64,000 nt of DNA from Phoronis australis (lineage: Eukaryota; Animalia; Phoronida): positions 982,955-1,046,954 of the forward strand of contig NMRA01000014.1 in assembly GCA_002633005.1 (NCBI GenBank), in the 5' to 3' direction. Positions 1-64,000 of this stretch are shown here, one piece after another. The position numbers and the translations under genes were made by a program. Below the pieces are notes generated by a model. That model saw only the letters and a list, made by a program, of their open reading frames with translations, searched no databases and was not told where the DNA came from. How positions within the stretch are numbered: the first letter of the stretch is position 1; each line of letters begins with the position of its first letter.

Positions 1-17
1 TGTATTTCGGCCCTCAC

Positions 18-1003
18 CTTTCATGTGATGTAAATCTTAGAACAAGAAGCCAAGCAATAACGATCATCGTCCCTGCTAATTCTCTGAAAATATAACAAAC
101 GAATAAGAGAGGCCAGCAAGACAGTCACAAATGAACGAACCATTCCTGGGGTATTGCATAAAATATTCCCCTTTTACAATATAAACTAAATAAAGCAGAT
201 ACATAAAATCATTGATTTCATATTTTGATGTCTACATCGGCAAATCAGCTGTTGTGTACTGTTGTTGATTGTATTTATTAAAGATATATTGACTCCTGGT
301 ACATTACCAATGGCTTCAAAAATGGCAGAGTTTAAGGTGAAATAAAATCGAAGTGATTTATTAAAGCCAAAATAAAACCTATGAGCTCCATTCGAATTTT
401 AGTATAACCAGTGTTAACTTGGCCTCACTTCACGGCTCAGTTTCTCATGACTGGTTGCAAACCAAAACAATCAGGATTCGGCATTGCATTTTGAACTTGG
501 AGGGGTACCTAGTCCCCACAGTGGCTTAGAGTTTTCAAGAACGGTTGTAAATCATTGATGTCATTCACACACAGCAGGTTTTTTGAAACTGACACACAAT
601 GTCAGTGAAAATAGTTCTTTATGAACCCCGCTTATAGTCATACAACAGTCCCAGTTGGCCTTTGTAAGTAAACACAGCTTAACAAAGAGTTTCTGGTCCT
701 GGCTGACAAGGTAATTGTTTTATTACCCTTTTAGGTTTTGAATATGGCAGCCCAAAATGGTATATTTCAGATGGGAATCAGGAAGACACTACCAGTGGCA
801 ATAGACAAATTGACGAATCAGCTCTAAGTATAACATAAGTATAGGTTGTACCCAGAAGTACGCCACTCACCTTCCTTCTTCATGCTGTAGAGGATTCACA
901 AAGTTTTCTTTTAATATCCCAGTCAAAACCATAAATAAATAAATAGAATGTAATGTACTCAAGATGACGACCAAGCCACACGTTACTTTCCACAATGTTT
1001 TTC
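18..1003 (-). CDS. Two exons (871-1003, 18-83) of a membrane-protein gene continuing off the left edge
   Basis: Both have ttttcag acceptors and GTGAG donors with compatible phases; translation KTLWKVTCGLVVILSTLHSIYLFMVLTG..EEGR-ELAGTMIVIAWLLVLRFTSHER has two hydrophobic segments. Family not recognised. Confidence 0.55.
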
Positions 1004-1533
1004 CTGAAAACAAAATTAATTCAATTAATTCTTGAAAATGTGCAGTTTTGTACCTTGATAGGCAGAGTTGTTTATAACATTTTGTGACCCAGCTCCTCAT
1101 GCTTGGAGTGATTAATTCTGTCCCTGCCTGTGAGCACAGCACGAATGATTATTGCTGGGAAATTTTAAGTTCGCACACCTTTGGCTTAGCATTGAGCTTA
1201 TAGTGACCAATTAGTCAATGTTGTAGGTGGCTACAACAACATTCACTACACTTTAGCTATTTTACTCTTTGAGTTTCCTGAAGAACCTGTGCTACCCAAA
1301 GAGTGTCAAGCTTTCATCAAAACTACTTTTGTATAGTACGGGCTTCAGCTTAGTTTGTGGTGATATCAGCAACTTCTTCAATATCAGCATGAGGTAATGA
1401 CAAGAGCGGAGAGTTGGTAGAATACACTTTTAACCCCATTAAAAGTTGCTTAAGCACATACATTGATTTAAAAGGCCTGGAGAAGTCAGAGTCTATACCC
1501 TCCAGCACTCAACAGAATACAATAGGGTAAAAG

Positions 1534-2056
1534 CTCACCAGTTTAGGAAACAACATGGCCGACAAATGAAAACTTATTTTGTCATTTTTCCATGTAACAT
1601 ATGTAACACAAACTCAAATGATTTTCCGTCATGCGGATTTAGGAGGGGGGGGCAGTGCCGCCTTAGCTGCCGCAAGGAAAATGAAAGAGCAACAACGAGA
1701 AGCGTGAGGAAATATTGAAGACAGTATGAAGTGGGAGCGGAATCGGATGAGGGGGGGCTCAGATCGCAGATCGCGGCAACCGTGTTCCTGTTTTTTCTTA
1801 GTCTACCAATAGACTTTGCGAACAGGAAGTGCACATCCTTGGCCTCGCAACTTTCAGGCCGCTTGTGCATACAATCACGCTTTGCCCAAGAGGCAACATG
1901 TTGGGCCTCCCCTTATGTTATCCTAGATCCACCACTGTATTCCATATTCAAGTGTTGTTCCACACAGCTACCAACAAGGTTTTGAAAATTTATGGGCATA
2001 TTAGAAATTCTTAAATAATGAAAAATTGGCATTTATTTTTTTCGGAAACTGGTGAG
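1534..2056. mobile_element. Non-autonomous DNA transposon (MITE-like)
   Basis: Inverted repeats CTCACCAGTTT (1534-1544) / AAACTGGTGAG (2046-2056); subterminal ATGGCCGACAAATGAAA recurs at ~57896 and a variant at ~52426. Confidence 0.5.
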
Positions 2057-2451
2057 ACAAGCTTTAACATTACGTGCTATGATTTTCAGATTCTATGTTT
2101 GATGTGGCAAATGCATGATAAGGCTGACTTACTGACAATATCTTGATTTATCATGGCACAAATTGACAAAATAGCTGGTATGGTGTATGCAGGCTGAAAT
2201 GAAATGAAACAAAAAGTTTAATTATTCTCAGTGTATCCATCCTCAGTAGTACATGTAGATCAGATCACATGACTGACTTTGAAAGCATTTAGAGCAGGAT
2301 AGCGATAACTTTTAACTAACTTTTGCCAGAGTAGAAAACTTAAACCGTTAATATGTTATCAGAGTTCCTTGACGTATACCCAGATACACATCAAAATCAC
2401 CATGACACAGCCATTTGCTTATTAACTTCTACACAGCAACATTTTATTTAC

Positions 2452-4770
2452 TGAACTCATCACTCCTAGACAAATAATTCAAGTTGATAGTACACTTAAT
2501 GAACAAGTTGGGTGAGCTCTCTACTGGAGGGCATTGAACTAGGTCAACATTAATTTTGTGTTTATCTGCCATATTTGTTTTAATAGTAAATATTGAGATG
2601 AACCAGATATTGCGACAGGAAATCAAGTCATAAAAGTTGTCACAGAGCAGGTGGAATGTGTTGTTGGCCTCATTATGCCAACATGGAGACATTAAATTAT
2701 AGAACACCGAAGGTTCAGCACTATTACGTCTAATTACACATTAATTGACACAGTTAGATACTTACAATCCACAGCCAAGGATCAGGGTCATTGATCTGGA
2801 AAAAATGGTGGAATGTGAATGGGTGCAAATTGATGTTTTTGACCATTTGCACTGTGTGTTTGTTACACTTCACAGTGAAAGTTTACAATTCAGTTACATG
2901 ACAGTCTTAGTCCAAAGGTGCACTAGTCTGAAAATGAATAAGATTTTGAATGCCGGTGTATTTTTCATATTTTTCTACATGTAATATATTCACAATACTT
3001 TGGTTGTTAGTCCCAGTGGCGCAGTCGGCAGTCGCCTGCCGGGTACTAATATACTAGTGTTCTGGTTTCCTGCAGGTGCAAAATTGGACTTAAGGCATGC
3101 CTTGAGTGGTTCCAGCCCAATATTCCGACAACCAGTGCAGTTCAGGTGCAGCACTACACATGCTGTATAATGTATCAGTGAGTTTAGTACAATGCTGATA
3201 ATCATTGCATATTAATGCTTTATGGCTCGGTTCCGCCTTATTAGTAGATGTTCAGACTTGAGCACCTTAAGACAACTTACAAAAATTGCATACAAGATGA
3301 TACACCATGATGTCAATACACATCTTTTTTTAACTTGATTGCATCAAATGACATAAAACCTCAACCTTGGGCCAACACTGGGGTTATCAACAGAGGAGGA
3401 CTACTGCCGAATATTGGGATTAACACAAGACAGTGTTTACCTGAACACAGTATCATTACAAGAAGAGGCTTACCTGAACATATGGTTAGCACAAGAGGAG
3501 ATTTTCCTGAACATAGGCTTTAACACTACAAGATATTTACCTGAACACACAGGTTACAAGCTGATTACCTAGCAAACATATTACTTAACAATAAGAAGAT
3601 GTTTACCTGGACATAAGCTGACAACAGAAGAAATACAGTCATTACAAAGCAGATGAACTTCCACACAATGAGCCATTCAGGAGAAGGTGGAGCAACCTTA
3701 CTGTCCCCCAGTAAGCTGTATCTGTAACTCTATTCAAATACGTAACAACAATTAGATATGGTTATGGTTATCCATCAATAAGACATCAGATTCAAAAGAA
3801 CTACTAGTACCAGCAGTCGTCCCGGTAACAGCCCAGGCCGCTTAAAATGAGGAGCTCAAAAAGAAGGGGTGACATTAATCCAAGACTGGTTGTTCAAAAA
3901 CTATCTTTTTGATAAGTCGGTGTGGGAACTCACCCAAGCATTCACCAAGGCTTGAAGTCCTGGGTGGTATAATTGATGTTGAATTTTATGTTCATGAGTT
4001 AAATAATAAAGTATTGGCGGATTGTAGATGATGTAGTGGGGCTTTTAATTACTGTTTCAAGCTATTGGTTGTTCATTGTGACCTCCTTAACTTGGAGGAG
4101 TATGGCGTTACAAATTTCTAGCTTTTATGATTGTGATTTCAACAACTTTACTGAAATTATGCTACACTATAAAGCAAAGTATGAGTATGATGTCAGAGTC
4201 AGTGAGTGGCGGGGTCTCTCTGTCAGATTTTCTCTCCCATCAAATGACAGATTTCAAAAACTTCAGAAGATAGTTTTATGTCACTGTGACAAAAATATTT
4301 AAATGTGAGGAGCTATCAAAAAATACAACTTCACAATTTTTATGAAAAACAAAAATAAATTAAATATTTTAGAGAATTGTAATAGCGTTGTAAGATTGTG
4401 TAATTGAAACCGCTGTTTCCCTATCACACAGAGTACCCAATCAATGACAGTATGATCAAGTGTAACAACTGAAATTTTAATAAATGATATCTACTTTCCC
4501 AAAATGTTAACTCATAGCTTTACTCAGAGGTAAAAACTAGAATTTTGTAGATATTTGGCTAAAAACAAAGACTTATCAATGGCCCCAGGTATGAAAAGTA
4601 AAGTATGACAATAGTAAAAACAAAGTTAACATTAAATTTGGCATACAGGGGCAATAGTAGAGTACCACACAAAAAGTTACAGCCAAGAACATTAAATGAA
4701 ACACGCATATGTATACACATTGAGCTATAATTAGCCCTTACCCTGACTCTGAAGACAATTTAGTCAACAT
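2452..4770 (-). CDS. Possible upstream exons of the same minus-strand gene (4742-4770 with ATG; 2452-2729)
   Basis: Donors GTAAG (4741) and GTAAA (2451), acceptor at 2730; phases chain into the 871-1003 exon. No recognisable homology. Confidence 0.3.
3370..3630. repeat. Degenerate ~32-bp minisatellite
   Basis: Recurring ACAAGA..TTTACCTGAACA units. Confidence 0.6.
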
Positions 4771-5499
4771 GATTTGAACATATCTATGAAAATTGGTTGC
4801 AGCTAACTCGAGCTTCCTTCACCAGTTGCCAGTTTGAGGAAGTTACACGAAATCACGCCTGTTGATGAACAAAGGGTCCAAAGGATGCAAATCTTTCAAA
4901 TTCCACCGGATATCTTCTCATGCTATATTTTGTAAGTGTCACATGCAAGGTCATGCAAGGTCATGCACTTCGCTCATGAGTCTCACGCTTGTCCTTACCT
5001 AACTCGAGTAACATCAATTGAAAGTCTTTGTGGTTACCACACCCAGAAAAGGTTAACAGCAACCAAAAAAGTGGAGTAGGAATTCTTCACCAAAGTCATT
5101 GTAATTCCCATAGACATGCTTCATCAAAGATATGTGTAGAACCAGAAAGCGGGATCGCTGTAGAAAGCAAGTGCATTTTAATTTTAAGAGTAAAATGTAT
5201 TTTTGACTAGGTGAAAACCTCTTATTTGGTGACCAGATTTGGTTTACCACCCATTTAAAATACATGGGATGAAATTAGTACAAAAAGTGACAGGGAGTAT
5301 TGTAGCCCCTGTATACCCAGTCAAGGGGCTACATGTTAATGTGTAGGTTTCTAGAAGTAAGCGGGAGTTAAAACACAGCTACCCGAGCTTGAATAAAACC
5401 CAATCTAAGCACCCATTCCTCACGGCCATATTGCAATTTGAAAACCTACCAGCAGCCTCCCATCAGCATTATATCCGGGAAACCATAAAACTAACAAAT

Positions 5500-5650
5500 C
5501 AAAAGATGCCACAGCCAAGGGCAACGACGAATGATGTTGTAGTGATAGCCGAGATTACCCCCACCTGGGAATTGAACCAATGAACCCCATAAAACTGATG
5601 AGCATGCTAACCATTCAGCTAATAGGCAATTGCCCATTAGCGAGTGGCTA
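5500..5650 (-). mobile_element. tRNA-derived SINE head
   Basis: Minus strand reads TAGCTGAATGG (A-box-like) ... GGTTCAATTCC (B-box-like); no valid cloverleaf. Confidence 0.5.
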
Positions 5651-6049
5651 ACAAAGGCTCATATGATTCACCGGAAGCGCATCTGATCTACAATGTTGAC
5701 GACTATAACAGACGTGCTCAAATAATGTTCACTAAATTGTCTCTAGACTTCAGTCATGGTATGTGTTAATTATAACTCATTGCCTATGTATGCATTCTTC
5801 ATTCGATGCTACTCACTGTACACTGAGATGAGTAACTTTTTTGGGATATGCTATTAAATATGCTAATTATGCTACGGGCTGTGGTGCCTGATGACCAGTT
5901 TAATTTGTGGAGACCACGGTCACGTTCGATTTTAAGAATCACGAGTATTCATGAGAAATTATGGATGTTTTACACAATACCTCCATATGAATGCCTCAAT
6001 TCCACCACTCAACCGCAGTCAGTGCGTTCAATATCATCGCATATGGCAG

Positions 6050-6110
6050 TATGGTCACGTCTCCGTCGGAAATGTAAACACGGAAGTTGATTCCGGTTGT
6101 GACCAGGCAG
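6050..6110. promoter_or_regulatory. Putative bidirectional promoter
   Basis: CpG-containing patch with opposed ETS-type motifs CGGAAGT (6081-6087) and TTCCGG (6091-6096) between two divergently oriented genes. Confidence 0.45.
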
Positions 6111-6686
6111 TCGAAACTCTATGAAATAAACCAAAAACCTGCCTTTTGTTGAAATTTTGAAAATTCCTGGAATTCAGTTTTAATTATAAAAAATAATGTA
6201 ATATGTGTTCTCCTTACAATGAAAAATATGCCTTTATGCAATATTTCCACAACGGTCATAATAGCTGTATTTTGCGACCACTTTCATAATACGGTCAATA
6301 CTCGGTAATCAAAGCTAGTGTTGGTTTTAGGAAGTGAATTACTGATATATTTTTGTCAGAGGCGAGTGCTAGTTTTGCGTTTCATGACCGTAATTGAGTT
6401 AAAAGTGAAGTTTGTTTTCTGAAGAAACGCAAGACCAAAGATATCGTTTGTAGACGATGGCCAGACGACTGTGACTTGTCTTAGTCAGTGATCACGTCAC
6501 ACAGTCCATTGATAGTGCTGTGAAAGAATGGATGGACCTTAAATTTGCCATTGTCTTTGTCTTTATCTGGCCGTGGCCCTCGGTCGGTGGACTACATTTG
6601 TCTGGCAGTGTTACTTAACATCTTTATCAGTTGGTAGCGTGGCAAATTAACCTGTATAGTGTAGAAACTCCCATTAAACTTTCATC

Positions 6687-7626
6687 ATGCTTGGCAGTGC
6701 TGTTTATATTGGGCTTTTGGCATCACTTTTGTGTCTCAGTGAAGCCAACCAATGTACTTCCTCTGCAAAACAGGTGGATAGTTTCTGTTCATTCTTCAAT
6801 AACCGAGCGCCCAAACCCAACCCACATCTAAAGAACTGCACCTGGTATGCGGACAATAGTTGCTGTCGTCAAGAAGAGATTGACTCAATATTCAGCAAAG
6901 TAAAACCTTTGCAAGGGGCCTCTAAACATTGCCAACGTTATATTAACTATCTCATGTGCTATGTGTGTGCCCCTACCCAAAACAAATTCTACAAAGGAGA
7001 AAAGTTGCATGTTTGCGAAGATTTCTGCAACAGTATGTATGATGCTTGTAAAACAGCAATATTAACGGGTTCGGTAATTAGTGATCTCTATGGAAACGGA
7101 CGGTCATTTTGTGAAAGCAGGAGCTTTGAAGTGGAAACTGGCAGTGGAAAAGAAAGTGAAAGACAATGTTTCACGAAGATCAATGGAGGTGCAACCAGTA
7201 AAGCATATGGATTAAAACTTCATCCTTTGCTAATTCTTGCAATTATTTTACTTAGCTGTGGTATACACATCGGTGGTCCAAATATGTCATCAATCCAAGC
7301 TGTTGACAATGAGTTGAAAGGTAGAAGGTGTGGGAACTATGATAAAAAGTGTAGACAGAATGTCTCGCCTCCTCAAATCTCACCCGGAATAGTATCTACC
7401 GTCTGGATATCAATACTCATTTATCTTTTTTGTCTTACTGGCGTGAGTAATGCATTGACTGGCTCTGATGTCTCGATATGGGCAAGACTGTTGTCGGATG
7501 ATTTGTTGCGATTATCTCATGACAGAATTCGGGACAGCTCGGCTCAGGAATTGTATGACAGCGCTAAGTACAGCAGACAGACTGTTGACGGACTGAAGAA
7601 AATTGGGAATATCAAATCAAAATTAG
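6687..7626 (+). CDS. Exon 1: signal peptide, folate receptor / riboflavin-binding-protein-like Cys-rich domain, hydrophobic GPI-like signal, spacer, second signal peptide, start of alpha2delta VWA_N
   Basis: Cys spacing CTWYADNSCC..HCQRYINYLMCYVCAP..VCEDFCNSMYDAC typical of the Folate_rec fold; DVSIWARLLSDDL resembles the alpha2delta mature N-terminus. Confidence 0.8.
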
Positions 7627-10600
7627 GTTTGTATCACAGTCTATCAATATGTAGATTTTTAGTTTGAATTAAAAAAATATTATCAGAGAATGGTTGTTTG
7701 GCGTTTGTACTGTAGGTCACTTCATGTCTTGATTCTGACTCAAATTTAGACTCCACAAGTAGAACACCCTGTTGTGCATTTGGACGCCCAAGTGAAGTAA
7801 ACAAGTATGGGTGTCTCTTTCAACTTGCAGCATCTGTAGTATCTCACAAGCCTGACAACCTTTTTTAACAATATTGATTTAGAAATGATGAAAGATACAA
7901 AAAAAACTTTATTTCAGAACCATGTCTCTACTATAACTACACTTATAACAATAATTTGACCAGGGTCATCAAAACGTTGTCATGCTTTGTTGGTCATAAA
8001 CGCCCTGAGAAATTGGGAAACCCATTTTAGGTGCCCAATTTTTAGAATCCTGGATGATCCCCTGTTTTACTTCACCAACTAAACTAAGTTAATCAACATT
8101 TTTTGAAAACTGGGTCATAGTCAAAGTCATAAATTTCAAACATAGCTAATTCAAGTCAGTAGTTGTTAATCTTTCCATTGGAAGTAATTGAATTCCGTTG
8201 GGTCATTGGTTTTATCACAGTAATTAGGAAAAAACCAATGGTATCCTATCAGTAACACCTACAAAACTTGAAAAGTGGTGGTGCATGGGATTTTAAAACC
8301 TTCATGTCAACAATGCACCCAGCTGTGTGTCATGAAACTTTGAAATTAAGTTTAAAGTATCAAGCATGGTGTTTAGGGGAATGACTGTTACCTTGGGACA
8401 AATATTTTGATTTAATTTTATGATGGTCACAGAAAAATTGAGTCTCTCGTTGAAGAAAGCTAACACTTGTCACTTTATGTGGAGCCTCCCCCCATCCTTC
8501 AAAGTTAGGCGTCACGAAAACGCAAGAAAAGGCATCAGCATGTTCTTTTGAGGGTTGTCGAGCTAATACCTTTCATTTGGGTATTGTGGTCAGGTGCTGT
8601 TTCACTACTAAGTCTGCTGTGCAGTAGTTTCACATTTTGACTTGTTTGTAATACAGTGTATTTTACCTGCAAGTAATGTTTTTTCTGAACACAGTTATTT
8701 AATAAATAGTTTCCTAAGTTGTCTGAAACTATGCCACTGTATTCAGAGAGCCATTCTAACTAGATTATTTTACTAAAAACGTGACTCAACTCCAAACAAG
8801 CTCATTCAAGTATTCCAATGCATGTCCTTCAACTGTGTCTACTCCAGAGGGACCACTACAAAGTTTTGTGGACACAACATTGATATGATTATATGATGAA
8901 CATGTGACAAATACTATTACCGATGGAACGTATTACTAGGCCCACCTTAGCTTCTTGTGAGATTGTTTATTTGCAGCTCAATTTTTAGCTCCATTTCAGG
9001 GCTGCATTTTTTAGACACAAAAATCTAGCGAGTAAAGCTATTAGTAATTGTGGTCACCTCTGTTGGCAGTACCTGGTAAAGTCGTGCGTTGCGGTGAGAG
9101 CAGCTTGCGAGGTTGTCGTGTCTGCGGAACACTACCCAGTGTAAATTATACCAGTATCTTACATGTATGCATTTCTCTATCTGACTATTATTCTTAAGTT
9201 TGAATTTGTAAATTTAAGGGTAGTGTCCATTCTAATGAAAATATAGAACTTTGCCCAAGTTGTGTTCTATGTGTTGCTTGCTGATAATTGGGCCCAGATA
9301 TATCACTTTAGAAGTGCTTTCTGGGATTCACGCAAGTACATAAACATTAATTAGCAAAAACATTTTTTTAAATTCGGGCCTGTAACTTTAGTTGATGATT
9401 CAACTGCCTGACAACAAAAATTACCTGCTGTTGGGCATGTCACGTGTGCGGCCTTCACCTGTCACCTTGAGCTTCCTTTCGGTGCAGCAGGCAACTCATG
9501 TTAACTTTGAACTGCTGATGCTTTGTACTAAGTATGGAAGTTCTGAGGCCAGTTTCATGAAAAGTGACTTAACTTTAAAGATTTAAGTCAGAAATTCTGT
9601 CTAACATACCACACAACACTGTAATCTGAAAAATAGTTAAATCTTACTCATGCAAAAATGTAAAGTCTTTCTGAGAATTTGCTTCTTACTGAAATAATTG
9701 CCATACATTATCTGGAAGAGCATGATATGCTTAACAATTACTATGCTTAAATCTTTAATTTTGAGGTGCGAGCGTATTAGACCCCATACTCTCCTTTTAT
9801 GATCATTGGCAGCTCACTTGATTGAAATTTAAAAAGTTGCAACACATTTAAATTAACCAAGGGACTCTTCGATATTTTTGGCATTTTGTGTAGATTGGAG
9901 TCTGGTATGTAGGAATGTCTGAAGAAGTGCTAGACTTCAGTTTGTTAGAAGCCAGTTGATGATTAGTTGCAGGCTTCACCTGGTGGCAGTCCCTCTCCAG
10001 TCTGCACCATGTGGAAGTGTGTATTATATCACCAATCACCATCCAGCTGAGTCTGACCATCTGACCTCAGTAGAATGTATGTTGTGCTTTCTTTCCATGT
10101 TGCCAAGTTTAAACTTCCATTTTCTGTTCTCATTATATTGCAAGATCGGGATCACTTAAAGTGACTATAGACTCATCTTCCATCTCAAAAGCAACCTTTG
10201 ATTTAGACCATGGACTTATGGAGATGATTTCAAGGCTTTGAAAGACCAGGTTGGAGCCACAAGTTGGCTTAATTGTCTCAACATTTTATGTGCCAAGCAT
10301 AGTCACAAGGAATGGCTGACCTTCGAAATGACCACGCCACATTGAAATTCTTTAATCCACCTGATCACGACCAGGTCTTTGACTGTGGACAGGCATTGAA
10401 AGCCACCTACAAATCCCATGTAATTTGGACGGGAGGTAACCTGTATACACAGCGTTTTAACACCTTTCCTGCTGTTACAGTGCTGGCGAATTTCCACTGC
10501 TTTGCGGTGGCATGTACTAATGCCTTATTAAGAGTACAAAAAGCAAACCCTTTGAAATATCAGTGATAAACTATAGGATATCGTGTTCCATACATTTCCC

Positions 10601-13600
10601 ACAAAATCCGCCAAGAACAAAGCCTGCAGTGGTTGCACAGCTGATAAGCATGAGAATTTCTATCCCAGCTGGTGTCAAAAAGGTAAAATAAATTAGTCAA
10701 CTTGATAATCTAATCAACCAATATGAATGGCTGGCAGTGGAATTTATTTCTCTGCTTTTAATTTTATGAACCGCTATGAATTGAATTTCTGTCCATTTAA
10801 TCGCAGTCAAGATCAATCTGAAGTCACTTTTGTGCTCTCATTACTCTGGAGAGCGCCAATGTGAAATGTTCCCTATATTGCAACAAAATGTCATATGACA
10901 TCTGAGCAGTAAGAGACAAGACTGGAGGCCAATTGTACATGACGGTAAATGGTCTAATTCAAATGTTCACTTCTTAGATGAACACATGCAGCTAGGTTTA
11001 TCGGATTTATGTCTGCTGTAATGCTTGTTTCATATTTTCAGAGGATTTTTTTGCTAGCAAGATAAAGTTGGCTATTAAACTGTCTGAAGCTGCAAAGAAA
11101 CTGCACGAGGAACACAAACAAAACAGAACATGGAGTGTGTCAGACATAAACCTCTTAAGTACAGCTCATTTCCTCAATGCAGAGTCAGCATGGACGTGGT
11201 CTCACAGTTATCCTCTTACCTTTGACAGGTAGGGAACTTTACATGCTCAAAGTGTTAAGTACTACACTTAAATAATTATCGTGTTACTTTGCATTGTATT
11301 GAACCTTAAATATCTCAAGATCTTTTATAGGGGAAAGCAGTCATTGGCTGCACTTGGTTGACTTTCGGCGGTACCTCCATGTCAGTCGGCTAGCACATCT
11401 GATTGGTCTGCATGCCGAAAGTCGTCATCCAGAACCAATCGGGTGTTGTTGCTAGTTTACCCATTTACTTTTACCATAATTAAAAGTCATTAGGTGAAAG
11501 AAAATAGCGTAATTGGTTCTTGTCTGCATGCAGACTCATGTTGAAGCATGTACCTTATGTTTAAAGAAAAAGAAGCGCTGTCTCGATCATTTGAACTAAC
11601 ATTCTTTTTCTCGTAATCAAAAGCTACAAAATGGCAAGTTTTTGTGAATTAATTGTGTAGTTGGTAACTCAGCAACAATCACTTAATAGATTAAGTTTAT
11701 TTTAAATTAATCAATATCAAAATGTCCAAATTGGGCTTAGTTCGGAGTAGTAATTTCATTTTTTATGTCTCTTGAACTCCTTACAGGGTCTGTGAAGTTT
11801 AGTAAGACAGTGTTTTCCTGTGAATAGCAACATGAAAGTCTTGCTTTCAGTCTCATCAGCTGGTGGTAGATTTGATGAATATAGACGGGATAAATGTTCA
11901 GGCACATGTTTAATATCTTCTCTTGATTTTGTAGACTATTCAATGCAGCTGTCAACGTAAACAAAAGTGTAGTCAAGTTGTGGGAATCTGCCAGCTATAC
12001 TGATCCTGCTGTTATTGATACATGTGAGTGGTCCAGTCAGTTGGATCACATATTCAAGGAGAACAGGGCTCAAGACCCAGCCATAAGGTCAGCATTACTT
12101 CTTAGGCTATCACTACCATGGCCTGTCTGTGTTTCTTGAGTGCAATGGCTAGTGCATACTAGCAGCGAATCTATTGATTTTTAAAGTTCATGTCTAGCCT
12201 TGCATTTACTTGAGATGTTTGTGATTTTATAAACAGTTGGCAAGAGAGTGTTTGCTCACTTTTGATGAGACTCTTCATTTAAGGGATGCTTTCCCTGCCT
12301 CACTGCATGTACCCATGTGGCTCCTGTCTCATGTCAATCAATAGTTCCGTTCACTTCGCTCCCTACTCTGTAAACAGAATGATGTGGATTATTATATTTT
12401 TGTACTGTGAGAGTCATTTTATTGGATTTTTGCACATTGTGACTAGGAAACGTTCACAATTATTGCCGTCCCCCCATACCCTCGAAAATGAACAAAGGTG
12501 ACAATTAATCTATGGTACATTGAATAAATTTATTTTTGGTGCCATACTGCTATAAACTGATCTCATATCTTGCTCCTTACTGAGATGAGAAGTGTGACTT
12601 CTTGTCTTACAAAGAACTGACACTTCATTATTCTTGGAGACTGTGAGCAGTGAATAAAATGACAAGACAACTGTTAGTGTCTGTCTCGAGCAATAACTTA
12701 CTGGTCTGTTCTTTGCACGCCCAGAAGTCACACGTAAGGAACAGTTTAAGACTATATTGTTAACGGCAAGTAGTCTAAATCAAACATTGTTTTTATGATG
12801 GAAGGCAGGGTGCCGATGCTTTAATATTTTTATGGGATTTTATGTGATAGTCACGTAAACTGTTTTGTACTCAGGATGTGCATTTGTACACTAGATCTGT
12901 AAATTAAACAGTGATTTCATTGGAATAATTTCGCAATCCACGAAACTGAAGTTGATGTGAAAAAGCAGTATATGAAGTATTTTACAAGCAGCATGGCTTC
13001 ACCCTATACCTCCAAAAGTGTACTATGTTTTGTTTAAACTTATGGTATTTTGAAAGTGGCATTAGCTGTGAAGGGTCTATTGTGTGTGTTCACCATTTGA
13101 GGTCCACTTGTTTCAGTATTTTTATTTCTGTCAGTAAATGTTTATCAATTGTAAGTTATCAGAAGCGAACTGTTTTCTTTCCTACAGTGTGTGACAAAGA
13201 AATGTTACTCATGCAGAGTGAATGTGGTTTTTATCTGGAGATGAGGCCTATGGATTGAAAAAATCATTGATTGTTCATCCAGGTTCAGAAATAACGACAA
13301 AATAGGAGCCGTTCAGTGTCAAACAAAAATCCATGTTTCTTTGATAAGTGAAAAACATATTCAAATAGAAAAAATAACATTCCGTCAAATGCGTAATATT
13401 TTTAGCCCATCTTATGATTACAACAGTGTTTGTCAGGAGTAGTAGTTTTGAATGTTATTGTGCTACATATCAAATCTAATCTTATTTTGATTAGAGTCAC
13501 ATGCAGCGCCCTCTTTCGTTGTATTGTTCATACTTTGATGTGACATCCTTTATAGACTTCAAGGGTATTGATATTTCTACTTGGTATCTCTTTGTACTGG

Positions 13601-16600
13601 CTGGAGTCACTGATTGGTTGCATTCATTTCCAGGCTATCTAATTATCACTGCATGGGGCTTTAATAGTATTTAAGATTATACAGATAAGCTATTAAATGG
13701 ACAATTTTCTATAATTCTCTAAGCACTTAAAAGTTGAATGAAGAAGTTTTCACTTACTGTTATGTTTCAAAGGTAATCGATTCTTTTTGTCCCATTATTC
13801 TTCAACTCCTGATTTCTCCACTAGATGGCAGTACTTTGGCAGCAGTACTGGTCTTATTCGCTCCTACCCTGCCAGAGATTGGCCAAGAAACCATATTGGT
13901 TTCTATGACGACTACGATCCACGTCTAAGGCCTTGGTACATCACCGCTTCTTCAAGGCCCAAGAATATTGTCATCATATTAGATGCTAGTTCGTCCATGG
14001 CTAAAAACAACAGGTGAATATTGTCAGTTTACATAATAATAATGCAAACTGTAGTTAACGATAGTTACCTGCAATAGAGAAACAGTTCTACCATAGCATG
14101 TGTATGTATAAATTAATAATCAAATAGTGTGTTATCAGCTGTTAAATGCATGCTTTGCATATTTACGCTACAAATTTTGTCAAATATTTTTCAGCAGGTT
14201 TGTTCATTTTTTTACAACTATCTAGAGGTCACCATGCTAGCAGCGTGTTTGGTCAATAGTTTGGTCTAAATGTCAATGTTTCAACTACAGTGGTTGACTA
14301 CGGGCGTTTACTTCGTTCTAATCTGGTGGCAGCTGAAAACCATAGTGATCTATTGTCATCATATTAGATGCTAGGTCATCCATAGCTTCACAGCAGGTGA
14401 CCATCCGTAGTACACGCCTGCCACGCCTGTTTTGGATTGCTTCTTACTTAGCCATCATTGATATATTTTTATGTAGTCATTGTTAGCAGATCTAATCATA
14501 ATCAGACCAAGTTGACTACACGTTGTTTCTTCTGCTGGAACAGGCATGGGGAGGTTTAACAGCGAAAAAATCTGTCGTTTACTGAGAAGTGTCAGTCAGA
14601 GTTGATGATTCATGCATTCAAAGTGTCCGCAGGAGTGGACAAAGTGTCGGCATTATGTTAAGTGTTGCGGCTGAACTCTGAGAAACAATAATATAACTGT
14701 TTGCCTTCGTGTAACATTAGTTGTAAATATGAAGTACTGTTTGTTTTCCTGGTATTTTAGGGAACTGTAGTGCTGCAGTGGATGGATGTCAGCAGGTGCA
14801 CCTCACATGGGTGGTGACATTTGTATTCTCCACTTCAGAATCCCTTATTGTTTTATGTGGAACCTGCCCTGCCATCTTAAAAGAAGACTTTTAATTTTGG
14901 TCTCTTACCAATTGTGAAATTTGTCTCAAATCATTCTTAGCCCATTTGGAGGAGGCCTCAAAAGAAACCTATTACAAAATGGAGAATAGAAATCGAGTAT
15001 TTTTTAGTGAAAGCACAAGATCAAAACAGCGAAATGTCAGGTTACTTGTGAAGTGATTTTTCTTTTTTCACAAATTGCTGTCTGTTGTGATGCCAAACGC
15101 GGAGCAGTGACTTGTTGCATTCGTCATAACATTATCAACAGTCATTTGTATGCAGACATGCAACTCACTCAAGATCAAAAATATGTTTTGTTTTCATTTT
15201 TCGTGGCATCTTTCCAGGTTATGTACACCTCGTTAACTCAATCTTATAGTGACTCGGTGACTGAAGGGACTTTGAATTGTGAAAGTGCACATGCCAAGCG
15301 GCAGATTCGATTTGAGCAATGAACTAAATACATTTATTTAGCACATTAATTTGAGTGGCAGCTCTGTAACTTTTGACCTTGGATAAGTAGTAAACAACTT
15401 TCTACACGGTTGAGGATGGTTGTGCTAAAACTGAAATCTTTTTTCTTGTTATGCGGTATATATTTCATATTTGAAGTTCCCCGAGAACCTTAATAATGGG
15501 TTTATGGTCCTGGCTGAGATTTTATTGTACCCTGTGGGTTCTGAATGGTCAGTCCAGAAAGAATAGATTTCTGTTAGAGAAACCACGATGCCTTCTCATT
15601 TTCAGATTGAGTTTGATGTATTCTGTGCCACCTAGAATCATACAATTTGCAGTGCAGTCGTCAGCACATTTCAACATTTCATTGTTTTTGCTACATTTTA
15701 GGTTTCCCCTTGCCAAAAAATCCGTTGAGGTACTGCTTCAAACTTTAAGCAAACGTGATCATGTGAGCATCATTGTGTCGCGGTCAGCCTACTGGACTAC
15801 AACCGGTACATATGTCAACATAACTTCCACCATGCTGTCCTGTCAGACTGATGGCTTACTGAAGGTTACAGCTAGCAATAAGAGACTACTTCAAGCTAGT
15901 TTAGATGATGTCAAGCCAGAGGGCGCTACTGACCTCAAGTAAGATGGCCTGTTTGCTAGTTCACTGATGAGACATCTGTAGTTGCTTGAAGTGTTTGTGA
16001 CTGCTGTCTTTAATTAGAAGTTACCATTTGTAAGCACAGATTTGAACTCTCTAATGTAACTTTATGAAATATGATCATGTGAAATGCTATACACACTGAT
16101 GTAAGTGTCATTCATCACATTTCAATAATGGCCACAACACCACTGCCCCTACTGCGTTTGTCCATAAAACTGTGTCTGTAGGGCACATATCTAAATACTG
16201 CGTATCACTATTTTACATACATTACGGGACAATCTTGTCATTTTTAGACAAAATTAATTGCTCAAATTGCCTGTTTCTCATTTTTCGATATCTTAGAATG
16301 CCTGTGGTTTTTAAAACTGTCTGATGAGACGCTGCGGTCAGTACTTGAAAAATGACAAATGCAATATTGTTGGATTTCTTAATGAAAGTTTTACTGCAGA
16401 TTTATGAAGTATTGGTGAACTCATGTCGGGTTTTTTTAATTTAGGCATTCAAACTTGGATGGACCAACTTACCAGGCCTTGACACTCTTGGTGACTACAA
16501 CTCGAGTGCACACTCATGTTTCGTTACCCATTAAGTGTCTCATGTGTTGTCATCTTACATGCCAGTGTCATCTTCTTTTCTGGCAAAAGCCTATGCTGTT

Positions 16601-19600
16601 CGATTTTATGAGGCATGACAAGTAAAAATTAAAGTAAGAGTTTCGAATAGACAACTGATTTACTTGGTAGGAGGGGGAGGTAACAAAGAATAGAGCTTTG
16701 CATTCTGGGCTGGCAATATTAGGCAGTGAAAAGTGGTGAGAGGGGGTGTGGGGGAGGGGTGGAATTGGAAGTGACCGAGATGGACTTGGTGACCAGGGGA
16801 GATTACGTAAGCCCTCATTCAAAAATTAATCTTTTCAGGCGGCACAGGCTTCTGATAATCTTCTGTCATATTAGTTACTGTTTTCAAGTGGCCGCGTTTT
16901 GATACCGTCTTGCGAGGCCAAGGGTCTGGGTGTTTTATTTGAAATGCATCTTTTACATAATGCACTTTGGTTCTTCACACATGTTATTCATTTCTTTATG
17001 TGATGGATTTTAGTCATAATGGCAAATGAATGCTGTTTTGTAGAAATTCTATGGAAATGGCCTATGATATTCTCGCTAGTCCTGACGTTGTTGGTTGCCA
17101 TAACATCGTGTTCTTTGTGGGTGACCATGACGATGATGATGGAAGTTACGTTAGGTGTAGCAAGGGTAGGTCAGTCCGCCACAGGCTTAACATTCATTTG
17201 GTACAATGTAGGTCAGTCTGCAAATGGAGTAGCAGGGATAGGCCATTCTGTTGCAGCTGTAGCAGGGGCAGGTTGGTCAACCAACAGTCTGACCATTAGG
17301 TTGCAGGATTGAACATTTTGGTTGTTACTCAGTCTTGGCTAAGAATAGACCCTATTGAAACTGGTGATCATTTCTTTGTAACAACGTGGGTAGGAGCTCA
17401 AAATGATTCTTGCACCTTACTGTCACCAGCTGCATGACATTGATTACTGTTCAACAGGGAGTGACTGTTACGTCACAAAATCAGTTGGTGAACAATACTG
17501 TTGGTGTCAACAGTCATCCAATGTCATGTTCACCCCTTTGTATAATATGTGTGTCGTTTAGACGTTAATGTCAAATCTCCAGGAAATTTTAATTAAGATT
17601 TGATTATGTCTGTCTGCTCAACAATATGGGTTCACCCTCACTTAAAAATAAGTTATAAGTTATAAGTGATATCATGGTTGAGTTCAAAGTGAAACTATGA
17701 GTTCTGTGTCTGCTTTATTAACCTTATTTCAAAGTTGCATCACTCAGTGTTTCATGCCTACATCATGATTGTGGGTTGACACATTCTCATTCTACTGTGT
17801 TGCACTTGACTCCAGGTTACGCCAAGTATGATGCTAATAATAGAAGACAGTTCAGTCCTGGCAAAATGTGCAAGTACGAGTGGAGACATCTGGCGACTCA
17901 TATAGCAAACACACGGATAGAGAAAGGAGTTATGGTGAGTTTTGTTAAGTCCAAGCACAGATCCAGGAGTCTGGCCAGATGTACAGTGTACACTCAGGCA
18001 AAGGAGGTATTTTATGTTCCTCTGTCCCATCAATACAGCATTGGTGGTACAACTGAAGTCTGGACCCCTTTGGATCTGTGCCTGGACTTGCTTCTAACTT
18101 GGATGAATATTAAAACTGATGAATATTTCCATGATGCTATATGTTGCCTGCTGACAAGCACCTCTGTCAGCACTTATTATTTTTTACACCACACATTGCC
18201 ACAAAGATGTGTTTAGTGCTACACAACAGTCAGGCTTTTTAGACCAGTGTTGTGTAATGGACTTAATTAGACAATAGGTATTTATAATAAATAATTTAAG
18301 AGACATCAGTGTATGTCGTTTGACAGTTATTGTACAGTTATCTTTTATGATGTTTTAATTGATGGTTTATTTTCCAGGTCTCTGTTTTCCCACTGTTAAT
18401 AAAGCCACGAGGTGATCTCTCTCATGAACTTCTGTGTACAAACCATACCAGGGTTTTACAGGTACTGTTGTTAATAAAGCCACAGGGTGATCTCTCTCAT
18501 GAACTTCTGTGTACAAACCATACCAGGGTTTTACAGGTACTGTTATTGATTCTTCTGGAATAATGTCAAAATTTGAATAACTTCAAAATGCCATATCGGG
18601 AATCAGCTGAAACTTTCAAATTCTATGATTGCATTGATCTGATAATCTCTCCGTTGTTGAGAACTGTCATATAGTTCTGTGTAGACAGAGTCAACTTTGT
18701 TTTATTCTATGACAGATCGAAAAGGAGAGTGACATATACAAGCAGCTGAGGCCCTACTTTGATTACCTGGCTCAGACATCTGGCTACCGTCATGTGTCAG
18801 TAACAGATCCTTACCTAGACAATGGCGGGTTAGGACTGGTGTTTACCGTGTCTGTTCCCGTCTACAGCCAAGTGTCTCGCATGTATGTATAGCACATACT
18901 CCCTTTATCACATATTTCTGCATTTTGTGACTTGGTTTAGTCATTGGCCCCATTGTGACAACACAAAATTTACACAGTGCCATCCTCGCAGCAGTGACTT
19001 GCAGTTTGCTCTTAAAAATTCGACTGTCCCATGTTTGCTGCTGTCTATTGTGGCAAAACAGCGTTACAATGTTGTTATTGCACGGTATATGGTGCAGAGT
19101 TGTTGACTTATTAACACCCTCAGTAAACTGTTAGTTTTGTTTTGTTTTGTTTAACTCATCTGTAATTTTCAAGTTACATGATTTTGTTATGACTTTTGCA
19201 GCTTATTAGGAGTTGTTGGTATCGATGTCTCATTATCAAGCGTGGAAAGTATACTAGCCAATGAAGTGTGGGGCAGTGCTTATGCATTCATGATTGACAC
19301 TCAAGGCCACACCGTCATACATCCCGGCATTGTATCGTCATCAAAGGTTAGTTATATTCAGTTTTGAGATGGAACTTTCTACTGAGATGAAGTGCGGCGA
19401 ACTGAAGCTAATCTGTATGACTATTAAAAAATTTCTGAGAGGCTGAAGTTTTCACTGTAAAACAGTTTTGCTCTTGCTGTAGTTTTCAATCATTAATTGT
19501 GACTTCCATTTGTAAGTCATTGTACAGTTTGCTGTCTGGGGTGGTAATAAAACTGTTACCACGGGCCACAAAACAAGGCAGAAGCTGAACCCTTGCCACT

Positions 19601-22600
19601 CTCCACAAAACATGCACTGTGAAAACTCTTGCCATGCACAAAGTGTGCCCTTACCCCTTTAGCTGAACTACAACCACTCATAGACACACTTACCAAAAGT
19701 GGTATTTAGATGTAACTGCAGTGCTTGATGTTTTGTGGAGATTATTAAAGGTTATCTCCCATGGTAAGTGTTTTGTGGAGATTACTAAAGGTTATCTCCT
19801 ATGGTAAGGGTTTCTCTTCTTGGTAAGTGTTTTGTCGAGAGTGCTAAGGTTTCTTCTACCATGTTAAGGGTTTCATTTCTGTGTTTTGCAGCCCATGGTA
19901 TGGGTTCAGTTACCATCCCTGGTGGCCATGATAACACTGATGATGTTAATTTCATCAGACTGCTTATACACTGGCATAAGTAGAATCAACTTCCTCAGAT
20001 ACTAAAATGTTGTGACTTTGTATATTTTGGACTACTCTCTACAGTCTTTTATCAACAACTGATGACAGGACGTCCAGGTTTCCGGCCGTTCTGTCCTCTG
20101 GAAGTAGTATGACGTCGTAGACAGGCTCAGTGAAGCTGCAATCCTTGATTTCGATTCGTGGTAGGCTTGTTAGTCTTGATATATATGGTTTCTTAACCTT
20201 CTTCATATACAGTGGCACTTATCATGTTATTTTAAAAATGCCATCTGTGTTCAGGTGGATTTGAGCTGGTGCATATTGATATTTCCCCCATTCCATGTTG
20301 TGTTCTGTTGATTTCTAGCTCATTGCTGACCCTGTCTATGTGGATATTGGGCTGTTGGAGCCAGACTCACAGGAGTTCACCAGTGTAATTAATGACATGG
20401 TCAACCAGCGAACAGGAAGTAAAAGAATCAACAACACGAGACGTGCTGTGTACACAGATGGCGCTGTTGTGTGGCATAGTGTACCTTATACACACTATGT
20501 GTATGCAGGCATCCGCAGTGAGTACTGCTGGCAAACAACTGAATGTGTTGAGGAAAAAATGTAGTTCATGTTTCATTATTCAGTTTTGATGTACACTGTC
20601 AATATAACCGTGTTATGAGTATTCACAACTAGCCTTTTTATGCTTGCAGCAGTTTTTTGAGAGATGATTTTTTTGTGTTTTGAAATTAGATTTTAAGAAT
20701 AGTGATGTAATAATCAGGCTCATCATAACAGGTTTACTGGCATTTTATTTACCAGTAAATAATAATTCCGTTTTGTTGGCTTGTTGTTGCAGACTCGGAC
20801 TACTCCATATGTCTGTCGATGGCCGACAGTGATGAAGATTACAGGCATCCTGTGGCCTCAGTTAGAAGCAATGGGCCTCCCTCACGTGTTATGATTAGTA
20901 ATGACCTCAAGGCTTATAGTGGTAGGCAAATAGTGTGCTTATTTTACATTATGGTAACATTTCATGTTGTAAAACTATTCCAAACTTTAGTGGAAAGGTA
21001 CTGTGTTAAACGAATACAAATGACAGCGACACCTGGAGATGGGGATTGAGAATTTAGAATTGAGGTTGACTTTGAAAACACCGTTGTTGCCATCAGCTAC
21101 ACAATGGCTAGACAATGGGTCATCAAGGACAAAACAGCATGTCATATAAAGTTAGGCATGACGTGTGATGCATTTAAGTCACATGAGCAGTTGAAATAAA
21201 AGAGGCATTTTCATTTGTTCGTAATGCAAAAAGTTGTAAAATAGTACATAAAAATTTGAAATTGACTGCGTAGCATTTGTGTATTATGTCACATACATTA
21301 ACTGATGACTGAGATCAGTGCGAATTTGCTATATGAATTTGTCGGGTAAATAGTCTTTTTCATTTGATTCTTTAAAGAGCTTTAAGTTCTGATTTTCCTT
21401 CGAAAACGCATCATTTTGTACATAAAAAGCGTTTATATGCCTATTCAACACACATTCATGCTTCACGTCCTTAATATGGAAACGAGGCACTTTGTCACAA
21501 CTATGTTCTCTTTGGATAATTTCTGTCGAAGAAAATGGTACCTAACTTTTCATGAGGACATCAGTTCCAAGAGGTCAATCAGAAAGTTCAAAAAGTCATC
21601 AGTTTCTGTCCACAATATAGTCGTTGCTCATGGATTAATTGCTCTGCTTCACATAAAAAGGAACTTACTAGATCAGTGTTCATGATGATCCTCACAGTTC
21701 TTGTAAAATCAGTTGACAAAATACAAGGTGTCATAAAGATGGACTGAGTTTTTAATGCAACACTTTTGATGCTTCGATTTTGAAGTCTCATTCCCATCTG
21801 AAAAATCCTGAAATCACTTGAAACTGTCCTTAGCATGCCCAAAACTGTCCCTCGAGTAGTCAAAAATTCCCCATTTGAACTCACACTCAATCTTGGCATC
21901 AGAAGGTCTGTAAAAGTTCACTCTTTTTGTGTTGCCATCTCAGTAAAGAGAACAGTTAATGAATTTAGTTTGTGGCTTTAGTGTAGGGATTATTACGTGG
22001 TCTTGAGTAAAGGCTGTCATTCATGGGAGTCCTTGATTCCCTGCCTCACTACAGAAATCTTGGTCCTCTTTTTCATTTGGGTTTTGGGATGAATATCAAG
22101 GCTATCGTTTGAGTTTTTTCTTTGCATCTTCTGTACATCTCATTCTGTAGTCACTCTTACCCTAGGTTAGTCAAACCATTCATTGTACATTTTTGTAATT
22201 TTAGCTCCATTGTGGAATATCTCCTCGATCGGCTTAGCCCCGAGGTCGTTCTGTAACCCTGAGAAGTACATAAACGAAGGGTTGCCTTCAGTTGAAGACA
22301 TGGAAAAGTATGTCAATTCTGAAGATTTTAACGAATGTCCTACAGGCCTGTACCATCGCTCAGTCAGGTGAGTAGTGCAGAGCATGGTTAAAAGTGTTCA
22401 TCACAGTTGTGGCAGGCACTGGCATTGCAAGAATCATTTGCCCAACTATTTTTCCATTATCAACCTGTGCTTTATCAAGGATATTGTTCATAAAGTGCTG
22501 TAAATAATTTGCATTTTTTCAATGTGGCACTAAAATTAATTGTTTCCTAAAACATTTCGGATATATTCTGATCAGAATTTGTTTGATGCATCCTATAATT

Positions 22601-25600
22601 TTGCCATTACATCTTACAGAGCTGATGTAAAACTTACGTCAGCACTTGAACAGCTGTGGGTAAGCAGGCCAGTGGAATTACAACAGGCTATTCCTTGGAC
22701 TTATATTGGTCTTGAGAGTGGAGTGACAAGATCATACCCAGCTGCCCCAACTAGTGTGACCTTTGACCCTACAACGTAAGTATCTCCATTGGTCTCGGAG
22801 ATTTGTGTTACAAGATCCAACTGTCTCAAGTAGTGCACCTCTTTAGCATCCAAAGTATGTGTCTCCATTTGTCTAGAAAGTTGAGTGACAAGGTCATACT
22901 CAGATGCCTCAGCTGGTGTGACCTTTGACCTTACAAAGTAAGTATTTCTGCTACCAGGGTGATGAGATCATACTCAGCTGGTATGACCTTTGGCCCTACA
23001 AAGTAATTATTTCCATTGGTCTAAAGAGTGGGTGATGAGGTCATACTCTGTTGCGTCAGCTGGTATGACCTTTGATCCTACAAAGTAAGCATCCCCATTA
23101 GTTTAGAAAGTGGAGTGCCCTAAGTAATGGGACCTTTGTCCCTTCAAAGTAAATATCTTGAATACCATAAAATTGAACCTCATTCTGTGATGTTTGTTAC
23201 TTTGCAGACATTTCGTAATCTCCTATTATTGTTCAATTTATTTCCTTACAGTTTCCATAATGTCTCAGTGGGTTAGTTCCACTTGGCTTTTAAATTGAAA
23301 ATCCAATTTATCCAATAGTGAGCATAAAACCAAATGCAACAAAATGTGGTGGTGTAAAGGTACATTTCACGAAATTGGTGAATTGCCCTTTAAGCTTATT
23401 TGTTGATTATGTCAAACCTGCTACTGCAGTAAATGGTATTTGCAGTGTCTAGTGTTACATATTGTATGGTCTGTTACATCTGTGTGTAGTACTGGCAGTG
23501 TATTGTATGGTCTGTTACAGCTGTCTACGGTACCGGCACACTGTCATCAACAAGGGGTAACTGTCATTGTCTAGTGTTTAGTATGTATGGTCTGTTACAG
23601 CCGTCCATGGTACCGGCATGCTGTCGTCAATAAGGGTAAACTGGCAGTGTCTAGTGTCTATCGTGACGACGGTGGAGTCGGTAAAGTGGTCACACTGTCT
23701 CGAACTATACACAGGGGAGGGCACCCACCACCTGTCCAATGTAACAGTAAGTAATAGGGAATTGAAGGGGGTGTTGCCCATTTCGGATAAAAGTAATTGC
23801 AGCCAAAATTGATCTTTTAATCATTTTCATGGCTACTTACATTCTTTTGATGTCCTGGCACATAATTCTCAAAACATTGTCTTGTGGTAGCTTAATGTAG
23901 AAATTACTTGATTTTCATGCATCCATGTAATGGAAACTGTACGCAACGAAACTTCCGAAAAAGTATGCTTACAATGTGCTGTAGAATATTCCTCAGTAAC
24001 CTCTGCATTGGTTTGAAGCTGAAAGCAGTTAATCAGCAGGATGCATTGTGGGTAAGGCTGTAGCAGGACTACCTCCAATGTCTTGGAACATTGTCTCACT
24101 AGCGCTACCTAGGGAACATCAAACTGCCCTTGCTGTATTGTGGAGAAAGTGTTAATAATTGTTATTTGTGAAATTTGTTTGCTTCCATTAATTTTGTAGG
24201 TCCATCAGCTAATGGGTGCAGTTGTCAGTTGAACTCTGACTGTGAGTCTGGCATTTGTCTGTCATTGAAGTGTGCTAGCCGTGTAGTGAGTGGTGTCCTA
24301 GCCATGGACATACATTACGATCACTGGGACAACATGGTGAGACGACTCAGTGACGGCTTAGGCATCACATGTGGCCAGAGGTGAGCAGTGGGGGTGGAAC
24401 TGCTTCAGAACAGTCGTATTTAGGCCATTTGATCTATGCAACAACGTTTTAGTTTTGTCGTCTTCAAAATGAAATAATTTGAAAGACGGGGTTAGTATTC
24501 ATTACATAGTTGACCAATCAAATAAGTTAAGTCAAAAGGTATGAATAGCATCTGCTGTTAGCACAGTCTCTCAAAGATGATTGAACATTGACCAAGTCTA
24601 CCTAGTGTGAGTGCATCTCCAAATAAAAGTGTGTATCCAGCGAACTGACATTTTTAACAGAAGGTCACACTGTGAGCGCACCATGAGGGATGTGGTATGG
24701 AATGAACACTTTTTCACCCTACTCCGTACTTTTGTGTTAAGGCTGAAGTCTTGCTGTGAAAGTTTACATGACATACTATGAGATGTATTTCCCTGGACTT
24801 TGAATAAACTATCCTATTTATTTAGAAAATTGATTTAGAGGCTTAAATTTAAAGGAATAAAATGAAAGAAAAAACAACAAACTTGATTCAGGTATTCAAA
24901 CACACTCAAAATACAACTAGTAAGATTGTTTTTTTAAACAAATCAGCAAAAATTGCAAGAGTGTTGGTTCGTGGGTAATGTGAAACATACTAGGCACATG
25001 TGCCCGCTGTATATTATGCAGAATACTTCCTGTAAGAAACTTTTTTGATGAAAAATGCATTGTTTTAGATAGAGGTGCATGCACAGGCCTAAATACACGC
25101 ATCTATGGCTATTCTTATGCTTGACTATCACTGTTCTAACATGCTGAATCTTTCAATTTATGTTGAAGGTAGTCGTACCCAGCAGCCAATTTGAGATTAA
25201 CTAATTTTAGTCAATTTCTGTAAGTTATTTTTGATTTAAAATGAAGGTGTGTATAACTTCCTCAGTGAGAACACTGGTTTCCAAGAAGGTTCTCATTATT
25301 GTAGGTATCCTTTGATACGTAAATCATAATAATTACTGAAAATTTTCAGGTGTTACATTGTGGACACATCTGGCAACTTTGTCTTGAATGCTGACTTCCT
25401 GAAGGTATCTGACAATCATCATCACCTTTATCAGGAGAAGTCCCTGGCCACTGAACATGGATATATATTCAATGACCTTATTCAGTGGGGAGTCTTTGAG
25501 TTAAGGGATAGGATTGATTACCAGGCAAAGTGCCAGCTGGATGAGGAAACATGTGTTGAGGTAAAGGAGACCAAGATTGTATGGTTTGGTTAGTGACAGG

Positions 25601-28600
25601 TGAATCAAGGGGTACATTTGATTGGGTAGATTTTGGCCAAGGTGAACCGATGCATATGAATGTGGGCCAGTGGCCACTTTTGGTTTGGGTAAATATGTAC
25701 TAAAAGGCATGGTGGAGCACTAAACATGGGTGAAGGCTCCGCCACTGGTGGCCAGTTATGTTCCTAATAGCTCTCATTTAGTATCAACTCCAGACGACAG
25801 TGATTTCCAAAAATGCAGATCTAGTCCACTTTAAAGGAATTTCCGCAGCCTTGTGTTTAACAATCTGATTCACACATCAATTATTTACTGAGCTTGGCTA
25901 GTGTTTTTATCGTCAGGTAAAGCAGTAGTTGCTCTACTTCATAAAATAAACTAGGATCAGTGTTCATGATATCGAATGTTGATGGCGCTTGCAGTTCTTA
26001 TACTAACGTGTTATTGGTAACTATAAAAATTGCTGTAAAATGGGCCTACTTTCTAATGAATTATGGGCCAAGAACACTCTGGTGGTAGCCTAAGTGGGAT
26101 AAGGGGCTGAAGAACACCAGATTTTATGGGTTTAGTTGGTGATGGTCCAAGAGACACTGGTGGTCAGATAAACAGGACAAAGGCCACCAGACTGAAGCAG
26201 ACCAAAATCCTTTTGTTTTATAAATAGTGATAACTAGGTCAGGCCGAACTGGTGGTTGAGTTACTATATGCCAATGGGCACTGGTGGTTAGGTAAATATG
26301 GTCTCAGCGGCACTGGTTGTTAGGTAAAGGGTATTCAGGTGGTCAGGTAAATGGGACAAGAGGTGGTGAAATGGAGCAGGCACTCAGGTTGATGGCTTTA
26401 GTTGGTAATGAGCCAATGTGTACTACATGAATGAATCAGGTCAGAGTTGATAGGTTCAGTTAGTGATTGGCTTAGGGATTTTCTTTCAACCACATTGAAA
26501 GACTGTGTTGAGACTTATTTGAACATGGGTTGAGGCTGTCGTAAATATGTTGACTTGTTTTAATGTACTAGCTGTTCGTTGGCACAGCAAATTTTTTTCT
26601 CCACTTGTGTTATATAGTTAATGAAAACACCATGCCCATTTACTCATGCATTTTTGGTTGATCTTAGTAAGTTTAAAAGATTTTTTATATGAGTTCAGGA
26701 TCAATCATACTTAATTACCAGTTATATGTCTTATCTCTGAGCAATGATAAATGGTCAAAAGATGATTACCAGCGGGAACAGCTAGATGGCATTTCCCAAC
26801 TCGCTACTGTGAATTTTTGGGGTGACTTAATATAGCCCCTTCACTTTTAATTTGTGGCTTCTTTTGTTTGAGGATAAGGGAATGGAGATAAGTGCTAGTG
26901 ATTGTCACTACTTGTTCTGCCTGTTTGTGGCAACCTTTTTCCTGCCTACTTTAAAATTAACCCATCTTTGAAAATTAAATTTTTTCATTGTTTAAATCAT
27001 AAAATTTGGTTACTAACAACAGCTGTTTCTTAATTTGTCGATGTATCCCAGCCTTTATTGTGTAACCTGCCTGAGCAACACAATATGGCAACTTGTCTTG
27101 TGCGTTTAGAAGCTCCTGAAGAATGCTGGGAAATTTAAATGGGAGCACCAGTCATGTAATGAATGATACAAGGGATACCCACCAAAATGGAGGGCTCTAG
27201 CCTTATGTGTTAGTAGAGAAAGTTGGATAATGTGTGTGAATGCAATAAAATACTTAACTTCAGGCACCGACATCGTCAAATCAGCGTGGTCCATTACCCT
27301 CTTATCCTTCGTCGGTAGCTTGTGTGAAGACAGTCCTCTACTACAAAGGCAACTGGACCAGGGCTGACCAACTTGGAGTAATATCAGGTATGGGAGAGAG
27401 TGTATGACAAGGGACCACACTATTGAGAGGATATGGTGTGTGTCATGAGTCACATAGTGGGTGACATCATCAGTGTCATCAGGGGTCACATTACTAAGGA
27501 TAATGCATGGCATGGAATACAGTGTAGTGTTACTGGGCCTCATGGTATACAGTGTAGTGTTACTGGGTCTCATGGAATACAGTGTAGAGTTACTGGGCCT
27601 CATGGAATACAGTGTAGAGTTACTGGGCCTCATGGAATACAGTGTAGTGTTACTGGGCCTCATGGAATACAGTGTAGTGTTACTGGGCCTCATGGAATAC
27701 AGTGTAGAGTTACTGGGCCTCATGGAATACAGTGTAGTGTTACTGGGCCTCATGGAATTGGTGGTAATATAATTCATTACTTCACACCACTTGTGCTTTG
27801 CTCTGTTTTATTCATTCCTTTGTATCTGTCCATTGGAGTAACTTAATAATAACACAGAGTGTAGTTCTTAGTGGGGTTATAGTGTGTGTCTATCACCATT
27901 AACCACTGTAGACCTGGCTGCCGCTTTACTCTCGTAAAGTTGGTCTCCTGATATTCCTTACCGTTATAGGATTCTCTTTCCTTTGCTAAAAAGAACTTCA
28001 AAACTACCATTTATAGATTGATTAGTCCATGCCCAACTCTAAAATTGAAAATGGTGTATAGATACATTGTGAATTCCATTTGGCGTATGCACGAATTGCC
28101 TGTGAGTTGATTGCGTAACCAGAAACAATCCTATGAAAGGAAGGAACCCATTTTACGAGACTGAGTAACACTCCCCCTTGGATTTGTCATTTTTGGCCAG
28201 CTGCACTGAGCAAAATGGAACTGTAAGATGATTAATCCTGTCCTGGTCAAAATGCTAGGATAGCAAATATAGGAATGAATGGCAAAACTGGAGGTGACTG
28301 TGGATGGGTTGTGACACGACTTCCTGAGTGAGTCAGTTATTTCTATGGTTGGCAAATAGTATGCTTTATAGTGGTTCTGACATGGACAAACACTGACACT
28401 AATTGTGAATAGCTTGTGGGCTTCTCTCTGTAAAACTTGGCTTCAGAACAATTCTGTTCACTGATTTTATTCCTTTTGTTTTGTTTTTGAAATGTGTCAC
28501 ACAAGCTGCATTAGTCAACTCACTACAAAGTTGGGCTGCTGTGGTTCAGACATAAGAGTGCAGTTCAAACCACAGTTTCAGGTAAAATTGAATGTTTAAA

Positions 28601-31567
28601 ACTTTCCAATGACGACTCACCATCTTTTTCACTTTGATTGATGATGCCGAGGTGTCGTGCGTAGGGCTAATTCAAAGCATCTGCCATACACAGTTCTCGC
28701 CTGAACTGGAATGTGGTAGGTTTCACAACCTAGAGTCCACCAGCAAATACCCAGCTCGCTTAAACCGGGCACATGCTTCACTAAAGCAGCGTCGCGCACG
28801 ACACCTGGCATCTGCAATCAAAATGAACATTATGGCATGTCATCATGGAAACGTTCTCTGTAACAATCTTCAATTTTAGCTAAGAGTAAAGTTGAAACTG
28901 CATTAGTTTACTTGTGATTTTGTTATAAATCCAGGATCCTTAAGTGGCGACCCCTGTGGTGATGGACAGTACTACTTCACTGCAGTTCCTGACACCAATC
29001 TCTTCCTGCTGATGATTGACAAGTACAAGCAAACAGATGACTATCTTCCCTTCAACTGCAGAATTGCTAATCAGTGAGTATTGGACCAGGTATACTACAG
29101 TCAAGCATCCAATCTTGAATTTTTATCAAATGAGCTGGCAACTTAGTCACAATGCAATGCGTATTAGTGCCATTTTCAAGTTCACAATTTTAGGGTTGGA
29201 CAATCCCTTTCATGTCTGAAGGCCTAATACGAATAGAATCATGACACTGTAAGGAATAAGATCGATTATATGAGAGTAAAAGGCCCAATCAATTTTCATT
29301 TTCTGATGGTGAAATACAGCTGCTTTAGGACGTCAGAATGTCAGTGAGTTATGGAACATCATATTTCAGAAATGACTGAAATTATTTGAATGAAACATTT
29401 GGATACTACTGCTTTATACACTGGTTTCCAAACACCAGTTGGAATTTTATTTAAAATATTCCACATTTTGCATGGGTTAAAAATGGGACTTTTATGAGTT
29501 TTATGAAATAACTAAAACTGGTTGCATCAAATAAAAGACAAAATAATTTTGAAATATATGTACAGCGTTTTTGGTTTCATCAGGAAATGATATTTGTTCA
29601 TGATATTGATATCGCTGTTCTTGTTAAAGCGTGCCATTATATTTTGTTAAATTTTACTAAAACGACATTGGTCAGTTGACCTAATTAATGGGAGATTTTT
29701 ATCAAAAGTCAAAAATAAAATGCTACTGGCATTCAACCTGTGGAAATATGTACTAGTTGATGAGGTCCTACATAATCTTAAATTTTCCACTATTGCTCCC
29801 TCATCATTTGTGGCATGATCATCCCTAGGCTTGTGTCTGTGCTGAATGCAATCCACATGGTGGCACATGACATTGCTCTGCATTGCTCTTTGTTTTGTCC
29901 TTTACTTTTAAAGTCGTTTTGAAAATGTTTTACACCTTGTGGATGGCACAAGTATGTATGTTACTCTGGTTATTTTTAGAAATGATTTCTCTTTACAAGT
30001 TCAAGGTATAGGATTGTTGTTGTTGCTATGAGTTTAGAAATTGTAGTGTAGGCATGGCAACTGTAGTTAAGGAGTTCTTTGTTATGGTAGTGCTCTTTTG
30101 TTAAAGGACATTGCTAGTCTAACCTATGGCTGTTACGTTCGCATGATCTTTCAATGAATGACTATGTAATGTGTTTTGTCACTTCACTCAAGCCTTTTTA
30201 TTATTTTAGGTGTTACTATAGCCAGTTTGCATTTTGTATAATCACTACACTTATCGGTTAGCCACATCTCTTGTCAGTGACCGCATGCTGTAGTCTGTTG
30301 TCAGGCTGACAGCTGGTTTGTGCGCATGTCTGTCAGTGACTCCATGACGTAGTCTGATGTCAGGCTGACAGCTAGTCTGCGCATGTTTCTGTCAGTGACT
30401 GCATACCATAGTATGTTAGGCTGACAGCTTGTCTGCGCATGTCTTTGTCAGTCACTGCATGCAGTAGTCTGTCGTCAGGCTGACAGCTAGTCTTCACCAG
30501 CATCATGTTGTTGGCAGTAGTGTGTGTGAATTGTACACTTAGCATGGTGCAGGGCTTGGAATTTTCCTCTTTTAACAGGATAAATCTCGTTTTTTGTTTT
30601 CATTCCTTCTTATTTGATTTCCAATTTCCTCTTTTTTCGTCTCTTTTTTATGATTTTATCATGCAAAAATGATTAATTTTAATTTTTCATCACAAAAATA
30701 TTTCTATCACACATGCCTATTTGTGGAATGACACATCACCTGGAAATTTTTCTTCTTTTTGTCATTGAACATTCCAAACCCTGATGGTGCAACTGGTGAA
30801 ATATTTTCATATTACTTGGAAGATATTCAGTAAAATAGATTGCAAGCACTTGGGCAATTGTAAGTGTGAATTTCATTAGCCCAAAGATTTAATTTTAACT
30901 CCAACCATCAGCAGCAAATGTATCATTGATAATTGCTTAAGGTCTTGTTATATATTTTTGTTATTATGTACAGGTTTGACCAGGATTGTCACAAGATATT
31001 CATTGATTCAGTAGATGGATTAGACTTTGGATTTAAAGGGCTTAATTTGTATGTCATTTCTCATGATATAATATCAACTGTACTGCACAATTGACCTATC
31101 GTAAGCTCCGCCCCCTTGCGAAAAGTCGACAAACAACCAACAAGTTTTAACCAGCAACTAACGTGTTGTAACCTAAGTTGTGTCAAGAATGCTGCATTCT
31201 GATTAGTCAGTTAAGCCGTCACTAAAATCCTGGTGATAGGTCAATTAATGACTGGACCATGTCTGTTTACAGTGTTCACCGACCGGGTTCATTCCCTCTA
31301 CTAGATGATCCATGTCAAGCCTCAACGAACACACGCAGATACTCAGCAGCCATGATGACTTGCCCTATTCTTAAACTCAATAAACCAGAAGGACTATGTA
31401 ATGCAGCATTAGCCAATCACATGCTTCTGAAAGATGTGCTGCAGAATTGCTTGCTATCGTTAGTGTGGCTATGTGTTTTGTACTCCAACCGGAATTTCAT
31501 TATAAATATTCTTGTGACGACACCAGATGTCACCGCACTCCAACCATTGAACACTGCTATTTTATGA
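6687..31567 (+). CDS. Folate-receptor-domain / alpha2delta-CACHD1-like (VWA_N, VWA, Cache) protein, ~1361 aa, 20 exons
   Basis: Exons 6687-7626, 11042-11228, 11935-12087, 13825-14013, 15702-15938, 17044-17165, 17816-17934, 18378-18461, 18716-18882, 19202-19346, 20319-20517, 20793-20921, 22205-22367, 22620-22775, 23601-23746, 24200-24380, 25350-25560, 27264-27387, 28935-29073, 31273-31567; all GT-AG and phase-consistent, 4086 nt. Motifs WQYFGSSTG, YDPRLRPWY, ILDASSS (MIDAS), PYLDNGGLGLVFTVSVPV, LLGVVGIDV, YIGLESGVTRSYP, FDPTTRPWY, VPDTNLFLL. Confidence 0.85.
18393..18545 (+). repeat. 75-bp tandem duplication of exon 8 3' part including its donor
   Basis: Two near-identical copies ending TTTTACAG|GTACTG at 18461 and 18536. 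Confidence 0.95.
19725..19870. repeat. Short degenerate ~40-bp tandem repeat
   Basis: GTTTTGTGGAGATTA.TAAAGGTTATCTCC.ATGGTAAG units. Confidence 0.7.
22700..23160 (+). repeat. Degenerate tandem copies of exon 14 end plus donor
   Basis: TGACCTTTGACCCTACAA(C/A)GTAAGTAT recurs about five times. Confidence 0.85.
23425..23660 (+). repeat. Degenerate tandem copies of acceptor plus exon 15 start
   Basis: GTATGGTCTGTTACA(G) occurs three times, followed by GTAC(C/T)GGCA variants. Confidence 0.85.
27511..27758. repeat. 30-bp minisatellite, 8 units plus a partial unit
   Basis: CATGGAATACAGTGTAG(T/A)GTTACTGGGCCT, near-perfect, intronic. Confidence 0.97.
30270..30492. repeat. ~58-bp tandem repeat, about 4 units
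   Basis: TGTCAGTGAC..CAT...GTAGTCTG..GTCAGGCTGACAGCT units. Confidence 0.85.
30550..30783. mobile_element. hAT-type MITE (CAGGG...CCCTG), copy 1
   Basis: Termini CAGGGCTTGGAAT / ATTCCAAACCCTG, flanked by ATGGTG on both sides; homologous copy at 58465-58713. Confidence 0.8.
31089..31246. mobile_element. MITE
   Basis: Perfect 12-bp TIR AATTGACCTATC / GATAGGTCAATT. Confidence 0.6.
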
Positions 31568-31988
31568 TATTTAGTCACTGGTCATCTTTCATAGTTCATT
31601 ATCATCAGCTTATTGTTAAGTTTACTTGTCATGTGTTAGTACTTATTGTTTAAATTATTTTTGTTGTTTTAAATACGAGTTCTTTCCAATATTCACTGTC
31701 ATTGTAACAATTATTTCAGTTTAATAGGCTGTTCTACATAATGTCATTGAGTTGGCTCTCTTTGTGTTTATCCAGCATGTTGTAACCCTGTACCTCAGCA
31801 GACTGATCATTTCATTCAAGTACATTGCTGTGCTCAGACATTCAGAAACTGCAGGCTAAGAAAGTCATATTGTTACATACCGCGGTGGATGAAAACTCAA
31901 AATTGTGACACTTTACAAAGAGAAGGGTCAAGATTGAAAAAAAGCATTAAATACCTGCAGAGATTTTTGACATCTGCCTTTCCTGATG

Positions 31989-32164
31989 TCTTCTTTCAGT
32001 GCGTACTAGATGGCGCTGTGCACTGGATGCTGTTGTATGTTGCACTGAGTTTATATCCACATCAGAAAAAGAGAGGTCACCCATGAACCATGACGAGGAC
32101 GGATAAACTCAGCGCAAAATACAATAACATGTGTACAGCGCCATCTAGTATGCACTGAAGAAGA
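31989..32164. mobile_element. Fold-back element / MITE with ~70-bp inverted arms
   Basis: TCTTCTTTCAGTGCGTACTAGATGGCGCTGT..GCACTGAGTTTATATCC is inverted as GGATAAACTCAGCGC..ACAGCGCCATCTAGTATGCACTGAAGAAGA. Confidence 0.8.
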
Positions 32165-33328
32165 TGAGCGTGTGCATTCGTTTGTCTGGCCACGCTACAA
32201 ATCTAACTAATTAAATACTAAGTAGTATTCATTTAAACACAAACCAATTACCTTGACCAGATAAGCTGAGCACAGCCCAGCAATAGTTTGGACAGCAAAC
32301 TTGAAAGAGCACTTACGTAACACAGTTGTAATTCCAAACACTAGTCTTCTACCTTCTATAAATTCTTTGCAAACCACCATGCCACCAAGTACTGCTGTAA
32401 AAGTTATTCACACAAAAAATATCCGTGAATGAAGAAGGAACTTGGCATTTGTCTCGGTCAATTCTGCCCGTCTTGCTCACAAGAATTCCAAATAGGGCTA
32501 ATTGATAGTTGCTTTTAATTTGTGCTCTCAGAACACTAAAGAGTTGTATGTTGAATGTTGGGCTGTTGTAACGGTTTCAAAAACTACCAGTTAGTTTAAT
32601 ACATTTTCATACTTGGTATATTCTTACTTTTAGCTTTGGCATGTTCTAGATGTGAAGTTTGACATGTTGTTTTTGTGTGATACGCTTTTACTTATTGTTG
32701 TTAGAAAATAGATTGTGCAAGTTTGTGCAATAGATACCAATCATGAAGTACAACTTAAATATTATCAGGTTATGAATTGGAAAACAGATTTTAAAATTTT
32801 TGAACTGACAGTATTAATGTTGTGAACAAGAGTGGTTTGTATGACAATTGTTAGATTTGACTGAAATAGAGTGAACTTAGAAAAAATAAAATTTATTGCT
32901 ATTTGTGTGTTCAACATCCAGTACAGGCAACCAATCAGATATAAGGTTGTAGCCATTACTGTCTACATAGTACATTTATTTACAAAAATGTGTCTCAATT
33001 TATAAAACACCCACTGATATTAGTCGACAGACATTAATGATACGAGCACCAGTCTGAAACTGAGTAGATACATGTTCTGGGCTTGGCTATGCAAACACAT
33101 AAGGGGTAATAATACAATTATCTTCTTAGCCAGTATCATACACCCCTTGTTGAGCTGTGGCCAACTGGGACAGCTGTATGACTAAAAGCAGGGTTCACAA
33201 AGAATTACTTTCACAGACCTTGCACTTCAATTTCAGAAATTTAGCCTAATGTTTGTGAAGAGAACCCATGACTTACATAAACAACCATCACAAAAAATTA
33301 AGTCACTGTTTGTACTAGTTACACCATC

Positions 33329-34502
33329 TGTAATGTAGTTACTTTAATTTACCCTAGAGGCCGCTCTTTGTATAACACACAAGTTGATGACGTAGCGATA
33401 AGTAGTGTCAAGTTTACTAGTCAGATAATAAATCGTTATCAAAGAAGTCATCTTTATATACAGTACAATGGCGACGAGGATCGAAACGGACTCATTGCAT
33501 ATACTGCACATACATCAGGGACACTTCTGATGTGGGTGAGCCAAATATCAGTTTTCAAAAACGTTGACTTTAGTCGTTAAACTTACTGGAAAATTCCACT
33601 CTCGCTGTCGCGTGCAAAAATACAGGGTGGACGGAAACACGTATATGTGACACTGTAGTGACGTGTGTGTACATACGGCACGGACTCTGTGAATAATTCA
33701 AGTACAGGGTGCGTCAAAATACAACGATCACCAAAGCTACCAGTGACATAAAATAGCACAAAATGGCCGTTTCTTTGCCCCGCTATCCCAAGTTCGATGT
33801 AAATGATGACCCCACCATCACTTCCCAATGGGAGGAATGGTTGGAAGGGTTTGAGACTATGATAAAAGCCATGAAAATTAAAGAACAGGCCATGCGTGAC
33901 ATGTTGATACATTATATTGGCAGCAAAGGAAGGAAACTGATCAAAAACTTACCTGACTCTGGAACACCCGGGCAGTCAAGTGAATACAACAAACTGCGTG
34001 ATGCATTGAATAAATATTTTACACCAAAGCTTAACAGAGTGTACTTGATGAACATGCTACATCAGATAACCCAAGGACCATCGGAGTCAATAGACAATAT
34101 CTACATGCGAGTTACAGACAAAGTATCAGTAATTAAATTGGAGGATCTTTCCAAGAATGACATAATAGAACTCATAAAACTCGCCCAGATGGTTAACAAC
34201 TGCAAGAACCCAGAAGTGAAGAAAAAGGGAATTCATGATGGACATTTAGTGCCGCCATGTTTGATAGACTTTAGTCGTTTTAGTCTGCTAAAGACAGTTT
34301 TATTAGTTGATTTTTATATTGACGGTCTCGATTGTGTAACGTCTATTCGTAAGGAGGGAGAGATGTAATGTAGTTACTTTAGTTTACCCTAGAGGCCGCT
34401 CTTTATATAACACACAAGTTGATGACGTAGCGATAAGTAGTGTCAAGTTTACTAGTCAGATAATAAATCGTTATCAAAGAAATCATCTTTACATACAGTA
34501 CA
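33329..34502 (+). mobile_element. Complete gag-only LTR retroelement (1174 bp)
   Basis: LTRs 33329-33467 and 34364-34502 (139 bp, TG...CA, 4 mismatches), TSD CCATC, PBS TGGCGACGAGGAT (tRNA-Ser GCU type) at 33469, PPT AAGGAGGGAGAGA at 34351-34363. Confidence 0.95.
33763..34368 (+). CDS. gag: Gypsy-type Gag capsid region, uninterrupted 201-aa ORF
   Basis: PKFDV..QWEEWLEGFE..LIHYIG..ALNKYFTPK..ITQGPSESID motifs; stop codon lies in the first bases of the 3' LTR. Confidence 0.85.
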   Translation: MAVSLPRYPKFDVNDDPTITSQWEEWLEGFETMIKAMKIKEQAMRDMLIHYIGSKGRKLIKNLPDSGTPGQSSEYNKLRDALNKYFTPKLNRVYLMNMLHQITQGPSESIDNIYMRVTDKVSVIKLEDLSKNDIIELIKLAQMVNNCKNPEVKKKGIHDGHLVPPCLIDFSRFSLLKTVLLVDFYIDGLDCVTSIRKEGEM

Positions 34503-36099
34503 CCATCCAAGCTGAAAATGTAGGTTAGTAACAATGCATACAGTGGCCTACACAACTGTGGCATACACTTATTACTATCATTATTTCAAAAGATAAATGT
34601 ACTAGGCCTCTCGCCCATAACGAAAGAAAATTTCAATGAGTTAACAATGTTACGTTATAACCTTATACGTGGTGTCGCGGTCTAACAACATGGTGGCCTA
34701 CTATTATACCAAATGCATGTACACAAACATTTATTGCTCGATTATCTCGCATTACATGGTGGCATTGGTGCGATTGTGATGGCTGAACCTGTGCATGGCA
34801 TCCAACCTCAGCAACATGACTAATATAACTAGAATTGGAAACTTTTTCTTCAAAACTGGCAAAATTATGAAATATTTCTCGAGTGGACAAGCAGCCAAGA
34901 CCCTAGTGTAGTGTACCGGTAATTTTGTAATGACAGATGTCTGCAGTTGGCATGCACTTGTGTCGCCGGTTGAGGGTTAATGATGTTGAGTACTGTTTAA
35001 AACGTGCTATCCAAATGGAGCCTGGGCACTTTTTGCTGTTTGTCATGTTGTTGAACAGCTTGCTGTAATTGATGATTGCGGATCATCTGTGAAGTTATAT
35101 GCTAGGTCTAATGGTGGGGCAATCTTGAGTAATGATGCCATTGCATCAAATCACACATTTCTGACACCAAATAATAAAGGTGTTCATGTTTTATTGTTTG
35201 CTTTGTCTAGCTTACAGCAACGGCCCTTTCAATACAGTAAATTAACAACATATGCAAGTGTGTTGTAGTCAGGTCTTGCCCCTGCTACTCATTCTACAAT
35301 TCCAAGGGAAGTTAACTTTGGCAAGAAGATCTCTTTCAAACCAGCAACACCACAAAAAATGTTTGTGCTCCAGAACCATTTCTTCGTAAACCACAAAAAG
35401 TTAGAAACTTTGCAAACACTGGGACTCCAGCCTCCCCGAAAACATATGCAAGGTTCTCAGTAGGCCTACACCACTGAAATATCAAAGTCCACAGAAACGC
35501 AAAGTTAAGGAGTATGCATCTTTCTAAAAATCCCCAAAAACTCAAGAAACTCGATGATCCTGTGTCTGACAATTCTCGCATTTCTTTCAGAAAGCCTGTC
35601 TATGTGCCTAAGTTGTCAGCAGAAGACAGTTCCGAGCCAGCATGCATGCAATCCCCACCATCTGTGACAACACCTGATCAGTCCCCAACATCGGTCACAA
35701 AACTTATTTGTGTGTCACTATTGTCGGCAAACAATTACAGTTTTGAGCCCATCTATAAGCAGTCCCCAAAATCTGTTGCGAAACTTGTTGGTGAGCCTCA
35801 ATCAGCAGACTACTGTTTTGAGCCTGTGCTATCCCTCTCGTGTGCGGTTTGGTTAATATGAATTCTGTAATGATGTGAAAATTTCATACATTATTTCGAA
35901 CTGTCAGCGCATTTATATATCCACTAAAATTTTTCTTAGTATAGTACATCATGTAAAACAAAGAGGATATGGTCCTCTTATCGACTTCTTTGACAAGAAT
36001 AATTTTTCAAACCTGCCTTCATTGGTACATCAACAGTGACCACCATGTCTCCCACATCTGAAAAAAAGTATTCTTTACCATGTCTGGAAAAAGTTCTAA

Positions 36100-37600
36100 T
36101 CCAAAAGTCAAAAAGCACACTCAAAGAAAATCTTGTTGTGTCAGAAAGTGCAAGAAATATCAAACTCAAAAAAGCGGCTGGTCAGCTTTATCAATACGGA
36201 CTTGAATGACAGCAAGCTTGACTTCGTGCAAGCATTTTCATTGCAAATTGGTTCCTCATATAAGCTAGCAGTTAATCCATCTGGTCTCTTCGCAACACCT
36301 CCAGTCAAGCTTAATAATTTTCACTGCTCAACGGTTCTCTTACGAAGGATGATTTGTTAAGAACTCCTTTTCCATTATTTCCCAAAGTTCTCCATGCTAA
36401 AACACTGTGTTGCCTGTTGAGAAAGATTTCTTGAAGTGATCAATTAATTTGTCTGCTGAAGAAAATTTGTCTGGGACAAAACTAATGAATTCTTTTAAAT
36501 CTAAATTTCAGGGATTCTTTCCAACTCATAGTTAAGTGTTGAATGACAAGGAGCATAAATACTATTTGTTTTATTGCCCAAGCCAACACCAACTGGCTGG
36601 GCTGTAGATCCAGGTCGTCTTTTTGAAATGTTGACGTACAAATATCATTTCATCTTCGAAGACTGTGAGTTTAACATCTATTTGTCGAGGGATGGGAGAC
36701 AAATTGGAGGTAGGCAAAGCGTAGTGATTGGACTGTCAATTGTGAAACAAGAGTTGTCTCTTCGGAAAATGTCATTTCATGACCTGACAGGTTTATCCTG
36801 TCCTTATATGTTATGAGTCAGATTCTCATGAAAATTTAGAGGAAAACCTGTGTGCAAAACACCAGTTTCGGAAAATTGGATATTAAGTTCATTGCCCCAT
36901 CCACATATTTTTTTGTTGAGTGGGATCACATGTTTTTGCAAAACATTGTAGCTGACACTGGGAATATTAGTTCATTATCTAAAAATGGTTGGAGCTTGTC
37001 AGTCACGAAGGCAGAGGACAAAAACAATGTCGCTGATGGTGGTTTCGACAAAGATTTACCAGTTTTTTTAGACAGAGACTAGCCCAACAGTATTCTTCCA
37101 TCTGTACCCCTGAAAAGAATTGTATTTTGTGCGACCGGATGCACCACATCATATGTTCAGTGGAAAAACTCCTCAACCTTGTTGTAGAAACGATCTTCTC
37201 TGATGCCTTCATAAAGTAGCAAACACATTCTGATACTTCTACAGAAGATCTCATATGAAACTTGGAGACCAACATCAATTTGCGCCATGTAAGACAGAGT
37301 AATTTTCTGCATTCCTTTGGTCAAACCTGGAAAGCCAGAAGGTGTTGTCTCTCAATAAAGGCAGTGCTGTGGCCATAACTGCTCCAAACCTTGAGGGAAA
37401 CAATTTCCCTCACGCCCTTGAAGGCATCTTAAGCAACGTCATACAGGTTACACTTGACATTCCACCATCAGTTTTACAGGTTTTTGGACTTTCCTGACAT
37501 TATGCTACAGTTCGAGCTTGGTCAGTTCATTTGGGACAGCTTTTATCAAATGGCAATCCTTCTGCAACCTGACACTGAGCCAAAACTTCTTGATGGAGAA
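36100..37600 (+). pseudogene. Decayed DDE transposase-like sequence (possibly Transib/RAG1-related group)
   Basis: Frameshifted pieces: RDGRQIGGRQSVVIGLS, VYPVLICYESDSHENLEE, WDHMFLQNIV, CDRMHHIICSVEKLLNLV. Confidence 0.35.
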
Positions 37601-37609
37601 CCTTTCTCT

Positions 37610-40600
37610 GAAAATGTTAAAGAAGGGATAATTAAACCTGTGGAGAATTCGGTATGGGCGAGTTCGATTGTTGCAGTAGTGAAGTCAGATGGTAAAAGTA
37701 TCCGTCTGTGCAGCGATTTCAAAGAAAAACTTAACACTGCTTGCAAATTGGATCAGTACCCTCTACAGTGGCCTGTGGATATTTTCGACACCCTAGCTCG
37801 AGGACAGAGTCGTTTTCTACCCTGGATTTACGTAGTGCGTATCGTCAGCTGACAGTGTCGGACAAGGCCCAAATGGCTGCTGGTAGTACGAGTACGGGAT
37901 TGTTTGCGTTTCAGCGACTACAGTTTGGGTTACACAACGCAGTGAGCATTTTCCAACGGGCGATAGAACATGTTTTGAAGGACATACCAGGCTGTGTACT
38001 TAGACGACATTATTGAGACAGGATCGAATTACGATGAACGTCGGTGTAAGAAACTGTCCAGGGGAAATAAGTCAAAGCTGGGTTAAAACCAAACCGTCAA
38101 AAATGCAAGTTCATGCAACCAGAGGTGCATCATTTGGGACACAAACTGTCAGCTGCAGGACTGCACCCTTTGAAAGAAAAGTTCGAGTCAGTACGCAATA
38201 TTCCAGTGCCCACGGACAGTAACAAAGTGGCAACTTACTATGGAATGATAAAATGTTACCATCGGCTCCTTCCTAATGTGGCGAAATTTTATTGCCTTGG
38301 TACGCACTCACGAAGAAAGACGTGATTTGCCAGTGGACTGACAAAGAATAGAATTCATTTCAAACAGCCAAGGACCTGCTTGTGGCTAATATAGTGTTAA
38401 GCCACTATAATCCGAGTAAGAAGTCATCACTGACCACGGATGCGAGTTCGTTCGGATTGGGAGTTGTTTCGGAACATGAGGACAGTGATGGAAGGAAGCG
38501 GCCAGTTAGCTATGCCGTCTGTGCCACATCGAAACACTATGGAACTCATGTCGAGGGAGTTAGGTGCTTTGTCTGACACGTTTGTTCGAGAACCCTCATC
38601 TCTATGCCTAATGTCACCTTGGGCTTTGACGTCACAACACAAGATGGTGTACATATCAACTGTCTACATATTACAACGCAGGATGAATGTCAGATTTTAT
38701 TTACTGACGAGTTACCTGGGGGCACTGCTGCTGACTATGCCTAGCATATTAATGACACACTTGAAAATATTGCCGATGTGTATGCCACTTACCATAATCT
38801 TGATTTTGAGGACTGTCGGCTGGCAATGATTAAGAATTTTTCGAATACAATGAGTGACTGGGCCATTATAAATCATATTACCATAACCATGCTCGAGATA
38901 CACTGGTATACATCACTCAACAAACTTAACTGTCACCTTCATCCATTGGACACCATCGCCACTTCATACAGACCTGTACTGAAGTCTCATTAAAATGTAC
39001 TGGGAAAAGTCTTTGACTGCAATTGCTTTTTTTTAATTTATGTATTTGAGTATAATAATTGTACTATAGATTTCTTTGTAGTATTGATCCCAGATACAAT
39101 GTCTCTTGGAGCTTTCTGGTTATGTATATTAATTGTACTGAATATTTCACAACATTGAAAAAAACACAATTGTTATGCAGCAAATCGTGTGTTAGCCCTC
39201 AACAAAGTTCGCTTGAAGGATGACAAAGGCAACCCCAAAAGCTTCAAAGCTTTCCTGGATGAAGCCCAGCTTGGGTGTGGATTCATTCAACGGTATCGGG
39301 GCAACAGAGTACATTTGTTGTTTGATTTGTGTGGAAAATATTTCCAATGTCAAAATTCATTTCATGAATTTCTGGCTTGCAGTGCCTTACAGAAAGCTGT
39401 CTGTGCAGATTTCTCTCCTGAATTGGCCACAATAGAATTTCAAGTTTTTGGACTTGTGGGAAAATTGTTAAGTGGTCCTTGGATGAAACGAATTTTCCAA
39501 GCTGCCAGTGACGTAAACCACATCGAGGCTTTCAAACACGTCCAGTATGTGGTTTACAAGTGCAAATCAACTGTGGACAACTCCATGTACACGCTTGTAG
39601 TGTTCGCAATCGTGTTTTGGTTAGGACAGGAAGAGGAAGTTCAGAAAAGAGCCAGCCATTTTATAACCAGACATTGTGTTCTTAATAAAGTTTTATATCG
39701 ATCATTGTCGTCTTCATCAACACACTACATTGGCCATGAGGATCTGCTGTGAAACACTTAGGAATCCATCTTGAGCTAGAGTGTGTCAGGATAGCTGGAG
39801 GTTTGCCGCATTACCCTAAATTTGACTGTTTTGGAGATGGCTTGCAGGTATGTTCAAAGTAGGTAAATCGCCTAAAGACAAACATTTTCGAAGGCTACGA
39901 AATCAGTAACCCAGTACACCAAGGAGCATTGCTCCTTACCTATGGTCTCAATGACATTTTTGACTCTCTTTTGTGCAATGATGGTGTCATGTCTGCGTGC
40001 TATTGTTGAGATTTCGGAGTCAGTACAGACGGTACTTCAATGGACACCACCCAGCAAGTTCTACTCGAGACAAGTTCTGCAAGATTACATAACATGGACA
40101 GTGAGGAGGTGATGGGGATGTTCAGTGATTTAAAGGTTAAGGCCCCAAATGCCACGTTGTGTAATATGTCCTCAAAATTGAGAGCACAGAAGAATAAAGT
40201 AATAGAAAATCTCAATGCTTTGACAGACGACAGGCAAACCACTGTTATTAAAGCGGTAATCCATCTTGGAAGCACTGTGACTTCAGAAGGACCCAGTCGG
40301 CTGAAGTGAACAAAGAACTGAAAAAAGACTCAAAGCAAAGGTATCACAAAAGAAGTGCAGCTTTGTACAAAACTTAAGAAAAAGTTAAAAAGCAAAGCTT
40401 TAGACATTGAAAAGGACTTCCCTGATTTGAACCCAAACCTGAGAGATTCATTAAAAGATATAATGAACAGTCGTATTGTTAGCAGACATATTCTGCACAG
40501 GTGGATTGAAAACAATGGTCACTATATCGTAGAAAAGTGGGAAAACTCCAAATATGCCAAAAAAGGTCACACATATCTGCATCAAGTTACACTTGTCCAC

Positions 40601-42200
40601 AACAATGACCTATTACACTCGTGCAATTTTGTTGTATAAAACTGTGATAACATTCAAACCATTTGATATAGGGAAGCTTATGATGTAGCCTTTCCAATGG
40701 TGCCAAATTCTTTGTTAAATGTGGAAAAAAAATTTTGTCACGTCCCTAGCTATGCGCCGCGTACCTTGTCCAGTGCAGAGGAAAACTATTGTCAGACCAA
40801 GAAAGGATTGGTCGTCGTTTAGGCGGTAGAGAAATTTTCGAAATCTCTAATTGGTCGTACATTCGAAATTTACAAGGACCACAAACCGTTGCTTGGATTA
40901 CTTGGAGAAAATCGTGCAATTCCAACTACGGCTTCCGGGACGATTATTCATTGGAGTTTGTCTCTTTCTAAGTATAACTACAAACTGGTGTACAAGCCAG
41001 ATGCTCAAAATCACTAACGCCGACTGTTTATCACAATATCCCCAGCTGAACATTGTACATGCTTTGGAAGTTGGCGAGAAAGTGCAGTTATCTGAACATT
41101 TGATCGTGACCCTATTCTCGCATAGGTTGGAAAGAATCGGACTGTGGTGATAACGAGTTGAAACCATACATTTCTCGCAAGGATGAGTTTACCCTCATGA
41201 ATGGTTGTGTACTGTGGTGTTTTTGTGTTGTGATACCACCCCAAGGCCAAGATAAGGTTACCTAGGAGATACATGACATGCACCTAGGGATTCTAGGAAT
41301 GAAAGGGCTAGCTCGAGGTTATGTGTGGTGGCCTGAAATAGACAAGGATCCAGAGCGGAAAGTTAATACATGGCATACATCCAGTCGGTTCAGTCGTTCT
41401 CTGATCGCAATCACCAACCATCCCGCGGAAACTGTACGACAGATCACATGACAAGTCACGTGACAACTCAGTGGCCTGATGAAGTCGAGAGGAGGACGCA
41501 ACGTAGCCATCTCCACGTAGTGTAAGTCCAGTAATAGATTTATTGATTCTTATACTATGACTCAACTGGATGACTGAAAACATTCATCATATCACCAACC
41601 ATTACACTCATGGGAGTTTCCATCGAAACTATGGTCATGTTTGTATATCGATTACGCAGGACCGTTGGAAAGTAACATGTATTTAGTAGTAATGGATGCT
41701 CATTCAAAGTGGTTGGATGTTATTCCTACTAGTGGATCTACTTCAGCTACGACGATCAAGACATTGCGTTCGCTATTTTGCGTCCACAGGTTGCTGGATA
41801 TGTTGGTGTCTGATAACGTGTCATCGTTCACCAGAGCGGAATTTCAGGAGTTCATGAAAAAGAATGGAATTCAACACGTAACAGGTGTCCCCTACCATCC
41901 CGCTACAAACAGGTTAGCAGAGAGAGCCATGTGTAATTTCAAAGAAGCAATGAGTAAGAATCAAGGGACATTGGAAGACGAACTGTGTTGATTTTTATTT
42001 GATTATCGCATCACTCTTCATGCGGCAATGGCTGTTCCCCTGTGTGAGTCGCTAATGAAGCGCCACTTTGTTTCACACTTTGATCGCATGGTGCCCTCGG
42101 TGAGTGATAGAGTGCGAGACCCAACCGTCCCAGATGAAACACAACAAACGCTCCAGGCATTTACAAGTGTTTGAGATAGGTGATTAATGTGCTCGTCAGG
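37610..42200 (+). mobile_element. pol: Decayed Ty3/Gypsy pol (RT, RNase H, integrase), interrupted by an insertion at ~38516-40748
   Basis: GIIKPVENSVWASSIVAV..IRLCSDFK, FSTLDLRSAYRQL, RLQFG, TTDASSFGLG, RPVSYA / SYAPRTLSSAEENY, YVWWPEID, IDYAGP..SDN..PYHPATNRLAER; many frameshifts and stops; no 5' LTR or gag seen. Confidence 0.92.
38516..40748 (+). mobile_element. Decayed hAT-like DDE DNA transposon nested in Gypsy RNase H
   Basis: TAGCTATGC duplicated on both sides; right end ..CACGTCCCTA; transposase fragments TQDGVH, ELPGGTAADY, TMSD..LNCHLHPLD (CxxH), RYRGNRVHLLF, GKLLSGPWMK. Confidence 0.7.
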
Positions 42201-42423
42201 AACTACTCGAGTTACAGTTCAATAAATACCGGGGAATGTTGAAGGCATTACATCACCAGTGTCTAGCAAATTCAAACTGGCTGCAGACAACTAGTCAGGA
42301 AGCATTTGTCAAGCATGAAAACATGATGGCTAACTCCCTGGTCGCTGAGTTCCAAGATGTCTTCGACTACAGTATAGGTAGACTGGAAGGACCTGTCAAA
42401 ATGAATGTACAGGAGGGAGCTGC

Positions 42424-43337
42424 AGTTTTCCTGCATGTGTTTTAGTTACTTGGATGTCGTTTGCTTTTATGCTGTAATTCTTGTAACATTCAATTGGTTT
42501 TATATATTACGTCGTACACCGACGATGTTACATTGGCGACAAGGATATATTTTCAATGAAACTTTTTGAAGATGGTAGAAGGAGGAGATAGTTCACATAT
42601 ACCAAAATTCGACTGTTTTTCCAATCCAGCCACAGTAGGATCAAGATGGGAGCAGTGGTTGAAAGCAGTTTGCCTATAGTAAAGGCCTGGTCATAGAGCC
42701 AGGTTCTGACAAGAATTGCCAGAGGCGCTGAGCTCAGCTGTTACATTACGCTGGTCCCGAAGTACAGGATATTTTTGGACCTTGACGGACACGGGCACAG
42801 CCAAATATTACGACTTGGCAGTCCAGAAACTGAACGAACACTTTGTTCCCCAAGTGAACACTGCTTTCGCCCGACATTCGTTTCGTCAACTAACGCAAAA
42901 GGACGGTGAAACAACACTGCAATTCGCAACTCGTTTGCGACAAGCAGTGAAAGAGTGTGCGTATGAGGCCGACACAGACAACCACATCCACGACAAAATT
43001 TTGTCAAAACACAATCAGAATACCTGAGACAAAAATTGCTTGAAGAAGGAAAGGATCTCACCCTAGGAAGAACTCTAGAAATAGCCAAAAGCTGCTAAGG
43101 AAAGGAAAGATTTCATGTATTGAGTTTCTAACAGATGCTTATTAGTTCCGGTAGCACTTAAATGTATGACTGTTAATCACGTGTCACTATGACGTATATC
43201 CTTAGCGTGTATAAATAGTTTTCCTGCATGTGTTTTAGTTACTTGGATGTTGTTTGCTTTAATGCTGATTACTTTGACAATATAATTCTTATAACATTCA
43301 ATTGGTTTTATATACGTCGTACACCAATGACGTTACA
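42424..43337 (+). mobile_element. Second gag-only LTR element, decayed, 5' LTR truncated
   Basis: Partial 5' LTR 42424-42532 matches 43217-43337; PBS TGGCGACAAGGAT at 42534; frameshifted Gag (PKFDCF..RWEQWL, HYAGPEVQDIF, ARHSFRQLTQKDGET, LRQKLL..LTLGRTLEIA); PPT AAGGAAAGGAAAGA 43097-43110; 3' LTR ~43111-43337. Confidence 0.85.
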
Positions 43338-43339
43338 GT

Positions 43340-44770
43340 AACTACCAGCAGAAAGCCTGCACACAAACTTCCACTCAATTCAGCACACATAGCCTGCAAA
43401 TTCTATGGTTTGTCACATGGTATACGAAAAGCAGATTGTCTAGCCTGGGGCAAAACATACTCTGTCATAAGCACAACCATTTTGCGTCGAAATGTGCCAC
43501 TGCTGGTAAAGTTGTAGTATCTGGTAATATTCGACAAACGACCTGTACACTAGTGATGTGGAACGGCACACACGAACACCAGTTGGTGAAACCACTGCAT
43601 CGGAGTTTAATAAGCACACTAACCAAACCCACAACATGAATCTGATCAAAGTTAATAACTGCCTCATCATATATCAAGTGGCAAAAGAAGACATAGGTCT
43701 GGGTGAATTGGGTGAGGCCCACCTCTGTGTGAACAAAGATGTCAAAGCTACGACTTTGCCATTCAGAATAATGTACCTGTTGCACTGCGTAACTGTGTAA
43801 AGGAAGAAATCAACTGCCAGGTTACTCTTGGAGTCCTATTACCTGTAACAGAACCTATTGAGTGGGTCAGACAGATGACTGCTGTTCACAAACCCAATGG
43901 CAAGCTGCACCTGTGCATTGATCCTCAATCCTTAAACCAAGCAGTGCTAAGACAGCAATTCAAACTTCCCAGAGTAGACGAAGTACTGCCTATGCTGATA
44001 CACTTAGCCATGCATTCCTGAATACTGTTGACTATGAAGGACATCTCAGACGCACGTCTGCAGGAAGTGAAGAAGGCAACCGATGAAGATCTCCTGATGT
44101 CCTCATTAAGCTCATGTCGTCTGAACGAGTGGCCTAATAAACATTGAATGCCTGCTGAGCTGAAGACATATCACAGTATGCACGACATCCTCTCATGTGA
44201 AGCTGGAATCATCCAAAACTTTGAAGTGATTGTGATCCCAAGTCAAATGTTTAAGGACATAAGGACATCAGCGCACACGTGCACATTAACTAGGACTACT
44301 TTTTTCCCACCACAAGTGCCAAGGCCAATCAGATAACCAAGGGCGCAAAGCTTTTTGAGAACAAGCTTGAGTTACAGTCAATTTACACATAACTATATTC
44401 AAATCAATGATGCCAGTTCATCATGAACTCCCACGCATACACTGAGGTCATACATAGTGCACACCTCCAATGGAACTGTTTGACAAAAGCACCAGGACTT
44501 AGGGCATTACGTGACGTGGAACAGACAGATGTCAAAACCGAACCTGTACACTGTTAGGAATTGCTATTGTTAATGACCTGGTCTCACTAGTTATAAGTAT
44601 TTTCAAGGATTCTGCTTCATTGGTTCACCCTCCTGTGAAGGAGATGTAGTGTTAGTTAAGCATCTGTCGCATACTTTGTTACAACCCCATTATTTAGTTA
44701 CAAGTTGTCCCACCGAATGGCGCTGTTCTTGTATTCATCCTCGAGTACCCAATAAAACATGGCTGACATT
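43340..44770 (+). mobile_element. Internally deleted Gypsy pol remnant of a third family with probable 3' LTR
   Basis: VTEPIEWVRQMTAVHKPNGKLHLCIDPQSLNQAV (RT start), ISDARLQEVKKATDED..WP..ELKTYH (pre-integrase); purine tract GAAGGAGA then TGTAGT at 44645. A related pol scrap (EFQDVFD..IGRLEGP) lies at ~42330-42420. Confidence 0.75.
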
Positions 44771-45394
44771 TTAGAATGCTAAATTTAGTAAAAAAGTGGC
44801 CCTAGCCAGATTACCCCAAACATAAAAAAAACGCTCTCCTCCATAGAAACATCAAAACTCACAATGATTTTTCATCAAACCTGTGATGTACTGAGGCACT
44901 GGGGCAAAAAAAATGCCACTAGAGGACATAGCCACCAAAAGGGGGGTCACAGCAGTGATCAGTTTGGCCCGAACTTTCATAGGTAGTGCCGTCTCCTAAA
45001 TAACAAATCGGCCAAGTTTCATAAAAATCCTGAGCGCGACTTGGTATAAGCAAATGCAAACCAATGACATTTCCTCCTCAATAGGAACAATACCACTAGA
45101 TTTCGTAATGCTTCAAGTGGCTCAGCAGAGAGAGGTTAGAGCCAAAAATGGACAAAGAAAGGCCAACAGAGGCGTACCATAATCATATCAGTTGAAAAAT
45201 AGGTAGGTGACAATTTCATCTTGATAGCAGCACCAGTGTTCTCCACAGCGTGTTTTCACTAGACGTACTAATGAGTTTAACCGACTGGTTTGAACTGAAC
45301 TGCGACAAGTTTAAAAAAAGCGGTTTTAGGAAAATACTGTCATATATGTACCAAGCCACACTTTTATGGCTGTCACACACATACCAATGAAGCC

Positions 45395-45642
45395 AAAGCT
45401 CTGTTATCACTGCCACATATGTAACAAGTCATAAATCTTATCACTGCCAAATGTGTAATAAATCGCAGCTGTGTTATCAATGCTACATGATTGTGTAACA
45501 AGTCACAGCTCTGTTATCGCTGCCACATATTATGTAAAAAGTCACAGCTTTGTTATCACTGCCACATAATTATTTAACAAGTCACAGCACTGTTATCACT
45601 GCCACATATGTAACAAGCCACAGCTATGTTATCACTGCCACT
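45395..45642. repeat. ~34-bp minisatellite in the ZDHHC4-like 3' UTR region
   Basis: AAGTCACAGCTCTGTTATCACTGCCACATATGTAAC units, about 7 copies. Confidence 0.9.
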
Positions 45643-45664
45643 TAACTAACAAACCAAAGATCTG

Positions 45665-48600
45665 TTAATGCTTCATTTTCTTGCTTGTATGCGACTGTGA
45701 CAGAAGCACTTCCTTGATGTTTCTCCACAGACTCTTGTTGTAGACACAGTGTCCTGTGCGGCCCATCACCATCAGCTTATACCTCTCATATGATGTCTTG
45801 TTAATGCAGACTAGATATAGGTGAAAGAGCAGAAGGCCAGCCAGGACAAGGACAGTCACCGTAACACTAACAGTCAGTAGCACCACCCGTGGGTATTGGT
45901 TGAAGAAGTACTGCAACACAGAGGGTAGTGAGTGAATACAGCAGTGGCACCTACACACAAGTATTAGCACAAGTTTTAGGCAAATAACATTTTGTTGACA
46001 AAAAGAAATAAACTATCCCTTGAGTGTAATTTTCTTAATACAGAGTAACCATGCAAAGACGATTTGGTGAGGCACGGGACCTAAAAAGAATAATCAATGG
46101 ATTTCTACCAATGCTATCACTGTCTGGTTTAATTGCTAGCTTATTCATCATGGGAAGTAACATACAGGGTCATGTTGACTGCTACACGAAACACTTCAAT
46201 CATTATCGGCTGTTGAAGGTAGGTTGAATCCCCCATAAAACCTTTGTGTTAGCTATCATTGACTGCCTGCACACAAGCATGACAAATGAACACCAAGTAC
46301 AACATACCTGAGTCAGAGACCAGTAGGTCATATGTCTCTCTATATCATACTTGTCAATGTACTTGACGTGCATTAGGTGATACCGGTCTGTTATGTCCAT
46401 CAACATGTGGGCCGACATGAGAACAGCGTTAGTGCCAGACATGATGACAGTGAGCAGGAAGGCCAGGAAGTAGCGATGGTTGTTAGCTCCAATACAGCTA
46501 TTGGTCCACACACAGTGGTGGTCGTAGCGTAGTATGCACCTCTTACACATCACTGCAATATACAATAAACAAAGTCAGTTAGTTCACTCACAATGGTGGT
46601 CAACATTTGGAGAATATTGCATAAGGTATAGTACTTGGAAGTTTCATATGGATCCGATAAGCTGCTTCTGAGATATAATGTTCTGAAGTTGGCCAAAATT
46701 GGAGATTTTTCTAGGGTCCTACATGATCTTTTAAGACCTTAACTCATAATGTAGATGGCTCAGACCAAGATGGGAGGTCAGTACTAACTCCCCACGGTGC
46801 CTAGACTGGGGTGGTCATTGCTAACTCACCACAAAGCCTAGACTGGGCTGATCAGTGCTAACTCCCCACAGAGCTAACTCACCACAGTGTCTAGACGGGG
46901 CTGGTCAGGGCTAACTCCCCACAGAGCTAACTCACCACAGTGTCTGGACTGGGCTGGTCAGCACTAACTCCCCACAGTGTCTAGACTGGGCTGGTCATTG
47001 CTAACTCACCACAGTGCCTAGACTGGGCTGATCAGTGTTAACTCACCACAGTGCCTGGACTGGGCTGATCAGTGCTAACTCACCACAGTGCCTAGACTGG
47101 GCTGATCAGTCTTAACTCCCCACAGTGTCTAGACTGGGCTGGTCAGTGCTAACTCACCAGTGTCTAGACTGGGATGGTTAACGCTAATTCACCACATTGT
47201 CTCAACTAAGCTTGTCAGTGTTAACTCACCACAATGCCTAGACCGGGGTGGTCTGTTCATCCTACACTCCTCACAGTATCCAGTACTCCTGTACACGACA
47301 TCATCATATCTATATGCTGTCCTGTATTGCTTCAAATTGTTCCTCTCAATATAGCCAGGATCAGTATAGCAGCACAGTCCAAATGAGATCGTTGAGGCAA
47401 CCAGGAACATTAATGGTAGCAAGGTGTGATTAGTCAAGCTGTCCACAGCGTACAAGTAAGGAAGTACATCTACCACTAACACCACATGAGCCAGACAGGT
47501 TAGTAGGCAATAGACTCCTTGGTAGAAATGGTTCCTGCAACAGCAAGGTTTACGAGTGAGTTCAAGCAATTCTTCTGAAAGTTTGTCGACTGGACATTTT
47601 CTAGTACTTGAATCAATACTTCATTTCCCCACATTTATTGGAGTCCTTACATAAATTTCTTTAATTTGGACAATAGATACTCTATAAACCTCTAGTTTAT
47701 TTTAATAAATAATTACTTTAAAACCATGGCTTTTAATTACTGTCATCATAGACTCCTGCGAATACAAATCAGGTATTTCAGTAGCAAATGTACAAATCTA
47801 GCACTTACCTTTCATGCAATAAGTAACTGAAACTTGTCAACAATATGTCCTGGCAGTCTTGTGGTAGTATCTGAAATAAACAACATACAGTATTTGTTAA
47901 GATTAGCAACAGTGAATTCACAAAAACTTGTTAGAAACAATCACATCTTGGCAGGGCAACAATTTGACCCTACAAAGCGTTATGTTCTTACGATGGTGAA
48001 AACATAATTATTTTGATCAAGTCAAAGCTTGAACGAAATAGACAATATTGGTCACAGAGGTCAACGGCAAACAGTCAAGACATTAACCTTTGTCTCACAC
48101 TATAAGGAACGCTGTGTTGGCAGCTCCTTTGTATGATTTCATGTATTGCACAGTCTATGTTCCGATAATGTTGACACAAACCACAGAGCCCGATATTTGA
48201 GAAATACAATGCGGGCCAAAATCACCTAGGTCCCAAATCTTAGAGGCGGCCCAAATTGAAGAATCCTTACGGTTTGTAGTTGACGAAACTTTCAAGCTGT
48301 CAGTGATGGCAATATGTAGCCATTGTATCATAAATGTGTGGGCGCATAATAAGACTCTAGGAATGGAATGCTATCATTAATCTCGAGCAAATGGCATTGC
48401 AATGCATGTGCGTGGGTGGACATTTGCATTCGTTTGTTCCGGCGTTGTAAAAATATTAATTACCACCAAGGGGCACAGTAGTAGTCAGAAAGACAGTTGT
48501 CATCATCTGTTTTCACGTTTGCCAAATATGACAGCAGTCCTGCAAGGGATTCAGGAAATACAGCCATGGACGCCAGACAGAGATGATAGCAATAAGCAAC

Positions 48601-48996
48601 CACATACAAAAGATAACTGCAGGTGGTCTGGTACACATTGTACGAGATGTGCTCAGTAGGAACCCTTGCACTGAACTGGAACCATATTTATTCTTCGTTA
48701 TATAATAAAAATCAAGCTCAGGAGCTAGAGACCTGACTCAAAGGTCCAGCAATATGCCCCAGTAGGACTCGAACCCACAACCATGGGTAAAGGAAGTGAA
48801 AACCGACTTCATTATGCTACAATGTATTCTCAGCCATACAAGTGGACACACATAAATAATCAAAGCATACCGGCCAGATATAATCTGTGAAGGTTGACGA
48901 GCAGATGCATACTACTGTTGACGACCTGAAGTAATATGCAGCAGTACCAGTGATGAACACTAGCATATAGCATATCAGTAGTGTTGCAAAGTCCAT
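45665..48996 (-). CDS. ZDHHC4: DHHC palmitoyltransferase, ZDHHC4-like, 327 aa, 5 coding exons
   Basis: Exons 48871-48996, 47809-47870, 47230-47534, 46308-46552, 45665-45910 (984 nt, GT-AG). N-terminus MDF..; [62 protein letters not shown]. Confidence 0.9.
46785..47253 (-). repeat. ~38-bp minisatellite made of the ZDHHC4-like exon 3 / intron junction
   Basis: Unit CTAACTCACCACAGTGCCTAGACTGGGCTGATCAGTG mirrors the true junction TTAACTCACCACAATGCCTAGACCGGGGTGGTC; about a dozen copies. Confidence 0.92.
48750..48830 (-). mobile_element. tRNA-derived SINE / pseudo-tRNA fragment
   Basis: Minus strand B-box GGTTCGAGTCC with a degenerate A-box; no intact cloverleaf. Confidence 0.45.
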
Positions 48997-50154
48997 CTAA
49001 GTCTCTTCTTCAACTGTTTCATGGAAAGCAAAGAGAAATACATCACACAATAAGTGAGCCATCAGGATCAAAGTCTTCAAGACTTGCTTCATATCAATCA
49101 ATGGATGTACACATCAACAACTCATGTCCAAAGCGAATTATAGAACAAAAATTACCTGTTTATCTGAATGATCAGGTCAAGTACAGGCTTCTTAGCACCA
49201 TCTGCATTCCACAATGATTGACTCTAAGCCTAATGGTTTGGATACTCAGCTCTCACGCAGAGAAGACCACTTCAAGTCTCGACATATGACCAATGAAAAC
49301 CCTGATTAACTGTTTGGACTTTATTTGGCCAGTTTTTTTTACCAGCAATGGCGCAAAGCTAGTGTTGTAAATTTTAGGATACAGGTTTGCACCAAGACTT
49401 GGTCCAAGTCCAAGGCTTGGGCTATCACACCATATGCTTATGGCTATGGCTGTACTGTACTATGAATCGACACGATGGACACAGGAGGACGTGATACACA
49501 GAACCCTCCTATAGCCTACTGAAATAAAATAAGCATTTTACAAACTGCTTTAAGTTACTTACTGACACCGTAGCCATAGCTGTAGCCATAGCGTAGCGAG
49601 ACCTATTCCGCCATAATAAACCTGTCCTGAACCTTATCCATTGCGACAGAAAAATGTCGTTAAAACTCGTAAACCTCTCATTTCGAGATCTCATTACAGT
49701 TAACTGGGAACCAGTCGGATTCTTGACAGGTTCAGTGATGTACATTAACGACCGGGAGTGCAAGTGTTTTGTTTTGGATAACGAATTTGTAGGATTGAAA
49801 ACCCTGTACCATGTGAGCATCAAACCATGCGTTTTGAGATAACTTATTTTTGAAATTATGATGGAATTCGTTCATGAGTGTGGCTGGTCTGCTACTCTTC
49901 TAATATTAGTAGCCTTGCATACGGTGCAGAGCTGCATATTATGCATAATGTTCACATATTAATATTCATCTGCAGAAAACCAATCATTGTTATGACCAAT
50001 GCTCTTTAAATGCTATAGTAGACCAAGCAGAAACAACAAAGGAGCTGAAAAATTGTCATGCTCTACACATCAATAGGTGCAAGCCCAGTTGCAATAGGCA
50101 ACTGAAACACCACAGGTTGTCATTGTTAGTTTAGTCCATTGTTGCTGTATATCA

Positions 50155-51373
50155 TTACTCTGCGCGTGTAAGCAGGGTTTTCTTCAATTTTATTCTTATT
50201 CTTATTCTTCTTATTCTTCTTCTGACCAACTTTGAGGCTTAATAACTCCAAATTGGGTGCACGTACGGTCTTTAAATTCAGCATATGACTTTTGACAGAA
50301 TATAAATTTTGATTGGTTATAGAATCATATTCCATATTGCACCGGAAGAGGTCGTTTGGTGCAAAGGTCATACAATTTTCAAAATGCTACTCCTCCTTCA
50401 GTTTTAAAGCTATCTTTTTCAAATTCGGTGCACAGGTATAAGTCAACATGACAATTTAAAAAATTACTTTTCTAAGTAATCGGGTCATACAATCAGGTGG
50501 AATAGGTCAAAGGTCATTACGTGCAAACTAAAATTTTGAGCTAGACACTTCAAATTGACAGGTCTGATTGCCACAGGTAAATCAAATAGGAATCCAAAGT
50601 TTCAGGTCATTTAGTGCAAACATGGGGTCATAGTTGCATTTTTCTTCTGAAAATTTGACTTTTTCAATCAGTAAGTATTCTGATGTGTCAACCGTTAGAC
50701 AACTCAGCGTTAAACACATTTTCCATGGGCTTTGCAATAATTCTCCTAAAGATGCTTAAAATGCACCGGATAAGGTCAATTAGTGCAAAGGTCATGTAAC
50801 GTTCAAAATGTTATATCTCTTACGTTTTTCAAGGAATTCTTTTCAATTTCAGCACACTGGTGTAAGTCAACATGCCAATTGAATACCCTACTTTACTTCG
50901 CAATAGGCCTAACCAATCAGAAAAAATAGGTCAAAGGTCATTGAGTGCAAACTAAAATTTTGAGCTAGAGACTTCAGAATTACGTATCTGTTTACTAAGT
51001 GCGATTGAGTTTGAATTCTAAATTTTCAGGTCATTTGGTGCACCCATGGGGTCATTAGGTGCATTTTTCTTCTGAAAGTTTGACCACTTCATTCATCTTG
51101 TATTCTGAAGTGCTTAAAGTAAAACATCTGTGATTATTAGCATTAACCACACTTTTAATCGAATTAACAATTACTCCCTCATCGGGGCTCATAATGCACC
51201 GGAAGAGGTCAATTAGTGGAAAGGTCATCAAAAAATTAATATCTCCTACAATTTTTAAGAATTCCTTTTCATATTGGTAAACGGGTTGCTGTCAGTAACT
51301 TCCCATAATAATTCCAGTAACACGCACGCGCAGAGTCAGTTATTGTCACGCCGTGACAATAATCTTTCTAGTT
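50155..51373 (+). mobile_element. Helentron-associated non-autonomous element (HINE/DINE-1 type)
   Basis: Sub-TIRs ACTCTGCGCGTG (50157) / CACGCGCAGAGT (51325), 5' (TTCTTA)n microsatellite, ~430-bp internal core repeats (GCACCGGA at ~50339, 50763, 51196), 3' hairpin TTATTGTCACG-C-CGTGACAATAA, end CTAGTT. Confidence 0.85.
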
Positions 51374-51410
51374 GCTTATTGTTGGGCCTTACAAGGTGGT
51401 CACTGTTTTT

Positions 51411-51454
51411 GCTTCTGAGGATGGTGTTTTAATGAATCCCGAAACATGTCAAGC
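51411..51454 (+). ncRNA. Minimal type I hammerhead ribozyme (Penelope-like-element type)
   Basis: GCTT-CTGAGGA-T-GG..CC-GAAAC-AT-GTC-AAGC: full catalytic core, stem I GCUU/AAGC, palindromic stem III ACAUGU. Confidence 0.75.
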
Positions 51455-51493
51455 CAATTTAAATGGGTTGTTGTTTTTATTAATACATGCTGC

Positions 51494-51494
<1 letters not shown>

Positions 51495-51535
<41 letters not shown>
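51495..51535. repeat. (AAT)n microsatellite
   Basis: About 13 units. Confidence 0.97.
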
Positions 51536-52344
51536 CTTTATTTAAAGAGGATAAAAATACAATAAATGTAAAACATGCTTTAGCCAAAGGCTAATATCCA
51601 GCATGGTCCTATGCTGCTACTTGCTATCATGGAGATTTGCTAACTTATTAGGTTTTTCCTGAATACACACATTTTACAACAAAATTTCATGGTTTGCACT
51701 GAATGATCCACAAGCTATTCATGGACTACGGATTGCAGCCTGTCAGGCAGCAGTCATGAATACCATGATCAAGTAATCTTTCTGTATTTCAAAATTGAAC
51801 CATAACAACCTACCAGTTGGCTTTTCATCTGTAATGTCGCATGTCGCCACAGTTTCAGTATCCAAGGTGACAGATTTCTGGCGGGAGAAAATTTTAGCAG
51901 TGCCCACTGCATGCATCTCAATTTCTTCACCAGAAATGCCTACAATCAAACCACAATCCATGGTGACTGATTTGACATAAGCAAAATGCCACGACAAAGC
52001 GAACACATCACATCATAGTCAGTGTTAGTCATTTAAGGGGCTTAAAACGTAAGGGTATTTATGTCATTCTCATTCACGCTGCAATAGCATTTGATGAAAT
52101 ACATGTAGTGAATACTAAACAATCAAAACTGTGCTTGATGTGAGCAAAACATAAGAGACTGATCACATAAACATCACTTCATAATTAGTTGCAGAGCTAT
52201 TTGCAAATTTAATTAAATTAGTAATTGAATTATAATTCTGTTTAGTGTCAAAATGTTGTTTTAAAAACAACTTACATGGTTTCAAGGAATAACAAACAGC
52301 CAGTTCTTTGCAACAATAGAAACATGTCTCGTTTCAGTAAAGAG

Positions 52345-52574
52345 AAAGCTGAGACCAGTTTTACAAACAAGTGCTCTAACTCAAAGCATGTAAATACTAT
52401 ATTCTTCACCTATTCAGCACACAACATGGCGGATAAGTGAAAATTCATTTTGTTAAAATTCTCAACAAATTAAAGATTAAGAACATTTTACTCAGACGCA
52501 ATCTTCTCTGTATTGTGAAGATTTCATAAAACAACATTTAGTCAAGTTTCCATTTACAGCAAGGCTCTCAGCTT
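52345..52574. mobile_element. MITE related to the 1534-2056 element
   Basis: TIR AAAGCTGAGA / TCTCAGCTTT and shared AACATGGC..TGAAAATTCATTTTGT motif. Confidence 0.45.
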
Positions 52575-53888
52575 TTACAAATTGAAAAATGACAAGCAAT
52601 TACTTTTTTTTGCAGAAAGAGTGAAGACTTATCTTTTGACATCACGTGGGTTTACAAGATGTTTGACGCTCTAATTCAGGAATTAAACGAGACACAACCC
52701 CAGTGAATAATTTTACCCAGCATATACAAACACAACATACAAACACTCATGCACATACATGTAGTTGTATGTGACATAAACATAGTCAAGAACAACTGTT
52801 ATTATTTACACGCATGTTTGTTCCTCAGTACATAACAAGAACATGTATACTGACTCGGTAATTGAATTGTTTTAAATAATTCAGTATCAAAACATTCTCT
52901 GTAAACAAGAAACAGAATCTATAATTGCAGCAATGCAGCAACCAGTAAATTAATACATGAATAACGTTGGGAAACCTCACTGAATCAAACCTACATGTAT
53001 ACAAGAGTACAGAAAGCTGTTTACTGACCACTCTACCACCATTAAGCAACAAGGCATACCGCCACTGTATCAGAAAATGACTATTCGCCAATATTTGCAA
53101 GTATTATACAGAAGGATTTGAAGAACTTTATCACAAACTTATCAAATATAATAAAATGTCCCATGCCTTATGTAGCACTCATGGACACAATGATATTTAA
53201 CAACAAAATATTTCTCTAGTTGTGTGCTGATCAATGACTGAAAAGGAGGAATAATGAGACACCTGAAGAATTTGGCACTTTTTCCTTTTACCAGTGTTCT
53301 CCTTTTATTATTGGCCTTTCTATGGAGAGTGCAAATTGATGCAGGCACATTCCAGAGCATGGATTTGTAGGGTACGAGTCCTATAAGCCAGAATGCAGAA
53401 CAAGCCACACAAGTGCTCATTATGATTAACGCTAAGCTGTCAGTTGATTCTGCATAGACTCCTCCAGCTAACTCATATCTTAGCCAGTTAACTATGAACC
53501 TTTTTTTAGTCAATTCAAGAGGAGGGCCCATCTAGCCGAATTTTCGCAAATTTGAATTGTTTGACGGCTACCTCTAGCTCTAGTCCGTGTCGTAGCAGAC
53601 TTCAGACCTCCTTTTCGTAGCTCTTCATTCTTGGTGTGACCAGACAATAGTTGCTTTAGTTTTAAGGCCACGGTTTGGGACTCAGTAGCTGACCCAAAAA
53701 TGAAGAAAAGTGAGTGGACCAGGTGTGGCGGCAATTTTGTGGATATATTGAATGTGAAATGACTGTAATTGGTGATATTCATTAGTTTCTTGTTGTTTTG
53801 AGTAAATTAAATCCTTTGGTCTCTGCTCTTATTTACCCGGATGCGGAAGTTGCGGTATGTTTAAAAGTAAAAAGCACAGTCTTCTTGA

Positions 53889-54298
53889 GAGACCTCAGAG
53901 GAGTGACAAGTGGGGGGATTTTTGGCACCCTTCAGACAAGTGGAAATCTGGTTGGCAATGACATGTCTTAACCTGCATTTCTGAGTCTAGAATGCACTAG
54001 CAATTGGATTCTTGTCCCTTCGATCTCTTGCACTAGTTTTCACAGTTACTCAGTGAGTTAGCTGGCTGGTTAGGTTAGGGGAATTACATCGCCTCTGCCG
54101 TGGCTGTGCCTGTGGTGATGGCCATAGGTAACTCGTTGGCGTGTGGCATTCAGGGCGATGTAATTGCCTGTTACCGTGGTAGCTGTGCTGTGGACGCCAA
54201 GGGCGTACATCGTCTGTGGATGTTGCCGGCCAGCCAGCCGGCTGAGGTCTACGACTACGGATTGCATACCAGCAATCATGGCAGTCGCGAATTTGTGG
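53889..54298 (+). ncRNA. Unassigned structured RNA candidate
   Basis: Nested helices read by eye: 53890-98/54242-50, 54061-71/54228-38, 54082-93/54154-65, 54107-16/54121-30, 3' hairpin 54252-54287; G-U pairs favour the plus strand; TATA-like TTTAAAAG at 53860. Confidence 0.5.
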
Positions 54299-55476
54299 TT
54301 TGGAATACATTAAGACCAAAGCTTCAAATTTTGGATATATTTGCATATCAATTTTCTAGTGGATGTACTAGCAAGGCAAAAAGACATGGCTTTGTTGAAG
54401 TTCTTCAACTTTTAATAACCCCATCAAGTGTGCTTTCTGTAAATTATACCTTTTTTCAGGTGTCTTGAGACGAGGTGCAAGCAAGGACTTTTTCTGACCC
54501 AAGACCCAAGATAATGTCAAAATCAGCCGTTGTCCCTAATCAAAACAAATATTCACTGACTTTTGGTACTACCACAGGCACCTTTAATATATATTATAGT
54601 ACATTACAGCAAGTGACTGATGAAAATACCTTGGTGCTACCTTTTGAATTGTTTTATAGTAACAGCTTACTTTAACATTTTCTCAATCACTGCCAAATTC
54701 GCCCCCTAATATTTTTTATTTTGATTGCTTGGCACCTATGACGTGCGGTAACAAGCCAACTTGCAAGGCCTCTGTCTTGAAAGCAATAATGAGACTGTCA
54801 GTTCTTGGAAGGCAGCTACTAAATAATTTGCAATTTGACTAAAGAAGAATGTGAGACAAATTTTGTAACTACTGCTAAATCAAATGTTTTGATATGATTT
54901 GGATTTATTGCTTGTTTGAACTAGAAAATTAGCTCTAACAGTACCATTAGATTTTACACTAAAATTTACACCAGTACTCCACACAGGTTACAATGCCCAC
55001 TCGAAAATGCAAGTGATCGCATAATCTGCACACGTATTTTCAGATTTGCCGGTCATTCGTAAGAAGTGACAACAAAAAACGCTGAAAATCCGCTCTGTAT
55101 TTTGCTTTTTCTATTCGTATTTTTGAGCGTGTACCCGGTAATGTTGAGCCCTCTCCACTCGTGCATTTACTCAAAGAAATTGTATTTGTTTTCCGTTGTT
55201 CATAGACTGTCTTTTAGATCGTTGATGAAAATCAAAGGATAGAGCTTAATCTGGTATTAAATTAGACTTTCCAACCTCATTCTTTCTGAATAGTAAGATA
55301 ATTGTTGTTAGCAGGGTAGACTGTTAGAGGGTACATTTACTGTAATATAGGTTCAGTTAACAATGTCTTGTGTTGGTTAAGATTGGTGTTCTTTATTTTT
55401 CCAAATGTTGTTCTGTTAATAAGTATGAAATGCCCATAAACCACTAGATCTTTTCTTGTTACAGAGTGTTGCATCA

Positions 55477-58400
55477 ATGGACAGTCCAGCATCGGACACC
55501 AACCTCACACAGCTTTCAGTGATGGTGTCGCCACCTTGTGGTGATGTTGAAGAGGAGGAGGAGGAGGACTGCCCATTCTACTTTGAATCTGATCATTTGG
55601 CTTTGAAGGCCAACAATGACTATCATGCATTACTCAGGACTGTGTGCTTGTTGGAGGTCCAAAGGGTGAAAGCGTCACATGACCTGGAACAGCTGTATCG
55701 TAGGTGTGATCAAGCATTGCAAGATCCTATTGGATTTGTCCAGAAACTGCAAAACAAAGAAGATTTAGGCTTACCTTCTGCTCAAAGAGTAGCTGTTATT
55801 CCAGACATTGCTTGGGACAACTACACTGCAAGTGTGAATCTGACTGATTTAGGGCTGCATAAACACTCAACTAGAGGAAAGAATAAGGAAGGCGAGATTG
55901 GTAAGCTCAGGATATTAGCAGCTGTTTACCCATGATTGACACCCTGACATTTCTGTTGAATACACAATGTTTCACAATCTTACCTGTTGCGTTGAAATCC
56001 ATTATAAAGATAATCTCTACTGGAGGCATCTACTGAAATGCACATTCGTCAAAATCTTGCTTAATTAGAGCGGAGATGTTAAAAGTGGAGGCAGAAGATA
56101 CTTCAAAGTTTTTACTTTTAATCTGACACTTTTGTGAACGTAACAGCAAAAAACTCACCTTTCCAGCCGATGTGTCGCTCAGATATTTGGGGAAAAATGT
56201 AACTTATCTGAAACAAGAACATGCGTCTAATTCTGAATATAGCTGCTGCTTCACCCGTGATTCTGCCTGTAGATGCAGTTTCACTTATATAGGCATGATT
56301 AAATAATCACATATATGACAAGACTTCGTTGTTCATTGCTCACGTGGGATCCCTAAGACCCATGTCTAGGTGAGCTGCAGTCAGACATATCCTATGACCA
56401 AAGGAGTGCAGCCCAGTGTCCAGAATCTGGGAGTGAACAGCTATTATTGATGAGCCATACTTGCAGTCCTAAAACTGTACCACTGTTGCGGCGAAATTTT
56501 CTGTTCACTTAATTTCTTGAATAGTTTTGAGCTTCATAATTGTATGTGCAATGCAGTTCTTTTGTTTTGTTTAAAGTGGCTAATAAGCCCAGTGGGCTGG
56601 GTGTTCAAGTAACACTGATCACTGTGACTTATAAATTTATTTTGTCTCTCTAGTGTTAGTGTGTTAGAGAATGCTTTTCATGTAGAGTGAAATCTTTCCA
56701 CTTTTTACACTCGAGTGTTTTTGTTGTTCATCAGTATTATTCTTTAAAGGCAATCATCCCATGAAGAAGAAATGGGAACAGTTGGCTCCAGTAGGACAGG
56801 ATGCGGTGATTGTACGTGGCAGGGTTAAGGATGCTTCCAAGCCTAGTACATTCAACAAGCTGTGGACAGCTGATGAACAGAGAAGACTAGAGGAACTGTT
56901 GATAGAGTACCCCCCTGAGAGAGTTGAAGCGCACAGGTTTGCCAAGATAGCCAAGGCTCTTGGCAACAGGACACCACAGCAAGTATGAGTGATGGTTAAA
57001 CTCGGCCTGCTTTTCTTGTCATGTTTTATACATACTAATTGTAGCTTTGCTCTGAAAAGTTGTCCCCAGAACCAAACAATTAATAAATAAGTTTTTCAGT
57101 TCTGGGCATGCTATTGTTCAGGTGACAAGGGTGCTTTCAAAAAGTGCTTCTAATGTATTAGATTTAATTGTTGTAATTCCATAAATTGTGCTTAATATTA
57201 TAAAAAATTGAAGAACCTTACTTTGCATGCCATTTTATATTTATTTCCAATGCTTATCCTGGCAGCAAAAATGACAGTCACTGTAAACCTGATCAAATAG
57301 AGGAGGCAGTGTGGCCTAGTGGGATAAGCATCCGCATCCTTTACTCAAGGTTGTGGGTTTGAGTCTCACTGTGGCACACTGCTAGACCCTTGAGTCTGGT
57401 CAGCTTCTCACCACTTTTTTAACTATATATTAATAAAGCATAAAAGTGGTTCCAGGTGATCTGTGCTATGGGCCCACATGAGTGCCCTGTGAATGTCTGG
57501 TACAACGTGTACCAGACCACCTGCAACAATATTCCAGTGTTGTACTCAGTTTTAAACTAATCTTAGGTATTGCAAGTCTTTTCTGTGTGACACATTTGTG
57601 GGTAACATTTTTGGTTTTTGATGTTCTCGCTTCTGCTTGGATGTTCTAGGTTGCCAGTAGAATTCAAAAGTACTTCTTAAAACTTGCAAAAGCCAAGCTA
57701 CCCATACCAGGGCGTGTTCCGAAGTTGGGAGACCATTTTAAGAAGGTAAGTTCATTTGTGCATTGGTATGGTAAAATACTATAAATTTAGGACACAATAT
57801 TAATTGTGGACAGGTGAAATCTTCTCTTTTTTGGTTGCTGTCTCGTTTAATAAGACCATGTATTACTAGCAGTTATTCTTCACTTATTTCACAATATGGC
57901 CGACAAATGAAATTCTATTTTGTTAAATTTTTGCTTGAATCTAAAGATTAACAACGTAATATATTTTTTAAATATTGTGGGGCTGGGCAATATTTTTACC
58001 ATTATTCATGTAATTATATGAACAGCAGTCTCCTGGTTTTATGTATTCTAACATTATGTTAACTTTTTTCTTATGGTAAATTAATGGGACTTTAACTCCC
58101 TAATGTTTTAGTCAACAGGTACGAGTTTTTTACCAGGCTTGTGTACACTTGTTATGCCTCAAACATCTGTTTTAGATGGGCACAAGTCGCTACCAAAAGT
58201 TTTATCACCCAGCCTCCACCTTTCTGCAATCGTATGAGCCTCCAGTGTATATGCCTGATGATGAACAAAGTGATGAAGCTGAAGATGAGGCTGATGATGG
58301 CAGAAGTGAAGAAAATTTCCAGGCATTTAGTGCAGCAAGTAGCGTCTGCAGTGAGGATGGACCTCAAAGTATACTGTCTGACAGGGTGAGCAAGGTGTTA

Positions 58401-61400
58401 TGGGTAAACTTTCCAGAGTTGCTTTTAAACGAGACAGTCAAAGTATGCGAGCTTGATTTTTCATCAGGGCTTGGAATTTTCCTCTTTTAACAGGATTTCC
58501 TCTTTTTGGTTTCAATTTAATCTTGTATGATTTCCAGTTTCCTCTTTTTTGTCTTTTTTTATCATTATTTTGACTTTATTCAATGCAAAAACGTTCATTT
58601 CAGTTAAATTTTACAACACAAAAATATTTCTATCACACAAGTCTTTATTTGTGGAACGATACCACCACCTGGAAATTTTTCCTCTTTTTTGTCATTGGTC
58701 ATTTCAAACCCTGTATTATAAAAAACACAGTTATCCTATATTGAAACTGATTGCTTTGTTCTTGCATGCACCTGTACTTAATTGTTGGTTGGTGTCTTTC
58801 AGCTTCCACCATCTTTGTTCAGACTTTGATTTAGTCACTGCATTGTTAACACCCTGTTTAACTTCGATTTAACTGGGCATAATGTAATGGTTACAGTCTT
58901 GTTGTAACATAGACGTAACATAGTACAGTTATGTTATATAGGAAGAGCAAGTCAGCTACCCTGAAAGTGTAAGAAAGTCAGAAGATTACCTGGAGCTTTT
59001 GAGGCTTAAAAAACTAAAGCAGGAAAAATTAAGAGGTCTTACCTACCACCATGGTTTTAAGGTAGTGTTGTATTGCCTTTGAGTGCTAATTTGCATCTAT
59101 CGTGTATATAAGATAATTTAATGGATTTTTCAATAATTTGTGTTTGGCTAATGCTGTTCTTTACTACTCAACATATGTGACAGTTTTTAAAATCCATAAG
59201 CTTTGTTTTTAATGAAACTGTGCGACTTAAATTGCGGGAACTCTTTAAATAATGATTAGAATTGCTGTATTTAATCACAGAAGAAAAAAGTACTCAAAAA
59301 ATGTTCTGCAGCTTACAGCTCACAATTTTTCCTTCTGTGAATTGAGAGAGTTGAAAATTGAGCTTGCATATTGTTATTTTGCCAGTTAATTAATGTTTAG
59401 CATTTATTTTTATACTTCATCATTTCTTTTGTCTTCATGCTTTGTGTTCCTTCCTTGTTATAGTGCGATGTTTGTGATATGGACCCTATTATTGGCACCA
59501 GGTGGCACTGTCTGCAGTGTCCAGAAGAGAGCTGTGTGGACTTCTGTGACACATGTGTTGGAAGGTACTCTTTTGTTTTATTCACTCACATGTTCAATGT
59601 GTCATAACGATTTAGCATGGAGCCATGTCCTTACTTGTGACCAACTGTGCATTTTGTACTGTTGTTTTGTTGCTCTTGTTCATATATTTGTTCATGTGTT
59701 TGTGATATGACCCTTGATCTTAGCAAAAAGTGAAGTAATAGGGCTGTCCCGTATTACACAGCGACACTCAAATCATGCTGTAGTTACCCACAATGCCGTA
59801 AACATACATCAGGCATTTGCTGCCTCGTTTTAGTGCCACTGGAGTTTCACATGTTTTCGTTGTGGTCTGATTCTTTACTAGTTTTTCTCAGTTGCATTAC
59901 TCCATTCGTCCTTCCAATGCCAACAAAGTATTACTGCTGTGCTGTGAGCTGCAACTTTGACATGAGAAAGTTTGATGAACTGGATAAATACCTGTGGATG
60001 TGTTATCTGAAATTCATCGGTGAGCGACACAAAATGCACCTGATTTCCAAAACAAGGTGACACGCTTTCATATCTCCGGGACAAAGGAGAGTTCTGTCGT
60101 CGTGTAATTTGGAACGGCCCTGTTGTCAGTATTGTGTTTCACTATCCTGACAGAATATTTATGATACTACAGAACTGTGATTTATACACAAGAGTATTGT
60201 TCAGTCACGAAAGTCAACTTGTGAAATGTATACAGCGTCTTTTAGAAAATATGCCATACCAGGGCTGCCAACTGTTATGGATTTATCCATATTCTATGTT
60301 ACTTTTAGTGCCTGAAAAAAAATTATACATACAGGTTTTGAACATTAATTTCTCTTCCAAAAAATCAGCTGACAGTAAAAAAAACTAAACCTCCCCCATT
60401 GCTGAAACCAAAGGAAAAAATCGTCTTTCACAACAAAATAATGGTGCTGGTTGAGTAAACTCTGATAGTGAAATGACAGATCTGCCCTTAGATTTTCTCT
60501 GGCTGCTGTATTTATTCAAATTGAGTCCTTAAATGCCATTTAGTCCTGACATTTCAGAGATTGTGTGATCTTTCCAAAAGGTACAATGATATTTCAGAAA
60601 TTTAAGTGTCAGTTGGTGAATGCATTTTTCTTTTTTTATCACTGGTCATTGCTGACACTGAAGAGTAACAGTTCAAGGTTCTGCTATGTTGTTGCAGCTA
60701 TGGCATTTCCAGCATTTTGATCATTGCCTTTATGGAGTTTGTCACTACTTGCGAAATTTTTAAAGAGCAGCATTAAAGCCATGCTTTCTGTCAAAAAAAA
60801 AGTTGTTTAAGGTCACTTACCATTACAAAATTGGTCTCAAACTGTTTGTTAGTCAAATTGGAGGTGATTTCAGGGCACTTTGTTAAATGTTTTCAGATTT
60901 CGTGCTTGGTCCGAGCTAATAATGAATATTTTTTTGACATTCACATCTCTTGGGCTGGCTCACTTTTAACGTTACTCTTGCTGCAGATCTCTCTGCCTTC
61001 AATCCTCCTTGACATGACTTGACTTTACTCATTTTTTCGCTCCACCACTGCACTCTTTTGCCCCCTAATTGGTTTTCTGTGAGGTAGTTCTCCACTCATT
61101 TCATACAAATAAGTTAGATTTATTTCATTTATTTTTCTGTAGTTGGGGTGTGTCTAACTGGCTCAATATGAACACATCTTAGTTGCAACAAACCAACTGT
61201 CTCTAACTGCCTGTGTCTGAGTTAAACGAAATGCGGCCTATGGATAACCAACTTGATCCAATGAACAATAGTCAAGTTACTGTATCCTATTCTAATGTAG
61301 AAATTTTTATAACCTTCTATTGACCAAAATCCTCTGGGTCACCTGGTCACCTCTTGCACCCCATATTTACAACACCATGAGATGTCACGTGTGAATGAGT

Positions 61401-62091
61401 GAATGACATGGTGATACAGTTTTCAGACCTTATTAACAGTTATAAAGAGGTGCTCATAGCTGGCATTTATGATTAGGCTTTGCCTTTACTTTCTCCTACT
61501 CCACAATTGGCTGTGTTATGCAAAATTACCCCCCAAGTGCCCTCGCCCTAAATAAGTGAGGTACAAAATATATATTTTTCCATGATAGTTATAGATGTAA
61601 AAATCTAGGTGAGGATGCGTTATAGTTGAGTATTGCCGTATTTCCTTTTCATTCTCTTAATAACTGTTTTTTGCAATACTTCATTTTACTGAATACAATT
61701 GTTGTGCATTTCTTGCTTAGTCAGTGGTTTTTGCTTTCATCTTTGCATTGTGTTTGATTTTACTTCGACACTTTTGACAATTGTTCCTGAATGGTGTAAT
61801 CCACACACGCAATTTTGTGTTTCCAATGAGTTCTAGGTACCTGTATTTGTATATACATTCTGAGCAGTGTAGGTGCTGATACAGAATGTCATGTTTGGTG
61901 GAAGTTGGAAACATGTGTTAAAAACATCTTACACGTTTTGTAGGTCGTTTGAAACTGAGAGTCACAAGTCATCGCACAGACTGGAACAGATTACAGAAGG
62001 AGCCCCAGCTCCAGTGATGGACTCGGACTACATGAGGTTCATGCCAGGGGGTTATAACTACCTTGATCCTAACTACATGCCAGCCAGCTGA
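55477..62091 (+). CDS. ZZZ3: ZZ-type zinc finger / SANT protein ZZZ3 (ATAC complex subunit), 7 coding exons
   Basis: Exons 55477-55900, 56750-56982, 57650-57745, 58176-58385, 58942-59061, 59464-59564, 61944-62091. Motifs [108 protein letters not shown]. Confidence 0.93.
57301..57400 (+). mobile_element. tRNA-derived SINE head (intronic)
   Basis: TGGCCTAGTGG A-box, GGTTTGAGTCT B-box-like, followed by a CCCTTGAG body motif. Confidence 0.5.
58465..58713. mobile_element. hAT-type MITE, copy 2
   Basis: Colinear with 30550-30783, CAGGG...CCCTG termini. Confidence 0.8.
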
Positions 62092-63265
62092 TGACAGACT
62101 CAGCAGTTTGCAAAAAGAACTCCATGTCACATTCTTGACTCGGATTGGCAATAAATGGCTATGACTGCCTCACTTTTGAACTACATGCCTGTATCCCCAT
62201 GGTGGCAGTCAGTCAAAGGGTATCTCACTATAACTGTGCTAACCTGGGGATGAACTCTGAAAGGGATCAAGGAAAGTAAAGTGTTTTTGCCATGAGCTGC
62301 ATCCTGCATCCTGCAGTAGGCTGCACTATGCCTGTGAAGTACTGTATGCACATTAAGTTGCATCTCGTTGTGCTAAACTGACTATAACACGAAAATCAAA
62401 ATAGGCCCCGTTACTCTCATAACATTGGTCTCGTAATATTCCTTATTGTGATAGGAATTGATTTCCTTTACCAACCAGAATGTCAAGACAATAAGCGACT
62501 CAAAGGTATGCCTCTGAGTTTTTTAGGGTTTGCCAACCCTAAAATTGCTGATTTGAAAATTGGGCATGTAAGTATTGACTGTGACTTGAATAGATAATGA
62601 AACTAGAATCCTACCATGTGAGGGATAATATTTTATTTAGACAAAATTCACGCAGGAGGCTGAACTCAAAGGACAAACAGGAGACACTTGACTGCAAGGC
62701 ACCTTGTACTTGATTGCTAGCTTTCTGCAAGAGCTGCTGTCATTAAGACGCCTGTTTATCAGAAGAACTGATTTGTGTTATTTTTGTGTAGAGCAGAGCA
62801 ATTGCCACATTAGTGATGATTTCACAGCAATTAAAGACTGGCTAAAATAAATTGATGTTTCATAGATTAAAACTGGCTTCTGGAATTTATTTTCTCGTGA
62901 AAAGTTACTTTAGAGTCATCATTACTCACAGAAATACCATGAGGCAACTCCTATTCTAACATTTTGGGTTTTGTCAGTCCAATCCCTAAGCGAGCTTAAA
63001 GCCAGACTGGGACTTACCTGTCCTAATTGATTCACAAATTTTAATTGAAATTAAAATGTGTGTCAGTGGCTTAGCCACGCTGCTGAAAAAAACCTGTTCT
63101 CTAATTTCTCTTGTAAAGTATCAGTTTTGAAAATTGGAAGATGGCTAATATTTGGGTTTCAATTTTAGAAACAGCCATGTTGGTCATTTACATTATTTGT
63201 TCTTTTTTTTTATTTTGACATGTACACTAAACAGTCGCGTTATCCATGAGTAGCAACTAGCTCAC

Positions 63266-63480
63266 TTCAATTTGTGATGGTGCCATCAAGCCGTTGATGT
63301 GCCAAGGAACTTGTTGGATATTGTGGGGTGGACAGTACACTGCTTTCTCATCCTCTTGTGTGCAAATTCTGTTACGGTAAGAGTTGCCTAATGCTTTTAA
63401 AATTACCCAACATGCTTGCATTAGATTTCGATTCTCTGGTTGCTGTAATAGTAATTCTTTGAACCATGGTGGATTATTCA
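63266..63480 (-). CDS. Possible exon of a convergent minus-strand gene
   Basis: Open frame bounded by a CAG acceptor and GTGAG donor (NNPPWFKELLL..PWHINGLMAPSQIE); no recognised family; neighbouring exons could not be chained. Confidence 0.35.
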
Positions 63481-64000
63481 CTGTGAATCACGCCAAGCGA
63501 AAGGCTTAACTATGGACTTAATTGATATTTGGATATGCCGGCGCCTGGATTTGGAAACAGCAGATTGATATCTAGATATGCCATAGCCTGGATTTAGAAA
63601 CCACTAACATCTGAAGTTGAAACTAAATGTTTTAATGAGAGTTTTAATCTCAGTTTAGGAGGTTGCTTGTTAGAATTATAATGTGAAAGTAATTATTTCT
63701 TTTCTGTTCACACATAAACTACAAAGCAAAGTGAACTTGGTCACCAAAATGACTTTTAAAAAGTAACTTATTTCTGTCATGTTCCAGACATCATGAAAAG
63801 AATCCTTCCCTGACACCCTAATCCATCGAGTTTGGGCAACTCCACCAGTTCCCTAACCTTAAAGTCCCTTTTATCTTCAAAAGTTGATGTTATCTTTTTG
63901 GGGTGATAAACCTGGGTAATCAGGCAGGAAATTGCCCATCATAAACATGGTTGTAAATACTGGGGCAACAATAGTATTTATTTTAAATTTTCATTTTGGA

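Follow-up and report, generated by a model that had tools for sequence, protein, structure and literature searches.

In Phoronis australis, a single stop-free exon joins a cysteine-rich domain (CRD) of the folate-receptor type to the beginning of an alpha2delta-like protein, through two hydrophobic stretches, H1 and H2, that are separated by a basic loop. It appears that this exon may begin a precursor which would be cut by signal peptidase at H2 and by GPI transamidase at H1 to give two surface proteins; on the sequence comparisons presented here, the probability of this reading is about 0.48. That the chain is split into two proteins in one manner or another is, from the same comparisons, quite likely. 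A sequence-only reading of this DNA had proposed a cellular polyprotein, and the comparative data favour that view.

Gene structure and transcription of the locus

The window, as the whole stretch of 64,000 nucleotides analysed here is termed, contains on its forward strand a single frame that starts with an ATG at 6687, continues up to the GT donor that follows 7626, and spans all of the elements named in the sequence-only reading. These are, in order, a signal peptide, a Folate_rec domain, H1, the basic loop, H2, and the beginning of a VWA/double-Cache protein. Frame, RNA, and homology identify 6687..7626 as coding exon 1 (aa 1-313) with the whole junction inside it, and the gapless RNA bears out the claim that one unbroken exon encodes the junction of the two halves. 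The N-terminal signal peptide (aa 1-20, 6687..6746) was read by eye and corresponds to a model helix at residues 2-20. A transcribed 5' leader (6281..6686), recognised from the read depth starting in bin 6281-6507 and from the list of ATG codons, carries four short upstream ATG frames at 6384, 6457, 6528, and 6532. All of these features, and those of the same gene described below, are on the forward strand.

A gene model built by homology, with three orthologues as guides, has 20 exons, all of them GT-AG, and encodes 1361 aa with a single terminal stop at 31567, in agreement with the 19 further exons that had been claimed downstream of exon 1. The model is possibly short of one or two small exons, as there are gaps of about 20 and about 14 aa relative to the orthologues; a search for small missing exons gave no convincing candidate. 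Transcription was followed in three stranded RNA runs from one study, 18-19% of each being read. Sense-strand RNA is present in every 227-base bin of 6281-7642 in all three runs, and across the coding part of exon 1 none of them shows a joint or an indel. This continuous cover speaks against separate transcripts with polyadenylation before about 7280, and no transcript end is visible in the RNA at the ATTAAA at 7211. Splicing from 7626 to 11042 is supported by 4, 7, and 13 reads in the three runs, and from 11228 to 11935 by 2, 6, and 6 reads, so that RNA defines exon 2 (11042..11228) at both joints and exon 3 (11935..12087) at its acceptor. An open reading frame at 10303-10566 was rejected as exon 2, since the RNA skips it. 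Exons 4-20 rest on homology alone; one RNA contig run bridges only 7262-7483, and the 151-base reads are too short to join both halves on one molecule.

Nineteen RNA variants of exon 1 were listed, these being the best supported, and the mapped stretch holds 41 more. Among those listed, all 5 that fall in the CRD are synonymous; in the H1-loop-H2 region 6 of 8 are non-synonymous, with no stop codon created, and in the part encoding the second half 3 of 6 change a residue.

Several other features lie within and around the gene. Two tandem duplications, of 75 bases at 18394-18544 and of 80 bases at 23504-23657, contain second copies of the exon 8 donor and the exon 15 acceptor, respectively, and possibly give alternative splice sites. 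A 30-base tandem array occupies 27511-27758, within an intron, and at the dispersed repeats of 5600-6050 and 10180-10880 numerous reads from both strands match in part. Pieces of gag and integrase frames from retrotransposons lie at 33757-43027, followed by exons for a DHHC palmitoyltransferase on the reverse strand (45665-47620) and for a Myb-domain protein on the forward strand (55429-56988), which presumably resembles ZZZ3.

The first unit is a pocket-type cysteine-rich domain

The CRD comprises aa 33-162 (6783..7172), with 12 Cys and 1 Trp, as delimited by Pfam and fold comparison. Pfam Folate_rec matches aa 37-128 (E 5.9e-18, 65.7 bits vs a cut-off of 29.8) over profile positions 7-114 of 172 only; the N-terminal domain is Folate_rec-like, as had been claimed. 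Its identity to four orthologues is 60-66%, as compared with 8-23% for the loop and 35-38% for the second half. In a structure model of exon 1, aa 31-150 have a pLDDT of 85-97, helices are present at H1 (180-195) and H2 (234-250), and the loop is disordered. Foldseek gave E values of 6e-6 to 6e-4 against Juno, RBP, and FOLR, and the VIA Z scores were 11.6 for RBP (rmsd 3.3, 132 aligned), 11.5 for Juno, 10.4 for the N-terminal domain of NPC1, and 8.1 for HHIP-N. According to the available text of PMC8660895, the pocket-type CRDs, including RBP, Juno, FOLR1/2, NPC1, and HHIP-N, form one fold class. The window CRD shares their fold but differs from these known pocket-type domains in having only 13-25% identity to them, a length of 130 aa, and 12 Cys.

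Folate receptors have a domain of about 200 aa with 16 Cys and several Trp in the ligand segment. With 130 aa, 12 Cys, and 1 Trp, the domain of the window departs from this pattern; the Trp count is 0-2 in 36/36 CRD cores of the family, and non-aromatic residues align with the Trp-bearing segment of RBP. On the structure model, the first unit is a pocket-type cysteine-rich domain without the Trp-rich segment of folate receptors and a putative ligand binder. The earlier suggestion of a vitamin binder is not upheld by the single Trp, the 130-aa length, or the fold, which resembles NPC1 and HHIP-N to about the same degree as FOLR/Juno/RBP. A tree of the CRDs is weakly resolved and provides no dating; stand-alone forms fall among fused ones. 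When the ESM Atlas was searched with the stand-alone homologue P0010, Folate_rec clusters (mostly Mollusca) and ciliate clusters were found; a Mid1-labelled cluster at 0.76 is a lead only.

The stop-free junction is conserved

With the window, 20 proteins have the fused order without a stop, i.e. 19 others, and together they contain 22 junctions. No stop lies between the halves in any of these 22, and the search of other invertebrates that had been suggested for the same architecture with two hydrophobic segments was thereby answered by 19 other proteins. Full fusions were found in Tubulanus, Lingula, Owenia, Lineus, Helobdella, Sycon, and Salpingoeca and in the records P0109, P0069, and P0071, that of Sycon being present in both genome and transcriptome records. 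The range of the fusion therefore extends over a choanoflagellate (Salpingoeca), a sponge (Sycon), a leech, two nemerteans, Owenia, and the brachiopod Lingula.

Among 26 relatives of 105-335 aa, four extend past H1, loop, and H2 as far as the alpha2delta-like helix, a further 21 end at most 22 residues after H1 (gastropods, a rotifer, a crinoid, and others), and one extends for 61 residues and then stops. The ten longer relatives include three full-length fusions, five exon-type fusions, and two with unrelated C-terminal parts. In all nine exon-type homologues, the match ends at the same K-L-[G/S] point, which is the end of exon 1 in the window, and this suggests from the sequences that they share the intron after it. 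A HMMER search with the second half alone showed that, among the 150 matches listed, six besides Lingula and Tubulanus carry the CRD (Helobdella, Sycon, Salpingoeca, P0109, P0069, and P0071); a word-index search with the alpha2delta-like half was of low sensitivity and returned Lineus only, whereas the HMMER search reached further. Two CRDs precede the alpha2delta-like part in P0069 and P0071, each followed by a hydrophobic junction. Both junctions of P0069 have the full series of H1, short loop, and H2, and a single hydrophobic stretch is all that is present at the second one of P0071. The two proteins are possible three-product precursors.

A 43-codon loop would be free of stops by chance with a probability of about 0.055; therefore, the window alone would not prove selection. 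Selection is shown by the conservation of the order of parts in the 19 other proteins, fused forms being findable because their frames are open. It is scarcely credible that the junction is an artefact or a recent accident, that is, a merged gene model or a stop codon lost in the Phoronis genome. Merges do occur, as in the records from Glandiceps (P0035) and Diadema (P0036), where the CRD is joined to a fatty-acid transport protein and an unrelated repeat-rich protein, respectively; these are probably merged gene models, and both were excluded from all counts. The Phoronis junction, however, lies within one RNA-covered exon and is found again from Salpingoeca to lophotrochozoans.

Both halves also exist as stand-alone forms, the CRD with a stop in gastropods, rotifers, and echinoderms. 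The fusion is therefore dispensable in several lineages, because the halves occur alone. Three stand-alone proteins (P0001, P0002, and P0009) have tails of 17-61 residues past H1 and resemble fusions that are degenerating beyond a newly acquired stop; P0009 was excluded from the stand-alone set in the comparison of H1 below. The simplest history that may be drawn from these sequences is a fusion before the split of choanoflagellates and animals, with later loss of the CRD.

H1 resembles a GPI signal

In the window, H1 comprises aa 181-193 (7227..7265), with a Pro in front, and the candidate GPI omega residues A169-A173 (7191..7205) are marked by omega-like triplets 10 and 12 residues before it. 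Over the 22 junctions, H1 has a length of 13.5 aa and a Kyte-Doolittle 19-mer value of 1.87. In 21 stand-alone relatives, the stretch at the C-terminus is its equal (13.5 aa, 1.70), and this match upholds the internal GPI-like signal described in the sequence-only reading. The type-I helices of paralogues (33, from 81 long matches) are longer and more hydrophobic (17.3 aa, 2.71) and differ from H1 with p 1.6e-5, a value which, like all p values for these junctions, overstates the difference, since the rows share ancestry. H1, H2, omega, and cleavage sites were judged by ad hoc rules. An omega-like triplet stands in front of H1 in 20/22, of the stand-alone tails in 15/21, of the type-I helices in 19/33, and of H2 in 7/18; the rule is loose and does not separate stand-alone tails from type-I helices (p 0.39). 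By this loose rule, the pattern of omega site, spacer, and short hydrophobic stretch occurs in 20 of the 22 junctions. The GPI-type signal would thus be internal in 22 junctions and C-terminal in 21 stand-alone relatives, and H1 is, by sequence, the predicted GPI-type signal of the first unit.

The loop and H2, a predicted internal signal peptide

The basic loop (aa 194-238, 7266..7400) is stop-free, unconserved, of low pLDDT, and predicted to be cytosolic; it contains M200 (7284) and two N-x-S sequons, N199 and N225. In 18 junctions, the loop cannot be aligned and measures 16-168 aa, with about 5-16 aa in P0069 and Sycon, and no conserved motif was found across the junctions. Its K+R exceeds D+E in 18/18 (174 vs 74). 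Both cytosolic loops and the n-regions of signal peptides are basic. Processing of the furin type was rejected because the loop is predicted to be cytosolic and has no conserved motif.

H2 is encoded at 7401..7454 (aa 239-256), with a hydrophobic core at aa 239-250 and a predicted signal-peptidase site S-N-A256/L. A site with Ala at -1 and a small residue at -3 follows H2 in 15/18 junctions vs 5/18 for H1 (Fisher p 0.002), and three H2 without the strict Ala(-1) have near-rule sites. The second signal peptide with cleavage after A256, as first read from the window, fits this pattern. Ten of the 15 Ala(-1) sites are 8-10 residues before a conserved helix anchor, a Trp; in the unfused proteins of Gordionus and Pharyngomonas, the N-terminal signal peptide ends 9 residues before the same Trp, as in the window. 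The H2 of Owenia aligns with the signal-peptide region of alpha2delta-1 (PDB 8if3). H2 is therefore best described, from its sequence, as the predicted signal peptide of the second unit itself.

The two ectodomains might alternatively stay uncut on one chain, as a tandem receptor held by a hairpin of two helices. Three of the 18 junctions fail the strict Ala(-1) rule, and cleavage itself is a prediction; yet the three misses are near the rule, conservation extends to the signal-peptidase-type site but not to the loop, the hydrophobic stretch of H2 is only about 12 aa long, and halves that occur alone end or start exactly at signals of the H1 or H2 type. An uncut receptor is consequently improbable.

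Separate starts are a further way in which the alpha2delta-like protein could be made: an internal promoter or a start codon in the loop, such as M200, would produce it with H2 as an ordinary signal peptide. A Met occurs within about 30 residues of H2 in 13/18 junctions (chance 48%, p 0.03), M200 has an A at -3, and RNA depth climbs along exon 1 in the runs X2 and X3 (2.5 to 8.3 and 3.9 to 8.1). Depth in the third run, X4, however, is near flat (10.2 to 14.8) and without a step. The loop of Lingula lacks a Met altogether, and the 30 residues next to H2 contain none in the window, Tubulanus, Owenia, and P0003; initiation at M200, as once suggested, is not conserved and may be a side route. Separate starts would also leave unexplained why the first unit lacks a stop codon, and that unit would still be made as a long chain. 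There is little to recommend this explanation as the general one.

The second unit belongs to a third alpha2delta-like family

The N-terminal helices of the VWA/double-Cache (alpha2delta-like) part were placed by homology at 7455..7626. VWA_N lies in exon 3 by Pfam, and the remaining parts were assigned from the homology model: exon 4 (13825..14013) has YxxxxRxWY (aa 457), the first of the motifs for amino-acid binding, and the MIDAS DxSxS (aa 480), exons 5-13 (15702..22367) contain the VWA and the remainder of the first dCache with Y710 at 18812 and D741 at 19224, and exons 14-16 (22620..24380) have the second dCache motif F-x4-R-x-WY (aa 993), Y1017, and D1082. Exons 17-19 (25350..29073) are followed by exon 20 (31273..31567), which has the last hydrophobic stretch (aa 1324-1334) and the stop. 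Single downstream exons of the window give weak VWA_N and dCache_1 matches below the cut-off; VWA_N, VWA, and two dCache modules are recognised by Pfam in the orthologues, with which the window exons align throughout at 35-38%. DxSxS and both dCache amino-acid motifs are present in 5/5 of the full-length proteins examined, the first motif position being F in two of the five.

The available text of PMC8915833 describes VWA_N, VWA with DxSxS, and two dCache modules in alpha2delta, CACHD1, and double-AA_motif proteins, and the amino-acid motif as kept in the first dCache of alpha2delta, the second of CACHD1, and both of an ancestral double-AA_motif group. The second unit is like these proteins in its domains but differs in forming a separate clade, in having the motif in both dCaches, in lacking the long CACHD1 tail, and in the added N-terminal module. 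The orthologue of Owenia matches alpha2delta-1 (E 2e-35) and CACHD1 (E 7e-30), and database names of family members are alpha2delta-like or uncharacterised. In a 31-sequence tree, the family (SH-aLRT 99.4), which includes unfused proteins from Pharyngomonas and Namystynia, is apart from the alpha2delta (100) and CACHD1-like (100) clades, labels that rest on three database names, that of alpha2delta on one name and the YDVRRRPWY motif. In a 95-sequence tree, 10/10 full-length fusions fall in one clade (0.987) together with three unfused proteins; both trees are without vertebrate sequences. The bilaterian members divide into a fused group (98), which includes the window and an unfused protein of Gordionus, and an unfused paralogue (100), which is represented by Asterias, Branchiostoma, and Tegillarca. 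Records of the unfused paralogue are P0064, P0072, P0078, and P0108, and that of Asterias has both amino-acid motifs.

The description of this part as alpha2delta/CACHD1-like thus holds for its VWA_N, VWA, and dCache content, but not for membership of either clade, since it is outside both in the 31- and 95-sequence trees. By sequence, the second unit is a third family, distinct from the alpha2delta and CACHD1 clades. The type-I helix and long tail of CACHD1 are absent from it, and in Lingula a long helix and tail occur in another protein, one that bears the name CACHD1. The orthologues end 2-5 residues past a short hydrophobic stretch in a GPI-signal-like manner, as compared with 28 in the window, where the end of exon 20 is atypical in its 27-28 residue tail and in the absence of an omega-like triplet.

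Proposed processing of the precursor

A possible processing scheme can be described as follows. The first signal peptide would open translocation and the CRD would go into the lumen, H1 would stop transfer and leave the basic loop in the cytosol, and H2 would resume translocation. Signal peptidase would then probably cut after A256, giving an alpha2delta-like protein with an N-terminus like that of its unfused relatives. If so, it is somewhat favoured that GPI transamidase would also cut near A169-A173 and attach the CRD to a lipid anchor, the H1-loop-H2 remnant being thrown away. The large alpha2delta-like product is predicted to be GPI-anchored as well; GPI anchoring of alpha2delta-1 itself is disputed in the available text of PMC3112168. 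The repeat of H1, loop, and H2 between the CRDs of P0069 is as expected of such a modular precursor. The single stretch at the second junction of P0071 speaks against the hairpin steps, and H1 is so weak that it might not stop transfer.

If H1 and H2 both passed the translocon, the whole chain would be lumenal and GPI transamidase alone would cut it, at an internal omega site. According to the available texts, a signal peptide inside a chain can go through without being cut and without stopping transfer (PMC2114505), and a signal peptide can supply the hydrophobic part that an internal GPI signal needs (PMC2288913); the single stretch of P0071 would agree with such a route. The excess of basic residues in the loop and the retention of the Ala(-1) site, however, indicate a cytosolic loop and signal peptidase, and make an all-lumenal chain very improbable.

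In vertebrate astrotactins, according to the available text of 10.1101/493858, signal peptidase cuts after the second helix, and its authors regard internal cuts by this enzyme as uncommon in cellular proteins. By analogy, signal peptidase could act after H2 in the present family while H1 is an ordinary anchor, so that the CRD would stay on the H1-loop-H2 hairpin without GPI. The same topology and enzyme have been established for astrotactin (10.1101/493858, available text), the H2 site is conserved, and natural GPI signals are C-terminal in the available text of PMC2288913, while up to 168 polar residues follow H1 here. On the other hand, type-I helices exceed H1 in both length and hydrophobicity, the small residues about 10 before H1 are kept, and the loop, which is devoid of any conserved motif, can be as short as about 5-16 aa, as seen in P0069 and Sycon. 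A lasting hairpin anchor is thus an unlikely outcome, though one to be taken seriously.

The precursor with both cuts would bring the two proteins 1:1 to one membrane. Its likeliest role, inferred from motifs alone, may be joint small-molecule sensing, with a lipid- or vitamin-like ligand in the pocket domain and amino acids in the two Cache pockets; the intact MIDAS could possibly also allow the products to assist a channel or receptor as accessory subunits.

Comparison with known systems and significance

Astrotactin 1/2, in the available text on them, resemble the present proteins in having a signal peptide, a lumenal domain, two hydrophobic stretches, a cytosolic loop, and a large lumenal C-terminal part, and the sequence pattern of two hydrophobic stretches around a basic loop occurs in 18/18 junctions here. 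Their domains are unrelated to those of the window, they are vertebrate-specific, their first helix is a lasting anchor, and their pieces are disulfide-linked; in the present family, by contrast, both units are also free-standing genes, H1 is GPI-signal-like, and the topology is predicted. The envelope polyproteins of flavi- and bunyaviruses place an anchor before an internal signal peptide and so encode several surface proteins per frame. Unlike these, the present gene is cellular and intron-containing, and its predicted anchors are of the GPI type rather than transmembrane.

We know of internal GPI signals in engineered chimeras only. In a DAF-hGH chimera, an internal GPI signal was processed at its normal site (Caras 1991, PMC2288913, available text); such chimeras differ in being artificial and, as described there, in having no cytosolic loop and second signal peptide after the signal. 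Amphioxus FrLRR combines a folate-receptor domain with a second ectodomain and a predicted C-terminal GPI site, but it is possibly unique to one species, and the available text of PMC10199209 does not mention an internal hydrophobic junction. In the literature searched, which comprised few subscription journals and no supplements, neither a fusion of a CRD with an alpha2delta-like protein nor a natural case of an internal GPI signal with a signal peptide after it was described; the word 'folate' is absent from the main text of PMC8915833 in its available part.

Viruses often use internal cuts by signal peptidase, which are rare in cells, and the present junction, preserved all the way from choanoflagellates to lophotrochozoans, is a natural, testable case. 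It would amount to a portable linker of anchor signal, loop, and export signal, a kind of unit that GPI predictors limited to C-termini would miss. If the internal GPI step is true, the processing would be new in kind, whereas the signal-peptidase part alone resembles that of astrotactin and viruses. Moran and Zakon (PMC4202318, available text) found no alpha2delta homologue in sponges or non-animals; the third alpha2delta-like family is present in a sponge and a choanoflagellate. As it keeps both amino-acid pockets, it bears on what the Cache domains of channel subunits originally sensed.
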